NCBI GenBank assembly: GCA_963761035.1
Contig: CAVXFH010000002.1
Location: 2,756,792 to 2,820,791 of the forward strand
Length of the DNA stretch: 64,000 nt
Direction: 5' to 3'
Source of the DNA: an uncultured Gammaproteobacteria bacterium
GTDB taxonomy: Bacteria > Pseudomonadota > Gammaproteobacteria > DRLM01
The notes below the pieces were generated by a model. The model was not told where the DNA came from. It did not search any database and was given only the letters and a program-made list of their open reading frames with translations. A program made the position numbers and the translations under genes. Each line of letters begins with the position of its first letter. Position 1 is the stretch's first letter. This document shows, piece by piece, positions 1-64,000 of the stretch.

Positions 1-2
1 CG

Positions 3-323
3 GCCGCACTGGGCGACATCGGGCACCACTTTCCCGACGGCAGTAAGGATTATGAAAATATCGACAGCCGTATCTTATTGCGCAGGGTAATTGTTCTATT
101 ACAGGATCTGAATCTAAAGGTGGGCAATGTGGATATCACGGTAATTGCGCAGAAGCCGAAACTTGCCGGCTATATACCCGAGATGCGCAAGCATCTGGCC
201 GCGGATATGCAAGCCAATGAAGAGCAGATAAACATAAAGGCCACGACCACCGAAGGCATGGGGTTCACTGGCCGCGGAGAAGGCATCGCGGTCCATGCGG
301 TAACACTTTTGAGTATCCTTTAA
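3..323 (+). CDS. ispF: 2-C-methyl-D-erythritol 2,4-cyclodiphosphate synthase (5' truncated by window edge)
   Basis: Frame open from position 3: AALGDIGHHFPD...NVDITVIAQKPKL...NIKATTTEGMGFTGRGEGIA, the hallmark IspF motifs. Confidence 0.95.
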   Translation, partial: AALGDIGHHFPDGSKDYENIDSRILLRRVIVLLQDLNLKVGNVDITVIAQKPKLAGYIPEMRKHLAADMQANEEQINIKATTTEGMGFTGRGEGIAVHAVTLLSIL

Positions 324-428
324 TCCGGTGTCGATGATATAGCCGCCGGAATCAGATGGCTTAGAACCTTCCTTGCTAGCGAAGCCGGTGGCGTCAAAGT
401 ACATCGCCGCGAAATAGCGTCAAGGCGC

Positions 429-920
429 TTACATTTTCATATCGCCCATATCGTGGTGATGAGGAGATTCACCGTCATTTTCCGCATTACGGATCGGGGC
501 TTGGATAGTGATTTGCGGAGCATGGTCGAATTTCAGAATCAGTTCGACCATATCGCCGGACTTGAGCGGATGCAGTGGCTGCAATAGCATGAGGTGATAG
601 GCGCCGGGTTTGAATTCCAGGCGGTCATGAGCGGCGATACTCGCTTCATGCAGCATTTGCATGTGAACCTGGCCGTTCGCCATGCGAGTAGTGTGAATCT
701 CGACCTTCCGGAATTGCGGGCTGCTGACGCCGATCAAAGTTTGTATCCGGGACGTTTGATTGTCAATCGTCAGATAGGCGGCGCTGACCTCGGCATGAGG
801 AGGTGCCTCCCGTACCCAGGCGTCTTCGACATTTAATGCCTCGGCCGCGCGGCCGATTCCGCTCCACAGCAGAATTGAGAACGCCGCTCCCAATACTATT
901 TGCCAGTTAATTTTACTCAT
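429..920 (-). CDS. Periplasmic copper chaperone PCu(A)C
   Basis: Signal peptide, DAWVRE...SAAYLTI, H...M...PGAYHLML copper motif, His/Met-rich tail PHHHDMGDMKM. Confidence 0.9.
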   Translation of the reverse strand: MSKINWQIVLGAAFSILLWSGIGRAAEALNVEDAWVREAPPHAEVSAAYLTIDNQTSRIQTLIGVSSPQFRKVEIHTTRMANGQVHMQMLHEASIAAHDRLEFKPGAYHLMLLQPLHPLKSGDMVELILKFDHAPQITIQAPIRNAENDGESPHHHDMGDMKM

Positions 921-1629
921 AACCCTTCCTTATGGCTTTGTAAACCGAACGAATACGATCCGCAGTATGCGGCGGCAGAACCCAGGCCACAAGCCGCGCG
1001 CGATCATCGAATATATAAATGCCCGACCCGTGATCTACCGTGTAGTCCCGCCGCGGCTGTTGCATGGTGTCGCCCAAGAGATCGCCGCTTATGGGATCCG
1101 CATAGTCATAACTCGCACCCAATGGATCGGCGAGTCGATGCAATTGTGCCGGCGGACCCGTGGCGCCGATAAATTTCGGATTGAAATGATCGATAAAATT
1201 CGCCAGCACCGGCGGCGTATCGCGGAAAGGATCCACCGACACGAATACGATCTGGGTGCTGGCGGCAAGTTGAGCGTCTTCGCGTTCCAGGTGGCGGTAG
1301 GCGCTATTGAGCGCGGTAAGTGTAGTGGGGCAGAAGTCGGGGCAATGAGTATAACCGAAGAACATGAGGGTCCATTTGCCTAACAATTGGGTCTGCGTGA
1401 AACGCTCGCGATGTTGATCCGCCAGGGTAAAGGTCGGCGCCGCTTCGGGTGGTGTCTGTATCTGCACACCGGGCATATCAGGCGGCGGTACCTGGCTGTG
1501 CTGGTACGACAAAAATCCAAGCAACACAGCCGCAACCGCGGCCGCGCCGAGCATCGCCCAAATTAGATAGTAGGAACGAAGCGGGCGGGAAATTACGTCG
1601 GTTTGACGAGAATCGAACATATCCTTCAT
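913..1629 (-). CDS. SCO1/SenC family copper-binding protein
   Basis: N-terminal TM, FFGYTHCPDFCP (CxxxC), VSVDPFRD, conserved His in VDH. Confidence 0.92.
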   Translation of the reverse strand: MKDMFDSRQTDVISRPLRSYYLIWAMLGAAAVAAVLLGFLSYQHSQVPPPDMPGVQIQTPPEAAPTFTLADQHRERFTQTQLLGKWTLMFFGYTHCPDFCPTTLTALNSAYRHLEREDAQLAASTQIVFVSVDPFRDTPPVLANFIDHFNPKFIGATGPPAQLHRLADPLGASYDYADPISGDLLGDTMQQPRRDYTVDHGSGIYIFDDRARLVAWVLPPHTADRIRSVYKAIRKGYE

Positions 1630-1671
1630 GACCGGAAGTTATCACGGATCGCCCCGTTTAGAGAGAGGGAT

Positions 1672-1686
1672 GCGACCATTTGTCGC
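1672..1686. promoter_or_regulatory. RegA/PrrA-type binding site
   Basis: Perfect palindrome GCGAC-CATTT-GTCGC between the divergent sco and regB genes; matches the GCGnC-N5-GnCGC type RegA/RegR consensus. Confidence 0.7.
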
Positions 1687-1755
1687 GGCCCGGCTGGGGA
1701 TGCGCGGCGTAATGTGGTAAATTTATCGGGAAATCATTTGACAGCCGCTACGCAC

Positions 1756-3018
1756 GTGGGTTCCTATTTTCCCGAGCCATCTTCCGCCGCCATAAACCTG
1801 CAACGCCTGGTGGCATTTCGTTATCTGGTGCTGACGGTTCAGCTTGCTGCCGTAGCGGCGGCGATTTACATGAATTTTATGTTGCCGCTGCCGCCTATCA
1901 TCGCGGTCATTGTCATCTTCGCCCTGCTGAACGTCATAACGTGGTGGCGCCTGCGCTGGATCGACCGCCCCGTCAGCGATCTTGAGCTATTTCTCCATTT
2001 TTTCACCGACGTGGTCATTTTGGCGGCGCTGCTTTACATGACGGGGGGATCCACCAATCCTTTTATCTCGCTTTTTCTGGTTCCGCTCACCTTGGCCGCG
2101 GCATCTCTACCGGGACGCTATACCTGGGCGATAGCCGGAGCGGCGCTGTGCGGTTACACGTTGTTGATGGCGTGGTACGTGCCGCTGCATCGCCAGTACG
2201 GGGTAAATTTCAGTCTTCATGTATTAGGCATGTGGTTCGGCTTTGTGCTCAGCGCCATATTAATTTCCTATTTTGCCGTGAAGATGAGCGCAACCCTTCG
2301 CGAACGAGATCGAGCATTGGCGCAGGCCCGAGAGAACGCCCTGCGCGATGAACGCCTGGTCGCCCTCGGTACTCTGGCGGCGGGCGCCGCTCATGAACTG
2401 GGCACGCCGCTGGCCACCATGGCGGTATTGGCCAAGGATTTGGAAAGCGAATGCGGCGCCATGCCCGCGGTAGCCGAACCGTTGCGGGTGTTGCGCGGGC
2501 AGATCGCCCGTTGCAAGGATATTTTGTCCAAGCTCGCTGTATCGGCCGGGCAGACTCGCGCCGAGGCCGGACGCAGCCGTGCCCTGGATCGCTATCTCGC
2601 GCAACTTACGGAGCAATGGCACAGCACGCGTCCCGCCGTGGGTCTGCGCCAGCGCTGGCAGGGAACGCAGCCCGCGCCGCACATTATCGCCGATCAGACC
2701 TTGACCCATGCCATTACCAATATATTGAATAATGCCGCCGATGCCTCCGAACAGTCCGTCGAAATTAACGGGCGCTGGGATGAAGTTGAGCTCTGCATGG
2801 ATATCTGCGATCAAGGCGATGGCGTAAGCGACGCGGCCGCATCCCACGCTGGCGAACCTTTCTTCACCACCAAGCCGCTGGGGCAGGGTTTAGGTTTGTT
2901 TCTGGCGCAATCCACCATCAAGCGACTGGGAGGCAGCGTACAACTGTTCAATCGCGAAGAAGGCGGCGCCTGTACCCGCATCGAATTGCCATTGGCGGGA
3001 TTGTCAGTTAATCCATGA
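1756..3018 (+). CDS. regB: RegB/PrrB/ActS family redox sensor histidine kinase (start uncertain; in-frame GTGs at 1714 and 1756, ORF track start 1603 overlaps sco)
   Basis: Multiple TM helices, GGSTNPF quinone-binding motif, H-box AAHELGTPL, redox Cys in IARCKDIL, NILNNA, PFFTTK, GLGLFL. Confidence 0.9.
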   Translation: MGSYFPEPSSAAINLQRLVAFRYLVLTVQLAAVAAAIYMNFMLPLPPIIAVIVIFALLNVITWWRLRWIDRPVSDLELFLHFFTDVVILAALLYMTGGSTNPFISLFLVPLTLAAASLPGRYTWAIAGAALCGYTLLMAWYVPLHRQYGVNFSLHVLGMWFGFVLSAILISYFAVKMSATLRERDRALAQARENALRDERLVALGTLAAGAAHELGTPLATMAVLAKDLESECGAMPAVAEPLRVLRGQIARCKDILSKLAVSAGQTRAEAGRSRALDRYLAQLTEQWHSTRPAVGLRQRWQGTQPAPHIIADQTLTHAITNILNNAADASEQSVEINGRWDEVELCMDICDQGDGVSDAAASHAGEPFFTTKPLGQGLGLFLAQSTIKRLGGSVQLFNREEGGACTRIELPLAGLSVNP

Positions 3019-3575
3019 ACGTACCATCAGGTTCCGAGAGGGATACGCTGCCCAGTCTATTGGTGGTGGATGACGACGTAGTATTTTGCGGCGTCCTTGC
3101 CGCCGCTTTGGAAAGGCGCGGTTATATCGTGCGAATCGCGCATGATGTGCAAAGCGCATTCGTCATCGCCGAACGGGAGCTTCCGGAATTTGTGGTCCTC
3201 GATCTCAAGATGCCCGGAGAATCCGGTCTGAGCTTGGTGCAGAAGCTCATGTCTTTGGACGCTCATACCCGTATCGTGGTGCTGACCGGCTATGCCAGCG
3301 TTACCACGGCGGTGGAAGCCATCAAGTTGGGAGCAATCCATTATTTGACGAAACCCGCGGATGCCGATGAAATTATCCAGGCGTTTTGGCTGGATAGCGG
3401 CAATGCCGACGTGACTATCGGTGAACAGCGGCCGTCGGTGGATCGTTTGGAATGGGAATATATACAGCAAGTGTTGTACGATTGCGGCGGCAATATCTCT
3501 GCCACTGCGCGCAGTTTGGGCATGCATCGCCGCACCTTGCAGCGCAAGCTGCAAAAAAGGCCGGTGAAACGATAA
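3015..3575 (+). CDS. regA: RegA/PrrA/ActR family response regulator
   Basis: LLVVDDD, VLDLKM, LTGYASVTTAVEAIKLGA, HTH GNISATARSLGMHRRTLQRKL. Confidence 0.95.
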   Translation: MNVPSGSERDTLPSLLVVDDDVVFCGVLAAALERRGYIVRIAHDVQSAFVIAERELPEFVVLDLKMPGESGLSLVQKLMSLDAHTRIVVLTGYASVTTAVEAIKLGAIHYLTKPADADEIIQAFWLDSGNADVTIGEQRPSVDRLEWEYIQQVLYDCGGNISATARSLGMHRRTLQRKLQKRPVKR

Positions 3576-3614
3576 GATTACTATAGGCTATCTGCCATAT
3601 CGCGATGCCAAATA

Positions 3615-4688
3615 TTGATGGCAATGAGTTATATAACTATGCCCGCTGCTGACCGGGTTATCGACCTTCCGTACGCCTTCGGTTCTCCCCCGGCGGATGG
3701 TTTGCTTCGCCAAACACCGGAAGACTTTCAAGTCGATGAAGACCTGGGCTTCGCGCCGGAGGGTGAGGGCGAACACCTGTGGGTGTGGCTGGAAAAGCGT
3801 GGAATGAACACCGATCAGGTCGCGCGGCAGTTGGCCAGACTCGCCGGAGTAAAGCTGTCCGGCGTCAGTTATGCCGGACTCAAAGATCGCCACGCCGTCA
3901 CCCGGCAGTGGTTCAGCATCCACTTGCCAAAATTCGCCGGCGATCCGATCCGGGAATGGCGCGATGCGCATTGGCGAGTTGTGAAGGCCGTCAAGGCGCG
4001 GCGCAAGATTCGGCGCGGCAGTCTGCGCGGCAATCATTTTATCATTACCTTGCGCGAAGCGCGGGGTGATAAACAAGCCATCGAGATGCGTCTGAAACAG
4101 ATTGCTCAAAACGGCGTGCCCAATTACTTTGGCGAGCAGCGCTTTGGTCACAACAATATTGCGCAGGCCGAAGCCATGGCGCGAGGAGAATTGCAGGTGA
4201 CGGATCGCCATCTGCGTGGGATATTTCTTTCCAGTCTGCGCTCGGCTTTGTTTAATGTGGTGCTTGCGCGCCGGGTTGACGATCATTCCTGGAATCAGGC
4301 GCTTCCCGGTGAGGCCATCAACCTCGACGGTAGCCGCAGTTTTTTCGTCGTAGAGCATATTGATGCGAGCATTGTGAACCGTCTCGCCCAAGGCGATGCT
4401 CATCCCACCGGCCCGCTGTGGGGTTTGGGCGAATTGCCCAGCCACGGGGCAGCGTTGATGCTTGAACGCTCCATTGTCGACAAGTGTCCCGAGATATGGT
4501 TACAAAGTTGTATCGCTGCGGGTATGGAGCAGGAACGGCGACCGTTGCGGCTTATTGCGCGGCACCTTACTTGGGCATGGCCCGGCGGCGGTGCACTGAC
4601 ACTGGCATTCAGCCTTACCGCCGGAGCCTATGCGACAGCGGTGTTACGGGAGATCGTGGACTATAGAGTGGAAACTACCCGCATATAA
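3615..4688 (+). CDS. truD: tRNA pseudouridine(13) synthase
   Basis: PEDFQVDE, GEGEHLW, SYAGLKDRHAVTRQW, GVPNYFGEQRFG, GAYATAVLRE. Confidence 0.95.
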   Translation: MMAMSYITMPAADRVIDLPYAFGSPPADGLLRQTPEDFQVDEDLGFAPEGEGEHLWVWLEKRGMNTDQVARQLARLAGVKLSGVSYAGLKDRHAVTRQWFSIHLPKFAGDPIREWRDAHWRVVKAVKARRKIRRGSLRGNHFIITLREARGDKQAIEMRLKQIAQNGVPNYFGEQRFGHNNIAQAEAMARGELQVTDRHLRGIFLSSLRSALFNVVLARRVDDHSWNQALPGEAINLDGSRSFFVVEHIDASIVNRLAQGDAHPTGPLWGLGELPSHGAALMLERSIVDKCPEIWLQSCIAAGMEQERRPLRLIARHLTWAWPGGGALTLAFSLTAGAYATAVLREIVDYRVETTRI

Positions 4689-4725
4689 GCGGAACGAACA
4701 ATCTCATGGGTATACCGGCAGATTG

Positions 4726-5847
4726 TTATGCGCCTTTTGGTGAACGATTATGAAGTTCTACCCGTGCTTCGTAGGCTTTACGTGCGATGTGCACGTCCTC
4801 GATAAAGTAGGGCAACTCATCCAGCCGCAAGGCCTGCGGGCCGTCCACCAGGGCCTTTTCCGGCACGGGGTGGAAGTCCACGAGAATCATATTGGCGCCG
4901 GCGATGACGCCCTGGGCGGTAACGTGGCAGCTGTCGAGGATGCCGTCGGAGGAGGCGTCGCGTGTGCCCACCGAGTGCGAAGGGTCGATGCATACCGGCA
5001 TACGGGTCATGCGTTTTACCGCGGTGACATGGGAGAAATCGACGAAGTTGCGGTGCGGGTCGCCCATGTTGGTCTTCATGCCGCGCAGGCCGAAGACCAC
5101 CTTGCGGTTGCCTTCGCTGGCAAGATACTCGGCGGCGTTGAGGGATTCCTCCAGGGTGATGCCGAAGCCGCGCTTGAGTAGCACCGGCATCTCCGTCTGA
5201 CGACCGACGATCTTCAACAATTCGAAGTTCTGGGCATTGCGCGTGCCGATCTGCAACATCACCCCGGTGGGGTGGCCGGCGGCCGCCAGCGCCTGTTGTA
5301 TCTCTTCCAGATGCGCGCCGGACATGATTTCCATGGCGATGACCTTAATGTCGTATTTACCGGCCAGCTCCAACACATAAGGCAGACATTTTTTCCCGTG
5401 GCCTTGGAAGGAATAGGGATTGGTACGCGGCTTGTAGGCGCCCATGCGCGTGCAATTTAGGCCATGGTCGCGCAAGGCGCGCATCATCAACTCCACGTGT
5501 TGCGGATTGTCCACCGCGCACAGGCCGGCAAAAATGTTCAGATTATCCTGGCTGAACTGCACGCCGTTGTATTCGAAGTGGCTGGAGCGGGTATCGCCCT
5601 TGTGGCGGCCGAGTATCTTGTAGGGTTCGGAAATGCGCACCACCCTTTCCACGCCGGGGATAGTCTGGATATCTTCCGCCGGCAAGGCCGCGGTGTTGCC
5701 TATCAGGTACAGCTCGGTGAGAGTCTGTTGCATGCCCACTTCTTCGTGGACGCGAATCTGAATGTTGGGGAGATTGGAGATGTAATGGAGCAGCGAAAGA
5801 TAAGTATCACCGCTCTTGTCGATGTTGGGTTCCAGTATGACAATCAT
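4726..5847 (-). CDS. 3-deoxy-7-phosphoheptulonate (DAHP) synthase, class I-beta, with N-terminal regulatory extension
   Basis: AGLCAVD, MGAYKPRTNPYSFQG, QIGTRNAQNFELL, LKRG, DPSHSVG, DFHP...DGPQAL. Confidence 0.9.
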   Translation of the reverse strand: MIVILEPNIDKSGDTYLSLLHYISNLPNIQIRVHEEVGMQQTLTELYLIGNTAALPAEDIQTIPGVERVVRISEPYKILGRHKGDTRSSHFEYNGVQFSQDNLNIFAGLCAVDNPQHVELMMRALRDHGLNCTRMGAYKPRTNPYSFQGHGKKCLPYVLELAGKYDIKVIAMEIMSGAHLEEIQQALAAAGHPTGVMLQIGTRNAQNFELLKIVGRQTEMPVLLKRGFGITLEESLNAAEYLASEGNRKVVFGLRGMKTNMGDPHRNFVDFSHVTAVKRMTRMPVCIDPSHSVGTRDASSDGILDSCHVTAQGVIAGANMILVDFHPVPEKALVDGPQALRLDELPYFIEDVHIARKAYEARVELHNRSPKGA

Positions 5848-5916
5848 TGTTTTTCCTAGGTCACGAATTGGGACGACAAGAAGGCGTAATTATAGCGCGA
5901 TCGGCCGGGGATGATT

Positions 5917-6810
5917 CTACTCCCGGTCGCGATAACGGCACATCAGAGGCTGATAAGCGTCAATGCGCCGGTCGCGGAGATAGGGCCAGATACGGCGCAC
6001 CTTTTCACTGTGCGCCATATCGATATCGACCAGCAGCACGGCGGCTCCCTCCTGCGCCGTTGCCAATATCTCGCCCTGAGGGCCGGCCGCGAAACTGCTT
6101 CCCCAGAAATGTATGCCGGGTGTCCGGGAGGAGGGGTCCGCTTCGAGGCCGACACGATTGCAGGCTAGCACCGGTAAACCGTTGGCCACGGCGTGGGCGC
6201 GCTGCACGGTGATCCAGGCGTCGCGTTGGCGGGTTTTTTCCGCCTGGCCATCGTCCGGGTTCCAGCCGATGGCGGTGGGATACACCAACAAATCTGCGCC
6301 CGCCAGGGCCATGAGTCGCGCCGCCTCGGGAAACCATTGATCCCAACACACCAAGACGCCTAAACAACCCACTGAGGTGATGATGGGCTCGAAACCCAGA
6401 TCGCCGGGCGTAAAATAAAACTTTTCGTAATAGCCCGGGTCGTCCGGTATATGCATCTTGCGGTAGCGTCCGGCGAAGCTGCCGTCCTTGTCTAGCACTA
6501 CGGCGGTATTGTGATAGAGTCCGGCGGCGCGGCGCTCGAACAGCGAGGCGACGATCACTATGGCGCATTCTTTGGCTACGGCGGCAAGCCGTTCGCTGCT
6601 GGGGCCGGGAAGGGTCTCGGCCAGATCGAAATGGCGGATGTCTTCATGCTGGCAAAAATAACGCGATGCGTGCAGCTCCTGCAGCAGCGCCAGTTGCGCG
6701 CCTTGGCGCGCCGCAGCGCGAATTCCGTCGATGGCAGTCTGCAGGTTGGCCTCGCGATCCTCTGTACAGGCATGCTGAATCAGTCCAGCGCGCAGGATAG
6801 ATTGGCTCAT
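5917..6810 (-). CDS. aguB: N-carbamoylputrescine amidase (carbon-nitrogen hydrolase)
   Basis: LQELH, YRKMHIPDDPGYYEKFYFTPGDLG, VCWDQWFPEAAR, YPTAIGW; directly downstream of the agmatine deiminase. Confidence 0.85.
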   Translation of the reverse strand: MSQSILRAGLIQHACTEDREANLQTAIDGIRAAARQGAQLALLQELHASRYFCQHEDIRHFDLAETLPGPSSERLAAVAKECAIVIVASLFERRAAGLYHNTAVVLDKDGSFAGRYRKMHIPDDPGYYEKFYFTPGDLGFEPIITSVGCLGVLVCWDQWFPEAARLMALAGADLLVYPTAIGWNPDDGQAEKTRQRDAWITVQRAHAVANGLPVLACNRVGLEADPSSRTPGIHFWGSSFAAGPQGEILATAQEGAAVLLVDIDMAHSEKVRRIWPYLRDRRIDAYQPLMCRYRDRE

Positions 6811-6850
6811 CGTTTCACTCTCTTTGCCCCGATAATCGGCAGTTGGTAGC

Positions 6851-7888
6851 TTACAACACTCCCGCCGGCAATTGCATGGTTATACAGTGGAGGCTGCCGT
6901 TTTGCCGGATCAAAGGCAGACAGGGAACGCCGATGATCTCCCGCTTCGGGAAACACTGCTGAAGACGGCGCAAGGCTTCTTGATCAGCCGCATCGTCGTA
7001 GGTTGGTACCAGCACCGCGCCATTAATGATAAGGAAGTTGGCATAGCTGGCGGCCAGGCGCCGGCCGTCTTCCGCGTCGTATTTGGCGGCGGGCCAGGGA
7101 AGCGGTGCGAGGCGATAGGCTTGGCCGCGGTGATCGCGCATGGCGCGCAGTTCATCTTCCATCAGCTGCAGTTCGATGTAGTGGCCGTCATCGGGATCGT
7201 CGCAGGCCACATAGGCGATGGTGTGGGGGTCGCAAAAGCGAGCGAGAGTATCAATGTGGCTGTCGGTATCGTCACCTTCCAGATGGCCATGGCGCAACCA
7301 TAAGATGCGATCCACGCCGAACCAGGCGCGCAGTTGCGTCTCGATCTGGGCGCGGTTGAGACTGGAGTTGCGCGTGGGAGCAAGCAGGCAATTCTCGGTG
7401 GTGAGCAGGCTACCGTGGCCGTCTACCTCGATGCTGCCGCCTTCCATTACCAGGTCAATGGTGCTGAGAGGGGTCGCGCCGAATGCGCCGGCCGCGTGGA
7501 TATGCCGGGTGACCTGATTATCGAGCGGGGCGCTGAATTTATTGCCCCAACCGTTGAAGATAAAATCCAGCAAGCGGAGCTTGCCTTGTTCCAGGACGGT
7601 AAGCGGTCCGTAATCACGGGTCCAGGTATCATTGCTGCGAACCTTATGCAGGACGACACGCTGTATTTCGACTTGTGCATCTATGAGAAGATTCTTTATA
7701 TGGATGGCATGGGCGTCGTCCCAGCAGGCGACGAGCACTTTCTCCCGGCATGCGATTTCATAGGTCAATTGCGTATAGACAGGCTCGACCTCCGGCAAAA
7801 TGTTTTGCCAGTCGCTGTGGGCGTGTGGCCAGGCGATCATGACGCCGCTTTGCGGCGACCATTCGGGGGGGAGCACGGTACGGGACAC
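6851..7888 (-). CDS. aguA: Agmatine deiminase family protein
   Basis: PPEW, NDTWTRDYGP, FNGWGNK, EGGSIEVDG, GDDTDSHIDTLARF, ASYANF, GSLHCITMQ; GTG start with GAGGA RBS. Confidence 0.88.
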   Translation of the reverse strand: MSRTVLPPEWSPQSGVMIAWPHAHSDWQNILPEVEPVYTQLTYEIACREKVLVACWDDAHAIHIKNLLIDAQVEIQRVVLHKVRSNDTWTRDYGPLTVLEQGKLRLLDFIFNGWGNKFSAPLDNQVTRHIHAAGAFGATPLSTIDLVMEGGSIEVDGHGSLLTTENCLLAPTRNSSLNRAQIETQLRAWFGVDRILWLRHGHLEGDDTDSHIDTLARFCDPHTIAYVACDDPDDGHYIELQLMEDELRAMRDHRGQAYRLAPLPWPAAKYDAEDGRRLAASYANFLIINGAVLVPTYDDAADQEALRRLQQCFPKREIIGVPCLPLIRQNGSLHCITMQLPAGVL

Positions 7889-7997
7889 TCGGTATTCCTC
7901 GCTCTGCGCCGTGAAGGGATATTCGCTTTGCAAAGAGGGAAATTATCGGTCAAATCGCGCCCGCGACGCAATTCCGCAGCAAAAGGACGCGCGGATT

Positions 7998-8945
7998 CTA
8001 GCCGCGAACGGTGTCGGCAATGTCGGCCAGGCGTGTACAGTTGCGTCCGGCGGCTTTAGCTTGGTAGAGGGCGTCATCTGCCCGTTGAAATAGGGATTGG
8101 CCGTTTTCATTGCTGGCCAGGCTTGCAACTCCCAGGCTTACCGTGACAGTTACGGCCTTTTCGGGCAGGTCAATTTCCATACGTTCGATTTCGTGACGAA
8201 TGCGTTCCGCCAGCAACATGGCGCCCTCGCAACCGGTGTTGCTCATCAGCACTAAGAACTCTTCACCGCCGTAGCGAAACAACATATCGGTCTTGCGAAT
8301 CACCCGATCAACCACCTTGCTGATGGATTTGAGGATGTCGTCGCCGGATAAATGGCCATAATTGTCGTTGATGGATTTGAATTTGTCGATATCCATAACG
8401 ATCAACGATAAGGGTGTGCGATGACGCCGCGCCAACTCAATCTCTCTTGTCAGCGTATCGTCCAACGCCGCGCGGTTGTTGGCGCCCGTCAGCGGATCCT
8501 TGTGCGCCGCCCGCACGGCATCCAGATAGGTGAGGGCGTTACGCAGCGGGTACACCAGGCCACACAGGAGATGTTCGATCAATGCGGTTTCTATCTCCAG
8601 GAATTTACGCTGCCGGCTCAGCGTCAATTCGCCGAAATTTTCATCACCCACCAATAGACGGTACGTGCAGCTGTGGCGCGCTGTTTTTCCGATACCGATC
8701 TTAATTTCGCGCGAGGCATTGCGATAAATCAAACCGTCAAAGGGCAGTTGTATGCTGAGTTCGTCGGAGAACAACTTCAGCAGGCTATTAATGTCCAGCG
8801 TAGCCTGCAGCACCGTATTGAGACGCAGCGCGGCGTTTAGATGGCCTTTACCTTTGTTGGCCAGCTCGGCTACCGGCCTCAACACTAAATTGTGCGTATT
8901 GGTCTTGATACGATGATTTGTTTCCAGCACCTGTGGCGTGGACAT
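7998..8945 (-). CDS. Diguanylate cyclase (GGDEF) with N-terminal GAF-like segment
   Basis: DPLTGANNR, DIDKFKSINDNYGHLSGD, RKTD I-site, RYGGEEF, ADDALYQAK; ATG 8945 preceded by GGAG. Confidence 0.93.
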   Translation of the reverse strand: MSTPQVLETNHRIKTNTHNLVLRPVAELANKGKGHLNAALRLNTVLQATLDINSLLKLFSDELSIQLPFDGLIYRNASREIKIGIGKTARHSCTYRLLVGDENFGELTLSRQRKFLEIETALIEHLLCGLVYPLRNALTYLDAVRAAHKDPLTGANNRAALDDTLTREIELARRHRTPLSLIVMDIDKFKSINDNYGHLSGDDILKSISKVVDRVIRKTDMLFRYGGEEFLVLMSNTGCEGAMLLAERIRHEIERMEIDLPEKAVTVTVSLGVASLASNENGQSLFQRADDALYQAKAAGRNCTRLADIADTVRG

Positions 8946-8977
8946 GTTTATCTCCATAAGAATGCTACTTATAGATA

Positions 8978-8993
8978 TGCGATTGCCATGCCA
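8978..8993 (-). promoter_or_regulatory. Putative sigma54 (-24/-12) promoter of the diguanylate cyclase
   Basis: Minus strand reads TGGCATGGCAATCGCA = GG-N10-GC, close to TGGCACG-N4-TTGCW, about 33 nt upstream of the ATG. Confidence 0.6.
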
Positions 8994-9081
8994 ACTAGTA
9001 AGGGATGAAAAATCAAAGATGATGTATAAAATATATATATAAATTAATAATATATAAATTAAAGTGGATGCATGACTGAAA

Positions 9082-9120
9082 GTCAAAGATTTGACTAACA
9101 ATAATCGGCAAGGTGATGAC
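9082..9120. promoter_or_regulatory. Two putative FleQ/FlrA-type enhancer boxes
   Basis: GTCAAAGATTTGAC (9082-9095, palindromic arms) and degenerate GGCAAGGTGATGAC (9107-9120), about 90-130 bp upstream of the sigma54 motif and separated from it by an extremely AT-rich tract. Confidence 0.5.
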
Positions 9121-9324
9121 GGTAGGCGGCCGTAGTTTGCATAGCCGGGACTTTATTATCTTTAATGGTTTCAAAATATCCCACTTAGTCGCCATCTTAT
9201 GGACGATACCAACAGCTTGAAGTATTTTCTATTTTAGAAAGAGGAAGAGTATCTGACTTAAATCTTTCTAGGGTAAAGGAGCAACTCTCCCAGCAATGGG
9301 CATTCAGGATGATGAGAGGATTCT

Positions 9325-11085
9325 ATGGCCAGTTCAATAAAACACCACGTAGTCAAATCAGAGATCGATTTGCGAGAACTGTTGAGTGGCAGGTTCTGCG
9401 GGTCCGATAGGCCATTGGGTGAGGTCCTGGTGGAGGATCAACTCATAAGCCAGGAACAGCTGCAGGAGGCTTTAATCAGGCAACTGAAGGGGAAGAGTAA
9501 ACACCTTGGCCAGATTTTAATTGAAATGAATCTGCTGACCCATGAGGACGTCAATGTCGCTTTGGTCAAGAAATTGGGAATTCCCTTTGTCCAACTCAAG
9601 GGATTCGACTTGCCGGTTCGGATGTTGTCCCGTATTCCCGCCGATGTAGCCATTCAATATAACCTAGTGCCCTTGGGCGAACACGACGGCAAATTGGTCG
9701 TGGCCATGGAGAATCCCCTAGATAATACCGTCGTGAACGCTTTGCGCTTTAACACCAATTCCCATATAGAAGCCGTGATGGCCAGCGGCTATGAAATCCA
9801 GGTCCTGCTGCAAAAATTCTACAGCAAACAGGAAGAAAGTGAGGCTCTGGAAGACCTGCAAACGGATGCGGTAGTCAAATCGTCGGCTGAAAATGCCGAG
9901 TCCCTGTATGTGATGGAGCAAGAAGCCCACCGCAAACCCATCGTACGTTTGGTGAATGCGATCCTTGTTCAAGCCGTGACCAAAGGCGCCTCCGATATTA
10001 ATCTTCGTCCAGAGAAGGACAGGGTCAACGTCTATTATCGCATCGACGGGGTCTTGCAATATGCCAGAACCATAAATCGCAACCTACTGCCGGCTATCGT
10101 CAGCCGCATTAAGATCACGGGACAGATGGATATCTCCGAACGGCGCTTGCCTCAGGACGGCCATGCCCGCCTGGCATGGGGCGCCAGGAACATCGATTTA
10201 CGTATCTCGGTGGTGCCCACCGTCAAGGGCGAGAGCGTAGTCATTCGTATTCTGGATAAAGACTCCGGCATGCGACCTTTGGAAGGATTGGGCTTGCGGG
10301 AAAAGGAATATCAGCTGATCAGGCGATTAGTAACGCGGTCCTTCGGATTGTTTCTGATAACGGGGCCGACCGGATCAGGGAAATCCACAACCCTCTACGC
10401 CATTCTTAATGAAGTAAAGAAGCGCAATGTCCACCTTCTCACGGTGGAGGATCCTGTGGAATACGATATAGACGGCGTCGAGCAAGTGCAAATATCCCTG
10501 ATCAAGGGTTATACATTTGCACAGGCCTTGCGGCAATTCCTCCGCCATGATCCGGACGTGATCATGGTGGGCGAAATCCGCGACGGCGAGACCGCCCACA
10601 TCGCAAACAAAGCGGCCCTCACCGGTCACCTGGTGTTGAGTACCTTGCACACCAATGACGCCGTCAGCACCATCACCCGGCTCACCGACATGGGAATCGA
10701 ACCCTATTTATTGAGCACCACCTTGCTGGGCGTAATGGCGCAACGCTTGGTACGCGTGATTTGCCCTTATTGCCTGGTAGAAGAGGAGGTAGACGACCAG
10801 ATACGCAGGAGCCTAAATCTGTTGCCCGAGGAGAAGTTCTATCGCGGTAATGGCTGCGAGTCTTGTAACCAGACGGGGTACCATGGGCGTGTGACGGTAT
10901 GCGAATTGCTGGCGGTTACGCCGGAGATAGCCCAACTGATCAATGAAGGCGCCCACATGCAAAAAATTCAAGCAGCCGCCTTGGCCCAAGGTATGACCCG
11001 TTTGAGCGACAATGCCATCGCCTTGGCGCGAGAAGGCAAGACTTCCATCCAGGAAATATTGGCGGCGCAGTTGGAAAGCGCATAA
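9325..11085 (+). CDS. GspE/PilB/MshE family secretion/pilus ATPase with N-terminal MshEN-like domain
   Basis: LGEVLV...LQEALIRQ and LGQILI repeats, RRLPQDG, Walker A GPTGSGKS, TVEDPVE, DPDVIMVGEIRD, TGHLVLSTLH, CPYC...CESC zinc motif. Confidence 0.92.
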   Translation: MASSIKHHVVKSEIDLRELLSGRFCGSDRPLGEVLVEDQLISQEQLQEALIRQLKGKSKHLGQILIEMNLLTHEDVNVALVKKLGIPFVQLKGFDLPVRMLSRIPADVAIQYNLVPLGEHDGKLVVAMENPLDNTVVNALRFNTNSHIEAVMASGYEIQVLLQKFYSKQEESEALEDLQTDAVVKSSAENAESLYVMEQEAHRKPIVRLVNAILVQAVTKGASDINLRPEKDRVNVYYRIDGVLQYARTINRNLLPAIVSRIKITGQMDISERRLPQDGHARLAWGARNIDLRISVVPTVKGESVVIRILDKDSGMRPLEGLGLREKEYQLIRRLVTRSFGLFLITGPTGSGKSTTLYAILNEVKKRNVHLLTVEDPVEYDIDGVEQVQISLIKGYTFAQALRQFLRHDPDVIMVGEIRDGETAHIANKAALTGHLVLSTLHTNDAVSTITRLTDMGIEPYLLSTTLLGVMAQRLVRVICPYCLVEEEVDDQIRRSLNLLPEEKFYRGNGCESCNQTGYHGRVTVCELLAVTPEIAQLINEGAHMQKIQAAALAQGMTRLSDNAIALAREGKTSIQEILAAQLESA

Positions 11086-11094
11086 AACGCTAAA

Positions 11095-12411
11095 TCATTG
11101 CGCCGGTATGCCGCGAATTAGTTGAGCGCTATTAACCCCGCTGCGCACCGCACCTTCCAAAGTGGCCGGGAGGCCGGTATCCGTGTAATCCCCCGCCAAC
11201 CATAAGCCCTGTACCGGGGTGCGGGCCGCGGGGCGCAACGCTTTAATGTTCGAGTGACAAGAGAAGGTAGCGCGCTTTTCCCGGATCACCAGGGCATGCG
11301 ACGGTGTCGGCCATCGCGGAAAGTGATGGGACAGCTCGGCCTGAATGCGCGCGATCAGAACGCCATTATCCAACGCCATGTGTGATCCCGGTCCGCTGAT
11401 GACCACCGCCATTCTCCCGGGATGTCCAGTGTCGCCGAGATCATGAACCCATTGGCCCATACCGTCCAGCAAGCCCACCATCTCACTGCCTAGGCTTACC
11501 GCGGCTGGGTACTGGAGATAGATCGTGCAGATAGGTTCGTAACGGAGCATAGCCAATTGCCGGTCGATGTCCGTCAATAAAGGGTGCGGCGCGCTCAGGC
11601 GCCGACATGCGCAGGGCGACGCGGCGATGATGACATGATCGGAACGGATAATTCCCCGGCGCGTGATCACGCCGTCAATGCGTCCGTCTTGAATAGTAAG
11701 CGAGGCAACACGTTCATTGAACCGTACCGTTCCGCCATGCTCGCGGATAAAGCGGATCGCGGGTTCAGGAAAAATACTGCCTAAATCCGTGCGTGGAAAC
11801 AGCATGTCGGTGTCGCTGTGCTCGCCGGTGAAGACCTCATGCAAAACGTGGAGGAATACCTGCGCCGATGCCTGACTCAAAGGTGTGTTTAAGGCCGCCA
11901 GGCACAGAGGTTCCCACAACACTTTGATCAGCCGGTCCGGCTGCCGAACTCGACGAAGCCACTCCGCGACGCTGAGGTCGTGCTCGAGCTTAAAATCGGA
12001 AACGGATAATTGCATGCATAGTGCCAAGGCGCGACAGCGCTCAGACCAATTTAACCCCTTACCCCGAGCGAAACCTGCTAGCACATGCCACGGCGCAGGA
12101 AGGTTTGGGAACTCAATCCGGGTATCGTTATACTGGATGGAAAGCATCATCAAGCGCAAAGGGCGGCGCAGAAAGGCCTGTTCATCACGCATATCTATCA
12201 CTTTAAGCAGGCGCAGCATCTCACGATAAGCGCCCAGCATAAGGTGCTGGCCGTTGTCGATAGACATGCCCTGCGTCTCAACCCGCCGCGCCCGCCCGCC
12301 CGCCTGCTTGGCCGCTTCGATGAGCGTAACTCGAATATCGGCGCGGCTGAGTTCTACGCCGGCGGCCAGTCCCGCCCAGCCGGCCCCGATGATAACGACA
12401 TGCATGGCCAT
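11095..12411 (-). CDS. hpnE: Hydroxysqualene dehydroxylase
   Basis: IIGAGWAGLAA FAD motif, DNGQHLMLGAY, EKRATF, LAGDYTDTGLPATLEGAVRSG; follows hpnC-hpnD. Confidence 0.9.
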   Translation of the reverse strand: MAMHVVIIGAGWAGLAAGVELSRADIRVTLIEAAKQAGGRARRVETQGMSIDNGQHLMLGAYREMLRLLKVIDMRDEQAFLRRPLRLMMLSIQYNDTRIEFPNLPAPWHVLAGFARGKGLNWSERCRALALCMQLSVSDFKLEHDLSVAEWLRRVRQPDRLIKVLWEPLCLAALNTPLSQASAQVFLHVLHEVFTGEHSDTDMLFPRTDLGSIFPEPAIRFIREHGGTVRFNERVASLTIQDGRIDGVITRRGIIRSDHVIIAASPCACRRLSAPHPLLTDIDRQLAMLRYEPICTIYLQYPAAVSLGSEMVGLLDGMGQWVHDLGDTGHPGRMAVVISGPGSHMALDNGVLIARIQAELSHHFPRWPTPSHALVIREKRATFSCHSNIKALRPAARTPVQGLWLAGDYTDTGLPATLEGAVRSGVNSAQLIRGIPAQ

Positions 12412-12454
12412 GGTCGCTTAGGCCGATTTGGACATGATTCTTGTGGCGTGCATA

Positions 12455-13315
12455 TCAGGTTTCGCGCTCCAGATATCGGCGCTTTTCGCGCCGGGCGGTT
12501 TGCCAGGCAACCCACATCTTGCGCGTCGGGCTGAGCGTTACTCGCTGCTTGAACACATGATAATCGCCGTCCGCTATGGCCTTGAGCAGCGCCTGGTAGA
12601 CGGCCGCCATGATGAGACCGCTACGCTGGCTGTAGCGATCACTATCGGGAAGATGGCTGTAGGCCTGCTGATAATAGTGATTCGCCCGCTCGGCCTGGAA
12701 TGCCAGCAGGGTGCGCATATCGTCGGTTTGGCGGCCGTGAAGGATATCCTCGCGGGTCACATTGAATCGCCGCATGTCCTCTTCTGGAATATAGACACGG
12801 CCGCGCCGTGCATCCTCGCAGACATCGCGCAGGATGTTCGTGAGTTGGAAGGCCATGCCGAGATCGTGGGCGTACTTGAGAGTACGCCGGTCCCGGTAGC
12901 CGAAGATTTCCGCCGCCATCAAACCTATCACAGAGGCGGCACGATAACAGTATAAGGATAATTCTTTGAAGGTGTAATAGGCATTGTAGTCCAAGTCCAT
13001 CTCCATGCCGTCTATAATCTCAAGGAAATGCTCCTGCGGTAAGCTATAGCTTGCGATGACGGATTGTAACGCCTTGCTTACCGGATGTTGCGGTGCGCCG
13101 CTGAAGGTGCGTGCGACTTCGTCGCGCCACCACGCCAATTTAGTGCGTGCCACCCCGGGATCTTGGCATTCATCCACTATATCATCAGCCTCGCGGCAGA
13201 AGGCGTAGAGGATGGTCATGGCTTGGCGCGCCTTCGGTTCCAGAAACAAAAAGCTGTAGTAGAAGCTGGAGCTGCTGGATGCGGTCTTTTGTTCGCAATA
13301 TTGCTCTGGCGTCAT
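12455..13315 (-). CDS. hpnD: Presqualene diphosphate synthase
   Basis: MTPEQYC...SSFYYSFLFL, YAFCREADDIVD, IDGMEMDL, FQLTNILRDV, GRVYIP. Confidence 0.92.
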   Translation of the reverse strand: MTPEQYCEQKTASSSSSFYYSFLFLEPKARQAMTILYAFCREADDIVDECQDPGVARTKLAWWRDEVARTFSGAPQHPVSKALQSVIASYSLPQEHFLEIIDGMEMDLDYNAYYTFKELSLYCYRAASVIGLMAAEIFGYRDRRTLKYAHDLGMAFQLTNILRDVCEDARRGRVYIPEEDMRRFNVTREDILHGRQTDDMRTLLAFQAERANHYYQQAYSHLPDSDRYSQRSGLIMAAVYQALLKAIADGDYHVFKQRVTLSPTRKMWVAWQTARREKRRYLERET

Positions 13316-13358
13316 GATGGCTGCATGGCATGGATATGCGGTAATGATAGCAGACCGG

Positions 13359-14240
13359 TCAAGGGAAGAACGCCCGCCACACAATGCGTAACCGATCTCT
13401 GCGCCGCAAGCGTGGTCGGACGAACGGATTATCGCGTCGAGCCAAGGCATCGAGTAGGCACAGCCCGCCTTGAATGATGGCGCGCACCTCCATTCCGAGG
13501 CGTCCTTTAAGGCGGATTCCGAGCGGGGCGCCCAACAACAACAAGCGGCGCGCCCGAGAGACTTGCATATCGATGAGCCTCAGCAGCGCGGCGTCGCAAC
13601 GGTGCTCGATAAGCTGCGCCTCGGTGACGCCGTATAGCGCCATCTCATCCCGAGGCAGATAGATGCGATCGTTTTCATCGCAATCCTGAGCCAGGTCCTG
13701 CCAGAAATTGATCAATTGCAGCGCGGTACAAATGCTATCGGAATCACGGAGGTTTTCCGCCGTAGCCGCCCGATATAAATGCAATACCAAACGTCCTACC
13801 GGATTGGCCGAGTGACGGCAATAGTCGAGCACTTCGGCGAAATCTGCGTAACGGTGCTTGGTGACGTCTTGGCGAAAGGCGATGAGCAGATCGTGTAACA
13901 GGTCAAGCGGCAAAGCGTATTTGGCAGCGACATCGCTTAGAGCGATGAAGATTGGGTCGTTAATCGGATGATCGGCGCGCAGCGCATCCAGTTTGGCGGC
14001 GTAATCGCGGAGCTGAGCGTCCCGTGCCGCTGCGGAAAGATCGCCTTCATCGGCAAAATCATCGGCGCTGCGGGCGAAGGCGTAGATGACGGCGACGGGC
14101 CGTTGTATGCGGCGGGGCAGCAGCCACGAGGCCACTGGAAAATTTTCATAGTGGCTGCGAGCGAGGCGCAGACAGTGGCGATAGGCGTCTTCCAAGACCC
14201 GGGCGGACAAGCGTCCCTGACCATCCACTGTCGTCGTCAT
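13359..14240 (-). CDS. hpnC: Hydroxysqualene synthase
   Basis: HYENFPVAS, IYAFARSADDFADEG, AFRQDV, YCRHSANPVGRLVL, LQLINFWQD. Confidence 0.92.
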   Translation of the reverse strand: MTTTVDGQGRLSARVLEDAYRHCLRLARSHYENFPVASWLLPRRIQRPVAVIYAFARSADDFADEGDLSAAARDAQLRDYAAKLDALRADHPINDPIFIALSDVAAKYALPLDLLHDLLIAFRQDVTKHRYADFAEVLDYCRHSANPVGRLVLHLYRAATAENLRDSDSICTALQLINFWQDLAQDCDENDRIYLPRDEMALYGVTEAQLIEHRCDAALLRLIDMQVSRARRLLLLGAPLGIRLKGRLGMEVRAIIQGGLCLLDALARRDNPFVRPRLRRRDRLRIVWRAFFP

Positions 14241-14259
14241 GCGCTCACCTAATAGGATC

Positions 14260-14294
14260 CCCGCAACCCGAAACTCTAAACCCGTAACCCGAAA
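14260..14294. repeat. Imperfect 7-bp tandem repeat (5 units)
   Basis: CCCGCAA CCCGAAA CTCTAAA CCCGTAA CCCGAAA between rmuC and hpnC. Confidence 0.7.
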
Positions 14295-14299
14295 CTATC

Positions 14300-15616
14300 T
14301 TAATGCGGTGTCGCCGGCTTGTTCTCATCCTCGTCGGCGTCGGCTGCCGAAGCACCGCCTCCCAACTGACGTACACCCTTTTCGATCTGATCCAATTCGT
14401 GGAGCGGCTTGCGGGCGGTGATCCCCATTTCGGCGAATTTGCGGGCGCCGGGGATAACCTGACGTTCGAAGGAACCCACCGCCTTATTATAGTGGTCAAG
14501 ACTGCTGCCGAGATTCTTGCCGAGCTTGGCCAGGTGTTCGGTGAAGGTGCTGAGGCGCTGGTAAAGATCTTCGCCCACATCGCGGATCTTCTCGGCGTTT
14601 TCCGCCAGGCTTTGCTGGCGCCAGCCGTAGGCCACGGCGCGCAATAGGGCCACGAAGCTGGTGGGCGTGGCCAGGATCACCTTTTGTCCCAGGGCGTACT
14701 CCAGCAAATCGCGGTCGATATCCATGGCCGCGCTCAGAAATTGATCGCCGGGAATGAACATCACCACAAAGTCGGGGCTGTGTTTGAATTGCGCCCAATA
14801 GTTGCGGCTGGCCAATTCCCGCACCCGTTCGCGCACCTTGCGGGCGTGGCGTTCCAGATGCCAGGTACGCACGCCGTCGTCCGGCGCCTCCACGGCGCTG
14901 AGGTAGGCGTCCAGCGGCGTCTTGACGTCCACTACGATCTCGCGGCCGTCGGGCATGCGCACCACCATGTCGGGGCGCATCAGATTTCCGGTTTCGCCCT
15001 GGGTGGTTTCCTGTTGGTAGAAGTCGCAGTACTCCACCATGCCCGCCAACTCCGCAAGACGCTTGAGGGTGATCTCTCCCCATTGTCCGCGTACCTCGGG
15101 ACGGCGCAACGCCTGCACCAGATTGCGGGTCTCGCCCTGCAACAGTTGCTGGGTCTGCGCCATGGTTTCGAGGTGCTTGCTCAACGAGCCGTAGGCCTCC
15201 TTGCGTTCTTTTTCCAGATTGCGCAGTTGCTGATCGGTGCGGGTTAGGGCCTCTTGCACCGGCTTCAGCAGGTTGTCGATGGACTTTTCTTTTTGATCGA
15301 GATCGCCTTGAGCCTGAATATGAAGTTGCTTGAAGTTTTCCTGAGCAAGCTTGAGAAATTCCTCGGTGCTGTTGCGCAAGGCCTGACTGGACAGCGCCGT
15401 GAAGGTCTCCGCCAATTGATGACGGGCATTCTCGATCATGGCCATCTTTTCTCCCGCGGTGCGGCGTTCTACGTCCACTGTGGCCTTGAGGCTGGCATTT
15501 TCCTCCTTAAGGTCGCCGATACGGCGCTGGGCGCGGAGATGAGTGATGAGGGCGCTGGCCAGCGCCGCCAAGGCGGTAAACAGGGCCAGCATGATATAGA
15601 CGACAGTTTCAGTCAT
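14300..15616 (-). CDS. rmuC: DNA recombination protein RmuC
   Basis: N-terminal TM and coiled coil, RGQWGEITL, RPDMVVRMP, VDVKTP, PDFVVMFIP, LATPTS. Confidence 0.93.
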   Translation of the reverse strand: MTETVVYIMLALFTALAALASALITHLRAQRRIGDLKEENASLKATVDVERRTAGEKMAMIENARHQLAETFTALSSQALRNSTEEFLKLAQENFKQLHIQAQGDLDQKEKSIDNLLKPVQEALTRTDQQLRNLEKERKEAYGSLSKHLETMAQTQQLLQGETRNLVQALRRPEVRGQWGEITLKRLAELAGMVEYCDFYQQETTQGETGNLMRPDMVVRMPDGREIVVDVKTPLDAYLSAVEAPDDGVRTWHLERHARKVRERVRELASRNYWAQFKHSPDFVVMFIPGDQFLSAAMDIDRDLLEYALGQKVILATPTSFVALLRAVAYGWRQQSLAENAEKIRDVGEDLYQRLSTFTEHLAKLGKNLGSSLDHYNKAVGSFERQVIPGARKFAEMGITARKPLHELDQIEKGVRQLGGGASAADADEDENKPATPH

Positions 15617-15720
15617 GAAGCGCTTCTCTGACGGGATTTCTTAGTTGAACTCGGCCTAGTCTACCAATAATAAGCTTTATTTCTGCTAGTTAGATCACAG
15701 TCACTCTTGTGGGATTTACA

Positions 15721-16410
15721 TCAACGAGCGTGAATCCGAGCCTTGAGCCAAGGGATGACGGCGGCGGGCGTGTCTACCAAGCCGTCGGCGCCCCAGGTCT
15801 CCGGTTTGTCCCGATTGTCGAGGTAGCCGAACAAGGCCACTAAAGTGGCCATACCGGCTTCCCTGCCGGCGCGGATATCGCGCTCCGCATCACCGACGTA
15901 GATGCATTGCGCCGCCTCACTGCCGGCCTGGCGGCAGCCATGGAGCAACGGCTCGGGATGGGGTTTCCTATGAGCGGTGGTATCGCCGCTGATGATACAG
16001 ACGGCGCGGTCGGCCAGACCCAGCGCCGCCATCAGCGGTTGAGTGAGGAAGGCGGGCTTATTGGTAACTACGCCCCAATTCATGGCGAGGGCTTCGATGT
16101 CGTCCAGCAGTTCCGCCATACCCTCGAAGAGACGGGTTTCCCGTGCCAGGTGCTGTTGATAAAGCGACAGCAGGCGATCGCGCAACGCGGAGAATTCCGG
16201 CTCGCCGGGATCAAGGCCGAAGCCGAGTCTTACCAGGGCCGTGGCGCCGTGAGACACCGCCGGGCGGATGACGTCATAGGGTAGAGGCTCGCGCTGTTGT
16301 TCTCGCAGCAGGCTGTTGAGGGCATAGGCAAGATCGGGGGCGGTGTCCGCCAGAGTGCCGTCGAGATCGAAAAGTATGGTGCGATAACCGGAGATAAAGG
16401 GTGATGTCAT
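15721..16410 (-). CDS. HAD-IA phosphatase (MupP / phosphoglycolate phosphatase-like)
   Basis: FDLDGTLADTAPD, VVTNKP, RKPHPEP, YVGDAERDI; sits after ubiG, as mupP does in Pseudomonas. Confidence 0.85.
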   Translation of the reverse strand: MTSPFISGYRTILFDLDGTLADTAPDLAYALNSLLREQQREPLPYDVIRPAVSHGATALVRLGFGLDPGEPEFSALRDRLLSLYQQHLARETRLFEGMAELLDDIEALAMNWGVVTNKPAFLTQPLMAALGLADRAVCIISGDTTAHRKPHPEPLLHGCRQAGSEAAQCIYVGDAERDIRAGREAGMATLVALFGYLDNRDKPETWGADGLVDTPAAVIPWLKARIHAR

Positions 16411-16462
16411 CGGGCTAACCTGCTGAACCGGGTTACCTATGGCGCATCAAACGCCAGCGGCA

Positions 16463-17179
16463 TCAATCGTCATTGTCTTTGACGGCATGGACCAAGTAAT
16501 TAACGGAGACATCCCTATTTAAGGAGTAGCGGCGAGTGAGCGGGTTGTAACTCATGCCCGTGAAATTGACGATTTCGAGTCCCGCCTGTCGAGCCCAGCG
16601 CGCCAGCTCCGCGGGGCGGATGAACTTGGCGTAATCATGGGTGCCTTTCGGCAACATCTTGAGTACATACTCCGCGGCGGCGATGGCCAGGAAATAGGAT
16701 TTGAGATTGCGGTTGAGCGTGGAGAAGAACACCCGGCCGCCCGGTTTAACCAGCCGGGCGCAAGCACCGACCAGCGAGGCGGGTTCGGGTACATGCTCCA
16801 GCAATTCCATGCAGGTCACCACATCAAACGCCGCGGACTCGCTTGTCGCCAGTTGTTCCGCGGTCATCTGCCGATAATCGACGCTGGCGCCGGATTCCAG
16901 GGCATGCAGTTTGGCGATTGCCAGTGCGCCGCCTGCCATATCGACTCCCACCACCCGGGCGCCGCGCGCCTCCATGCTTTCGGCGAGTATGCCCCCGCCG
17001 CAACCCACGTCGACGACGCGTTTGCCGGCGAGTGCGGCGCGCTGGTCGATGTAGTCCAGGCGCAGCGGATTGATGTCGTGCAGCGGTTTGTATTCGCTGT
17101 TTGGGTCCCACCACCGACTGGCGGATTGATTGAATTTGGCGACTTCATCAAGGTCGACATTGGCTGAATTTTGCGTCAT
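16463..17179 (-). CDS. ubiG: Ubiquinone biosynthesis O-methyltransferase
   Basis: [63 protein letters not shown]. Confidence 0.96.
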
Positions 17180-17189
17180 GGCCGTTCCA

Positions 17190-18509
17190 TCATTCGAATT
17201 TTCTGATCTTCTGCCGCCAGGCCCGGGCCTTGCCGAGGATGTCATGTTCATCCAGGGTGGTGAGCGCGCCTTCTTTCACTAAGTGTCGCCCGGCCACCCA
17301 CACGTCGCTGACCTGATGACGGCTGCCGGCGTATACCAGTTGCGATATCACATGGTACAAGGGTTGGGTCCCGATGCCGCCCAGATTCACCGCCGCGATA
17401 TCCGCCGCCTTGCCCGGCAGTAGAGAACCGGTTTCTTCATCCAAGCCCAAGGCGCGGGCGCCGCTTAAGGTGGCCATGTGTAAAGCCCGCGCGGCGGGAA
17501 GGGCGCTGGCATCTTGCGCCACGGCCTTGGCCAGCAGGGCCGCTGTGCGCATTTCGGCGAACATGTCGAGATCGTTATTGCTGGCGGCGCCGTCAGTGCC
17601 GATAGCGACGTTGATACCGGCCTGAAGCAATTTTTGCACGGGGCAAAATCCGCTGGCCAGTTTCAAATTGGATTCGGGGCAGTGCACCACATGAGCACCG
17701 CTGCGACCGTAAGCGGCGATTTCGGCGTCGCTGAGTTGCGTCATGTGTACGCCCAGCAAGTGCGGCGTGACCAGGCCGAGCTTCTCCAGGCGCTGCAGCG
17801 GCCGGCTGCCGTGTTGTTCCATCCCTTGTTGCACCTCCGCCGCGGTCTCGTGGATATGCATGTGGATAGGGACGTCCAATTCCTCCGCCAACACCCGTAC
17901 CCGCTCCAACGGACCGTTGGACACCGTGTACGGCGCATGGGGGGCGAAGGCGGTGGCGATGAGCGGATGATGGCGGAAGCGATCGTGCAACTCCAAGCCT
18001 TTGCGCAGATAATCTTCCGCGTTCTCGGCCCAAGCGGTGGGGAAGTCGATGAGGATCATCCCCACCATAGCGCGCATTCCGGCATCGGCGGCGGCCTGGG
18101 CGGTTTCGTCGGGGAAGAAATACATATCATTGAAGCAGGTGATGCCGCCCTTGAGCATCTCGGCCATGGCCAGTTGCGTACCGTCGCGAACGAACTCCGC
18201 GCTGACCCAGGTGCCTTCCGCCGGCCAGATATGATCATTGAGCCATTCCATGAGCGGCAGATCGTCTGCCAGACCGCGGAACAATGACATGGAGGCGTGG
18301 GTGTGTGCATTGATCAGACCGGGAATCAGGACATGCTCCGCCATTTCCAATTCGACATCGGCACGATGGCAGCGGCGGGCGTCTTGCGTCGGCAGTACGG
18401 TATGGATGCGGCCGTCTTTAATGGCCAGGCTGTGGTTCTCGATCACCGTATTATACGGTTCTACCGGGATGATCCAGCGCGCGTGTATCAGCGTGTCGAC
18501 GTGTTCCAT
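17190..18509 (-). CDS. TRZ/ATZ family amidohydrolase (5'-methylthioadenosine/SAH deaminase-like)
   Basis: [48 protein letters not shown]; lies between ubiG and mtnA. Confidence 0.88.
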
Positions 18510-18575
18510 GGTCGAAATCGAAAGGCGGACAATTGGCGAGTATACCCGAAACGACGATGACGACGGATAGAGGAA

Positions 18576-19136
18576 TCAAGGCGAGGAGGGATAGACGGCG
18601 TATAACTCGACTTGGCGATTACGGCCGCGGCCGAGGCGCGTCCAATTTTCATCTACGGGGTCGTGTTTGCCGTGGCCCTTCCAGTGAATGAGCGCGGGAT
18701 CGATGCCCTTGTCGGATAAGTAAGCCTGCACCGCCATGGCCCGCTTGTCGGACAGGTTGTCATTGAATTTAAATCCGCCTTCCCTATCGGTATGGCCGTC
18801 CAGTAATAGACGTGATGCGCCGGGATTGGTTGCCAGATAGCCGGATACGGCATCCAGGGTCTGTTTCGCCGAGTCGCTCAACTCCCACTTATTGCTGACG
18901 AAGTTCACCCGCCCCAAGGTAATGAATCGCATAGTTGCCGGGGCTGCAGCCTCAGTGTTAGTCGATGTTGACAGGGTGAGCGCGGCGGAAAGAGGGATGC
19001 TCGGCATAGTGAGGCCCAGCGGCGGCGGTAAATCCGGCGCTAGATCAGCGGCGAGTCCCGTCGCGGATACGGAGCACGCTGAGGCTAACAGCATGACAAT
19101 GAGCGGGCGCCGGGAACTTTTCTTAAGAATATTCAT
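18576..19136 (-). CDS. OmpA/Pal-like peptidoglycan-binding domain protein
   Basis: Signal peptide after MNILKK, GHTDREG, NDNLSDKRAMAV, GHGKHDP, GRGRNRQVE. Confidence 0.85.
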   Translation of the reverse strand: MNILKKSSRRPLIVMLLASACSVSATGLAADLAPDLPPPLGLTMPSIPLSAALTLSTSTNTEAAAPATMRFITLGRVNFVSNKWELSDSAKQTLDAVSGYLATNPGASRLLLDGHTDREGGFKFNDNLSDKRAMAVQAYLSDKGIDPALIHWKGHGKHDPVDENWTRLGRGRNRQVELYAVYPSSP

Positions 19137-19258
19137 TGGACTACAGCTATTATAGGCCGTTGCCTCTATATCGGCCGCCGGCCGCCGGCATTGAACCCGA
19201 TTTTCTTGGCGAATAGGCGGATCACCGCTATCATGCGCCATCCGTACACGGAGTGAGA

Positions 19259-20314
19259 ATGATGTTTGTCGAGAGTCACGATAGTATCCGCGCGGTGGAG
19301 TGGATCGGGCAGGGTTTGCAACTGCTGGATCAGCGGGTGTTGCCGCAGCGCCATGAATATGTGAAGTTGCAGGATGCCGACGGTGTGGCGGGCGCGATTC
19401 GCGACATGGTGGTGCGCGGCGCGCCGGCCATCGGCGTGGCGGCGGCCTACGGTGTGGTATTGGCGGCCCGTGATCGTTACGCCCGCTCAGCCGCAACCTG
19501 GAAGCAGGACATCGAAACGGATTTGCAAATGCTCGTCGCCGCGCGTCCCACGGCGGTGAATCTGTATTGGGCCATCGAACGCATGCGCGAACACATCGCC
19601 GCTATTCAGGGCGATCCCGTCTCCACCCTGCTCGCCGAGGCGCTGCGTGTTCACGAAGAAGATATTGCCGCCAACCGGCGTATGGGCGAACTGGGCGCCG
19701 CCCTCATCACCCGTCAATGCGCGGTGTTGACCCATTGCAATACGGGTTCGCTCGCCACCGGCGGCTACGGCACCGCCTTGGGCGTGATCCGCGCCGCCTT
19801 CGGCGCGGGCAAGATCAGCCGCGTGTATGCTGATGAGACGCGGCCGTGGTTGCAAGGCGCGCGTTTGACCGCCTGGGAATTGGTACAAGATCGGATTCCC
19901 GTAACCTTGTTGGTGGAAGGCGCCGCCTCGCATTTGATGAAGCAGGTCGGGGTGCGGTGGGTGATCGTAGGGGCGGATCGTATCGCCGCCAACGGCGATG
20001 TGGCCAACAAAATCGGGACCTATCACTTGGCGGTGGCGGCGCGTTATCACGGCGTGAAATTCATGGTAGTGGCGCCGACCTCAACGGTGGACATGTCCAT
20101 CCAGAACGGCGCGGCCATTCATATCGAGATGCGTTCTCCCAATGAGGTGCTGTCGATACAGGGACAGCGTGTGGCGCCCGAGGGCGTGGAAGCCTGGAAT
20201 CCATCCTTCGATGTGACTCCTGCGGAACTGGTGGACGCCATCGTTACCGAGAAAGGCGTCGTGACCTCCCCCGCGGTGGAAAAAATGGCGGCCATGATGG
20301 GGCGCAACCATTAG
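19259..20314 (+). CDS. mtnA: S-methyl-5-thioribose-1-phosphate isomerase
   Basis: [65 protein letters not shown]. Confidence 0.96.
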
Positions 20315-20375
20315 ACTACGTCCTTCGATTCGGCGCTGCGATAACCGTAGGCTCAGTGCCAACGGACCCTGCACC

Positions 20376-20386
20376 TGTGCTAGAAT
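20376..20386 (+). promoter_or_regulatory. Possible extended -10 promoter of gyrA
   Basis: TGTGCTAGAAT (TGn-TAGAAT) about 80 nt upstream of the gyrA ATG. Confidence 0.35.
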
Positions 20387-20468
20387 TCCCCGTTTCTACA
20401 AATAGCTATCGGTGCTTAGTCTCTGATGCCAGCCGGCGTCGGGGCGGGGGGAAAGGAACCGCTTCACC

Positions 20469-23051
20469 ATGATCGATTTCGCCAAAGAAGTCCTGCCCGT
20501 CAACATCGAAGACGAAATGCGTACCTCCTATATGGATTACGCCATGAGCGTCATCGTGGGCCGCGCGCTGCCCGATGTGCGCGACGGCCTCAAACCGGTT
20601 CACCGCCGCGTGCTGTTCGCCATGAGCGAACTTGGCAACGACTGGAACAAGCCTTATAAGAAATCGGCGCGCGTGGTCGGCGACGTCATCGGTAAATACC
20701 ATCCGCACGGCGATACGGCGGTATACGACACCATCGTGCGCATGGCGCAACCCTTCTCGTTGCGCTACATGCTGGTGGACGGCCAGGGCAACTTCGGTTC
20801 GGTGGACGGCGACGCCCCGGCGGCGATGCGCTATACCGAAGTGCGCATGTCGCGCATCGCCCACGAGTTGCTGGCGGACCTGGACAAGGAGACCGTCGAC
20901 TTCGCCCCCAACTATGACGAATCGGAAAAAGAGCCCAGTGTCTTTCCCGCCAAGATACCCAACTTGCTCATCAACGGTTCGGCGGGCATCGCCGTAGGCC
21001 TGGCCACCAATGTGCCGCCCCACAACCTCAATGAGGTGATCGCCGGCTGCCTCGCGCTCATCGATAATCCTTCCGTCGATATTCCGGCCTTGATGAAACT
21101 GATACCGGGCCCGGATTTTCCCACCGCCGGTATCATCAACGGCGCGCGCGGCATCCATGAGGCCTATCACACCGGCCGCGGTCGCATCTATGTGCGCGCC
21201 CGCATCGACATCGAAGAGGACAGCAAGGGCAAGCAATCCATCATTGTCACCGAACTGCCTTATCAGGTGAATAAGGCCAATCTGCTGGAAAAGATCGCCG
21301 AACTTGTCAAGGAAAAACGCGTGGAAGGCATCACCGAACTTCGCGATGAGTCCGACAAGGATGGCATGCGCATGGTTATCGAGCTGCGCCGCGGCGAAGT
21401 GCCGGAGGTGGTGATCAATAACCTCTATCAGCACACCCAGATGCAGAGCGTGTTCGGTATCAATATGGTGGCGCTGGAAGACGGCCGGCCGCGCCTGCTC
21501 AATCTCAAACAGATTCTTGAGGCCTTTATCCGCCATCGCCGCGAGGTGGTGACGCGGCGCACGGTATTCGAACTGCGCAAGGCTCGAGAGCGCGCCCATA
21601 TTCTGGAAGGATTGGCCGTGGCCTTGGCCAACATCGATCCGGTGATTGCCTTGATCAAGGCGGCGGCCAATCCGGCGGAGGCTAAAGAGGGCTTGATGTC
21701 CCGAGCCTGGCCGCCGGGTGTAGTCACAGACTTGCTGGGGCGAGCCGGCGCGGCCGCTTCTCGTCCGGAAGGTTTGGCCGCGGAGTTTGGCTTGAGTGAT
21801 CGGGGTTATCGTTTGTCCGATGTTCAAGCCAAGGCGATTCTAGATCTGCGCCTGCATACCTTAACCGGCTTAGAACAAGAAAAGATAGTAAATGAATACA
21901 AAGAAATATTGATTAATATTCAGAATTTACTGGAAATATTGAGCGACCCCGACCGACTGATGCGGGTGATCCGCGAGGAGCTCTTGGCGATTAAGGAACA
22001 ATATGGCGACAAGCGCCGTACCGAAATCGTCACCACCCATCAGGACCTGAGCCTGGAAGACCTCATCACCGAGGAAGACGTAGTAGTGACCCTATCCCAT
22101 GCCGGTTACGCCAAGGCCCAGCCACTCAGCGAATATCGCACCCAGCGGCGCGGCGGCCGGGGCAAGGCGGCGACGGCGGTAAAGGAAGAGGATTTCATCG
22201 ATAAGCTGCTCATCGCCAGTACCCACGATACCATCTTGTGTTTCTCCAATCGCGGCAAGGTGTATTGGAAGAAGGTCTACGAATTACCGCAGGCGGGCCG
22301 CAACGCTCGCGGCAAACCGCTGGTGAATCTGTTGCCCCTGGAAGAAGGAGAGCGCATCACCGCCGTGCTGCCCATTCGCGAGTACGAGGCGGACAAATAT
22401 GTGTTCATGGCCACCGCCAGCGGTACGGTGAAGAAGACTTCTCTGGCCGATTTCTCGCGGCCGCGCGCCAACGGCATCATCGCCGTGGAATTGCTGGAGA
22501 ACGATCATCTGGTTGGCGTGGCCATTACCGATGCTACGCGCGACATCATGCTGTTTTCCAGCGCCGGCAAGGCGGTGCGCTTTAACGAAGATCATGTGCG
22601 CGCCATGGGCCGTACCGCGCGCGGGGTTCGGGGCATCACCCTGGGTGAAGGACAGCGGGTGATCGCCTTGATCATCGCGGCAGAAGGCACGGTGATCACC
22701 GCTACGGAAAACGGGTATGGCAAACGTACCTTGGTGAGCGAATACCCTGTACACGGTCGCGGCGGCCAAGGGGTGATCTCCATTCAGACCACGGAGCGCA
22801 ACGGCGAAGTATTGGGCGCGGCGTTGATCAACGATGAGGACGAGATAATGTTGATTACCGATGGTGGTACCTTGATCCGCACCGCGGCCGAGGATATATC
22901 GGTCATGGGTCGCAATACCCAGGGCGTACGTCTCATCAGTTTGGGCGAAGGCGAAAAGCTGGCCGGCATCGAGCGTATCGAGGAGCCGGAAATCGAGGGC
23001 GACGGCGGTGATGGCGGTGATGAGGAAGAAGTCGCCGAGGAGAATGAATAA
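20469..23051 (+). CDS. gyrA: DNA gyrase subunit A
   Basis: [35 protein letters not shown], GyrA-box QRRGGRG, acidic tail. Confidence 0.99.
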
Positions 23052-23103
23052 ATATTGGGATGAGGCTGAATGTTGTTTTTGATTTTTGAGAAAGGGTAGA
23101 TCC

Positions 23104-24186
23104 ATGTCGCGCATATATAACTTCAGTGCCGGACCGGCGATGCTGCCGGAAGAGGTGTTAAACCAAGCCCGTGAAGAGATGCTGGACTGGCGGGATTCCG
23201 GCATGTCGGTAACGGAGATGAGCCACCGCGGCAAGGAATTCATGGGCATCGCCGCCCAGGCCGAAGCGGATCTGCGCGAACTACTTGCCGTGCCGGCCAA
23301 ATACAAAGTGCTGTTCCTGCAGGGCGGCGCCAGTAGCCAGTTCGCCATGGTGCCGCTCAATCTGCTGCGCGGCAAATCCGGCGCCGATTACATCAACACC
23401 GGCATGTGGTCCAAAAAGGCCATCGACGAGGCCAGGCGCTTTTGCACCGTGAACGTGGCGGCCAGCAGCGAGGCCAGCAAGTTCACCACCATTCCGGCGC
23501 AAGCGGAGTGGAAACTCAAGGCCGATGCCGCCTATGTCCATTACACGCCCAACGAGACCATTGGCGGCGTGGAGTTTCATTGGGTGCCCGATACGGGCGG
23601 CGTACCGCTGGTGGCCGACATGTCGTCGACATTGCTGTCGCGGCCCATCGATGTCGGCAAATTCGCCGTGATCTATGCCGGCGCGCAGAAGAATATCGGC
23701 CCCGCCGGCTTGGCGGTGGTCATCGTGCGCGAGGATTTGATCGGCCAGGCCCGGGACGGCACGCCCGCCATGTTCGATTACAAGATCCACGCCGACAACG
23801 GCTCTATGTACAACACCCCGCCCACCTATGCCTGGTATCTGGCGGGTTTGGTATTTCAGTTGTTAAAGCGCCGAGGCGGTTTAAAGGCCATGGCGGAGAT
23901 CAATAAACGCAAGGCGGAAAAGTTATATGCCGCCATCGACGATTCCGCCTTCTACCGCAACCCGGTGGAGAAGACCAGCCGTTCCTGGATGAACATACCT
24001 TTCACCCTCGCCGATGAAAAATTGGAGAAGGCATTTCTTGCCGAGGCCGCCAAGGCCGGCCTTAAAACCCTGGAAGGTCACCGCTCGGTGGGCGGTATGC
24101 GCGCCAGCATATACAACGCCATGCCCGAGGCAGGCGTTGATGCGCTGGTGGGCTTTATGCAGGACTTTGCAAGAAGGAACGGTTAA
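23104..24186 (+). CDS. serC: Phosphoserine transaminase
   Basis: YNFSAGPAMLP, EMSHR, LQGGA, NETIGG, DMSS, YAGAQKNIGPAG, GHRSVGGMRASIYNA. Confidence 0.97.
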   Translation: MSRIYNFSAGPAMLPEEVLNQAREEMLDWRDSGMSVTEMSHRGKEFMGIAAQAEADLRELLAVPAKYKVLFLQGGASSQFAMVPLNLLRGKSGADYINTGMWSKKAIDEARRFCTVNVAASSEASKFTTIPAQAEWKLKADAAYVHYTPNETIGGVEFHWVPDTGGVPLVADMSSTLLSRPIDVGKFAVIYAGAQKNIGPAGLAVVIVREDLIGQARDGTPAMFDYKIHADNGSMYNTPPTYAWYLAGLVFQLLKRRGGLKAMAEINKRKAEKLYAAIDDSAFYRNPVEKTSRSWMNIPFTLADEKLEKAFLAEAAKAGLKTLEGHRSVGGMRASIYNAMPEAGVDALVGFMQDFARRNG

Positions 24187-24259
24187 GGAACAGCCGTTTC
24201 CTTTATGCTCTTAAGCTTTCGGCAAACGTCTTAAGGCCGGCGGCTTCAACGAGGTAACT

Positions 24260-25423
24260 ATGTTCAAGATACTCACTCTCAACAATATCAGTGTAAAAGG
24301 TCTGGATCGCCTGCCGCGGGAACGTTATGAGATCGCCTCGGAGATCCGGCATCCGGATGCGATCCTGCTGCGTTCCTTCAAGATGCACGGCATGGAGATC
24401 CCCGCCAGCTTGAAGGCGGTGGGTCGCGCCGGCGCCGGCGTCAACAACATCCCGGTGGCGGAGATGAGCAAGCGCGGTATTCCGGTATTCAACGCCCCCG
24501 GCGCCAATGCCAACGCCGTGACAGAATTGGTGGTGGCGGGAATGCTGCTGGCGGCGCGCAATATCTGCCAAGCCTGGGATTACGCGCGCCGGCTGGAGGG
24601 CGACGATGCCGCTCTCAGTAAACAGGTCGAGGCGGGCAAGAAAGATTTCGTGGGTTTCGAATTGCCGGGGCGGACCCTGGGCGTGATCGGTCTCGGCGCC
24701 ATCGGCGTGCTGGTCGCCAACACGGCCGTCAAGTTGGGCATGCGGGTGATGGGTTATGACCCGCAGATCACGGTGCAGAGCGCCTGGCGGTTATCCTCCA
24801 AGGTGCAGCAGGCGCGCAGTCTCGATGATTTGTTGGCGCAGTCCGAGATGGTGAGTTTCCACGTGCCGCTGGTGGACGCGACGCGGCACATGATCAATCG
24901 CGACCGCTTGGGTTTTATGAAGAAGGGCGTAACCATCCTGAATTTTGCCCGCGAAGGGATCGTGGACGATCAGGCGGTGGTGGAAGGGATCAAGAGCGGC
25001 AAGATTCACGCCTACGTATGCGACTTCCCAAGCAATCTACTGAAGAACCAGCCGCGGGTGATTACCCTGCCGCATCTGGGCGCCTCCACCAACGAAGCGG
25101 AGGAAAATTGCGCGGTGATGGTGGCGGATCAGGTGCGGGATTTCCTCGATGACGGCAATATCGCCAATTCGGTGAATTTTCCCGAGGTGATGATGCCGCG
25201 TACCGAAGGGCATCGCGTCGCCATCGCCAACGCCAACGTCCCCAATATGGTCGGACAGATTTCCACCGCCATGGCGGATGCCAAATTGAACATTATCGAC
25301 ATGCTCAACAAATCCCGCGGCGATTTGGCGTATACGCTGATCGATGTCAATCAATCGGTGCCGGAAAAGGCGCTGGACAAGATTCGCGGCATCGACGGCG
25401 TGCTCGCGCTGAGGGTATTGTAA
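24260..25423 (+). CDS. serA: D-3-phosphoglycerate dehydrogenase (short type with C-terminal ACT)
   Basis: RAGAGVNNIP, PGANANAV, GLGAIG, LNFAR, PHLGAST, C-terminal ACT-like NVPNMVGQIS. Confidence 0.9.
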   Translation: MFKILTLNNISVKGLDRLPRERYEIASEIRHPDAILLRSFKMHGMEIPASLKAVGRAGAGVNNIPVAEMSKRGIPVFNAPGANANAVTELVVAGMLLAARNICQAWDYARRLEGDDAALSKQVEAGKKDFVGFELPGRTLGVIGLGAIGVLVANTAVKLGMRVMGYDPQITVQSAWRLSSKVQQARSLDDLLAQSEMVSFHVPLVDATRHMINRDRLGFMKKGVTILNFAREGIVDDQAVVEGIKSGKIHAYVCDFPSNLLKNQPRVITLPHLGASTNEAEENCAVMVADQVRDFLDDGNIANSVNFPEVMMPRTEGHRVAIANANVPNMVGQISTAMADAKLNIIDMLNKSRGDLAYTLIDVNQSVPEKALDKIRGIDGVLALRVL

Positions 25424-25459
25424 TGAGGTTTCAGGCCGCGGTTTTTCAAGTTTGACAAG

Positions 25460-26539
25460 ATGAACGAAGATAAGCTACAGGCGGTTCGTGATCGTATCGA
25501 TGGCCTTGATCAACAGATCCAGGCCTTGATCAACGAACGGGCCAAGTGCGCCCAGGAAGTCGCCGCCTTGAAGAACGGCGTCGATACCGCGACGTTTTAC
25601 CGTCCCGAACGTGAAGCGGCAATCTTGCGCAAGATACTGGCGCGCAATCAGGGACCCTTGAGCGGGGAAGAGATGGCGCGCTTGTTTCGCGAGATCATGT
25701 CCGCCTGCCTCGCCTTGGAGCAACCGCTGCGCATCGCCTATCTCGGGCCGGAGGGCACTTTTACCCAGGCCGCCGCTCTCAAGCATTTCGGCCATTCGGT
25801 ACATACAACTTCCCTGCTCGATATCGGCGAGGTGTTCCGCGATGTGGAGGCGGGCGCCTGTCATTACGGCGTGGTGCCGGTGGAGAATTCCACGGAAGGG
25901 GTGATCACCCATACGCTCGACATGTTCCTCAATTCGCCGCTAAAGATCACCGGCGAAGTTCAGTTGCGCGTTCATCACAATCTATTGAGCACGACGGATG
26001 CCATCGACGCCGTAAAGCGGATCTATTCCCATCAGCAATCCCTGGCGCAGTGCCGGGGCTGGTTGGACGAGAATCTGGCCGCCGTGGAGCGCATCGCCGT
26101 CAGCAGCAATGCCGAGGCGGCGCGGTTGGCGGCGCAGGATGAACAGGCCGCGGCCATTGCCAGCCGCGATGCGGCGGATATCTACGGTCTGCTGGTGGTC
26201 GAGGCCAACATTGAGGACGAGCCGGACAATACCACCCGCTTTTTGGTGGTCGGCCGCGAAGCGGTGCCGCCCAGCGGTAAGGACAAGACCTCCTTATTGT
26301 TGTCGGCCGCCAACAAGCCTGGGGCCTTGCATCGATTATTGGCGCCGTTCGCACGGCATGGCATCTCCATGACCCGCATCGAGTCGCGCCCCTCACGGCG
26401 CGGTGTGTGGGAATATGTGTTCTTCGTGGACATCGAGGGACACGCCGCGGATAACAAAGTGGCGCAGGCACTGGAAGCGCTGGGCGACGAGGCGGCCATG
26501 CTCAAGGTATTGGGTTCTTACCCCAAGGCGATTTTGTAA
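25460..26539 (+). CDS. pheA: Chorismate mutase / prephenate dehydratase (P-protein)
   Basis: RDRIDGLD, YRPERE, AYLGPEGTFT, VPVENSTEG, NTTRF, MTRIESRP. Confidence 0.97.
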   Translation: MNEDKLQAVRDRIDGLDQQIQALINERAKCAQEVAALKNGVDTATFYRPEREAAILRKILARNQGPLSGEEMARLFREIMSACLALEQPLRIAYLGPEGTFTQAAALKHFGHSVHTTSLLDIGEVFRDVEAGACHYGVVPVENSTEGVITHTLDMFLNSPLKITGEVQLRVHHNLLSTTDAIDAVKRIYSHQQSLAQCRGWLDENLAAVERIAVSSNAEAARLAAQDEQAAAIASRDAADIYGLLVVEANIEDEPDNTTRFLVVGREAVPPSGKDKTSLLLSAANKPGALHRLLAPFARHGISMTRIESRPSRRGVWEYVFFVDIEGHAADNKVAQALEALGDEAAMLKVLGSYPKAIL

Positions 26540-26543
26540 CAGA

Positions 26544-26658
26544 AGAGGAAAGAGAAAAGAGGAAAGTGATTGGGCCGACCGTGGCCCGCTAAAATTGTTT
26601 ATACGTGCGCCGCAGATGCATTCTTTCTCTTTACACTTTTCTCTTTGCGCTTTTATCT
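26544..26658. repeat. Inverted heptamer arrays forming a long imperfect hairpin
   Basis: AGAGGAA AGAGAAA AGAGGAA (26544-26564) and TTTCTCT TTACACT TTTCTCT TTGCGCT TTTATCT (26624-26658); inner GGGCC/GGCCC hairpin. Confidence 0.7.
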
Positions 26659-26675
26659 GATTTTTAGAGGTAACA

Positions 26676-27695
26676 ATGATCATCATCATGAAGGCGGGTT
26701 CCACCGACCGGCAGATCGCCGGGGTGGAGGAAAAACTCAAGGGTATGGGCATGGGCGCCCATGTGTCCCGAGGTATTGAACGCACCGTAATCGGCGCCAT
26801 CGGCGACGAATTGAAGATCGACGTGGAAGCCCTGGAGATATTGCCGGGCGTCGAAAATGTCGTGCGGGTGATGAAGCCCTACAAGATCGTATCCCGCCTA
26901 TCTCACCCCGCGGACAGCGTTATCGACATCAAGGGCGTCAAATTGGGCGGTAAGCAGATTCAGATCGTTGCCGGTCCCTGCTCGGTGGAGACGCAACCGC
27001 AAATGGATGCGGCGGCGGCGGCGGTGGCCGCGGCGGGTTGCCGTTTGATGCGCGGCGGCGCCTTCAAACCCCGCACCAGTCCTTATAGTTTTCAGGGTGT
27101 CGGAGTGCAGGGTCTGGAGATGTTCCGCAACGCCGCGGACAAGCACCATTTGCCCATCGTCACCGAACTGATGGACGTCCGCATGCTGGATACCTTTCTG
27201 AAGTACGATGTGGATGTGATACAGATCGGCACGCGCAACATGCAGAATTTCGATCTGCTCAAGGAAGTGGGGCGCGTGCACAAACCGGTGATCCTGAAGC
27301 GCGGTATGTCGGCCACCATCTCCGAATGGTTGATGGCGGCGGAATACATCGCGGCCGGAGGCAATCACAACATCATCTTTTGCGAGCGCGGCGTGCGCAG
27401 TTTCGAGACCTATTATCGAAATATGCTGGACGTCACCGCCATTCCGGTGCTGAAACGCGAAACCCACCTCCCGGTCATCGTGGACCCGAGCCATGCCGGC
27501 GGCAAAGCGTGGATGGTGCCGTCGCTGGCGCGGGCGGCAATCGCGGCGGGGGCCGACGGCCTGCTCATCGAAGTTCACCCCTGTCCTCCCGAGGCCTGGT
27601 GCGATGCCGATCAGGCGCTCAATCCCCAAGAGATCACGACGCTGATGGGCGAGATGCGGGATATCGCCAAAGCGATAGGGCGGGAAATCGCCTAA
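26676..27695 (+). CDS. aroF: DAHP synthase, class I-beta
   Basis: MIIIMK...RTVIGAIGD regulatory domain, AGPCSVE, RGGAFKPRTSPYSFQG, QIGTRNMQNF, CERG, VDPSHAGG. Confidence 0.94.
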   Translation: MIIIMKAGSTDRQIAGVEEKLKGMGMGAHVSRGIERTVIGAIGDELKIDVEALEILPGVENVVRVMKPYKIVSRLSHPADSVIDIKGVKLGGKQIQIVAGPCSVETQPQMDAAAAAVAAAGCRLMRGGAFKPRTSPYSFQGVGVQGLEMFRNAADKHHLPIVTELMDVRMLDTFLKYDVDVIQIGTRNMQNFDLLKEVGRVHKPVILKRGMSATISEWLMAAEYIAAGGNHNIIFCERGVRSFETYYRNMLDVTAIPVLKRETHLPVIVDPSHAGGKAWMVPSLARAAIAAGADGLLIEVHPCPPEAWCDADQALNPQEITTLMGEMRDIAKAIGREIA

Positions 27696-27778
27696 TGAAG
27701 GTGACGTGGTTTTGATTTGAACAGTTGGGCTGAGTGGTGTGCGGTCAAACCTGAAATGACGAATGAAAAAATGAAATC

Positions 27779-28642
27779 ATGATCAACCGTCTCTGTATCG
27801 TCGGCGTAGGGCTCATCGGCGGTTCGCTGGCGCGGGCGGCGAAGCGGGCCGGTTATTGCGCGGAGGTGGTGGGCGCCGGCCGCGACGCCGCACAACTGCA
27901 GCACGCGGTGCAACTTGGCGTCATCGATCGCTACGATCGGGACCCGGCGCGCGCGGTGGCGGACGCCGATGTCATCGTCCTCGCCGTGCCGTTGGGCGCC
28001 ATGGAAAGTGTGTTGCGCGGCATTGCCCCGCACATTAAACAGGGTGCGGTTATAACCGACGTCGGCAGCGCGAAGGGCAGCGTGGTGGCGGCGGCGCAAG
28101 CCGTTTTCGGCTCCGTGCCAGCCCATTTCGTTCCCGGACATCCCATCGCCGGCACGGAAAAGAGCGGCGTGGACGCCTCCCGGGCGGATTTGTTTCAAGG
28201 ACGGCGCGTGATTCTCACGCCTTTAACGCGTACCGACGCGGCCGCCGTCGATACCGTGCGGAACCTGTGGCGGCAGACCGGCGCGGAGGTGGTAGAGATG
28301 AGCGTCGAGCATCACGACGAAGTGCTGGGGGCCACCAGCCATCTACCCCATATACTGGCCTTTACCTTGGTCGATACATTGGCGCGCTTGCATGAACATG
28401 CCGAGATATTCCGCTTCGCCGCCGGCGGATTCCGCGATTTCACCCGTATCGCCTCCAGCGATCCGGTGATGTGGCGGGATATTTGTCTTGCCAACCGCGA
28501 CGCCATCGTGACCATGATCGATCGTTTTCAAGGCGATCTCATGGTATTGCGGGCGGCCATCCTGGCGGGCGACGATCGGCATATCGAGGCAATTTTTACC
28601 CGGGCCAAGTCGGCACGGGATAAGTATTGCGAATCGACCTAG
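27779..28642 (+). CDS. tyrA: Prephenate/arogenate dehydrogenase
   Basis: GVGLIGGS, TDVGSAK, GHPIAGTEKSG, HDEVLGATSHLPH, GGFRDFTRIASSDP. Confidence 0.93.
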   Translation: MINRLCIVGVGLIGGSLARAAKRAGYCAEVVGAGRDAAQLQHAVQLGVIDRYDRDPARAVADADVIVLAVPLGAMESVLRGIAPHIKQGAVITDVGSAKGSVVAAAQAVFGSVPAHFVPGHPIAGTEKSGVDASRADLFQGRRVILTPLTRTDAAAVDTVRNLWRQTGAEVVEMSVEHHDEVLGATSHLPHILAFTLVDTLARLHEHAEIFRFAAGGFRDFTRIASSDPVMWRDICLANRDAIVTMIDRFQGDLMVLRAAILAGDDRHIEAIFTRAKSARDKYCEST

Positions 28643-28679
28643 AATTGCCGTCGGATTAGAAAGTAAAGGTACGCGGCTC

Positions 28680-28779
28680 AACCACCGCCCATGTGGGGCT
28701 TCCCTTCCTTAGTGAGGAGGGGTGAATAATTTCACCTCCTTCTCGAGGAAGTGATGACCGCGTAGCGGATGGGGTGGTT
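28680..28779. repeat. REP/BoxC-like inverted doublet
   Basis: Ends AACCACCGCCCAT and ATGGGGTGGTT are near reverse complements; two internal CCTCCT/AGGAGG-type hairpins. Confidence 0.6.
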
Positions 28780-28804
28780 GTGACTTCGCGCAATGGACAG
28801 TGGT

Positions 28805-30139
28805 ATGGGTAAAGCACAAAACGAAATTTACAAAGCATCACCAGGCGGCCGTTTAAGCGGTCGTTTGCGGGTGCCCGGCGATAAATCCATTTCACATCGC
28901 GCCATAATGTTGGGCGCCCTTGCGGAAGGGGTTACGCGGGCCAGCGGTTTTTTGGAAGGCGAGGATTGTCTGGCGACCCTGCACGCATTTCGCGCCATGG
29001 GCGTACGCATCGAGGGTCCGGAGCACGGCCAGGTGACGATACATGGTGTCGGTTTGCATGGCCTGAGGGCGCCGGGCGCGCCGCTCTATCTGGGAAACTC
29101 CGGTACCTCGATGCGCTTGCTGGCGGGATTGATGTCTGGGCAGAGTTTTAATGTTGAGATGAACGGTGACGCCTCGCTCACCAGACGTCCCATGAAACGG
29201 GTGACGGCGCCGCTCGCCCGGATGGGCGCGCAGATCGAGGCCAGCACCGCCGGCACGCCGCCCCTCAAGATCACCGGCAGTCAAGGCCTGCATGGGATTG
29301 ACTATGCCATGCCGGTCGCCAGCGCCCAGGTAAAATCAGCCCTGTTGCTGGCGGGTTTGTATGCCCAAGGCCGGACCTGTGTCTCCGAGCCGGCGCCGAC
29401 CCGCGATCATACCGAACGGATGCTGGCCGGTTTCGGTTATCGAGTGGAACGCAAGGGCCATACCGTCTGTTTACAGGGCGGCGGTCGTTTGCGGGCCGCC
29501 ACCATCGACGTGCCGGCGGATATCTCCTCGGCGGCCTTCTTCATGGCGGGCGCGGCCATCGCCCCCGGCTCCGATCTGATGCTGGAGCATGTAGGTGTGA
29601 ATCCGACCCGCACCGGGGTGATCAATATCCTGCGCGAGATGGGCGCCGGTATCGAATTGCTCAATCCGCGCGAGGTGGGCGGCGAGCCGGTGGCGGACAT
29701 TCGAGTGCGATCGGCGCCATTACGCGGCATCCGAATTCCTCAAGACCAGGTACCGCTGGCCATCGATGAGTTTCCAGCCCTGTTTATCGCCGCTGCCTGC
29801 GCCGAAGGAGAGACTATACTAAGGGGAGCCGAAGAACTCAGAGTCAAGGAAAGCGACCGTATCCAGGTGATGGCCGACGGTTTGACCAGGTTGGGCATCG
29901 ACGCCAAGCCGACGCTTGACGGCATCGTCATCCACGGAGGGCGTCTCGGCGGTGGACGGATCGACAGTCACGGCGACCATCGCATCGCCATGGCTTTCGC
30001 GCTAGCGGCCTTACGCGCCGACAGCGAGATCATAATTGAGGACTGTGCCAATGTGCGCACATCCTTTCCGAACTTTTTGGCGCTGGCGCAGGGTGCGGGA
30101 TTGAGTGTTATTCAGGAAGGAGCGGTTGTCTATCGATAA
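28805..30139 (+). CDS. aroA: 3-phosphoshikimate 1-carboxyvinyltransferase (class II EPSPS)
   Basis: [59 protein letters not shown]. Confidence 0.97.
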
Positions 30140-30198
30140 TAACAATCAATATAAATCAATTGGATAAATGTATTTTCGATAATCAGGATAAAGCAGCG

Positions 30199-30897
30199 AT
30201 GGAACGTGGAACCCACATAGGCAACGCACCGGTCATTGCCATCGATGGCCCCAGCGGGTCGGGCAAAGGCACCATCAGCCGTCTGACGGCGGCGAAATTA
30301 GGTTGGCATTTTCTCGATAGCGGCGCCTTGTATCGCTTGGTGGCGTTGGCGGCGAAGGAGCATACCGTGCCGCTGGATGACGAAGTCAGCTTGGAGACCT
30401 TGGCCGCACATCTGGATGTGCAGTTTTTGGCGGATAAAGACGGGATTGAAAGCCGCATGATCCTGGAGGGCGACGACGTAACCGACGCTATCCGCACCGA
30501 AGAAATCGGTAAAGCGGCATCGGTTGTGGCAGCCCTGCCGGCGGTGCGCAAGGCCTTATTGCAAAGGCAGCGGGCCTTTCGCGAGTTCCCCGGGCTGGTA
30601 GCCGACGGGCGGGACATGGGTACCGTGGTTTTTCCCGATGCGGGAGTTAAAGTGTTTCTTACCGCCAGCCGCGAGGAAAGAGCGCGCAGGCGCCATAAGC
30701 AGTTGAACGAAAAAGGGGTAAATGTTACCCTACAGCACATTTTGGATGAGCTTACCGAACGGGATGCTCGCGATAGCGGGCGGATTGTTTCTCCTTTGCG
30801 GGCCGCGGCGGATGCAGCCATCATCGATACCACGCGCTTAACTATCGAGGAAGTGGTGATGAATGTGCTGACCGCGTGGCGGAATATGTATCGGTAA
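30199..30897 (+). CDS. cmk: Cytidylate kinase
   Basis: [37 protein letters not shown]. Confidence 0.97.
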
Positions 30898-31040
30898 CGT
30901 GTTAATCTGAAAAGCTATAAAGGTATTATTAATCGGGGTTCGCGGCGGCGTGCGCTGTCGACGGACAAGGTGTATCACACCGCGGCATGCCGCGGTATAA
31001 CGGGTTTGGCGCAATGCGCCGGGCCAAGGGCTAGTTATCA

Positions 31041-32711
31041 ATGAGCGAAAGCTTTGCACAACTGTTTGAACAAAGTCTTGCCGGGAAGCGTATGCGGCCG
31101 GGCACCATCGTCAGCGCCATCGTGGTCGAGGTCAGACCGGATGTGGTGGTCGTCAATGCCGGTTTGAAGTCGGAGAGCACGATTCCCATCGAACAATTCC
31201 GCATTGAAGGCGGCAATTCCCAGGTGTCGGTCGGCGATCAGATCGAAGTGGCGTTGGAAATGATGGAAGACGGCTTCGGCGAGACGCGTCTGTCCCGGGA
31301 AAAGGCCATTCGCGCCCGGACCTGGACTCTGCTGGAGAGGGCGATGAACGCCGGTGAGACCGTAAAAGGCATCCTGACCGGCAAGGTCAAGGGCGGCTTT
31401 ACCGTGGAAATCGACGATGTGCGCGCCTTCCTCCCGGGATCCCTGGTGGATGTGCGCCCGGTGCGCGATTCCAGTTATCTGGAAGGCAAAGAACTCGAAT
31501 TCAAGGTAGTGAAGTTGGATCGCCGCCGCAATAACGTGGTGGTGTCGCGCCGGGCCGTGGTGGAACAGGAGAGCGGCGCCGAACGCGAGAACCTGCTGGA
31601 AAATCTCCAGGAAGGCCAAGTGGTCAAGGGCGTGGTCAAGAACCTCACCGATTACGGCGCTTTCGTTGATTTGGGCGGCGTGGACGGACTGCTGCATATC
31701 ACTGATATGTCATGGAAACGCGTCAAGCAACCTTCCGAAGTGGTGAACGTCGGCGACGAAATCGACGTCAAGATCCTCAAGTTCGATCGCGAACGCCAGC
31801 GCGTCTCGCTGGGCCTCAAGCAACTGGGCGAGGATCCGTGGGTCGATATCGCGCGCCGCTATCCGGTGACCACGCGGATGTTCGGTAAGGTCACCAATAT
31901 CGCCGACTACGGTTGTTTTGTGGAAATCGAAGACGGTGTGGAAGGGCTGGTGCACGTATCCGAGATGGACTGGACCAACAAGAATATCCATCCCTCCAAG
32001 GTGGTTCACCTCGGCGACGAGGTGGAAGTGGTGGTGTTGGATATCGACGAAGAGCGGCGCCGCATTTCGCTGGGCATGAAGCAATGCAAGGCCAATCCCT
32101 GGGATGAATTTGCCGTCACACACAAAAAGGGCGACAAAGTCAGGGGTACCATCAAGTCCATCACCGATTTCGGCATCTTTGTCGGCTTAGACGGCGGGAT
32201 AGACGGCTTGCTGCATCTCTCCGACCTGTCGTGGACCGTGCCCGGCGAAGAAGCCGTGCGCAACTACAAGAAGGGCGACGAGGTGGAAGCGGTGGTCCTG
32301 GCCATCGATGCTGAGCGCGAACGCATATCCTTGGGCGTGAAGCAGATCGAGCAGGATCCCTGGGCGATCTACGTAGGCGAGCATACCAAGGGTAGTATCG
32401 TCACCGGTACTGTGAAGGAAGTGGACGCCAAGGGAGCCATTGTTGAGCTGGCGGAAGGCGTGGAAGGGCAGCTGCGCGCCTCCGAGCTGTCGCGTGATCG
32501 CGTGGAAGACGCCCGCACCGTGCTAAACGTAGGCGATAAGATCGAAGCCAAATTCATGGGCGTCGACCGCAAGAGCCGCAGCATCATCCTCTCCGTCAAG
32601 GCCAAGGACAGTGATGAAGAAGCGGAAGTGATGGAAGGCTATCGGTCGGGATCAAGCGGCGGGACCACCCTGGGAGATCTGCTAAAGGAACAAATGGAAA
32701 ATAGCAATTGA
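31041..32711 (+). CDS. rpsA: 30S ribosomal protein S1
   Basis: [19 protein letters not shown], repeated S1 domains ([17 protein letters not shown] etc.). Confidence 0.99.
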
Positions 32712-32726
32712 TGTAAGCGTGGCTGT

Positions 32727-32762
32727 GCCCCCGGTCCCGTAATGAGGGCCGGGGTTATTTTC
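32727..32762 (+). terminator. Rho-independent terminator after rpsA
   Basis: CCCCGGTCCC...GGGCCGGGG stem followed by TTATTTT. Confidence 0.7.
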
Positions 32763-32836
32763 TCAATAACGATGCGCTATGGGGTAAGGGTTGATTCGGG
32801 GGTTTCTTTAACTTCGGCTAGCAATGAGTGGCAATC

Positions 32837-33121
32837 ATGACGAAATCAGAACTGATAGAAAAACTTTCACAAAAACAGAGTCAGCTGACCTATAAAGATG
32901 TGGAGTTCGCGGTCAAGACGCTGACGGAGCAGATGGCGCAGAATCTGTCGGGCGGAGGACGAATAGAAATCCGGGGGTTTGGCAGTTTCTCCCTCCATTA
33001 TCGCCCGCCGCGGATCGGCCGCAATCCCAAGACCGGAGAAGCGGTATCCTTGACCGGCAAATATGTGCCGCATTTCAAGCCCGGTAAAGAGCTGAGAGAG
33101 CGCGTCAACGCCGCTGATTGA
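32837..33121 (+). CDS. ihfB: Integration host factor subunit beta
   Basis: [47 protein letters not shown]. Confidence 0.98.
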
Positions 33122-33251
33122 CGGTGGCGCCCGGGCAATTACGAAAGGGCACGGCGCCTGAAGGCGGCGGGTGGGCTGGTAGCTCGCGCGATCGATTCCA
33201 ACTCACAATAAATTAGGTTTCCGCCTGTGGCGCGACGGAATAGGAGACGGA

Positions 33252-33545
33252 ATGGCGCGCTTGTTCAGATTCATTCTTTATTTGATCATCGGTGTCCTGG
33301 CCTTGGTCTTCGCCTTGTTGAACGCCCAGACGATCCAGTTCAATTATTATTTCGGTCAGTTGCAGCTCCCCTTGTCGCTGATGGTGGCCATCGCCATAGT
33401 CATGGGCGCCGTGCTGGGCGTATTGGTCAGTATGGGGATGCTGATAAAGGCAAAGCGGCAGGCGTCGCTGCAACGCAAGAATGCCGATTTCGCCGAAAAG
33501 GAATTGGCCAAACTGCGCGCCCTGCCGCTCAACGACAAGCAATGA
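33252..33545 (+). CDS. lapA: Lipopolysaccharide assembly protein A
   Basis: Two TM segments, FALLN...LPLS, C-terminal coiled coil; lies between ihfB and lapB. Confidence 0.85.
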   Translation: MARLFRFILYLIIGVLALVFALLNAQTIQFNYYFGQLQLPLSLMVAIAIVMGAVLGVLVSMGMLIKAKRQASLQRKNADFAEKELAKLRALPLNDKQ

Positions 33546-33546
33546 T

Positions 33547-34713
33547 ATGTACGATTTACTGTGGCTGTTGCTTCCGCTAGCGGCTGTTTCAAGTTGGTTG
33601 CTCGCCAAGCGCGACGCCAGGCTCAAGATGATCGGCGCGGCGCCCGCCCTGTCGCCCGATTATTTCAAGGGACTCAATTACCTCGTCAATGAACAACCGG
33701 ACAAGGCCATCGAATGCTTCGTTCGCATGTTGGAGGTAGACAGCGATACGGTGGAAATTCACCTGGCGGTGGGCAATCTGTTCCGGCAACGCGGCGAGGT
33801 GGACCGCGCCATCCGTATTCACCAAAATCTCATCACTCGAGCGACGCTGAGCAAATCACAGCGCGCCCAGTCCTTGCTGGAATTGGCGCTGGATTATATG
33901 CGCGCCGGCCTGTTCGACCGCGCCGAAAGTCTGTGCAAGGAGCTGATCGGCATGGAGGCGCGTACCGGGCGGGCCCTGGCCTTATTGAGCGACATCTATC
34001 AGCAGGAAAAAGAATGGGAGCAGGCGATAACCGTTACCCGTCGACTGCAAGAGAAGACCGGCCAACCGATGGAGCAGGCCATTGCCCAGTTCTATTGCGA
34101 GCTGGCCGAGCAGGCGCGGGAGGCAGGCAACGTCGGCGAGGCGCGAGGCAAAATCAAGGAAGCCTTGACTGTCGATCCCGGTTGCGTACGGGCTAGTATT
34201 ATCCTCGGTGAGATGGCGGCGGCGGCCGGCGATTGCCGGCAGGCGATACGCGCCTATCAGCAGGTGGAAGGACAGGACCCGGACTATCTGCCGGAAGTGA
34301 TCCCGAACTTGGTAGGCAGTTACCGGCAGTGCGAGGCCGCGGATGAACTGCTCGACTATCTGCAGAAATTATTCGCCGAGCGCGGCGGTGTCACGGTACT
34401 GTTGGCCTTGGTGGAACTCATCGAGCAAGAAAGAGGAAAGACGGAGGCCGTATGCTTTCTCCGTCAACACCTGCACAGCCATCCTTCCCTACGCGGCGCG
34501 GCGCGCTTGATGGCGATGGGATTGAATTCCGGCGATGAAGAGGCGCGCGATACTCTCATCCTGCTCAATGAGACCGTGGTGAAGACGCTCGAGGAGAAAC
34601 CGGTCTATCAGTGCACCCAATGCGGTTTCGCCGGGAAATCCCTGCATTGGCGTTGTCCCGGTTGCAAACGCTGGAATACGGTGAAACCGATCCAGGGTCT
34701 GGAGGGGGAATAG
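33547..34713 (+). CDS. lapB: Lipopolysaccharide assembly protein B
   Basis: [33 protein letters not shown], TPRs, rubredoxin CTQCG...WRCPGC. Confidence 0.96.
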
Positions 34714-34715
34714 AC

Positions 34716-35432
34716 ATGGCACGCAGGCGGGACAAGGGACCGCGCATCATCGTGGCATTGGATTTTGCCGAGACATCCCGAGCCCTGGCCTTGGCAGCGC
34801 ATCTGCGCCCGGATGCATGCCGACTCAAGATAGGTAAGGAATTATTTACCCGTGGCGGACCCGCGCTGGTAGAGAAATTGCAGGCCCAAGGCTTTCAAGT
34901 ATTTCTTGACCTGAAATTTCACGACATTCCCACTACCGTCGCCCAGGCGTGCAAGGCGGCGGCGGCGCTTGGCGTATGGATGATCAACGTCCATACCTTG
35001 GGCGGCCGCAAAATGCTGGAGGCGGCCCGCGAGGCTCTAGAGAATAGTGCGCAGCGGCCGCTGTTGATCGGCGTTACGCTGCTGACCAGCATGGAGGACA
35101 AAGACCTCCAGGAGATCGGCATCGCCGCCACTGTAGAGGATCAGACGGTGCGCCTGGCGGGGTTGGCGCATCAGACCGGCCTGGACGGGGTGGTGTGTTC
35201 CGCGCAGGAGGCGCGCTCGCTGCGCGTGCGCTACGGACCGGAATTTTGCTTGGTGACACCGGGGATACGTCCTGCGGGTGCAGACATTCAAGATCAACGG
35301 CGCGTCATGACTCCGTTACAGGCCATGCAAGCCGGCGCGGATTACTTGGTTATCGGCCGCCCCGTCACGCAGGCCGCCGATCCCCGCCAGACCTTGGAGA
35401 CCATCCGGGCCGAGATTGGCATGATGGGTTGA
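34716..35432 (+). CDS. pyrF: Orotidine-5'-phosphate decarboxylase
   Basis: [43 protein letters not shown]. Confidence 0.97.
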
Positions 35433-35544
35433 TTTACGCCGCCAAGATGATAGGCTATTACTCGGTGGCAGGATGCCGCCAGGGAGGAGAAAACGCGCAG
35501 TTTTCTCCAGGTAGACTTCCAACGGATAGGGAAGGAGACATGAA

Positions 35545-35826
35545 ATGGATGTCATCAAAAAGATTCTGCTTGTCTTGTTGCTGTGTTTCACCGGTATTGC
35601 CGCCGCCGCTGACGCGGTCGACATCAATACCGCCGACACCGACACCTTGATGAAGGGCTTAAAAGGGGTCGGTCCGGAAAAAGCAGCCGCCATCATCGAC
35701 TATCGTCAACAGCATGGCCCATTCAAAGACGCCGATGGCCTGGCACAGGTCAAAGGCATCGGCAAGAAGTTGATTGATATGAACCGCGACATGATCACCG
35801 TGAGCAAGGCGATGCCGCAGCGGTAG
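35545..35826 (+). CDS. ComEA family helix-hairpin-helix DNA-binding protein
   Basis: Signal peptide, VDINTAD, LKGVGPEKAAAIIDYR, GPF, VKGIG. Confidence 0.92.
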   Translation: MDVIKKILLVLLLCFTGIAAAADAVDINTADTDTLMKGLKGVGPEKAAAIIDYRQQHGPFKDADGLAQVKGIGKKLIDMNRDMITVSKAMPQR

Positions 35827-35859
35827 TAACCGGGAGTTGCCTGTGAGTCGCTGATCTTG

Positions 35860-35886
35860 AGGACGCCTTTATGGCGTCCTTTTTTT
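35860..35886 (+). terminator. Rho-independent terminator after comEA
   Basis: AGGACGCC-TTTAT-GGCGTCCT followed by a T run. Confidence 0.85.
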
Positions 35887-36117
35887 GGCTGTTTAATAGA
35901 GATAGATCCTTCGTCCGCGTTTGTCGGATAAATTATCTCTCTATTCTCAAAATCCAGGGTATCTCCACAGGGGATGGGGCGGATTTAATGAGCATAACGA
36001 AACTATCCCAAAATTCGGGGTCGGTATGAATCCAGATATCCGGTTGATTTATCGGTTTCGATACCAAGTTTGATATCATATTATCAATATAATAAACACG
36101 CCCCAAGGTATTGAAAA

Positions 36118-37593
36118 TTGAACCATAGAAATTCGTTACAACCCGTAGTCCTTTCCGGCGGTTCGGGTACCCGTCTTTGGCCTTTGTCCCGGGAACATTA
36201 CCCGAAACAATTGTTGGCCTTTGCAGGGGAGCATTCCTTGTTGCAGGAGACGGTGCTGCGCGGCGCGCGAAATGTCGAGGGTGCGGCCGCTCCTCTTATC
36301 GTGTGCAATGAAGAACACCGCTTTTTGGTGGCGGAGCAGGTGCGCGAGCTGGGCGAAACGCCGGCTGAAATTATCCTGGAACCGGTAGGGCGTAATACGG
36401 CGCCGGCCTTGACGCTGGCGGCGCTGGCCATAGAGAAGCGGGGCGGTGATCCAGTGCTGCTAGTGATGCCCGCCGATCATATGATACGTGATCAGCAGTT
36501 GTTCAACGGAGCCGTTGTTGCCGCCGTGTCGCTGGCGGAGGCGGGGAATTTGGTGACCTTTGGGATCGTGCCGGCTGGACCGGAGACGGGGTATGGCTAT
36601 ATCCGATTAGGCGAGGCCCTGCAGACCGTCGATCCGGCGGCCAAGGTGGCGGCCTATGCAGTGGCAGCCTTCGTGGAAAAGCCGGATTTGGCGACGGCGC
36701 AGTCATATGTGGATTCCGGTGACTATCTGTGGAACAGCGGGATGTTCGTCATGCGCACCTCTATTTGGCTGCGGGCCATCGGCCGGTTCCGGCCCGATAT
36801 ACTGGCGGCGTGCCGGCGCGCAATGGAAGGCGGGCGAGCGGATCGGGATTTTTACCGGGTCGATAAGCAGGCCTTTGCCGCCTGTCCCGGCGATTCCATC
36901 GACTATGCGGTGATGGAGAAGGTAACCGCGGACAAAGGTGATTTGCAGGCAGCGGTGGTGCCGCTGGATGCGGGATGGTCGGATGTGGGGGCGTGGCCGG
37001 CGATTTGGGAAGTGGGAGTACCGGATGCCGACGGCAACGTCACCCGCGGCGACGTGCTGACCCACGGTACCCGCGACAGCCTGCTGTTCGCCGAGCACCG
37101 TCTGGTGGCGGGAGTGGGTCTGGAAGACATGGTGGTGGTGGAGACCGCCGATGCGGTGATGGTGGCCCACAAGAGTCAGGCGCAGGAAGTTAAGAAAATC
37201 GTCGACCAACTCAAGGCCGGTAATCGCAGCGAGCGGCTGACCCACCGCCGGGTATATCGGCCGTGGGGAACCTATGAGGGCATAGATGCCGGCGATCGCT
37301 TTCAAGTCAAGCGTATTGTGGTGAAGCAGGGCGCGGCGTTGTCCTTGCAGATGCATCATCATCGCGCCGAGCATTGGGTGGTGGTGCGCGGGACGGCACG
37401 GGTGACGCGCGGCGAGGAGGTATTCTTATTGTCCGAGAATCAATCGACCTATATCCCTATCGGCGTGACCCATCGTTTGGAAAATCCGGGGACCCTTCCG
37501 CTGGAGATCATTGAGGTGCAGTCGGGTAGTTATCTCGGCGAAGATGATATCGTGCGCTTCGAGGACGTGTATGGGCGGAAGGAGAGTCAATAG
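36118..37593 (+). CDS. manC: Mannose-1-phosphate guanylyltransferase / mannose-6-phosphate isomerase
   Basis: LSGGSGTRLWPLSR..PKQ, EPVGRNTAPA, WNSGMF, SIDYAVME, RPWG, HHHRAEHW cupin. Confidence 0.96.
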   Translation: MNHRNSLQPVVLSGGSGTRLWPLSREHYPKQLLAFAGEHSLLQETVLRGARNVEGAAAPLIVCNEEHRFLVAEQVRELGETPAEIILEPVGRNTAPALTLAALAIEKRGGDPVLLVMPADHMIRDQQLFNGAVVAAVSLAEAGNLVTFGIVPAGPETGYGYIRLGEALQTVDPAAKVAAYAVAAFVEKPDLATAQSYVDSGDYLWNSGMFVMRTSIWLRAIGRFRPDILAACRRAMEGGRADRDFYRVDKQAFAACPGDSIDYAVMEKVTADKGDLQAAVVPLDAGWSDVGAWPAIWEVGVPDADGNVTRGDVLTHGTRDSLLFAEHRLVAGVGLEDMVVVETADAVMVAHKSQAQEVKKIVDQLKAGNRSERLTHRRVYRPWGTYEGIDAGDRFQVKRIVVKQGAALSLQMHHHRAEHWVVVRGTARVTRGEEVFLLSENQSTYIPIGVTHRLENPGTLPLEIIEVQSGSYLGEDDIVRFEDVYGRKESQ

Positions 37594-37603
37594 TTAACGG
37601 CGC

Positions 37604-37712
37604 ACCACCCCGCCCCCCTTCAGGGATACCCCTCTTTAACTACAGGAGGGTAACGTGAATTGTATAACCCCATTATTCCAAGGAGGGATGGGCGCGCAGA
37701 GGACGGAATGAT
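37604..37712. repeat. REP/BoxC-like inverted doublet, same family as 28680-28779
   Basis: ACCACCCCGCC...CCCCTCT...AGGAGGG followed by an inverted degenerate copy CCCC...AAGGAGGGATGGGCGCGCAGAGGACGGAATGAT. Confidence 0.55.
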
Positions 37713-37762
37713 TTGCCTCATGCGATTGAGCTGGCTGGACGTAATGCAAACGAGATGAGCGC

Positions 37763-38815
37763 GTGAAAATATTAATTACGGGCGGCGCCGGTTTCATCGG
37801 TTCAGCAGTGGTAAGGCAGTTCATTGGCGAAACCGACGCTACGGTGATCAACGTCGACAAGTTGACCTATGCCGGCAACCTGGAGTCGGTGGAAGCGGTG
37901 GCAAACAGTGCGCGTCATCACTTCGAAAAGGTCGATATCTGCGATGCGGCCGCGATACAGAGGCTGTTCGCGCAGTATCGGCCCAATGCGGTGATGCATC
38001 TCGCCGCGGAATCCCACGTGGACCGTTCCATCGACGGTCCGGCGCAGTTTATCCAAGCCAATATCGTCGGAACCTATACTTTGCTCGAAGCCGCTCGAAC
38101 TTATTGGCAGGATTTGCGGGGCGAGGAGAGGGCAAGCTTCCGCTTTCATCATATCTCGACCGACGAAGTCTACGGGTCGTTGGGGGCGGACGGTTATTTC
38201 GCGGAAGAGACACCCTATCAGCCCAATTCGCCTTATGCGGCGAGCAAGGCGGCGGCGGACCACTTGGCGCGAGCCTGGCACCATACGTATGGTTTACCGG
38301 TGGTGACCACTAATTGTTCCAATAATTACGGCCCTTATCACTTTCCGGAAAAGCTGATCCCGCTGGTGATCATCAAGGCACTGCGCGGCGAACCGCTGCC
38401 GATATATGGCAAGGGCGATAATATTCGTGATTGGCTCTATGTGGAGGACCATGCCCGCGCCCTGCGGCTGGTATTGGAGAAGGGGCGAGTGGGGGAGACC
38501 TACAATATCGGCGGTCGTAATGAGCGGACCAATCTCGAAGTGGTAGAAACAATCTGTGCGCTATTGGATGAACTGGCGCCGGACGGACGTTATGCGCCTC
38601 ATGCCGCGCTGATCAATTTTGTGGCTGACCGGCCGGGACATGACCAACGATACGCCATCGATGCCGGTAAGATAGAAAGGGAGCTGGGCTGGCGGCCCCG
38701 TGAAACCTTCGAGTCGGGACTGCGCAAGACGGTGAAGTGGTATTTGGATAATCGCGGATGGTGGGGACGGGTTTTGAGCGGCGTCTATCGAGGTGAACGC
38801 CTGGGGATATCGTAG
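37763..38815 (+). CDS. rfbB: dTDP-glucose 4,6-dehydratase
   Basis: [58 protein letters not shown]. Confidence 0.97.
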
Positions 38816-38852
38816 GCACATGGCTAATTCATATCGCGAAGCGATGCTGCAA

Positions 38853-38890
38853 TTCCCTCTCCCTCCGGGAGAGGGTTGGGGTGAGGGGAA
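38853..38890. repeat. BoxC-like palindromic element
   Basis: CCCTCTCCC-TCC-GGGAGAGGG perfect 9-bp stem followed by TTGGGGTGAGGGG, the architecture of enterobacterial BoxC. Confidence 0.75.
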
Positions 38891-38917
38891 CGATGTTGGT
38901 AAGAGGTTGGAATTGCG

Positions 38918-39835
38918 ATGAGCGTTAGCGCGCAAACTCAAATCCATATCCTGGTGACCGGCGCGTATGGTCAATTGGGCTTGGAGCTAATGCGCCGCGC
39001 CGCGCGGTACAGTGTCACGGCAACCGGATTGGATCGCGAGCAACTCGATATCACTGATGCTGAGGCCGTGCGGAGATACGTGTTGGAAAGCGGAGCGGCA
39101 GTCGTCGTCAATGCGGCGGCTTACACGGCGGTCGATAAGGCCGAATCTGAGCAGGCGGCGGCCTACGCGGTCAACCGCGATGGCGTTGCCCATCTCGCCG
39201 CGGCCTGTGCTGAGGCGAATATTCCCTTGATCCATGTCTCGACGGATTACGTCTTCGACGGCACCAAGACCTCGCCGTATGGCGAAGATGACCCCGTACA
39301 TCCAGTCAGCGCATACGGCGCGAGCAAAGAGGCGGGAGAGCGAGCGCTGCGCGGGATTTTGCCGCATCACATTATTCTGCGGACCGCATGGGTGTACAGC
39401 CCGTTTGGCCATAATTTCGTCAAGACCATCCTGCGCTTGGCGCGGGAACGCGAAAACTTGAGGGTGGTGGCGGATCAGCGCGGTTGTCCCACCGCCGCGG
39501 GCGACATTGCGGATATCGTCCTGAGCCTCGTACAGCGCATTGCTGGCGGTGTAGATATTCCGTGGGGAACTTACCACTACTGCGGCGTGGGGAGTACCAC
39601 CTGGTGCGAGTTAGCCAAAGCTATCGTGCAATCGGCGGCGCCGGCCTGGGGGCGCAGTGTGCCGGTCATACCGATCACTACCGCCGACTATCCCACGCCG
39701 GCCCGGCGACCGGCCAATTCGGTGCTGGACTGCGGCCGCATCGGCGAGAGGCTGGGTATTCATCCGCGTCCCTGGCAAGAGTCCTTGGAAGAGGTTGTGG
39801 CGGAATTATTAGCGGCGCACGAAGTTAGTAAATGA
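38918..39835 (+). CDS. rfbD: dTDP-4-dehydrorhamnose reductase
   Basis: TGAYGQLG, NAAAYTAVDKAE, STDYVFDG, YGASK, RTAWVY, ADQRGCPT, RRPANS. Confidence 0.96.
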   Translation: MSVSAQTQIHILVTGAYGQLGLELMRRAARYSVTATGLDREQLDITDAEAVRRYVLESGAAVVVNAAAYTAVDKAESEQAAAYAVNRDGVAHLAAACAEANIPLIHVSTDYVFDGTKTSPYGEDDPVHPVSAYGASKEAGERALRGILPHHIILRTAWVYSPFGHNFVKTILRLARERENLRVVADQRGCPTAAGDIADIVLSLVQRIAGGVDIPWGTYHYCGVGSTTWCELAKAIVQSAAPAWGRSVPVIPITTADYPTPARRPANSVLDCGRIGERLGIHPRPWQESLEEVVAELLAAHEVSK

Positions 39836-39840
39836 CTTAA

Positions 39841-39894
39841 ATCTCCGCTCCTTTCGCAAGGAGTGGCGGCGATAAAGCCGACGAGGGTGGATTG
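39841..39894. repeat. Single degenerate REP/BoxC-like unit
   Basis: CTCCGCTCCTT-TCGC-AAGGAGTGGCGGCG...GCCGACGAGGGTGGATT resembles the right-hand unit of the 28680 and 37604 elements. Confidence 0.45.
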
Positions 39895-39964
39895 CGTTTT
39901 CTAGGTCATGGCCGGATGATCCATTTACTTGAATGTCGAGATGCAATATATAAACAGCGATGCT

Positions 39965-40522
39965 ATGAATATTATTCAAACAGACTTGCCAGGAGTATTG
40001 ATCGTTGAGCCGCGCGTCTTCGGCGACGCGCGGGGCTTTTTCATGGAAACCTGGCAACAACGACGCTACGCGGAAGCGGGCTTGCCCGAGCGATTCGTCC
40101 AGGACAATATCTCGCTTTCGCGCCATGGAATTTTGCGCGGCTTGCACTATCAACATCCCCAAGGCCAGGGTAAGCTTGTTTATGTCTTGCAAGGTGAGGT
40201 GTACGATGTGGCGGTGGATATCCGCATTGGCTCGCCAAACTTCAGACGTTGGGTGGCCGCGACGCTCTCAGGGGACAACAAGCGCCAATTATATATTCCC
40301 CCAGGGTTTGCCCACGGCTTTTGCGTGACCAGTGACACAGCCCTGTTCGCCTATAAGTGCACGGAATTTTATAATTCCGCCGCGGAAGGGTGTGTGCGTT
40401 GGGATGATTTGGAGATCGGCATCGATTGGCCACTTCGCAATCCATTGCTGTCGGAGAAAGATAGCTTGGCCCCATTATTAAACGAAATTGCGCTAGAAAG
40501 GTTGCCCATCTATGCGCTATAA
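39965..40522 (+). CDS. rfbC: dTDP-4-dehydrorhamnose 3,5-epimerase
   Basis: EPRVFGDARGFF, FVQDN, LRGLHYQ, QGKLV, DVAVDIR, GFAHGF, YKC. Confidence 0.97.
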   Translation: MNIIQTDLPGVLIVEPRVFGDARGFFMETWQQRRYAEAGLPERFVQDNISLSRHGILRGLHYQHPQGQGKLVYVLQGEVYDVAVDIRIGSPNFRRWVAATLSGDNKRQLYIPPGFAHGFCVTSDTALFAYKCTEFYNSAAEGCVRWDDLEIGIDWPLRNPLLSEKDSLAPLLNEIALERLPIYAL

Positions 40523-40561
40523 AAATCAGGATCATTAGATGATCGTTAGAGAAAGCGCTCA

Positions 40562-41440
40562 ATGAAAGGCATTATCCTCGCCGGTGGTTCGGGCACGCGG
40601 CTTTATCCATTGACCCGGGCGATGAGCAAGCAACTGTTGCCGGTATATGACAAGCCAATGATCTATTATCCCTTATGTACGCTGATGCTGGCGGGCATTC
40701 GGGATATCCTGATCATTTCCACGCCCCATGATCTTCCCCAATATCAGCGCCTCCTGGACAATGGCGCGCAGTGGGGACTCAATTTCAGTTACGCGGAACA
40801 ACCCCGGCCGGAAGGATTAGCGCAGGCTTTTCTTATTGGCGAAAATTTTATAGGAACTGACACAGTCAGCTTGGTTCTCGGCGACAATCTTTTTTACGGT
40901 CACGGTTTAGCGAGAGTATTGCAGCAAGCCGCGCAGCGAGTGAAGGGCGCGACCATTTTTGGCTATTACGTGCGGGACCCGGAACGTTACGGTGTGGTGA
41001 GCTTTGACAAGGCGGGCAAGGTTATCGATTTTGAAGAAAAGCCTAAGAAGCCAAAATCAAACTATGCCGTAACCGGACTTTATTTCTATGACAATGACGT
41101 TATAAAAGTTGCTAAAGGCCTGAAACCTTCCCCGCGTGGAGAGCTGGAAATTACCGATATCAATAAATCCTATTTGACGCGCGGGGATATCAGCGTGGAG
41201 CTGCTCGGACGGGGAACGGCGTGGCTTGATACCGGAACTCATGAGTCCCTATTGCAAGCCGCGCAATTCATCGAAACCGTCGAATCTCGCCAAGGCCTGA
41301 AGATCGCCTGCCCGGAAGAAATCGCCTGGCGGATGGGATATATCGATACCGAGCAATTACGACGTCTAGCTGAGTCGCTGACACAGAACAGCTACGGACA
41401 ATATTTGATCGATACAATCAGCCGAGAACCCAAAAGATAG
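40562..41440 (+). CDS. rfbA: Glucose-1-phosphate thymidylyltransferase
   Basis: [54 protein letters not shown]. Confidence 0.98.
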
Positions 41441-41614
41441 TTCTTCAGCCTTTAACCCTTCTCTTTCCTCTAAATGAGAGGGCGGGTGAGCGGATAAAGC
41501 GGTAATAAAGTGGGTTCCAATTACCAACAATGAAACGGTATATCTTTCGTCTTTTGACACCCAGCCCAACTTAGCGGCGCTTTTATATTAAATTCTATTT
41601 TATGTTCTGCCGGG

Positions 41615-41666
41615 TTGACATTTCTCGCGTGGCATTGTTCAATTAGCGCTGTTCAAATGTTGAACA
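41615..41666 (+). promoter_or_regulatory. sigma70-like promoter with palindromic operator upstream of the MarR-EPS regulator
   Basis: TTGACA (41615-20), 17 nt, TTCAAT; perfect inverted repeat TGTTCAA-ATG-TTGAACA at 41650-41666 plus a half site over the -10. Confidence 0.65.
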
Positions 41667-41681
41667 TCAGGACCATGCAAC

Positions 41682-42032
41682 GTGAATGACGAAACGCATT
41701 ACCGGTTATTGAAGCTCGTTGAGGCAAATCCGCAGATGAGCCAGCGTGAATTGGCGGATGCCATGGGTGTTAGTCTAGGGAAGATCAATTATTGCTTGCG
41801 TGCCGTGATCGAACGCGGCTGGATCAAGGCCAGAAATTTTACCAAAAGCCAGAACAAGCGCCCATACGTCTACTACCTGACGCGCAAGGGCGTTGAGGAA
41901 AAGGCCAAAGTTACTGCCCGGTTCCTCAAGCACAAGATAGAGGAATACGAGAAGTTAACCAAAGAGATCCACCGACTTAAACAGGAAACGGGGGCGGTCG
42001 AGGCTGTGTCAGAAGCGGGAATGGAAAACTGA
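41682..42032 (+). CDS. MarR family EPS-associated transcriptional regulator
   Basis: NPQMSQRELA..MGVSLGKINYCL, NF..S.NK..Y.YYLT.KG..EK. Confidence 0.92.
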   Translation: MNDETHYRLLKLVEANPQMSQRELADAMGVSLGKINYCLRAVIERGWIKARNFTKSQNKRPYVYYLTRKGVEEKAKVTARFLKHKIEEYEKLTKEIHRLKQETGAVEAVSEAGMEN

Positions 42033-42138
42033 TGTGCAGCAAAAAACTCTGTTGGCATCTCGATATTGGGCTTGAAGCGCTCTTAGAGTTTGCTTATCGA
42101 GATGAGCTCTCATCAAGCCCAATTGCGGGGAGAACCGC

Positions 42139-42930
42139 ATGATGAATGCAAGCAACCCTACGAATGTGCCATTGCAGTTGCTCGGTCAGTCCGGGTGCCG
42201 ATTTGAGCACAACGGCAGCGTAATCTATATGGATCCTTATCTTTCCAACTCGGTTCAAGAGCTGGATTGTGCGGATTTGAGTCGGCTTATACCGGTCCCA
42301 TTACGTCCGGAAAAAGTTGTGGACGCCGACTGGATATTGATAACCCATGATCATATTGATCATTGTGATCCCTATACTTTACCAATAATTGCTCAGGCAT
42401 CTCCAAGCAGCAGTTTTATCGGACCCCCACCGGTACTCAATAAACTTCAAGAATGGGGTATCGCTAACCGGCGTTTGTATGTAGCCAAAGAAAGCTGGAT
42501 GCAAATCAGCAAGACGATAAAACTCAGAGCCGTGCCTGCCGCGCATCCAGATATCAGGCGAGATGATGGCGGAAATTTATTGACCGTCGGATATGTTGCT
42601 GAGATTGACGGGGCGCGACTATATCTCGCGGGCGATACCAGAATTACGAAGGAATTAATCGATGTATTGCTTTCGTTGCGTCCAATATCAATAGCTCTTT
42701 TACCTGTGAATGAGCACAATTTCTTTAGAGACCGCCGCGGGATTATAGGAAATATGTCTGTGAGAGAAGCCTTTCAGCTGGCGGAAGAAGTTGGAATAAA
42801 AGCTGTAATACCGGTTCACTGGGATATGTTTGCTGCGAATTCCGTAGACCCGGATGAAATGCGGGCCGTTTACAATCGAATGAATCCAGATTTTGAACTG
42901 AAAATCAGCCCGACTACCATGGCTTTCTAA
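42139..42930 (+). CDS. MBL-fold metallo-hydrolase (UlaG/lactonase-like)
   Basis: LGQSG, DPYLS, THDHIDHCD (HxHxDH), AAH, YLAGDT, PVHWDMF. Confidence 0.85.
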   Translation: MMNASNPTNVPLQLLGQSGCRFEHNGSVIYMDPYLSNSVQELDCADLSRLIPVPLRPEKVVDADWILITHDHIDHCDPYTLPIIAQASPSSSFIGPPPVLNKLQEWGIANRRLYVAKESWMQISKTIKLRAVPAAHPDIRRDDGGNLLTVGYVAEIDGARLYLAGDTRITKELIDVLLSLRPISIALLPVNEHNFFRDRRGIIGNMSVREAFQLAEEVGIKAVIPVHWDMFAANSVDPDEMRAVYNRMNPDFELKISPTTMAF

Positions 42931-42932
42931 TT

Positions 42933-43868
42933 ATGCATGTATCTATTGTTATTCGTACCTTAAATGAAGGAAAGCACTTGGATGCTTTGCTGAGGTGCAT
43001 CAAAAGTCAGGAGGCAGATGATCTTGATTATGAGATTATAATCATAGATTCGGGCTCAGAAGATCAAACATTGCATATAGCCGGATCTCATGGGTGTAAG
43101 ATTCTCCATATCACACGCCAAGAATTTTCTTTTGGGAGATCACTCAACATGGGGTGTGAAGCCGCATTGGGCGAGCTAATAGTCATAATTAGCGGCCATT
43201 GCATTCCGATGGACAATAAATGGTTGAAAGTGTTATGCGAACCATTACGAAATGGCATGGCCAGCTATGCCTATGGCCGGCAAATCGCCGGTCCGAATAG
43301 CCGTTATAGCGAGTACAGAATTTTTGCCAAGCATTATCCATGGCGAACTCAAATCCCGCAGAATGGCTTTTTCTGTAATAACGCCAATTCCGCTATCATG
43401 CGTTCCGCTTGGAAGCGATTCCGCTTTGATGAAGATCTGACAGGATTGGAGGATATGGATCTCGCAAGGCGCTTGATTAATGATGGCGGGAAGGTGGCCT
43501 ATATAGCTGAGGCATGCGTGCATCATTTTCACGATGAGGCGTGGCGATCTGTTAAGCGCCGTTTTGAGCGGGAGGCGATCGCGCTACAAAAGATCATGCC
43601 GCAGATTCATATTCATAAGCCAGATTTGGCCAGGTATATCATTTCAAGTATTTGGTTGGATTGGAGAAGCGCAAAGAAAGATGGTGTATTCTTCAATAAG
43701 GCGATTGAGATTGTCTTCTATAGATTTTACCAGTATTGGGGTAGTTATGTGGGCAATCATGAACATCGCAAACTTTCGCATTCACAAAAAGAGCAATATT
43801 TTTATCCTGACGGATTGAGGAATAAGCATGAAGAGGAAAATCATAGCGCTGCTACCTATGAAAGCTAA
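42933..43868 (+). CDS. GT2 glycosyltransferase (rhamnosyltransferase-like)
   Basis: SIVIRTLNE, IIDSGSEDQT, FSFGRSLN, GLED. Confidence 0.88.
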   Translation: MHVSIVIRTLNEGKHLDALLRCIKSQEADDLDYEIIIIDSGSEDQTLHIAGSHGCKILHITRQEFSFGRSLNMGCEAALGELIVIISGHCIPMDNKWLKVLCEPLRNGMASYAYGRQIAGPNSRYSEYRIFAKHYPWRTQIPQNGFFCNNANSAIMRSAWKRFRFDEDLTGLEDMDLARRLINDGGKVAYIAEACVHHFHDEAWRSVKRRFEREAIALQKIMPQIHIHKPDLARYIISSIWLDWRSAKKDGVFFNKAIEIVFYRFYQYWGSYVGNHEHRKLSHSQKEQYFYPDGLRNKHEEENHSAATYES

Positions 43869-44526
43869 CAGTGAGCGGGTAAAGGGAAAGAACTTTAGAA
43901 ATTTTAACGGAAAACCGCTGTTTCGCTGGATACTCGATTCCTTGTTACAAATAGAAGAAATAGACCGGATTGTCATCAATACTGACGCGCGCCACATTTT
44001 GGCAGACAATGGCTTGGTTGACGGTGGTAAGGTGGTAATTCGCGATCGTAGGCCTGAGATTTGTGGCGATTTGGTTTCCATGAATCTGATTATTTCCGAC
44101 GATGTCGAGAATGTAGATGCTGATATCTATCTGATGACGCACACTACAAATCCATTGATGAGCGCGAATACTATAAAGAGTGCGATAAATGCTTTCGAGA
44201 ACGCGGTCTCTGCCGGTATAGCGGATTCACTGTTTACTGTGGATAAGGTACAAACCCGGTTTTACAGGAAAGACGGCACTGCAGTTAACCATGAACCGAA
44301 TAATCTGATCCGCACGCAGGATCTCGAACCCTGGTTCGCAGAAAATTCCAATCTCTATGTTTTTACACGGGAAAGCTTTGCTAAAACAAATGCACGTATT
44401 GGTAAGAAGCCGATGATGTTCGAGAGCCCTAAATTTGAGTCGATTGATATCGATACGCCGGAAGATTGGGACTTGGCTGTCGTTGCCGCCCGATATTTAA
44501 CGGATCGACAGGTCCAAAAGCAATGA
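43828..44526 (+). CDS. Acylneuraminate cytidylyltransferase family (CMP-ulosonate synthetase)
   Basis: LLPMKANSERVKGKN...GKPL, INTD, HTTNP, RTQDL, IDIDTPEDW. Confidence 0.9.
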   Translation: MKRKIIALLPMKANSERVKGKNFRNFNGKPLFRWILDSLLQIEEIDRIVINTDARHILADNGLVDGGKVVIRDRRPEICGDLVSMNLIISDDVENVDADIYLMTHTTNPLMSANTIKSAINAFENAVSAGIADSLFTVDKVQTRFYRKDGTAVNHEPNNLIRTQDLEPWFAENSNLYVFTRESFAKTNARIGKKPMMFESPKFESIDIDTPEDWDLAVVAARYLTDRQVQKQ

Positions 44527-45455
44527 AGGTATTGGTAACCTGTCCACCTATGCTGGGCATGATCGACAGCTTCATACCAATTTTTACACAGCACGGCGTC
44601 GAAGTTACCGCACCTCGCGTCGTGCAAACATTATCAGTAGACAAACTTATAGAGTTTGTGCCCCATCACGATGGATGGATCATTGGCGACGATCCGGCAA
44701 CACGCGAAGTTTTTACTGCTGGTAAAGCCGGAAAGCTAAAAGCAGCCGTGAAATGGGGTATCGGCGTAGACAACGTTGATTTTGCAGCCTGCAATGAACT
44801 GGGTATTCCCATTGTGAATACCCCTAACATGTTTGGCAGGGAGGTTGCTGATATCGCGCTGGGTTATGTCATTGCACTGTCGAGGGAGACCTTTGAGATA
44901 GATCGTGGGGTACGGGCAGGGGAATGGCCCAAGCCCCGGGGGATATCCCTCGCCGCGAAAACAGTGGCGCTGATCGGATTCGGTGATATTGGAAAAAATA
45001 CCGCCAAGCGCCTGTTGGCCGTGGACATGAAGGTGATTGCCTATGACCCTGCCGCAAAGTCATCAGCGGAACTGACCGCAGTTGAAATGGCGACTTGGCC
45101 TATGCGAATTGAAGAGGCCGATTTTATCGTTGTCACTTGCTCCTTAACACCTTCAAGCCGTCACATGCTCAATGACGAGGCCTTTGCCAGAGCAAAGGCT
45201 GGCGTGCGCGTGATAAACGTTGGGAGAGGGCAAGTGGTTGATGAGAATGCGCTTGAGGCTGCTCTCAAAAGTGGCAAGGTCTATTCAGCTGCGCTTGATG
45301 TTTTTGAAATAGAGCCGCTTCCGATTAATTCTTATCTGCGCACTCACCCTCGCTGTGTATTTGGGTCACATAACGCTTCCAATACAGCCGATGCCGTAGA
45401 ATGTACCAGTCGGATTGCAATAGACAAGCTTTTCAGATTATTGGGCATAGTTTGA
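44523..45455 (+). CDS. D-isomer-specific 2-hydroxyacid dehydrogenase (SerA-like)
   Basis: KWGIGVDNVD, GFGDIG, NVGRG, ALDVFEIEP, SHNAS. Confidence 0.88.
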   Translation: MKVLVTCPPMLGMIDSFIPIFTQHGVEVTAPRVVQTLSVDKLIEFVPHHDGWIIGDDPATREVFTAGKAGKLKAAVKWGIGVDNVDFAACNELGIPIVNTPNMFGREVADIALGYVIALSRETFEIDRGVRAGEWPKPRGISLAAKTVALIGFGDIGKNTAKRLLAVDMKVIAYDPAAKSSAELTAVEMATWPMRIEEADFIVVTCSLTPSSRHMLNDEAFARAKAGVRVINVGRGQVVDENALEAALKSGKVYSAALDVFEIEPLPINSYLRTHPRCVFGSHNASNTADAVECTSRIAIDKLFRLLGIV

Positions 45456-45460
45456 TTATT

Positions 45461-46315
45461 ATGTCTGTTAAAGAGGATCAGCGGATTCGAGTCTATCGTC
45501 CCGACAGCAGAGTCAGAGAGGGCGCATTCGCCGCTCTTCGCCATTTATCAGCTGAAATCTGGGGCTTTCGTAGCCATATACGAATTGTATTCGAGGAGGA
45601 GTTTCGCGCCACCTACTCCGGAACAGGGTTAGGCATATTTTGGAACTATGCGCTACCTCTTGTTCCGTTGACTATCTATTGGTTCTTATCTAGGCTACGT
45701 GTTTTTCCAAATTTCGACGGTGTTGATAGCGCAACCTTTCTGACCTTTGGCATAAGCTTGTGGTTCTTCTTTGTTGGCCTCGTCCAAGTGCCGATCCAAA
45801 TTGTGCAATCGCGTAATAAGGAGGCTATGAAAACCGCTTTTCCGTTGAGCGCGTCCATCGTATCGGGGTTTGCTAAATTGCTATTCGATACACTAGTAAG
45901 ACTAGCCCTTGTAACCATTGTTGTCATATCGACAAAGAGCTGGCCAACTTGGCAAGGGCTATTGCTACCATTGGTTTTGTTGCCAGCTTTTATATTTTTT
46001 CTTGGCATAGGACTTGTGCTTGGCATACTTAACGTAATCTACAATGATATCTCTCGTGTTGTGAATATTGCGTTTCAATATGGTATTTTCATCAGCGGCG
46101 TAATATTTCCCCTATCAGATTTTGGCCTATTATCTACATTGAATCAGCTTAACCCTTTTGCAGTTTTTATTAATGTTAGTCGCTCAATCGTCTTTCGGGG
46201 AATACTCGATAACTCATATGCGTACTTGGCAATGTCAGCCGCTGCAGTATTGGTATTCTTGTTTTCAGTCCGCCTGTTCTACATCATGGAATATCGTGTG
46301 AGAGGAATTAGCTGA
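45461..46315 (+). CDS. wzm: Polysaccharide ABC transporter permease
   Basis: Y.GTGLGIFW, about 6 TM segments, DI..V, LNP motif; translationally coupled to wzt. Confidence 0.88.
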   Translation: MSVKEDQRIRVYRPDSRVREGAFAALRHLSAEIWGFRSHIRIVFEEEFRATYSGTGLGIFWNYALPLVPLTIYWFLSRLRVFPNFDGVDSATFLTFGISLWFFFVGLVQVPIQIVQSRNKEAMKTAFPLSASIVSGFAKLLFDTLVRLALVTIVVISTKSWPTWQGLLLPLVLLPAFIFFLGIGLVLGILNVIYNDISRVVNIAFQYGIFISGVIFPLSDFGLLSTLNQLNPFAVFINVSRSIVFRGILDNSYAYLAMSAAAVLVFLFSVRLFYIMEYRVRGIS

Positions 46316-47577
46316 TGTTGACGCAATCCGACACCGTACTGGAAGTGGAACATATCTCCAAACTTTATTCACGGGCTCGAAGCGCAACCCGTCAAAGATT
46401 GACTCGCACCTTTGGATCGACAATCCTAGGACGTTTGCCAACGCCTTTTACTGACCTGCAAAAAGGTGAATTCTGGTCGCTCAAAGACGTAAGTTTTTCA
46501 CTACGGCGGGGAGAGTCGCTGGGTGTTATTGGCTTCAACGGTGCGGGGAAGACAACACTGCTTCGACTTCTTGCGGGGCAACTTTTGCCGGACGAAGGTG
46601 AAATACGTGTACTTGGTAAGACGGCGGCGATGATAGATCTCACTGCTGGCTTTCAGATGACGGCGAGTGGAAGACAGAATATATTTCTTCGCGGCGCAAT
46701 GCTTGCCCGAAGTAAAGAAGAAATTGCCGCAACTTTTGAAGAAATTCTCGATTTCGCAGAACTGGGTGATGCGATCGGCGCACCGGTTGCGACCTACAGC
46801 TCCGGCATGCTCATGCGTCTTGCCTTTTCCATTATGGTGTTCTTGAAGGCAGATATATTTTTTATCGATGAAATTCTTGCTGTTGGTGATTTTCGCTTTC
46901 AGCAGAAATGTCTGGAACATTTCAGGGCCATACGGAAACGGGTCGCTATAATGCTGGTTTCGCACTCTATGTATAGCATTAGATCATTTTGCGATCGAGT
47001 TATTGTTTTACATGATGGCCTTATTACCTTCGAAGGTAAGCCAGAAGACGCGATTCGTGTTTATGAGCAACTGAATAGTCCAAACGCATTACATAAAGAA
47101 AAGGCGCCTAATCAGGTAACGTTCCTTGGGCCACAGTTCCACAATACTCGAGCCATAGAAGAAGTGGAGCATTATTGGTGTGATGCGAATGGAAAACCCA
47201 TCAGCGAGATATGCCTAGGAGATAGTCTATATTGCAAGGTAATCTTCAAAATAAACCATAAAGCTAACAACCTAATTATCGGAGTACCTGTTTGGACAGA
47301 GGAAGGTACATTTTTGACCGGGCTTTCTACCGAACTCCAGAATGTGAGAATGGATGTGGAAGCCGAAAATAAGGTTATCTTCCTCCTCACGGTACCCAAT
47401 ATTGGCTTGAATCCGGGTGTGTATTTTTCTAATGTTAGCATTTTGGATGGTCACGAATTTCTTTACCGCAATAAAAATTCTTCTTTGACAGTTACATCAA
47501 CACGTGGTCGTTTCTGGGGATTGGTAACGATGGAGCATTATTGGCAACGACAAACTTTAGATGCGGAGTTACTTTAA
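46315..47577 (+). CDS. wzt: Polysaccharide ABC transporter ATPase with C-terminal (Wzt_C) domain
   Basis: FWSLKDVSF, GFNGAGKTT, TYSSGM, IDEILAVGD, VSH; about 170-aa C-terminal extension. Confidence 0.93.
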   Translation: MLTQSDTVLEVEHISKLYSRARSATRQRLTRTFGSTILGRLPTPFTDLQKGEFWSLKDVSFSLRRGESLGVIGFNGAGKTTLLRLLAGQLLPDEGEIRVLGKTAAMIDLTAGFQMTASGRQNIFLRGAMLARSKEEIAATFEEILDFAELGDAIGAPVATYSSGMLMRLAFSIMVFLKADIFFIDEILAVGDFRFQQKCLEHFRAIRKRVAIMLVSHSMYSIRSFCDRVIVLHDGLITFEGKPEDAIRVYEQLNSPNALHKEKAPNQVTFLGPQFHNTRAIEEVEHYWCDANGKPISEICLGDSLYCKVIFKINHKANNLIIGVPVWTEEGTFLTGLSTELQNVRMDVEAENKVIFLLTVPNIGLNPGVYFSNVSILDGHEFLYRNKNSSLTVTSTRGRFWGLVTMEHYWQRQTLDAELL

Positions 47578-47838
47578 TGAAGCTGACTGTTTATGCTTCA
47601 TACATACTTCTGGCTAGAAATAGTAGGTGAAATGGGCGGCCCATCGTGCCGTACTGGCAATGTTGAATCTGTGATTATCTAGAAGTAGATAATGGTTGCG
47701 TGGATACAAGGCAGCTGAGGCGTCCCACAGTATAAGCGTAGGGACATCCATCGCGCCCTGTCTCGAGGCGGCAATGTGCCCCGAGTGTTCTTGACGCCTC
47801 TTTATGGAATTCTTGTGTTTGCATATATGAGGTCGATT

Positions 47839-48570
47839 ATGTTTGACTTTATTCGTAAAAAAGATGTTTGGGATGCCTGTGATAAGGGCTACCTAGACGA
47901 ATTAAAGAGCAAAAACATTTCCTACCAACTAAAGAATGCACAAGATTTGGCGATTTACCGCCTTATTAGAGACTTGCAGGGACTTGAAATTGCTGAAATA
48001 GGTGGAGGTAATTCAAGGATATTGGAATGTGTAACAAAGAATAATAGATGCACTAATATCGAAAAGTTTGAAGGGAGAGATTTGGGGCCAGTTGGAGAAA
48101 TAAAACTAAAAGATATTACAAATATAGATGCATACATTGGAGATTTTGATCCTAGAATATCAGATTGCTCATTTGATCTGATATTTTCAATCTCTGTAGT
48201 GGAGCATGTTGAAACTGAACGTCTTGCTGATTTCTATCGAGACTCACTCCGCATCCTGAAACCTGGCGGAAAATTTCTTCACGCCATAGATATATATATT
48301 CAAGACACCCCAACCAATTACAACATAGAAAGATATAAAATCTACAGGAATTGGGTGACAGCCAATCATATGGTGGCTCCAATAGGTAAAATTTATAATG
48401 GCCATCTCGATTTTATGCCTGATATGGCATCCAATCCGGACAACATCCTATATGGTTGGAATAAAATGGTTCCTTTGCTGAGTGAAGTTCGAGCAATATC
48501 CCAAAATGTCTCATTAATTGTTGGGGCCAAAAAAATTGAATCTAATGATTGGAATCCAATCCATGAATAA
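47839..48570 (+). CDS. Class I SAM-dependent methyltransferase
   Basis: EIGGG, FDLIFSISVVEH, RILKPGG. Confidence 0.85.
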   Translation: MFDFIRKKDVWDACDKGYLDELKSKNISYQLKNAQDLAIYRLIRDLQGLEIAEIGGGNSRILECVTKNNRCTNIEKFEGRDLGPVGEIKLKDITNIDAYIGDFDPRISDCSFDLIFSISVVEHVETERLADFYRDSLRILKPGGKFLHAIDIYIQDTPTNYNIERYKIYRNWVTANHMVAPIGKIYNGHLDFMPDMASNPDNILYGWNKMVPLLSEVRAISQNVSLIVGAKKIESNDWNPIHE

Positions 48571-49405
48571 ATTTTTAAGTATTCACGATGCAAGCCTTTT
48601 CTTAAAAAATGGCGGAGACGGTATTTATAATATAGCCAAGCATGACGGCGGATTGTGTATTGATGGCGGCGCCGCTGCCGGCTATGTAACAAAAATACTG
48701 CTCCAATCCAGCTCTTGCTATGTTCTAGCTTTCGAACCTTTTCCAGGGAATATTCCACATTTCCTTAAAACTGTCGGAGACAGCAAAAATTACACACTTT
48801 ATCAAAAAGCATTAGGACGATTTACAGGTAATTCCAATTTCTACGTGAGCCGTACAGTCGACGGCAACCAACCTGGCTGGAATCATTTGCAAGGGTATTC
48901 GTCTGAAGGTTATTTAGTTGCAGACGACCAGGAATCAAAGAAGGGCACGCATTTGGTTGTCGATGTTGTGCGATTAGATGACTACATTACCGATAACATA
49001 ACCTTGCTCAAGCTAGATTTGCAAGGCGGCGAATATGACGCTCTTTGCGGCGCAGGAACTAAACTTGAAAAAGTTAGATACTGTTATATTGAGTTTTCTC
49101 TAGACTGGAGATCTCTCGAACTCCTTACATCGAATGAATTTATTATATTTGATACTCAATATACTGGCATACCAAAGATTCCCATTGAAAGTCTGGATGG
49201 AGTATTTGAAAACGCGAATGTAATAAATTTATCTAATGGATACAAGGCAGTGTCAGGAATTATCCGCGGACTCCCAAGGGATTTGCATAGCTATCGTGAA
49301 TTTCTTGAAAATTTCAAGTCGAGATATTTTTACCATTTATGGTCAGATATCATCGCTGTAAACAACAGGTATTTAAGTAATTTCATTATTTCCGCGATTA
49401 GGTAA
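48563..49405 (+). CDS. FkbM family methyltransferase
   Basis: IDGGAAAG, AFEPFP, RLDD, LKLDLQGGE. Confidence 0.87.
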   Translation: MNKFLSIHDASLFLKNGGDGIYNIAKHDGGLCIDGGAAAGYVTKILLQSSSCYVLAFEPFPGNIPHFLKTVGDSKNYTLYQKALGRFTGNSNFYVSRTVDGNQPGWNHLQGYSSEGYLVADDQESKKGTHLVVDVVRLDDYITDNITLLKLDLQGGEYDALCGAGTKLEKVRYCYIEFSLDWRSLELLTSNEFIIFDTQYTGIPKIPIESLDGVFENANVINLSNGYKAVSGIIRGLPRDLHSYREFLENFKSRYFYHLWSDIIAVNNRYLSNFIISAIR

Positions 49406-49421
49406 ATTCGATTTTATTATT

Positions 49422-52400
49422 ATGAAACCTTCTCCAATATTAAGCATTGCAATTCCCGCATATAATAGACCATTTGAATTGAAATACTGCCTCGATCGTT
49501 TTGTTGCCCAGATTATAGGTAAATATGAAAATGAAATTGAGATAATAATTAGCGATGACAGTTCTCCAAACGATAGCCTGAAAGATATTCGAAAAATTGC
49601 CGAGCGATACTCATTTATTAGATACAGAAAATATGCCGATAATATCGGCCTAGAAAAAAATTTAATCAAGTGTGCTGATGAGTGTATTGGAGAGTATTTG
49701 TGGATATTTGGTGATGACGATTTTCTTGAGCAAGATGATGGGCTTGATTATGTAATGAGTTTATTGCGCGAGGGTAAATACGAATTCTATGTGCTTAATA
49801 GAGTACGAAGGAATTCTAATCTCTCTAAGCTGATCTCAAATAACTGGATGCGACTTGATGCCGCGAAAACTTATGCCTTTTCCGGATTACGTGAATTCTG
49901 TGTGAGGCATGGCTTTATCAGCATTATTGGTTTTATATCTGTCAACATTTTTCGACGATGTCCATTTCAAGAGATTGATGCATCCAAGTATTTTGGAACC
50001 ATGTACCCGCAACTCGGCGCCATGGTTGAAGCTTTCTATGATAAGAAAACACTTCTGGTGGGCCGCCCTCTTGTCTGTCACAGAACACAAACCATTGATG
50101 AAAAAAAGGCAGCATTGGGTAATAAGCGCGCTGAATCGGATTTTATGGCGGATGTTAAACTAAGAAATGCAATTTACTTTAGCCATCCCTATATAAAGAT
50201 GCTTTCTGAGCTTATAAGCAGAGGGGCTTTTCTACCTGAGGATATTATACGAATTCCGGAGAATACGGTAATCAATGGGCTGCTCATTGATTTTCTTATT
50301 CAAACTGTTGCACTTAGTCAGGAATTACATGTAGGCGTTGATTCTGAGGCTTGGAGGAATACTAGAAAATTCTTTGATGCTTTACCGCTCGATTCGGCAA
50401 GACGCAAGCAGATTGAAGTACTATTTGCAAAACAGTTCGATGTTCCCCGAACGTATTCAGTTGCAGAGATTTCGACTCATAGAGTCGATGGTCATGAATT
50501 AACTATTTCAGTAATCTCTCCGAGCTTTAACCAGGCTGAGTTTCTAGCGGAATGCCTGTCATCTGTTCGTGATCAGACCTACAAGCCCCTAGAACATCTC
50601 GTATTTGATCCAGGTTCACATGATAGAAGTCGCAATATTGCTGCGAGCTATCCTCATGTAACACTCATCACCGAACCAGACTCTGGCCAGTCTGATGCTA
50701 TAAATAAGGGCTTATTGCGCGCTCGCGGTGATATCATTGCTTGGCTTAACTCAGATGATTGCTTTGCTCACTCGAAAGTTTTCGAGCTAATTGTCCAACG
50801 CTTTTTACAGGCGGATGCGCCAGATATTGTGTATGGAAGAGGAATTTACATCAATGAGACTGGTGAGAAGCTGCGGGATGTCTACATAAATAAGGACCCT
50901 GCATCTCTGAGTTGGCGTTTTCAACAAGAAGATGGAATTTTGCAGCCCGCACTTTTTATGCGAAGAAGCGTAATTGAACGCGTCGGTCTTCTGCGTAACG
51001 ATCTTCATTACTGCATGGATTACGAGTATTGGATTAGATGCGTGAAGGCTGGAATTAAGTTTGTGTATTTAGACAAGGTTCTGGCAAATGCTCGCTATCA
51101 CATCAGCAACAAAACCTACGGAATGCGAGGAAAAAGCTATTCCGAAGTTTGTGACATGATGAGGGAACATTTCGGATATGTTAATCATACTTGGATAAAG
51201 CGCTATGCTGAATTCCTGGTAGAGGGATACGATGGCGTACTTATGCACGCCGGAAATGCCATTGTTAGAGATGTTGATAATTTTGATATAGCCTATCGAA
51301 AATTGCTTTTAGCTTACAATGGTTCTCATGATACCTACCACCTGCTGGAGCATGGGGCTTCCAAGAAAGGGCTAGGAGATACTCTACGAGAAATGACGAC
51401 ATTAGGGATCAAGCCTCTGGTACCTTGTAAAGAAATCCCCACTGAGCAAGTTCAAGCGCCAGGCTGTATTCCTTATACTGTAGGTACTAGGAGGTGGGCA
51501 TACGATGCAAAATGGAAAGCGGTGCAAATCGCCAGGACACATGAATTCTTTCGAGATCGCATAGCTCATCGCTGTCGCGATACCTGTGTCATCGTTGGCA
51601 ATGGCCCGAGCTTAAATAAAACGAATTTGTCTCTGCTGAAGGATCAAGATGTCATCGTTTCCAACAATGCATTCTTGAGTCCTGAACTTCTTATGTATGC
51701 GACTTACTATACTGTAGTTAATTATCTTGTAGCAGAGCAGAGCTCTCAACACATTAACAGATTGGAGGGTGTACATAAAGTTTTACCCTATTGGCTGGCA
51801 TATTGCTTGAATCCTGACCAGGATACCTACTTTGTAGATGCGGTTGGTCGCGCAGAATTCAGCAAAGACATTTTTAATAATATGTCATGGCGACATACTG
51901 TTACTTTTTTTAACTTGCACCTTGCATATGGGCTTGGATATCGCAGGGTGGTGATGATTGGGTTTGATCATGGCTATAAACAGCCGAATAGCATTGTGGA
52001 ACAGGATGTTATTCAAAGCTACGAGGACGACGAAAATCATTTTCATCCAGGCTATTTCCGTGGCAAAAAATGGCAAGCAGCCGATGTTGGGAAAATGGAA
52101 GAAATGTACCTTCTCGCTAAAATTGGATTTGAGGAAGATGGTCGCACAATCATCAATGCCACGGCTGGTGGCAAATTAGAACTCTTTCCTAGGATGCCTC
52201 TGGAGCAAGCATTGAAGCTCGGTCAAGTTCGTAAAAATATTCCTTTGCTTCATTCAACCCCTGCGATAGCTATTCCTAAAATCGGGCCATTCTTGCGAAG
52301 CGTGCATGCTCACTGGGATGAATCTAATGGGATCGCCGAGTTATTTTCGGAAAAACTGTCTGGCACAATGATTGATGTAGGTGCCCATTATGGTTCAGCA

Positions 52401-53705
52401 CTCTTTCCATTCCTAAACAAGAGTTGGAAAATTTTCGCATTCGAGCCAGATGACAAGAACCGTCACGAGTTGCTAGTACACCTTTCGAAACATGAAAACA
52501 AGGAATTGGTTACACTTGACGCACATTGCGTGAGCAATGAAACCAAGAAGGGAGTCTCATTCTATCGTTCCGAACAGAGTACGGGTATTAGCGGTCTATC
52601 GTCCTTTCACGAAAGCCATATCGAGGCACAGCGGGTGGATACCGTTTCACTAGCTGATTATTTCCAAGACAAGCCTATGCCTGCGGTCGATTTCCTCAAG
52701 ATCGATACCGAGGGGCATGACTTATTCGTGCTACAGGGTTACCCATGGGATCACGACAAACCGGCGGTGATTGAGTGCGAATTTGAGAACGCCAAATCTG
52801 TTCCTCTTGGTTATACCTACCATGACCTTGCACGATTTCTGGTGGGCAAGGGTTATACAGTTTATGTTAGCGAATGGCATCCCATTATCCGCTACGGTAT
52901 TCGTCATGATTGGAACCGACTGATGCATTACCCTTGCGAATTGTCCGACCAAAATGGTTGGGGAAATCTACTCGCATTCCGCGATCCCATTGATGAGAAA
53001 CATATCATTACAGCAGTTCGCAAGGTACTTAAGATTGATAGAAGCAACCCGGAACATATAATGGATGAACGAATTAATACCGCATCTCAGCTTGATAAGA
53101 CAATGAGTAAAAATCAAGAAATATCTGTGAGAAATTATAAAAGATTAAAATATTTGTATAATTGTTTTGCTGTATGGGCTAGAGATAATCACCCTTTGGT
53201 GTTTCGTGCTGGGCAATTTATTACGAGATTGCTACGGTTCATTAAACGAAATGCCATTCTTATATCAACATTGCTTGTTATTGCATTCGCGTTAATAATA
53301 TTTCCTATGTTTATACAATTAGAGCCTAATGAGCTAATCTTTTGGTATTTTTCAGGTCTGTTTATTATTATGATGGTATTTGCCGTCTTAGGAGCGAGAA
53401 CGCTCGTAACGTTAAGGTTACGAAGCAGTCAGCTCTCCAGCAAGCAAGACCAGTTCTCCAACAAGCAGGACCAGCTCTCCAGCAAGCAGGACCAACTCTC
53501 CAGCAAGCAGGACCAGCTCTCCAGCAAACGGACCAGCTCTCCACAAACAGGACCAACTCTCCAGCAAACAGGACCAGCTCTCCAGCAAGCAGGACCAGCT
53601 CTCCAGCAAGCAGGACCAGCTCTCCAGCAAGCAGGACCAGCTCTCCAGCAAGCAGGACCAGCTCTCCAGCAAACAAGATCAGATATCATCCAATTTTGCT
53701 TTTAA
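49422..53705 (+). CDS. Multidomain glycan enzyme: GT2 + GT2 + DUF115/MptE-like (sialyltransferase-like) + FkbM methyltransferase + 2 TM + heptad repeat; apparently frameshifted inside the repeat and continuing into 53737-54432
   Basis: LSIAIPAYNR...WIFGDDD; ISVISPSFNQ...WLNSDD...CMDYEYW; VIVGNGPSL...MIGFDH; IDVGAHYG...LKIDTEGHD; two hydrophobic helices near 53250-53390; QLSSKQD repeats. Confidence 0.9.
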   Translation: MKPSPILSIAIPAYNRPFELKYCLDRFVAQIIGKYENEIEIIISDDSSPNDSLKDIRKIAERYSFIRYRKYADNIGLEKNLIKCADECIGEYLWIFGDDDFLEQDDGLDYVMSLLREGKYEFYVLNRVRRNSNLSKLISNNWMRLDAAKTYAFSGLREFCVRHGFISIIGFISVNIFRRCPFQEIDASKYFGTMYPQLGAMVEAFYDKKTLLVGRPLVCHRTQTIDEKKAALGNKRAESDFMADVKLRNAIYFSHPYIKMLSELISRGAFLPEDIIRIPENTVINGLLIDFLIQTVALSQELHVGVDSEAWRNTRKFFDALPLDSARRKQIEVLFAKQFDVPRTYSVAEISTHRVDGHELTISVISPSFNQAEFLAECLSSVRDQTYKPLEHLVFDPGSHDRSRNIAASYPHVTLITEPDSGQSDAINKGLLRARGDIIAWLNSDDCFAHSKVFELIVQRFLQADAPDIVYGRGIYINETGEKLRDVYINKDPASLSWRFQQEDGILQPALFMRRSVIERVGLLRNDLHYCMDYEYWIRCVKAGIKFVYLDKVLANARYHISNKTYGMRGKSYSEVCDMMREHFGYVNHTWIKRYAEFLVEGYDGVLMHAGNAIVRDVDNFDIAYRKLLLAYNGSHDTYHLLEHGASKKGLGDTLREMTTLGIKPLVPCKEIPTEQVQAPGCIPYTVGTRRWAYDAKWKAVQIARTHEFFRDRIAHRCRDTCVIVGNGPSLNKTNLSLLKDQDVIVSNNAFLSPELLMYATYYTVVNYLVAEQSSQHINRLEGVHKVLPYWLAYCLNPDQDTYFVDAVGRAEFSKDIFNNMSWRHTVTFFNLHLAYGLGYRRVVMIGFDHGYKQPNSIVEQDVIQSYEDDENHFHPGYFRGKKWQAADVGKMEEMYLLAKIGFEEDGRTIINATAGGKLELFPRMPLEQALKLGQVRKNIPLLHSTPAIAIPKIGPFLRSVHAHWDESNGIAELFSEKLSGTMIDVGAHYGSALFPFLNKSWKIFAFEPDDKNRHELLVHLSKHENKELVTLDAHCVSNETKKGVSFYRSEQSTGISGLSSFHESHIEAQRVDTVSLADYFQDKPMPAVDFLKIDTEGHDLFVLQGYPWDHDKPAVIECEFENAKSVPLGYTYHDLARFLVGKGYTVYVSEWHPIIRYGIRHDWNRLMHYPCELSDQNGWGNLLAFRDPIDEKHIITAVRKVLKIDRSNPEHIMDERINTASQLDKTMSKNQEISVRNYKRLKYLYNCFAVWARDNHPLVFRAGQFITRLLRFIKRNAILISTLLVIAFALIIFPMFIQLEPNELIFWYFSGLFIIMMVFAVLGARTLVTLRLRSSQLSSKQDQFSNKQDQLSSKQDQLSSKQDQLSSKRTSSPQTGPTLQQTGPALQQAGPALQQAGPALQQAGPALQQAGPALQQTRSDIIQFCF
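53430..53679 (+). repeat. Coding tandem repeat, 12 units of consensus CAGCTCTCCAGCAAGCAGGAC (21 bp)
   Basis: Units counted directly; units 5 (53514-53533) and 6 (53534-53553) are 20 nt, the other ten are 21 nt; a degenerate 13th unit follows (53680-53700). Confidence 0.95.
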
Positions 53706-53736
53706 TTCTTCCGATTTTCAATCTTTCAATCGGCGC

Positions 53737-54432
53737 TTGAGGAAGGAACATGTTGATCTTTTTCTGAATGAGTGGGCGGATAAATTAGGCCTCAAATTAA
53801 CACCAAGATCTCTTGCATATTTAGCTCATCGTATTTGTACATTGGAACAGATATGCAAGGGGCGTATTGCCACGAGCATTGAAAATATGGTTTTGCGAGT
53901 ATTAGTTTCTTCCGCAGTAAGAAAGAATAAATTACGGGTTCTGGAGATAGGAACCTTATTCGGAATTGGATTAGCCGCAATATATGAATATTGCAGCCCA
54001 CGTTTTGAAGAGGTACGGCTCGCCGCAATTGATCCACTCGATGGATATTATGGAAAAGGTGCTCGAGATATTATTACAGATGAACCGATTAGCGAAATGA
54101 CATTCAAAACGAATTTTAAGATGGCAGGCATACCGGAAGATGAATATTCTCTTATTACAGCTATGAGCTCTGAGTCCTGTGCGATTGAAGCGGCAAATTT
54201 GAATCAATGTGATGTTTTAATTATTGATGGAGATCACACATATGAAGGAGTGAAGACAGATTTCGAGTATTACTGGAAAGCTGTTAACTTTGGAGGATAC
54301 ATAATTTTTGACGACTATGATTCATCTGAATGGCCAGATATAAAGAAATATGTAGATGAAGCAGTTATCGGCAAGGATGGATTGATTCTTGTGGGCGCTA
54401 GTTTCCGTTCCGCGGTTTTCAAAGTTGTTTGA
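53737..54432 (+). CDS. Class I SAM-dependent methyltransferase (Methyltransf_24-like); probably the C-terminal domain of the 49422 gene
   Basis: LEIGTLFG, IDP, IDGDHTYEGVKTDF, GGYIIFDDY; TTG start with no clear RBS, and its frame is open upstream through repeat units 7-12. Confidence 0.85.
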   Translation: MRKEHVDLFLNEWADKLGLKLTPRSLAYLAHRICTLEQICKGRIATSIENMVLRVLVSSAVRKNKLRVLEIGTLFGIGLAAIYEYCSPRFEEVRLAAIDPLDGYYGKGARDIITDEPISEMTFKTNFKMAGIPEDEYSLITAMSSESCAIEAANLNQCDVLIIDGDHTYEGVKTDFEYYWKAVNFGGYIIFDDYDSSEWPDIKKYVDEAVIGKDGLILVGASFRSAVFKVV

Positions 54433-54619
54433 CATAAACTCTATAAATATTTTCCATAATTAAGCCATATCTAAAAATTCGATCCTGTCGGATGGTTAAG
54501 AGCAAGATAGCTAGAATGCGGAACTTACACGGTGTAAATGGGAACATTGATCATGCTGCAGCCCGTAGGTATAGTTTCATTGGATATTCTATAGTGTCTA
54601 TTGGCCGAGTCTGGAAAAA

Positions 54620-55378
54620 ATGAATACAAGTAATAGAAGATCTGCGTTGATAACAGGGTGTAACGGTGGTATTGGTAAGGTGCTATGCCAGGAATTCAGA
54701 TCCGCAGGCTACTCGGTAATTGGCTCAGATATACAAGCGAAAGAGGAGACAAACTGCGATCTTTATCTTCGCTGTGATTTGATGGAGCTTGTGTCTAATA
54801 CTAAAACACGGAAATGGTTCCAGGATGCTGTAAGCAGTTTTGCTGGCAAACAGGCCGCCCCTTTACAAGCAGTCATTAACAATGCAGCCTATCAGGTTGT
54901 CAAGCCTATACGAGATTTGTCAATTACCGAATTCCAATCATCCCAGCAAATCAATCTAGTTGCTCCGTTTGTGCTGACGCAGCTTTTCGAGTCTTCTCTT
55001 AGGGAAGCGGAAGGCAGCATTGTAAATATCGGTAGTATCCATGCCCGGTTGACTAAGCCCGGGTTTTGTTCATACTCCACCTCTAAAGCAGCCCTTTCAG
55101 GGTTAACCAGAGCATTGGCGCTAGAATTTTCCGGGGAAATTACAGTTAATACCATCCTGCCGGCCGCAACTAGAACGGAGATGTTACTCGCAGGGTTTAG
55201 CGAGCATCAGGAAAAATATGCGGAACTGGAATCCTATCACCCGGTAGGCCGAATTGCTGAGCCGAGAGAAATTGCGCGCCTGGCACTGTTTCTCTGTTCA
55301 GAAAGTGCGCGTTTTATCAACGGCTCGGAGATTCCTATCGATGGGGGAATAGGAGGACGTTTGCATGATCCGGCTTGA
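54620..55378 (+). CDS. SDR family oxidoreductase
   Basis: TGCNGGIG, NNAA, NIGS, YSTSK, IPIDGG. Confidence 0.92.
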   Translation: MNTSNRRSALITGCNGGIGKVLCQEFRSAGYSVIGSDIQAKEETNCDLYLRCDLMELVSNTKTRKWFQDAVSSFAGKQAAPLQAVINNAAYQVVKPIRDLSITEFQSSQQINLVAPFVLTQLFESSLREAEGSIVNIGSIHARLTKPGFCSYSTSKAALSGLTRALALEFSGEITVNTILPAATRTEMLLAGFSEHQEKYAELESYHPVGRIAEPREIARLALFLCSESARFINGSEIPIDGGIGGRLHDPA

Positions 55379-56177
55379 TGGAGCGTTACGGCCTGGTGGT
55401 CGGCTGGATCGTTTCAATATTTACAGGATTGGTGCTCGCCTTATATTGGACAGACTCGTTTGGGATATTTCTTTTCAAGCTAGAAAGCAGCGTAAGAAGC
55501 TGATGGCGCTGCGGAACGCTCATATAGGTGAAAAGTCCATTATTCTGTGCAACGGCCCGAGTTTGGTTGATGTCGACTTTTCTAGTATTGGCGATATCTT
55601 TACCTTTGGGCTGAACAAGATCAATCTTCTTTTCGATGAAATAAAGTTCAGACCCTCCGCCATTGTTGCTGTTAATCCATTTATAATCGAACAAAACGCG
55701 AAATTCTTTTCAGAAACTGACCTTCCTCTATTCCTGGATCAAGAAGCTAACCATTTCGTTATTCCTCCTCGCGACAATATCATATTGCTGCATTCTTGCA
55801 ATATTCCATACTTTGCGCGCGACTGCTCCCTAAGTATCTTTCAAGGCTATACTGTCACCTATGTGGCCCTCCAGATTGCATATCACATGGGTTTTAGCAA
55901 GGTTGCACTTGTTGGTTGTGATCATGACTACTACTCAGTTGGTACGCCAAACGTCATAGGCTATAATGAAACCAAAGATATAGGCCATTTTTGTGATGAT
56001 TATTTCTCTCCGAAGCAACCTTGGCAATATCCGGATTTGAAGGCAAGCGAATATTATTACGACTTGGCCAGGCGTAGTTATGAATTCGATGGACGAATGA
56101 TTGTCAATGCTAGTACTAAGACCAAACTTGATGTATTCCCTATGATGCATTTAGATGACTTTATACATGATGAATAA
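55365..56177 (+). CDS. DUF115/MptE-like (Maf / sialyltransferase-like) protein
   Basis: ILCNGPSL, FGLNKI, TVTYVALQIAYHMGFSKVALVGCDH; paralogous to domain 3 of the 49422 protein. Confidence 0.8.
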   Translation: MIRLDGALRPGGRLDRFNIYRIGARLILDRLVWDISFQARKQRKKLMALRNAHIGEKSIILCNGPSLVDVDFSSIGDIFTFGLNKINLLFDEIKFRPSAIVAVNPFIIEQNAKFFSETDLPLFLDQEANHFVIPPRDNIILLHSCNIPYFARDCSLSIFQGYTVTYVALQIAYHMGFSKVALVGCDHDYYSVGTPNVIGYNETKDIGHFCDDYFSPKQPWQYPDLKASEYYYDLARRSYEFDGRMIVNASTKTKLDVFPMMHLDDFIHDE

Positions 56178-56364
56178 GCCCATCGCTTCATGAAAGTCAA
56201 TAAATCAACAGATAAAATATTCTGCTACTCAAAAGCATTGACGGTTGTGAGATGATATTTATTGTATCGACATAGAGAGACGGTTGTGTGTTTCAGTTGT
56301 ACGTGGCACACATTTTAACTTTGTTCTCTCTCAGTAATTATCAGTAAGGGCAGGAAACAATTTC

Positions 56365-57252
56365 TTGGCTGTCTCTCCGAAATTATCAGTGGTTGTTGCT
56401 GTGTTAAATGGCGCGGAGCATATTGAAAGATGTATTGTGAGTTTTGCCAAACAGACCTTTGTTGCCAAGGAATTGATAATCATTGATGGTGGCTCGACAG
56501 ATGGAACGATTGAGATTCTAAAGAAGTATGAAGCTAATATATCGTTTTGGGAATCACAACAGGACTCTGGGATTTCATCTGCATGGAACAAGGGGTTATC
56601 ACATGCAACTGGAGAATGGATTTGTTTCTTAGGTGCAGACGATCATATCTATGATAACAACGTATTTGAGAGAATGAGTCCGCATCTTGTGAATGCATGT
56701 CCACATTATAGTATTGTCTATGGAAAAGTATCGTTGGTTAACAAGAAGGGTTTGTTATTAGGCATCTTTGGCGAGCCGTGGGAGCGGATGAGGGGCTCAT
56801 TTGTCGGAGGTAAGGATTTATATATTCATCAAGCGATGTTTCACCATCGCAGTCTGTTTGATAGATATGGTGAGTTTGATGAATCTTTTCAGATTGCTAG
56901 CGATTATGAATTCTTGCTGCGAGAACTGATAAATAATGATCCGCTATACGTTCCGCAGACTGTGACTGTGATGCAGTATGGCGGCCGAAGCTCCAGCCCC
57001 ATGGAAAGATCAAGGTGTATAAATGAGATAATAAGGGCCAGGCGTATGCACGGTCTTACAGATGGCGAGTCGGCCTTATTCTTGGCGCGACTACGCGCTG
57101 GAGTGCATGCGATGTTATACAGGTTAGCCGGTCGTCGTATAAGTTCATTCGTGGCCGATGGTTACAGATTGCTGGTAGGCAAGGACAAGCTCTGGACTCG
57201 TGATACTTCCAGAAGCGTAGATATCAGTGAAGGTCAACGGAAAGACCAATGA
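56365..57252 (+). CDS. GT2 glycosyltransferase
   Basis: SVVVAVLNG, IIDGGSTDGT, DSGISSAWNKG, FLGADD, HQA, DYEF. Confidence 0.92.
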   Translation: MAVSPKLSVVVAVLNGAEHIERCIVSFAKQTFVAKELIIIDGGSTDGTIEILKKYEANISFWESQQDSGISSAWNKGLSHATGEWICFLGADDHIYDNNVFERMSPHLVNACPHYSIVYGKVSLVNKKGLLLGIFGEPWERMRGSFVGGKDLYIHQAMFHHRSLFDRYGEFDESFQIASDYEFLLRELINNDPLYVPQTVTVMQYGGRSSSPMERSRCINEIIRARRMHGLTDGESALFLARLRAGVHAMLYRLAGRRISSFVADGYRLLVGKDKLWTRDTSRSVDISEGQRKDQ

Positions 57253-58244
57253 GAGTAGCAATGGTTACCGGCTCTTATCCGCCGGATATATGTGGTGCCG
57301 GGGATTATACGGCTCGACTTGTTGAAGCTTTGAGTGCTCGTGATGTAGCGGTGGAGGTGGTGACCGGATGCGACTGGGGTGCGGCTGACTTAATTACTTT
57401 GTTGCGGCGTATTAATGCGGGTCGGTTTGATGTGGTTCATATTCAGTATCCAACAGTGGGTTACGGTCGCAAGCTTGGTCCCCATTTGGCTGCTTTAATT
57501 CAGCGCAGTGTGGTAACGCTTCACGAGGCCAGTCAAAGTCATTTTTTCAGAAGACTATCGCTCTATTTTTTTCTGCTGGCGCGGCATATCATTTTTACCA
57601 ATTCCCATGATCTGGATTATGTCTCGAGACTTGCGCCATGGGTGCGCAGGCGTTCAAGCGTCATACCTATAGGTAGCAACGTACGTGTAGCTGCATCTGA
57701 CCGAAATCTTCGCGACATAGTGTATTTTGGCCTGATTCGACCGAAGAAGGGTTTGGAAGATGTCCTTGCATTGGCTGCCTTGATTAAAGAGCGACGCGGG
57801 GACCTAAAGGTCCGGATTATCGGGGCACCAATGCCAGAGCATGCTGAATATTATAAGCAATTACGGGCCAGCGCCAACTCACTTCCGGTCATCTGGGAGG
57901 AAGGTCTGACACCCATGGAAATCGCGGTCTTGCTGAGCCGCGCCAGGATTGGCTACCTTCCTTTTCCGGACGGAGCCTCAGAGCGCCGCGGTTCATTGAT
58001 AGCGCTCCTCGCGAATGGTGTGGCGACAATAACAACAAGGGGTGCTCACACACCCAGCGGGATGTCGGGCATCGTAGAGTTCGCGCCATCTCCGCAAGAT
58101 GCACTATGTTGCATCGAGCGTCTTAATGCAGATGAAGGTTACCGTTTACGGCTCGAAAGGTCTGCGTCGAATTATGCTCAAGGCTTCGACTGGGGGGGCA
58201 TTGCCGACGAGCATATAAAAATATATCAAAAAATTACGCAGTGA
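57249..58244 (+). CDS. GT4-like (GT-B) glycosyltransferase
   Basis: YPPDICGAGDY, HIQYP, TLHE, YFGLIRPKKGLE, GASERRGS. Confidence 0.87.
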   Translation: MRVAMVTGSYPPDICGAGDYTARLVEALSARDVAVEVVTGCDWGAADLITLLRRINAGRFDVVHIQYPTVGYGRKLGPHLAALIQRSVVTLHEASQSHFFRRLSLYFFLLARHIIFTNSHDLDYVSRLAPWVRRRSSVIPIGSNVRVAASDRNLRDIVYFGLIRPKKGLEDVLALAALIKERRGDLKVRIIGAPMPEHAEYYKQLRASANSLPVIWEEGLTPMEIAVLLSRARIGYLPFPDGASERRGSLIALLANGVATITTRGAHTPSGMSGIVEFAPSPQDALCCIERLNADEGYRLRLERSASNYAQGFDWGGIADEHIKIYQKITQ

Positions 58245-58331
58245 ATGCAATGTGTCCGATAATAAATGCTCAGTATTCAAGCGCCAATAATAACACAGAC
58301 ACATCCGTGCTAAGTCCATAAAATATTGTTT

Positions 58332-59420
58332 TCATGGTGTAGCCTGTTCGTGCCTTGAAGATTTATGAATATTTTTCCGATGGACAAGAAGCCGTTCCTG
58401 CTGCTTGCTTTGAACATGTGCGCGTCGCTCTAAACCTATATAAGCGATAACTGGTACGGGGTTTCTTCTTTCGGAAATAATCGATGGGCGAGGTAAGGAT
58501 TCTCCAATAAGGTGTTTCCGAAATGGCCGTCTTACTAATTCTCTTGCGGCGAGCATGAAGAATCGCAACCAGGCCGCTCCGGTTACGATAGCCATTAATG
58601 GAACGGGGTACTGATGCTTAAAGAATTTGCGGTAAAACCTGACCATTCCGCGGTGCATGTGATAGAGAACTCGTATAGGACGATCTTTGCTGCAGGCGCC
58701 TTTATAGTGAATAATGTCAATATCCGGCACGAACAAAACCTTCCAATTGTTCTGGCGAAATCGCATGCACCAGTCGATGTCTTCGCAATGCATAAAGTAC
58801 TCGTCATCCAACAGTCCTACTTGCTCTACAGCTTTGCGGCGCACCAGCATGAAGGCTCCCGAGATGGCCTCAACCGGCTCGGGTTTCGAAGGAAGCGGTT
58901 CCTGATGAAGAAGAAAGGTGCGAAAGCGAGGGTTTTTTGGAAATATTTTATTTAGGTGAAGTACTCGAACAAGGCTGCGCCATGGCGTGGGGACGGCGCG
59001 CCGGCAGCCGGCTTGTTCACTGCCATTAGGGTTATGAATCAGGCAGCCGGCCATGCCGGCGTCGGGGCTGTTATCCATGACATCCAGCATTCGAGAGAGG
59101 GTGTCCGGTTGGATAATGCAGTCGGGGTTTAAGAGTAGTATGTAATGGCCTTCGGCTTGCTTAAGCGCGATGTTGTTCGCCCGGCTAAAACCAAGGTTGG
59201 AGCCATTGGAAATAATGTGGACCCGACGATCCTTACCGAATGCCTTATAGATCGCATTGAGGCTGCCGTCAGTGGAGCCATTGTCGGAGATTAACAACTC
59301 AACCGGTATCGTAGAGGCAAGGGCTGCAGCCGCCGCTTCGAGTAGTAGCGGGCCACCATTGAAATTGACAATGATAATGGAGACCGGCTTGGCCGATTTT
59401 TCCCTGCTAATATGAATCAC
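58332..59420 (-). CDS. GT2 glycosyltransferase (WbbL/rhamnosyltransferase-like)
   Basis: SIIIVNFN, DNGSTDGS, NLGFSRANN, LLNPD, ISGAFML, YFMHCEDIDWC. Confidence 0.9.
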   Translation of the reverse strand: MIHISREKSAKPVSIIIVNFNGGPLLLEAAAAALASTIPVELLISDNGSTDGSLNAIYKAFGKDRRVHIISNGSNLGFSRANNIALKQAEGHYILLLNPDCIIQPDTLSRMLDVMDNSPDAGMAGCLIHNPNGSEQAGCRRAVPTPWRSLVRVLHLNKIFPKNPRFRTFLLHQEPLPSKPEPVEAISGAFMLVRRKAVEQVGLLDDEYFMHCEDIDWCMRFRQNNWKVLFVPDIDIIHYKGACSKDRPIRVLYHMHRGMVRFYRKFFKHQYPVPLMAIVTGAAWLRFFMLAARELVRRPFRKHLIGESLPRPSIISERRNPVPVIAYIGLERRAHVQSKQQERLLVHRKNIHKSSRHEQATP

Positions 59421-59789
59421 TTTAACTTCCTTATGCAGGTACTACTCTCTGATTTGTCGTAAAATTTTACAGGTAATATGAAGCCGTGGCAACCTATTCG
59501 TCCCCACGCTTCGGTAAAACTAATCTGGATGATCAACCGCTGACTAAATGCATTATGCAGGGTTTCTATATGAGGTGGGGTAATGTTTAAGAATTTACCC
59601 TTGGTATGGTTTCTCTGAGAGAAATTTATATTTATATCAATATATTATAGCCTGATTTTGCTATTATGGTTCTGTTGGTAAGGGGCAGGTTATCTGATTA
59701 GCAGAGGGGTTACGACGTGAGTTTATATAGAGGTGGATACCGATCCATTGTTGCTTACTTGCACAACCCGCGATATTCAGGAAAGATTC

Positions 59790-60458
59790 ATGCAAAAAAA
59801 TGAGGTTGTGGTTTTACCGGTTACACCGAACTATATAAACGATCTATGGGCCCTGCTAGGTGCTTTGGCCAAGGATAAATCAGTACTAAATGTGGGAGCC
59901 GCCGGGAATGTGGAATATTACCTGGATGGGCGTCGTGAATTATGGATGCATGACCAGCTGAAGACTCTCGCGAGTGGTGTGGTAGGGCTGGATATCGATG
60001 AGGAAAGCGTGAGATATGCCAATGCTCATGGCGAAAACATCACATTGGGGAACTGCGAATCTATCCAGTTAGGGCAAAAGTTCGATTTGGTCGTGCTGAG
60101 TGAAGTCATTGAGCATGTAAACGCCCCGGTCATGGCTATAGATAATCTCGCGCGCCATCTGAAACCCGGGGGTAAAATATTTATCACGACACCAAACCCA
60201 ACCCACTACGGAACGGTACTGCGCGCGCTGCTTTTCCGTTCACAGAGTATCTATTACGATCATGTTGCTGCGTTCTTTCCGGAGAACTTGGTGGTTGTCT
60301 GCCGGCGCCTCGGCCTGAGAGTCTCGGGAATTCATTACTATAATGTAGTGGACAGGCGGACAGCGAACATGAGATTCCGCTCCTTTCTGGCGCGTCAAGT
60401 CGGTCGTGTATTCCACCGCTTCAGCAGTAACTTTATATTCATCATCGACGCGCCCTGA
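59790..60458 (+). CDS. Class I SAM-dependent methyltransferase
   Basis: VLNVGAAG, GLDID, FDLVVLSEVIEH, LKPGG, TTPN. Confidence 0.9.
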   Translation: MQKNEVVVLPVTPNYINDLWALLGALAKDKSVLNVGAAGNVEYYLDGRRELWMHDQLKTLASGVVGLDIDEESVRYANAHGENITLGNCESIQLGQKFDLVVLSEVIEHVNAPVMAIDNLARHLKPGGKIFITTPNPTHYGTVLRALLFRSQSIYYDHVAAFFPENLVVVCRRLGLRVSGIHYYNVVDRRTANMRFRSFLARQVGRVFHRFSSNFIFIIDAP

Positions 60459-60474
60459 GCCCGGTTGACTAACT

Positions 60475-61770
60475 GTGCAACCCGGATATTTAAAAGCACT
60501 GATAAGCGGCTACGGCTATACCGGGTTAAATATCGTTTCACAAATCGTGCTGGTTCCACTTTATTTAAGATACCTGGGAAAGGTTCAATTTGGTGTTTTG
60601 ATGATGTTGCTGGCCTATGTCAATTACGCGGCGGTAGGGGTTAATTGGTTGACGGGGGGCTTGCTTCGAGTGTTCGGGATTCATCACTCATCGGGAAATG
60701 TGACGGCATTTTCCCAAGCATTTCATTTGGGCCGTTATATTTACGTTGGGTACGCCGTCCTATTTGGCGCGGTGATGCTGGCTGTGACATGGGTGCATCC
60801 GGGATTACTGTTCGGCCAGACAAGCGGCGAGGGGAAGATTCTATCATGGTGGGCCGAATGCGCCGCCGTTGTCTATTTGGTGTTGTTCTATGACTTGAGT
60901 ATTGACCGGGTCGCTTTGATCGCCGTCGGCAAACAACATTGGGCCTATATCCTACAGATGGGTGCTTTGCTGATCTACGTGTCAGGTGCGATCTTGCTCC
61001 TCATGATGGGCGGTGATGTGGCCGAACTTATGGCCGTCATGGCGCTGGGTGTATTTATAGTCCTAGTTTGGGCGCGGCGCATTTGGGCAGGGCTGTCTTT
61101 CGCGCCGCTGCGGGCCATAAGGCCGGATGCCGCTCATCGCATTCAGCTATTGAAGCAATTATTTGGTCGGCAAGGCGCCGGGTATCTGGTATACGGCGCT
61201 ATTGTATTGACGATGCAATCCGACGTGCTGTTTTTGGGATGGTTGGGCGGCGCGGAAGTGGCGGCGGATTACGTCGTAATGTGGAAGGCGGCCGAGGTCG
61301 CGGTGTTAATGCTCTGGAGGCTGCCGGAAGCGCTCATTCCCGATTTGATACGGGCCGATGTTACGGGCGATGAAAGACGGCTGTCGGTTTCGATTCAGAC
61401 AACGTGGCGCTGGACTTTGGGGTTATCCGCCTTGGGCGGCATTGCCTATGCCTTTCTCGGGAAGGCAGTGGTGGGTCTGTGGTTGGGCAAGGAGGCGGTT
61501 CCGGATAGTCCGCACGCATTTCAGTTGGCGGGCATTGCATTATTTATTTTGAGTTCTACACATCCCGCGGCGATTTATGCCTATGCCACTTGCCGTTTCC
61601 GCGCCCTGCTGCCCGTTGCGGGGCTCGAAATAGCCATAAAACTCGCTGTCCTTTATTGGTCGTACCCCTATTTCGGTTATCTAGCCCCCCTGGTCGGATT
61701 GATAGTCGCCAATGTCGCCGGTATCTATCTGCTCTACGGAAGATTAATGCCTAAGAGGCAAGCGGTGTGA
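60475..61770 (+). CDS. Wzx/MOP-family polysaccharide flippase-like membrane protein
   Basis: About 12 hydrophobic segments, VPLYLRYLG...FG N-terminal pattern, SD..FLG..GG..V..Y; glycan cluster context. Confidence 0.75.
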   Translation: MQPGYLKALISGYGYTGLNIVSQIVLVPLYLRYLGKVQFGVLMMLLAYVNYAAVGVNWLTGGLLRVFGIHHSSGNVTAFSQAFHLGRYIYVGYAVLFGAVMLAVTWVHPGLLFGQTSGEGKILSWWAECAAVVYLVLFYDLSIDRVALIAVGKQHWAYILQMGALLIYVSGAILLLMMGGDVAELMAVMALGVFIVLVWARRIWAGLSFAPLRAIRPDAAHRIQLLKQLFGRQGAGYLVYGAIVLTMQSDVLFLGWLGGAEVAADYVVMWKAAEVAVLMLWRLPEALIPDLIRADVTGDERRLSVSIQTTWRWTLGLSALGGIAYAFLGKAVVGLWLGKEAVPDSPHAFQLAGIALFILSSTHPAAIYAYATCRFRALLPVAGLEIAIKLAVLYWSYPYFGYLAPLVGLIVANVAGIYLLYGRLMPKRQAV

Positions 61771-62909
61771 CGCGACCGATTCGGGTAATTCACCTCATTA
61801 CCGGACTCGGTTCGGGCGGCGCGGAGATGATGCTGTGCAAGCTTTTATCGCGCATGGACGCATCTCGTTTTGAATCGATTGTCGTCTCCTTGGGAGATAT
61901 GGGTGTGGTCGGGGATGCCATAAAGTCGGCGGGTGTTCCCGTCATTTGTTTAAATATGAAAAATTATTTCGGACTGTTCTCAGGGCTCGCGAAATTGGTA
62001 GGAATTCTCAAGGCGCGGAAGCCTGATATTTTACAGACATGGCTTTATCATGCTGATTTATTGGGATTGCTGGCGGGGAAAATCGCGAGGATAGCGGTAA
62101 TCGGGTGGAATGTGCGGTGCTCTGAGCTGGAGAAGAATAACATTCCCCTATTCACCAACTTGGTGCGCCGCTTGCTGGCAAAGCTCTCTGCGACGCCAAG
62201 TTTCGTAATAATCAACTCGGAAGCCGGTCGCCGGGACCATAAGACGATAGGGTATCATCCTCGTCGCTGGGTGATGATTCCAAATGGTTTTGATACGGAT
62301 AAATTTCGTCCTGATCCCGATATACGGCGAGATGTCAGAGCCCAATTGGGCCTGACTGAAGAAACCCCGTTGATCGGACTGGTGGCGCGCTATCATCCCA
62401 TGAAGGGGCATGAAATATTCCTCAGGGCAGCCCGAGAAATAGCCGGGATGCATAAGTCGGTCAAGTTTGTCCTGGTAGGGTCCGGGGTAGACGACAATAA
62501 TTGGGTTTTAAAATCGCAGATCCATGATTTGGGGTTGAGCGAAAAAATATTTCTCATGGGATACCGTGAACATGTAGCGAATATTTTACCCGCCTTGGAC
62601 ATCATGTCGTTGACGTCATTATGGGGAGAGGGTTTCCCCAATGCCGTGGGTGAAGCCATGGCGTGCGCTGTTCCTTGTGTGGTCACCGATGTCGGGGATT
62701 GCGCGGATATCGTCGGGGATGGCGGGATTGTCGTGTCGGCAAAAGATTGGCAGGCGCTGGCAGCGGCATGGGATAAGCTGTTAGCCATGACCGATGAAGA
62801 AAGAAACCGATTGGGTCGAGCGGGGCGTGGAAGAATCGAATTGCGATATTCATTGAATCACGTGACTGAACAATATGAGCGGGTTTACGAAGAATATGCG
62901 CGCCAATAA
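61767..62909 (+). CDS. GT4 glycosyltransferase
   Basis: GLGSGGAE, QTWLYHAD, IPNGFD, ARYHPMKG, EGFPNAVGEAMAC, TDVGD. Confidence 0.93.
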   Translation: MTRPIRVIHLITGLGSGGAEMMLCKLLSRMDASRFESIVVSLGDMGVVGDAIKSAGVPVICLNMKNYFGLFSGLAKLVGILKARKPDILQTWLYHADLLGLLAGKIARIAVIGWNVRCSELEKNNIPLFTNLVRRLLAKLSATPSFVIINSEAGRRDHKTIGYHPRRWVMIPNGFDTDKFRPDPDIRRDVRAQLGLTEETPLIGLVARYHPMKGHEIFLRAAREIAGMHKSVKFVLVGSGVDDNNWVLKSQIHDLGLSEKIFLMGYREHVANILPALDIMSLTSLWGEGFPNAVGEAMACAVPCVVTDVGDCADIVGDGGIVVSAKDWQALAAAWDKLLAMTDEERNRLGRAGRGRIELRYSLNHVTEQYERVYEEYARQ

Positions 62910-63741
62910 GGATAGCCGTGTGGTGAACGGTTTTGGCGACGAATGGACGCGCTTTCCACAGGATGCGCTTGATGATGAAGAGCGCCAACGCATCTATAAT
63001 GACTATTTTAAGATCTTTCCTTGGGAGAAATTGCCAAGAGAAGCGGTGGGCGCGGATATCGGATGCGGCAGCGGGAGATGGGCCTTGGTAGTGGCGCCCA
63101 GGGTTTCTCATCTGCACGTCGTTGATGCCAGTGTGGAGGCGCTAGGCGTCGCCAAAAAGAACTTGGCCAGGCAACCCAATGTGAGTTTTCATCATGCCAG
63201 TGTCGATGATCTGCCGCTGGGTGAGCAATCGTTGGATTTTGCGTACTCGCTTGGCGTGCTTCATCATGTTCCTGATACTGCGGCGGCATTGAGGTCGATC
63301 GCCGGAAAATTAAAGCCGGGTTCACCGTTTCTTGTTTATCTATATTATGCATTTGATAACCGGCCGATCTGGTTCAGATTGCTGTGGAACATTTCCGACA
63401 AGCTCCGTTACGGTATAAGCCGGCTGCCGATGAATATTCGTTATCTGCTGAGCCAAATCATCGCATTTTTGGTCTATTGGCCATTGGCGCGCTTGGCCAT
63501 GATTTTGGAAAAGGTCGGAATTCTCCCGAGCGCTTGGCCATTGGCCTATTACCGCGATAAGTCCCTCTATGTTATGCGTACGGATGCCCTTGACCGGTTT
63601 GGAACGCGCCTGGAGCAGCGCTTTTCGCGAGATGAAATCGTGACCATGTTAGAAGAAGCGGGATTCACCGATATACGGTTTTCCTCGGAGCCGCCTTATT
63701 GGTGCGCAGTGGCGATGAACGCTGCGGCACGGCCGGGTTAA
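62896..63741 (+). CDS. Class I SAM-dependent methyltransferase
   Basis: GFGDEW, DIGCGSGRW, YSLGVLHH, LKPG. Confidence 0.9.
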   Translation: MRANKDSRVVNGFGDEWTRFPQDALDDEERQRIYNDYFKIFPWEKLPREAVGADIGCGSGRWALVVAPRVSHLHVVDASVEALGVAKKNLARQPNVSFHHASVDDLPLGEQSLDFAYSLGVLHHVPDTAAALRSIAGKLKPGSPFLVYLYYAFDNRPIWFRLLWNISDKLRYGISRLPMNIRYLLSQIIAFLVYWPLARLAMILEKVGILPSAWPLAYYRDKSLYVMRTDALDRFGTRLEQRFSRDEIVTMLEEAGFTDIRFSSEPPYWCAVAMNAAARPG

Positions 63742-63752
63742 AGGTTTCCGCC

Positions 63753-64000
63753 ATGTGTGGTTTAGCAGGTTGGATCGGCAGCGCGCCGTCACGGGATATC
63801 GCCGGGATGCAGTCATCTTTGCGCGCGATGTGCAATTCTATCCGTCATCGCGGACCGGATGATGACGGCGCGTGGATCGATTCTGCGGCGGGTATTGCGT
63901 TGGGGCATCGGCGCTTATCCATCCTTGATCTTTCCCCGGAAGGACATCAGCCGATGGCATCGGCGTCGGGGCGGTATGTGGTCGCCTTCAATGGAGAGAT
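63753..64000 (+). CDS. asnB: Asparagine synthase (glutamine-hydrolysing) family amidotransferase, 3' truncated
   Basis: Not in ORF track; read directly: MCGLAG...HRGPDDDG...LGHRRLSILDLSPEGHQPM...FNGE. Confidence 0.93.
   Translation, partial: MCGLAGWIGSAPSRDIAGMQSSLRAMCNSIRHRGPDDDGAWIDSAAGIALGHRRLSILDLSPEGHQPMASASGRYVVAFNGE

Follow-up and report, generated by a model that had tools for sequence, protein, structure and literature searches.

Two neighbouring open reading frames in an uncultured gammaproteobacterium raise the question whether they are pieces of a single gene and, if so, whether its product could both build a surface glycan and limit its length. They lie on the plus strand of the window, that is the whole 64,000-nucleotide stretch of DNA analysed, together with a 21-nt repeat:

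49422..53705, plus strand: ORF1, 1427 aa, with the polymerase half, a transmembrane (TM) hairpin and the first repeats; out of frame from unit 5 (tail ...GPALQQA...)
53430..53679, plus strand: twelve-unit 21-nt repeat encoding QLSSKQD-type heptads, from Tandem Repeats Finder and unit starts
53514..53553, plus strand: repeat units 5 and 6, 20 nt each according to unit starts and sequence, with the two 1-nt deletions that split the gene
53554..54432, plus strand: frame-1 continuation, 292 aa, with six heptads, a conserved helical lead-in and a Methyltransf_24/TylF-like O-methyltransferase
53737..54432, plus strand: ORF2, 231 aa, TTG start, as given in the ORF list

Tandem Repeats Finder returned a 21-nt unit at 53430-53672 with 11.7 copies, 93% matches and a score of 416, the sole short-period, high-identity tandem array among the 17 rows obtained for the whole genome. 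The units start at 53430, 53451, 53472, 53493, 53514, 53534, 53554, 53575, 53596, 53617, 53638 and 53659, and the deletions in units 5 and 6, which alone set ORF1 and ORF2 apart, move the frame from 0 to 2 and on to 1; by arithmetic on the ORF coordinates, ORF2 is in frame +1 relative to ORF1. Beyond the deletions frame 1 reads QLSSKQD repeats, then QISSNFAFNSSDFQSFNRRLRKEHVDLF and then the methyltransferase, a continuation which the ORF finder sees from the TTG at 53737 only. The repeat is open in all three frames. With both bases restored the protein comprises (5011+2)/3 - 1 = 1670 aa, and the first-pass annotation, which had described ORFs of 1427 and 231 aa, two lost bases and one restored frame of 1670 aa with QLSSKQD repeats and methyltransferase, was correct in these respects.

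The sequences support the notion that ORF1 and ORF2 are pieces of one ancestral gene, because the methyltransferase motif [YF]Q.FNR.L... begins upstream of the TTG of ORF2 and because the domain is fused to the polymerase half in 33 of the 119 ORF1 homologues among the matches listed. The motif is kept in 14/14 short homologues (obvious fragments excluded) and is absent from TTG-started ORF2. Programmed frameshifting and an alternative genetic code were considered and set aside, as two separate deletions in adjacent units do not form a slippery-site pattern and intact homologues do without recoding. An assembly error inside the repeat is held to be the somewhat likelier origin of the break, a real and recent disruption being the somewhat less likely one. 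Soil-metagenome reads from three runs belonging to two studies (word shares 0.10, 0.07 and 0.06) gave four short contigs (53331-53485, 53569-53619, 53869-54019 and 54199-54400) that leave 53486-53568, including both deletions, uncovered.

Upstream of the repeat, the restored protein carries the following elements, to which a stand-alone relative of the third domain encoded further downstream is added:

49452..49760, plus strand: first GT2 module, residues 11-113; PF10111 (Glyco_tranf_2_2), 32.2 bits
50508..51083, plus strand: second GT2 module, residues 363-554; PF00535 (Glycos_transf_2), 150.9 bits, above cut-off in two stretches, the best being 363-521; PF13641, 43.4 bits
51474..52205, plus strand: residues 685-928, an MptE/DUF115-like domain and candidate for a CMP-ulosonic-acid transferase; PF01973 at 716-749 (34 residues), 30.3 bits, below the cut-off of 34.6
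52374..52856, plus strand: FkbM-type methyltransferase domain, residues 985-1145; PF05050 (Methyltransf_21), 60.9 bits, cut-off 22.7
53256..53390, plus strand: TM hairpin, residues 1279-1297 and 1305-1323, with acidic loop QLEPNE; Kyte-Doolittle 19-residue means 2.77 and 2.46
55365..56177, plus strand: separate MptE-like ORF, paralogous to the third domain; PF01973 at 34.5 bits (cut-off 34.6)

Read from sequence, the restored order is thus GT2, GT2, MptE/DUF115-like, FkbM, TM hairpin, heptad repeat and Methyltransf_24, as had been proposed beforehand and as is borne out by Pfam profiles and by alignment of the third domain (244 residues) with the paralogue at 28% identity (E 4e-22). The second GT2 module matches solved GT2 chains (9omh and others) with E 1.7e-14. 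Atlas neighbours of the third domain are MptE-like clusters (0.93-0.94), and in one cluster 13% of the members carry PF27901 (WaaZ_KDO_III); the same family occurs among the precomputed matches of the homologue P0001.

The domain at the other end belongs, by profile and predicted fold, to the TylF-like metal-dependent O-methyltransferases. In the frame-1 piece the Methyltransf_24 profile PF13578 reaches 52.1 bits (cut-off 26.3) and PF05711 24.6 bits (cut-off 23), and weaker Pfam matches point to TylF and to rhamnosyl O-methyltransferase/CmcI. An AlphaFold2 (AF2) model of this C-terminal piece (pLDDT 94.5) yielded 355 PDB fold matches at E<=0.001, headed by MeT1 and Mg-dependent O-methyltransferases of the class I methyltransferase fold, the best being MeT1 itself (6g7d; E 2.7e-10, TM 0.71 normalised to the target, 15% identity). 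Across 62 aligned sequences D225, D227 and D236 do not vary and D253 and D254 hardly do; these acidic columns have a putative role in metal binding.

A search with the C-terminal piece gave 395 cluster representatives at E<=1e-30, and contig matches span Alpha- and Gammaproteobacteria, Cyanobacteria, Chloroflexota, Planctomycetota and Opitutales. The same Pfam order occurs uninterrupted in P0022 (1721 aa), P0029 (1917 aa) and Hyphomonas sp. BRH_c22 (L017:5381-10906, 1841 aa), so that homologues with the glycosyltransferase block and the terminal methyltransferase in one reading frame do exist. The arrangement, at first thought unfamiliar, is therefore not rare, as numerous public genomes and metagenomes contain it; it does hold that its relatives are all uncharacterised. 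The methyltransferase module is found alone or joined to differing polymerases, and 21 of 27 stand-alone relatives (360-599 aa) retain the TM segments ahead of the enzyme. On the other hand, hairpin, spacer and methyltransferase are lacking from the proteins most similar to the polymerase half (65-72% identity, about 1430 aa), which end in a different domain; this indicates that the polymerase is able to work without the module. Furthermore, the Methyltransf_24 piece was absent from 4/4 same-genus genomes searched, giving no sign of conservation by descent.

Between polymerase half and methyltransferase lie the hairpin, which is kept in fused homologues, and the spacer. Arg/Lys residues flanking both hairpin ends and the acidic QLEPNE loop lead, by the positive-inside rule, to the prediction that both halves of the protein are cytoplasmic, in line with what the first reading of the sequence had put forward. 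A hydrophobic segment precedes the methyltransferase in 140/170 proteins, followed by a spacer of 38-770 aa (median 153). In the 136 of these 170 proteins that remain when spacers <35 aa and proteins without upstream hydrophobic segment are left out, Pro plus Gly make up 3.4% of the spacer compared with 10.8% in the remainder of the protein, and hydrophobic occupancy of heptad positions a/d exceeds that of shuffles (z>2) in 95. At the DNA level, tandem repeats with a period of 21, 42 or 63 nt lie within the spacer at 8/37 genome loci, a count from which the period-21 array of L013, located outside the gene, is left out; these and the following locus counts refer to the best 37 of 80 loci (L009-L042, L050, L052, L054; E<=9e-41), the 43 weaker ones being left out. 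The methyltransferase is C-terminal, past the spacer, which describes its position only, and a tail of >60 aa beyond the domain occurs in 1/170 proteins. The sequences thus point to TM hairpin, proline-poor heptad-periodic spacer and methyltransferase as a family-wide module.

In the window protein the heptads have an exact seven-residue period with one Leu each, and the six in-frame heptads of the 292-aa piece are modelled by AF2 as one helix (pLDDT 91-97). The homologue P0125 is likewise predicted to form one helix at 334-460, continuing from the TM region, and another at 467-522 (pTM 0.44, to be read for secondary structure only). Hydrophobic residues at a/d amount to 3.4/8 in the window compared with a family median of 5.5 (z 2.1). 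Instead of a stiff coiled coil the window heptads may form a single helix or a weak polar zipper, which counts against the reading preferred below; of the coiled-coil repeat originally assumed, the continuous helix is borne out by prediction and the coiled-coil packing is putative. A two-copy complex prediction of the 292-aa piece (score 0.00, mark 0.42) speaks neither for nor against pairing.

The gene is embedded in a cluster with a glycan exporter and lies within a low-GC island (0.36-0.48 compared with about 0.58):

43828-44526: PseF/KdsB-like cytidylyltransferase
45401..46315, plus strand: Wzm, ABC-2 membrane subunit of the glycan exporter; PF01061 (ABC2_membrane), 52.9 bits
46315..47577, plus strand: Wzt, ATPase with a C-terminal carbohydrate-binding-type extension; PF00005, 72.5 bits; PF14524 (Wzt_C), residues 289-406

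Wzm and Wzt are encoded about 1.8-2 kb upstream of the split gene on the same strand. The extension of Wzt, already remarked upon in the first-pass annotation, scores 48.3 bits with Wzt_C (cut-off 30.4) and is a predicted cap-binding domain. A Wzt of 410-465 aa is encoded at a distance of <=10 kb at 18/37 loci, or at 19/37 when one cut at a contig end is included, and Wzm accompanies it at 17. In the DNA examined, Wzt was not seen at 14/37 loci, which speaks against the reading as a polymerase with ruler and terminator. The cluster offers further candidates for capping, namely the FkbM domain, separate genes for FkbM and Methyltransf_11 enzymes, and the two MptE-like modules with the cytidylyltransferase; an ulosonic-acid synthase was not recognised among the ORFs scanned.

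WbdD and WbbB, whose structures are presumably present in the PDB, serve for comparison. A phmmer search against all PDB chains (E<=0.01) gave generic GT2 matches only with ORF1 and none with the C-terminal piece, neither WbdD and WbbB nor MeT1 being found, and no WbdD chain was among the fold matches listed for the C-terminal domain. WbdD, WbbB, Klebsiella pneumoniae (Kp) O7 ORF6 and Kp O4 ORF7 form a functional class of coiled-coil ruler terminators. In every characterised case covered by PMC11231755 the terminator is placed distally on the coiled coil, and the length of the WbdD spacer determines chain length (also PMC3482155). WbdD from E. coli O9a/Klebsiella O3, which works with the polymerase WbdA, resembles the window protein in that an extended helix holds a methyltransferase off the membrane and in its company of Wzm and a Wzt with C-terminal domain (PMC11231755). 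However, WbdD is a kinase-methyltransferase with N-terminal catalytic domains and a C-terminal amphipathic helix on the membrane, separate from its polymerase, whereas in the window protein the TM hairpin comes first, the enzyme is C-terminal and Methyltransf_24/TylF-like, the polymerase is fused and there is no kinase. WbbB from Klebsiella O12/Raoultella terrigena unites polymerase and terminator in one chain with a helical spacer between them (same source), but it has an N-terminal beta-Kdo glycosyltransferase as terminator and a C-terminal polymerase with two polymerising glycosyltransferases, and possesses neither TM hairpin nor methyltransferases. Nearest in content, by description only, is Kp O7 ORF6, a coiled-coil protein that joins two GT2 modules to a methyltransferase terminator and comes from a cluster with rml and wzm/wzt (PMC11231755); here, the terminator is N-terminal, the opposite order, the GT2 modules are rhamnosyltransferases, a kinase and a CBM are present, the cap is a methyl phosphate, and TM hairpin, FkbM and MptE-like modules are lacking. 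MeT1 from Mycobacterium hassiacum is a 1-O-methyltransferase acting on the end of methylmannose polysaccharide (PMC9883506), a likeness in target to which the fold match adds; unlike the window protein it is soluble, has 220 aa, addresses the reducing end and lacks spacer and membrane anchor. Among the matches listed, no literature joined FkbM with O-antigen and coiled-coil terms, and WbdD/WbbB with heptad or tandem repeat retrieved unrelated work only among the best 12 of 450 matches. Terminators linked to Wzt domains were surveyed by Mann, Kimber and Whitfield (2019, Glycobiology 29:822; cited as ref. 23 in PMC11231755), who may already list the architecture, and the orthologues listed in supplementary figures S9 and S12 of the latter may likewise bear on novelty.

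On balance we consider it somewhat more likely than not that the ancestral gene encoded a WbdD/WbbB-like polymerase, ruler and terminator of an ABC-transporter-dependent surface glycan in an undescribed layout, homologous to neither protein. The two GT2 modules, the MptE/WaaZ-like module and the FkbM methyltransferase would build and decorate an undecaprenyl-linked chain at the membrane, where the TM hairpin would anchor the 1670-aa protein at the cytoplasmic face with both ends cytoplasmic. The helix emerging from TM2 (84 residues in twelve QLSSKQD heptads, which would span about 12 nm when straight) would bear the distal enzyme, a putative sugar O-methyltransferase of the Mg-dependent type, so that capping would be restricted to chains long enough for reaching it. 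By analogy with the characterised terminators, the methyl cap would halt elongation and would be read for export by the C-terminal domain of Wzt. The logic of WbdD and WbbB would thus have been reached with unrelated parts and in reversed order. The glycan is probably a methylated O-polysaccharide containing rhamnose or mannose. We infer its sugar chemistry, the termination by the methyltransferase and the oligomeric state from these comparisons; the ruler function assigned to the repeat at the outset agrees with the variable, heptad-periodic spacers across the family and is itself a predicted one.

This reading has to be weighed against the possibility, to which we give somewhat less than an even chance, that the deletions are real and the gene is recently inactivated or in a phase-off state, leaving a truncated polymerase that ends out of frame in GPALQQA and, beside it, no more than an orphan, N-terminally clipped methyltransferase, with termination uncoupled from the ruler or lost. 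The breaks are indeed present in the sequence as assembled, the shifted product would still be made as the repeat is open in every frame, and a low-GC island together with the missing counterpart in same-genus genomes is expected for dispensable, exchangeable O-antigen loci. Decay is nevertheless made unlikely by two independent 1-nt losses 20 nt apart in a gene otherwise intact over 5 kb, with 292 open downstream codons and a confidently modelled product, a pattern that consensus errors typically leave within tandem repeats. Both deletions are outside homopolymer tracts of the phase-variation type, the TTG at 53737 is not preceded by a Shine-Dalgarno-like sequence, and the break falls past the hairpin, the very element which most stand-alone relatives retain with their methyltransferase.

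The methyltransferase might also decorate the chain without terminating it, the helix being a tether or oligomerisation element and length being set otherwise, e.g. by how much polymerase is present relative to exporter. Such a role fits the weakly hydrophobic seam of the window heptads, the close polymerase homologues devoid of the module and the several other methyltransferases in gene and cluster, which suggest that in-chain O-methylation is common here. We consider it unlikely, since spacers that vary 20-fold in length and yet retain heptad periodicity and 21/42/63-nt periods fit selection on length better than a fixed docking element, and since the module is accompanied by a Wzt with C-terminal domain, the reader of the terminal cap in the models of PMC11231755. 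Rather improbable, in our view, is a Kdo-like ulosonic acid as cap, added by the MptE/WaaZ-like module, with the distal methyltransferase acting on that residue or elsewhere. The third domain, its paralogue, the WaaZ_KDO_III match of P0001 and the cytidylyltransferase would suit it; Maf/DUF115 enzymes use CMP-nonulosonic acids or CMP-Kdo as substrates, and Kdo is a known terminator that caps the Klebsiella O12 and O4 antigens (PMC11231755). The MptE-like domain is, however, membrane-proximal, whereas the characterised terminators in that source all reside at the far end of the spacer, the MptE-like Pfam scores stay under the cut-off, and a synthase for the sugar is missing among the ORFs scanned.

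To our knowledge, length control by coiled-coil rulers is established for a few enterobacterial O-antigens only, all with an N-terminal terminator and peripheral membrane contact. The window gene stands for a large, phylogenetically broad and wholly uncharacterised family that seems to arrive at the ruler logic otherwise, with an integral TM hairpin, a helix of variable length and a C-terminal TylF/MeT1-like O-methyltransferase. If confirmed, polymerase, ruler and terminator in this layout would extend the ruler principle past current models, a simple sequence signature would predict capped, length-controlled glycans in environmental bacteria, and the natural repeat-built spacers would provide a ready test series for spacer length against chain size. 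Spacers have arisen repeatedly from DNA tandem repeats with periods in multiples of 21 nt, as in the window (21 x 12) and at 8 of the 37 other loci, and it is also conceivable, with a small probability, that the ruler is a contingency element in which slippage in repeats of 21-nt multiples adds or drops whole heptads and retunes chain length with helical phase kept, while indels within the array, such as the two in the window, switch capping off. If true, this would amount to a heritable, fast-evolving dial for O-antigen length in an undescribed membrane-anchored layout.

The ORF listing shows the giant gene in two pieces, with a tandem repeat of 21-nt units (score 416, 11.7 copies, 93% matches) between them:

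49422..53705, + strand, ORF1, 1427 aa
53737..54432, + strand, ORF2, 231 aa, TTG start

When each repeat unit was located and its sequence read, twelve units were counted, of which unit 5 (53514) and unit 6 (53534) comprise 20 nt, so that one base is missing from each. QLSSKQD-type heptads run through unit 4 in frame 0, and the same heptads resume in frame 1 past the two deletions, leading into QISSNFAFNSSDFQSFNRRLRKEHVDLF and then into the methyltransferase domain. With the two bases put back, 1670 codons are obtained. The split ORFs, the two missing bases and the single 1670-aa frame described in the first-pass annotation are correct in every detail that can be checked against the ORF listing, the unit positions and the sequence. 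Within 53430-53679 the repeat is open in all three frames (QLSSKQD, SSPASRT, ALQQAGP), and a frameshift inside it would therefore be translated to the end of the array without an immediate stop.

Judged by sequence comparison, ORF1 and ORF2 are one gene, at least ancestrally. A domain resembling the frame-1 piece (53554..54432, 292 aa; six heptads, helical lead-in and Methyltransf_24 domain) terminates 33 of the 119 ORF1 homologues among the matches listed (245 matches in all), with 36-56% identity. The identical Pfam order is uninterrupted in P0022, in P0029 and in Hyphomonas sp. BRH_c22, whose open frame (L017) spans 1841 aa; glycosyltransferase block and terminal methyltransferase do occur in one ORF, as the single-gene reading had anticipated. 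Hyphomonas chukchiensis BH-BN04-4 (L015) is a further isolate in which the orthologue is intact. The lead-in is conserved among close homologues (...FNF.DYQ.FNRRL..H.D.L..EW..KL.L...P.SLAYLAHRIC.LE), starts upstream of the ORF2 TTG and is kept even by the shortest relatives. Furthermore, upstream TM segments accompany the methyltransferase in 21 of 27 stand-alone relatives of 360-599 aa; unlike in most of these, the break in the window lies downstream of the hairpin.

The two deletions are 20 nt apart within the genome's only short-period repeat, and both the remainder of the 5-kb gene and the downstream domain are intact. For these reasons a consensus error looks likelier than decay and is probably what we are dealing with, while a real disruption of the gene retains a considerable, if smaller, chance. 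Four short contigs from public sequencing runs (three soil-metagenome runs, two studies) match the gene within 53331-54400 with 0 or 1 differences each; none of these contigs spans the deletion site. These near-identical pieces, small as they are, indicate that soil samples contain this organism or a strain very close to it.

The restored protein contains the following domains:

residues 11-113 (PF10111) and 362-554 (PF13641), two GT2 modules; PF00535 in two stretches, 150.9 bits
residues 685-928, MptE-like third domain
residues 985-1145, FkbM, 60.9 bits
residues 1279-1297 and 1305-1323, two strongly hydrophobic segments (hydropathy)
frame-1 piece, Methyltransf_24, 52.1 bits, and TylF, 24.6 bits

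Pfam thus recovers GT2, GT2, FkbM and Methyltransf_24 in the order initially read. The DUF115 assignment stands on weaker ground: PF01973 (DUF115/MptE-like) reaches 30.3 bits, below the cut-off of 34.6, but residues 685-928 share 28% identity (E 4e-22) with the stand-alone MptE-like ORF at 55365-56177 and are homologous to it. MptE-like clusters are also feature-based ESM Atlas neighbours of this domain. PF27901 (labelled WaaZ_KDO_III in the ESM Atlas output) occurs on one neighbour cluster as well and is among the precomputed Pfam matches of ORF1 and most homologues. Together these neighbours and matches mark the third domain as a candidate CMP-ulosonic-acid-type transferase, as a lead only. 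The hydrophobic segments are flanked by RLLRFIKRN and RTLVTLRLRSS and joined by the loop QLEPNE. Since positively charged flanks stay cytoplasmic according to the positive-inside rule, both ends of the hairpin are predicted to face the cytoplasm, where nucleotide sugars and SAM are located; this agrees with the topology first proposed.

A low-GC island at 41000-60000 (0.36-0.48 vs ~0.58 in the backbone of the 3.05-Mb genome, 2 contigs) covers the whole ABC-transporter glycan cluster. The neighbourhood is arranged as follows:

start of the neighbourhood, lapB, pyrF, manC, rmlBDCA
42139-45455, just upstream of wzm, MBL-fold hydrolase, GT2, PseF/KdsB-like cytidylyltransferase, 2-hydroxyacid (phosphoglycerate-type) dehydrogenase
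next, wzm and wzt with Wzt_C, two stand-alone methyltransferases, giant gene
after the giant gene, SDR, MptE-like ORF, further glycosyltransferases

The methyltransferase piece was absent from all four same-genus genomes searched, which together with the low GC content suggests horizontal acquisition of the cluster. Wzt_C is the extension that had been ascribed to the adjacent Wzt. From their annotation, the genes at 42139-45455 and the two MptE-like modules hint that the glycan bears an unusual substituent, either a CMP-activated acidic sugar or one of glycerate type; among the ORFs scanned, none was recognised as a synthase for it. Several other enzymes of the cluster could be alternative cap makers. 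A second polysaccharide set lies at 59733-63741 and comprises a Wzx-like flippase (60475-61770), a PEP-CTERM/XrtA-type GT4 and a further two methyltransferases; ABC-exported and Wzx-dependent glycans may both be produced by this organism from adjoining loci.

In a model of the frame-1 piece built on a 62-sequence alignment (pLDDT 94.5, pTM 0.86), the six heptads make up one helix (pLDDT 91-97 over residues 2-46) ahead of a Rossmann-type methyltransferase. The helical part of the proposed coiled-coil ruler is therefore predicted, but with one Leu per seven residues and an a/d occupancy of 3.4 of 8 (z 2.1) coiled-coil packing remains putative. The best PDB fold match in Foldseek is MeT1 from Mycobacterium hassiacum (6g7d, E 2.7e-10), which according to PMC9883506 methylates the end of methylmannose oligosaccharides; Mg-dependent O-methyltransferases follow and, lower, the sugar O-methyltransferases CalS11 and MycE. 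The C-terminal methyltransferase has an IDGDH motif whose acidic residues are conserved. The homologue P0125, modelled from FkbM to the C-terminus (798 aa) for secondary structure only, begins with an FkbM fold. A linker predicted as disordered (224-275, pLDDT <50) and short helices come next, then a 127-residue helix (334-460) continuous from the membrane segment; after an interruption, a second helix of 56 residues leads to the methyltransferase.

With the frame-1 piece as query a full scan retrieved 2782 representatives at E<=1e-3, of which 395 reach E<=1e-30, in proteins of 220-2747 aa with the methyltransferase domain nearly always C-terminal. Among 170 pooled proteins with this domain, 88 have at least 1200 aa and 140 possess an upstream hydrophobic segment, 38-770 aa (median 153) from the domain core. 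Pro+Gly amount to 3.4% in the spacers vs 10.8% elsewhere in the protein, and hydrophobic occupancy of heptad a/d positions exceeds that of shuffles (z is above 2 in 95 of 136 spacers and above 3 in 71, and negative in 7). Several close relatives have spacers made of their own tandem repeats, as in P0123 (about seven QKLNQLD-type heptads), P0122 (KQEQFAS-type heptads) and, with longer units, P0129 and P0125. DNA arrays of period 21, 42 or 63 nt occur in or at the spacer in 8 of 37 genome loci, for example in Hyphomonas sp. BRH_c22 (42 nt x 7.1, 93% identity).

These 37 loci were picked from 80 among the matches listed, and in 20 of them the open frame reaches 1100 aa or more. A Wzt-like match is present within the DNA examined around 23 of them and none around the other 14. 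Eighteen matches have 410-465 aa, the size of an extended Wzt, one further Wzt is truncated by the contig end and four are short generic ATPases; Wzm is also found in 17 loci.

P0122 (1672 aa), the best C-terminal homologue (56% identity), differs from ORF1 in its N-terminal half, which matches Glyco_trans_1_2 and no GT2, so the FkbM-hairpin-spacer-methyltransferase cassette is shuffled among different polymerases. The closest polymerase-half homologues (65-72% identity, e.g. Synechococcus sp. BA-120) are without the entire module of hairpin, spacer and methyltransferase. In P0003, P0005 and P0009, the closest ORF1 homologues (~1430 aa), a Pro/Ala-rich linker and a ~200-aa domain without Pfam match replace it past FkbM; one and the same polymerase may thus come with either of two C-terminal modules.

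The ruler principle itself is already known. A paper from the Whitfield group on Klebsiella O4/O7 places ABC-dependent O-antigen terminators at the distal tip of a coiled coil, with chain length set by spacer length in O9a/O3 and O12 and polymerase modules distributed flexibly among proteins (PMC11231755). By analogy, the ruler-type layout proposed for the window protein fits this logic: the polymerase modules would be tethered at the membrane, a helix would rise from TM2 with a sugar O-methyltransferase at its tip, and the exporter would bear the domain that reads the cap in model systems. On the other hand, domain order is reversed relative to the WbdD/WbbB systems, an integral hairpin takes the place of the amphipathic helix as anchor, the methyltransferase is of a different family, and the FkbM and MptE-like modules are extra. 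Searched against PDB chains, neither ORF1 nor the frame-1 piece showed sequence similarity to a solved WbdD or WbbB chain. The domain order, unrecognised in the first-pass annotation, is shared by the three uninterrupted homologues, but no description of the layout or the family carrying it was found in the literature searched, the 2019 Glycobiology terminator survey and the PMC11231755 supplements lying outside its scope. These features fit a protein that would work like the WbdD/WbbB systems while standing outside their families, and the recurrent 21-nt-phased spacer repeats are the most intriguing lead.

Follow-up and report, generated by a model that had tools for sequence, protein, structure and literature searches.

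The question raised by this locus is whether a short tandem repeat inside a gene of a glycan cluster encodes a spacer that sets glycan chain length in steps changeable by slippage, as an earlier note on this DNA had proposed. The window, i.e., the whole 64,000-nucleotide stretch of DNA analyzed here, belongs to an uncultured gammaproteobacterial genome assembled in two contigs (3.02 Mb and 34 kb) and includes the following genes:

37763–41440, + strand, dTDP-rhamnose genes of the RmlB, RmlD, RmlC and RmlA types
45401–46315, + strand, Wzm-like ABC-2 permease (PF01061)
46315–47577, + strand, Wzt ATPase (PF00005) with a C-terminal Wzt_C carbohydrate-binding domain (PF14524)

The Wzt_C domain scored 48.3 bits (cut-off 30.4). 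Besides the rml genes and Wzm/Wzt, the locus is rich in glycosyltransferases and methyltransferases and, judged by this gene content, is an ABC-transporter-dependent (Wzm/Wzt) glycan cluster. It also has five other methyltransferase genes or domains, a cytidylyltransferase and two MptE-like modules, which are weakly WaaZ-like; as a point against a ruler, the chain terminator could be one of these other cluster enzymes.

The gene carrying the repeat begins with a long open reading frame with a membrane anchor near its end:

49422–53705, + strand, ORF of 1,427 aa as assembled, ending out of frame (ORF translation and domain search)
53253–53396, + strand, membrane hairpin (hydropathy segments at residues 1273–1333)

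This ORF encodes two GT2 domains (residues 11–113 and 363–521), an MptE-like domain below the Pfam cut-off (residues 716–749) and an FkbM methyltransferase domain (residues 985–1145), which was also the sole match above cut-off in the NCBIfam search. The FkbM domain is followed by two transmembrane (TM) helices and then by the repeat array. Helix 1 (53253–53315) and helix 2 (53334–53396) are separated by a loop of 6 residues, and, since both flanks are rich in Arg/Lys, both hairpin ends are expected to be cytoplasmic by the positive-inside rule.

53430–53679, + strand, repeat array encoding QLSSKQD-type heptads in 12 tandem units, ten of them 21 bp and two 20 bp long (Tandem Repeats Finder and hand splitting)

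Tandem Repeats Finder reported 11.7 copies of period 21 at 53430–53672 (93% matches, 1% indels, score 416) with the consensus CAGCTCTCCAGCAAGCAGGAC, while splitting by hand gave 12 units over 53430–53679. The near-perfect 21-bp repeat described in the earlier note is therefore real, albeit its end had been placed at 53700, some 20 nt too far. Units 8–11 are identical, as stated there, and so is unit 3; these five of the 12 units equal the consensus exactly, and the remaining ones deviate from it at 1–3 positions. With 12 near-identical units (score 416) arranged head-to-tail inside a gene, the array is laid out like a VNTR and is a candidate for one, and it makes up the entire spacer from helix 2 to the methyltransferase domain. 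Minus-strand ORFs of 84–102 aa within it were rejected as by-products of the repeat. The GC content of the array is 57.6%, compared to 41.8% in the upstream gene and 38.8% in the downstream methyltransferase part, and the difference is larger at third codon positions (about 0.9 versus 0.39 and 0.31, respectively). This GC excess had been taken, along with the unit identity, as a sign of recent expansion, but GC by itself says nothing of recency: it indicates the amplification of one GC-rich unit, nothing more. It is the near-identity of the units to one another that points to a recent expansion.

53680–54432, + strand, C-terminal Methyltransf_24 (TylF/MeT1-like) sugar O-methyltransferase domain

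This domain scored 50.7 bits with PF13578 (gathering threshold 26.3), and sequence searches of the PDB with it gave no significant match (best E 0.03–0.6). The single-sequence model of the methyltransferase part was poor (pLDDT 45), and an alignment-based model was used instead (pLDDT 94.2). Its best match among those listed was MeT1 (E 3e-10), and it also matched the rhamnose O-methyltransferases CalS11 and SpnH; the domain is thus modeled with a sugar O-methyltransferase fold.

The combination of synthase parts and methyltransferase on one polypeptide recurs in more than 200 homologues. In relatives, the order is GT modules, FkbM, the two-helix anchor, the helical spacer and the C-terminal Methyltransf_24 domain. 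Among the 227 stored homologues bearing the Methyltransf_24 domain, at least 60 aa precede it in 220 and at least 450 aa in 160, and the domain lies at the C-terminus (median tail of 9 aa, n = 227). A TM segment lies upstream of the domain in 191 of the 227, leaving a spacer of 37–632 aa (median 146, interquartile range 92–211 aa). The window's own spacer, rebuilt from a single heptad, is about 108 aa long and falls inside this interquartile range. The fused homologues P0005, P0006 and P0037 run from FkbM through two TM helices, heptads or a coiled coil and an FNRR motif to the methyltransferase; a strict juxtamembrane pattern matched 12 of 191 homologues, and the motif statement was made by eye from the 25 best-scoring rows. 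Genome and metagenome scans, which possibly excluded the window's own record, gave no same-species sequence (best 63% identity). The methyltransferase protein query had no match in four same-genus genomes (G001–G004), G003 and G004 being 83–84% complete. A family composed of glycosyltransferases, FkbM, a TM hairpin, a coil and Methyltransf_24 was not found in the literature searched.

The homologue spacers are predicted to be helical or coiled-coil-like: their profile matched coiled coils in the PDB (apolipoprotein A-IV, LSD1 tower, gp26, SMC and myosin). A single long helix was predicted at residues 2–45 of the model (pLDDT 86–94). The QLSSKQD unit itself is net neutral and has one hydrophobic residue (Leu) per heptad, and its spacer may form an oligomeric coiled coil; a two-copy complex prediction of spacer plus methyltransferase, run without controls, scored 0.01 and speaks neither for nor against self-association. 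As a separate observation against a ruler, the NeuO heptads (RLKTQDS), which are similar in make-up, are disordered, with a triple coiled coil excluded, in the available text of PMC3046976.

Because the cluster is of the Wzm/Wzt type and its Wzt has a cap-binding domain, a length-setting spacer like those of WbdD and WbbB is the best reading of the array. We give an even chance to its being the amplified spacer of a single-polypeptide glycan synthase and a likely ruler of this type. The array sits where the homologues have a helical spacer, between membrane anchor and sugar O-methyltransferase, in a Wzm/Wzt locus with Wzt_C; coiled-coil rulers mark terminator proteins of the ABC-transporter-dependent pathway, and changing the coil length changed the modal chain length (available text of PMC11231755 and PMC5082667). 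To this extent, the ruler proposed in the earlier note is partly supported. Here, 12 copies of the last heptad of the ancestral spacer would have taken its place. The spacer would set the distance of the distal methyltransferase from the membrane-bound polymerizing modules, so that methylation and capping would be restricted to chains past a certain length, and capped chains would be passed to the Wzm/Wzt exporter, where Wzt has the cap-binding domain. We infer from the architecture the terminator role of the methyltransferase, the control of chain length and the variation within a population; an actual effect of the array on glycan length and the phage evasion suggested previously would be pure conjecture.

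The main obstacle to this reading lies within the array itself:

53514–53553, + strand, units 5 and 6, each 20 bp and one base short, with two frameshifts (unit splitting and frame reading)
53703–53705, + strand, stop codon of the shifted frame, within a stretch conserved in the other frame

The array had been thought to keep one frame and one heptad register throughout, which is not the case: units 5 (53514–53533) and 6 (53534–53553) are 20 bp long, and the frame shifts twice. Units 1–4 and 7–12 translate as QLSSKQD-type heptads, and the QLSSKQD frame of units 7–12 runs stop-free into the Methyltransf_24 ORF. Due to the two 20-bp units, the 1,427-aa ORF leaves this frame, reading QLSSKQD for 4.5 units, a second frame for one unit and then GPALQQA six times, and stops at 53705, 26 nt past the array. 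As assembled, two 1-bp deletions thus uncouple the methyltransferase from the ORF at 49422–53705, and the array as written does not connect the enzyme to its anchor. Programmed frameshifting was considered and rejected, as it would require a net +1/−2 shift, and no known signal was seen. An assembly error and a genuine recent inactivation are about equally likely, i.e., the gene in the source genome is either mis-assembled or freshly broken. If units 5 and 6 were in truth 21 bp long, the intact fusion would have about 1,670 aa. With the frame broken as assembled, a tethered methyltransferase may not be produced from this genome at all, an observation against a ruler here. Annotating two separate genes would hide the fusion.

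If the deletions are genuine, the organism has lost production of the methyltransferase domain and the array is a decaying remnant without present function, an explanation that has nearly an even prospect of being right. The two 1-bp deletions (net shift −2) and the ORF stop at 53705 speak for it. The methyltransferase frame has no ATG, GTG or TTG within the open stretch before TTG 53737 (residue 20), by which point the conserved domain has begun. The alignment of the nearest relative begins at 53704, ahead of this codon, and those of the 150 representatives listed start at query residues 1–23, mostly before residue 20, except for the fragment P0278, aligned from residue 59. Moreover, the same contexts are free of deletions in units 7 and 12, contrary to a systematic base-calling error, and many long ORFs are intact elsewhere in the genome (38 of at least 1,000 aa and 447 of at least 500 aa). 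However, two deletions separated by 14 nt, within 5 kb of coding sequence that is otherwise intact, resemble a consensus error local to a repeat. Over all its 250 residues, the methyltransferase frame is open, in DNA of about 39% GC, and it keeps 47 of 47 invariant columns (alignment A1 of 15 sequences, the window's own included); no other copy was found in the genome with the methyltransferase protein query.

The spacer can also be followed in relatives. Of 160 loci fetched, 146 were non-redundant and 118 had a TM-defined spacer. The spacers of these 118 loci held 30 tandem arrays (in 29 loci, 0.48 per kb), compared to 17 in the rest of the locus (0.029 per kb), which makes in-frame tandem repeats about 17 times denser per kb in the spacer, an enrichment whose statistic overstates significance because related loci are non-independent. 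The periods of all 30 spacer arrays are divisible by 3 and those of 18 by 21, while some are no heptad multiple (27, 48, 57, 75, 81, 102 bp and others). Spacer length differed in eight of 13 evaluable close pairs and was unchanged in five. In one pair, P0006 and L094, 895 of 895 aligned residues are identical, and a single gap of 22 aa, equal to two 11-aa (33-bp) units, sets the two apart. Further, L032 has four and L034 three units of 34 aa, L111 has three and L112 one unit of 27 aa, and the spacers of L015 and L105 are one heptad apart; a difference in copy number between metagenome assemblies may be assembly collapse. Two Mesorhizobium isolates, identical at 1,238 of 1,240 residues, showed no gap and no spacer change. 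Repeat-encoded spacers with whole-unit differences among near-identical relatives occur in Alphaproteobacteria, Nitrospirota, Chloroflexota, Planctomycetota and Cyanobacteria. Cultured carriers for which many genomes exist include Hyphomonas, Mesorhizobium and Stappia. In this synthase family, spacer length appears, from the sequences compared, to evolve as entire repeat units are gained and lost. The earlier idea of change in unit steps finds its backing here, in a family-wide repeat hot spot with mostly heptad multiples and in close relatives differing by whole units.

A broader and more tentative reading is that of a widespread synthase family with an evolvable ruler, in which repeat gain and loss would shift the modal polysaccharide length heritably in increments of at least roughly 1 nm. 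Spacer units of 7, 11, 14, 34 residues and others, placed between the anchor and a capping methyltransferase, would be gained or lost via slippage or unequal recombination, as a graded analogue of on/off phase variation. The 12 heptads of the window would then be the most extreme example found in this analysis. If the spacers act as rulers, nature already runs the coil-length experiment: glycan length would follow from unit count, a simple genotype-to-phenotype handle, natural ruler variants would be ready to test, and surface variation in graded form would have a mechanism.

The same repeats might instead reflect a passive linker, which merely tethers the methyltransferase, its length having no specific function and its low-complexity helix tolerating slippage products. 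We regard this as rather unlikely. A 17-fold range of spacer length (37–632 aa) may reflect an absence of constraint on length, the window's heptad contains a single Leu, the compositionally similar NeuO heptads form no coiled coil (PMC3046976, available text) and some periods (27, 48, 57 bp, etc.) are not heptad multiples. Nevertheless, the 18 of 30 arrays with periods divisible by 21, the resemblance of homologue spacers to canonical coiled coils and the rebuilt spacer of about 108 aa, within the family's 92–211 aa, all speak against a passive linker, and a coiled coil beside a terminator is an established ruler in this pathway (PMC11231755 and PMC5082667, in the text available).

It is very improbable that the heptads, in proportion to their number, make the adjacent enzyme catalytically more efficient rather than measure distance. 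NeuO provides the one documented case of tandem-repeat-encoded heptads beside a polysaccharide-modifying enzyme, its activity increasing linearly as heptads are added, but its heptads are doubly positive and proposed to bind polysialic acid (PMC3046976, as far as its available text goes), whereas QLSSKQD is net neutral and the window's spacer lies between membrane anchor and enzyme, not at a free end.

Finally, three soil-metagenome runs with small word shares, compared over 52000–55000, gave four short contig pieces (53331–53485, 53569–53619, 53869–54019 and one unrelated), the first two matching exactly and 53486–53568 staying uncovered. That an assembler over-expanded a true array of few units is improbable to a still higher degree: although 53486–53568 is without independent read support, units 1, 2, 4, 5, 6, 7 and 12 all differ, which is not expected from over-expanding one unit, the assembly in two contigs suggests reads far longer than 250 bp, and the short contigs of public runs match 53331–53485 and 53569–53619 exactly.

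The reading of the array as a length-setting spacer finds its counterparts in several known systems. Protein length sets polymer length in the injectisome protein YscP and in phage tape-measure proteins, the natural variants of which differ by internal repeats; they are unrelated to the window protein and measure protein assemblies, not glycans. Coiled-coil rulers of O-polysaccharides are known in a few enterobacterial model systems, where length was altered by engineered insertions and deletions. Among them, WbdD (E. coli O9a / K. pneumoniae O3), a chain-terminating methyltransferase-kinase, shares with the window family the ABC-transporter-dependent pathway, a Wzt with a carbohydrate-binding domain, an extended helical spacer with a methyltransferase at its membrane-distal end and polymerizing glycosyltransferases expected to be membrane-proximal. 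In comparison, the order in the window family is reversed (anchor, spacer, enzyme), with no kinase; an integral hairpin of two helices serves as the anchor, rather than an amphipathic helix; polymerase-type GT2 modules are part of the polypeptide itself; the methyltransferase belongs to the Methyltransf_24/TylF/MeT1 type; and the spacer is a tandem repeat at the DNA level. Neither WbdD nor WbbB was among the 39 spacer-profile matches, the nine sequence matches or the best 50 of at least 500 Foldseek matches, and the resemblance to both is architectural, not by descent.

WbbB (K. pneumoniae O12) and ORF6 (K. pneumoniae O7) likewise have glycosyltransferases, coiled coil and terminator on one polypeptide, ORF6, from the locus of a rhamnose-containing glycan, joining two GT2 modules with a coiled coil and a methyltransferase (available text of PMC11231755). 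Compared by their described architecture, both have the terminator N-terminal and the GT modules C-terminal, unlike the window family, and the available text of PMC11231755 describes no TM hairpin in them, as opposed to the two-helix hairpin here. The poly-psi domain of NeuO (E. coli K1 prophage CUS-3) is alike in its VNTR-encoded heptads beside an enzyme modifying a surface polysaccharide, and its repeat number gives a graded, heritable functional change. According to the same available text (PMC3046976), that domain is N-terminal, disordered and non-coiled-coil, tunes catalytic efficiency rather than distance, and is built from a unit of 7 nt whose slippage also acts as an on/off switch. The unit in the window is 21 nt, and thus slippage alone would never alter the frame.

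Tandem Repeats Finder (TRF) reported one array at 53430-53672 (period 21, 11.7 copies, 93% matches, 1% indels, score 416), which was split by hand into 12 units over 53430-53679. Five of these (units 3, 8, 9, 10 and 11) have exactly the consensus sequence, CAGCTCTCCAGCAAGCAGGAC, and 1-3 positions are altered in each of units 4-7 and in each edge unit. Overall GC in the array is 57.6% and GC at third codon positions about 0.9, versus 41.8% and 38.8%, and 0.39 and 0.31, respectively, in the flanking gene. The TRF call, the unit comparison and the GC contrast thus confirm the earlier note as far as a real tandem repeat of near-identical units, GC-richer than the gene around it, is concerned. Its further statement, that the unit equals one heptad and that gain or loss of a unit keeps the frame, does not take in units 5 and 6, which are 20 bp long.

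Membrane helices and short repeat units in the window
53253-53315, (+), hydrophobic helix 1
53334-53396, (+), hydrophobic helix 2, 6 residues after helix 1
53514-53533, (+), unit 5, 20 bp, one base short
53534-53553, (+), unit 6, 20 bp, one base short

The 1427-aa ORF at 49422-53705 encodes QLSSKQD heptads in units 1-4, enters a second frame in unit 5 and a third in unit 6, and then encodes GPALQQA six times before a stop 26 nt past the array. The QLSSKQD frame of units 7-12 stays open across 53680-53736 into the ORF at 53737-54432; the open stretch with these units and the methyltransferase comprises 338 codons, with no ATG, GTG or TTG in it upstream of the TTG at 53737. Among the 150 representatives listed, homology starts at query residues 1-23 (the TTG being residue 20), except for the fragment P0278 (residue 59), and the nearest relative is alignable from nt 53704. 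Since homologues align from well 5' of this TTG, the downstream ORF is the C-terminal domain belonging to the upstream gene, severed from it by a net shift of -2.

The long ORF encodes two GT2 domains and an FkbM methyltransferase (Pfam), together with an MptE-like stretch scoring under the Pfam cut-off. The two hydrophobic helices come after FkbM; because Arg and Lys are present on both flanks of this hairpin, the positive-inside rule predicts that both of its termini are cytoplasmic. In the downstream part, Pfam identifies Methyltransf_24 (50.7 bits, cut-off 26.3) and, more weakly, TylF; the model of this part, built from a 45-sequence alignment, had a pLDDT of 94.2. The structural matches listed were led by MeT1 (E 3e-10), a mycobacterial polysaccharide O-methyltransferase, and also included the rhamnose O-methyltransferases CalS11 and SpnH, as well as NovP and MycE. 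The six in-frame heptads were predicted as a single helix (pLDDT 86-94), and the spacer, if read through, would be about 108 aa long.

Long fused proteins were retrieved by both queries, the FkbM-to-anchor part and the methyltransferase part. In the homologues P0005, P0006 and P0037, FkbM is followed by two TM helices, then by either heptads or a long coiled coil, the conserved FNRR motif and the methyltransferase. The 227 stored proteins with the methyltransferase domain have it C-terminally (median tail 9 residues), preceded by at least 60 residues in 220 and at least 450 in 160 of them. An upstream TM segment is present in 191, and in these the spacer from TM to FNRR varies from 37 to 632 aa (median 146). 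The spacer profile of the homologues matches classical coiled-coil proteins in the PDB. Among the 25 homologues with the best scores, inspection by eye showed a juxtamembrane motif, EF-x-ERE(H/Y)-x-x-RQ, after helix 2 in at least 20; the window lacks this motif in every frame. The window unit resembles the last heptad preceding the domain in P0006, and the simplest history would be loss of the ancestral spacer, followed by its rebuilding via amplification of its last heptad. A heptad-only spacer adjoining helix 2 is shared with a Chloroflexota-type group of loci (L143, L124, L147, L069, L114 and L054), where it is barely longer than 3-4 heptads.

The two readings of the broken frame carry roughly equal weight. 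The 1-bp deletions in units 5-6 might be assembly errors: they lie 14 nt apart within a repeat, none of the 26 neighbouring ORFs of at least 150 aa listed was seen broken, the genome has 38 ORFs of at least 1000 aa, and the methyltransferase frame is entirely open despite the AT-rich DNA. About as probably, both deletions are genuine, as identical local contexts were correctly read in units 7 and 12 and split forms occur naturally (L013). In the case of a real break, the organism's synthase would be made without a tethered methyltransferase; in-frame slippage could not mend it, because a 21-bp unit never alters the frame.

Locus L013, from a Nitrospirae MAG, is the nearest relative, with a methyltransferase domain 61% identical to that of the window, a syntenic downstream SDR gene (73% identical) and a 42-bp repeat of 2.4 copies at the position of the window array. 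Its methyltransferase is encoded by a separate ORF of 382 aa. The big protein (L013 1-3765) consists of FkbM, the TM hairpin, a short coil and then an MptE-like domain; the N-terminus of the 382-aa ORF (coil and methyltransferase) resembles a degenerate copy of both helix 2 and the juxtamembrane motif, which suggests that the gene was split by duplication-insertion. Two copies of this locus, L099 and L100, whose methyltransferase part is identical to that of L013, both carry the 42-bp repeat in 2.4 copies; they have opposite orientations about 28 kb apart on the same 2.1-Mb metagenome contig, owing to either a large inverted duplication or an artefact of assembly.

TRF was run on 160 related loci, of which 146 remained after removal of 14 duplicates and 118 with a TM-defined spacer were kept. 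Inside these spacers there were 30 arrays in 29 loci (0.48 per kb), compared with 17 arrays (0.029 per kb) in the remainder of these loci. The nominal P value means little because the relatives are not independent, but the contrast, at 17-fold, is still large. Every one of the 30 spacer periods is a multiple of 3; 18 are multiples of 21 and two of 33.

Examples of spacer arrays
L101: 21 bp, 6.1 copies
L143: 21 bp, 4.0 copies, units 100% identical
L039 (Hyphomonas): 42 bp, 7.1 copies
L094: 33 bp, 3.6 copies

Loci were grouped at 78% or higher nucleotide identity in the methyltransferase part, and spacers were compared in pairs of about 87% or more; 13 pairs were evaluable, and three were left out (TM or motif undetected by the script). 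Spacer length differs in eight of the 13 pairs and is unchanged in five.

Spacers in pairs of close relatives
P0006/L094: 895 of 895 aligned residues identical; a single gap of 22 aa (two 11-aa, 33-bp units); independent assemblies
L032/L034: 97.7% identical; 4 versus 3 units of 34 aa
L111/L112: 92%; 3 versus 1 units of 27 aa
L017/L111: 87%; 27-aa units plus 9 aa
L015/L105: 90%; one heptad
L037/L132, L134/L140, L041/L146: 48, 37 and 15 aa, respectively; no clear repeat
L102/L103, L165/L167, L153/L154, L030/L126: unchanged
Mesorhizobium, two isolates: identity at 1238 of 1240 residues; gap-free, unchanged

The P0006/L094 difference reflects a clean copy-number polymorphism or else collapse of the array during assembly. 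Such differences are leads rather than proof, because most of the assemblies are metagenomic and these can collapse arrays.

The neighbourhood includes genes for dTDP-rhamnose synthesis, for a Wzm-type permease and for a Wzt ATPase carrying the carbohydrate-binding domain Wzt_C, together with a cytidylyltransferase gene and additional glycosyltransferase and methyltransferase genes. By its gene content, the locus is of the ABC-transporter-dependent glycan type, in which Wzt reads a chain-end cap. Across the glycan cluster at about 41-60 kb, GC is 37-48% (2-kb windows), versus 56.3% for the genome, and this low-GC island suggests horizontal acquisition of 41000-60000. The rml genes directly upstream (37.7-41.4 kb) are similar in composition to the rest of the genome. 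A second contig, C1 (34,233 bp), has the GC content of the chromosome (56.4%) and a long-ORF coverage of 0.78 versus 0.90 on the chromosome. MptE-like modules are located at 51567-51668 and 55365-56177, one of them weakly similar, below the cut-off, to the Kdo transferase WaaZ, and the cytidylyltransferase at 43828-44526 has a weak likeness to PseF/KdsB. Together, these hint that a CMP-activated ulosonic acid might also be incorporated in, or cap, the glycan.

A length-setting spacer, with an even chance of being correct, is considered the best explanation by analogy, as WbdD-type logic in a different build. In WbdD, coil insertions are reported to raise and truncations to lower the modal chain length (PMC11231755, PMC5082667). 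In the window family, the integral membrane hairpin would hold the polymerase-type modules at the membrane, with the helical spacer extending into the cytoplasm and placing the sugar O-methyltransferase at its distal end. An alpha-helical heptad measures about 1 nm (7 x 0.15 nm), so 12 of them, as alpha-helix, would span about 12.5 nm. The cluster also offers alternative terminator candidates, including the MptE-like modules with weak WaaZ-like similarity. For the window array itself, the earlier note's proposal of a possible slippage-tunable glycan ruler is weakened by the frameshifts, and the family-wide pattern of spacer repeats is of more interest than this array.

Among the literature matches listed, there was no account of repeat-encoded rulers or of the domain architecture of this family, although one may exist elsewhere. 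The one documented tandem-repeat-encoded heptad tract beside a polysaccharide-modifying enzyme is that of NeuO, whose RLKTQDS heptads are reported to tune activity in graded fashion and to be disordered rather than a coiled coil (PMC3046976). They are similar in make-up to QLSSKQD, a caution for the coiled-coil reading of the window array. WbdD, WbbB and O7 ORF6 were absent among the sequence and fold matches listed, and the order of domains in the window family is reversed relative to them; their likeness to it is judged to be architectural and not by descent.
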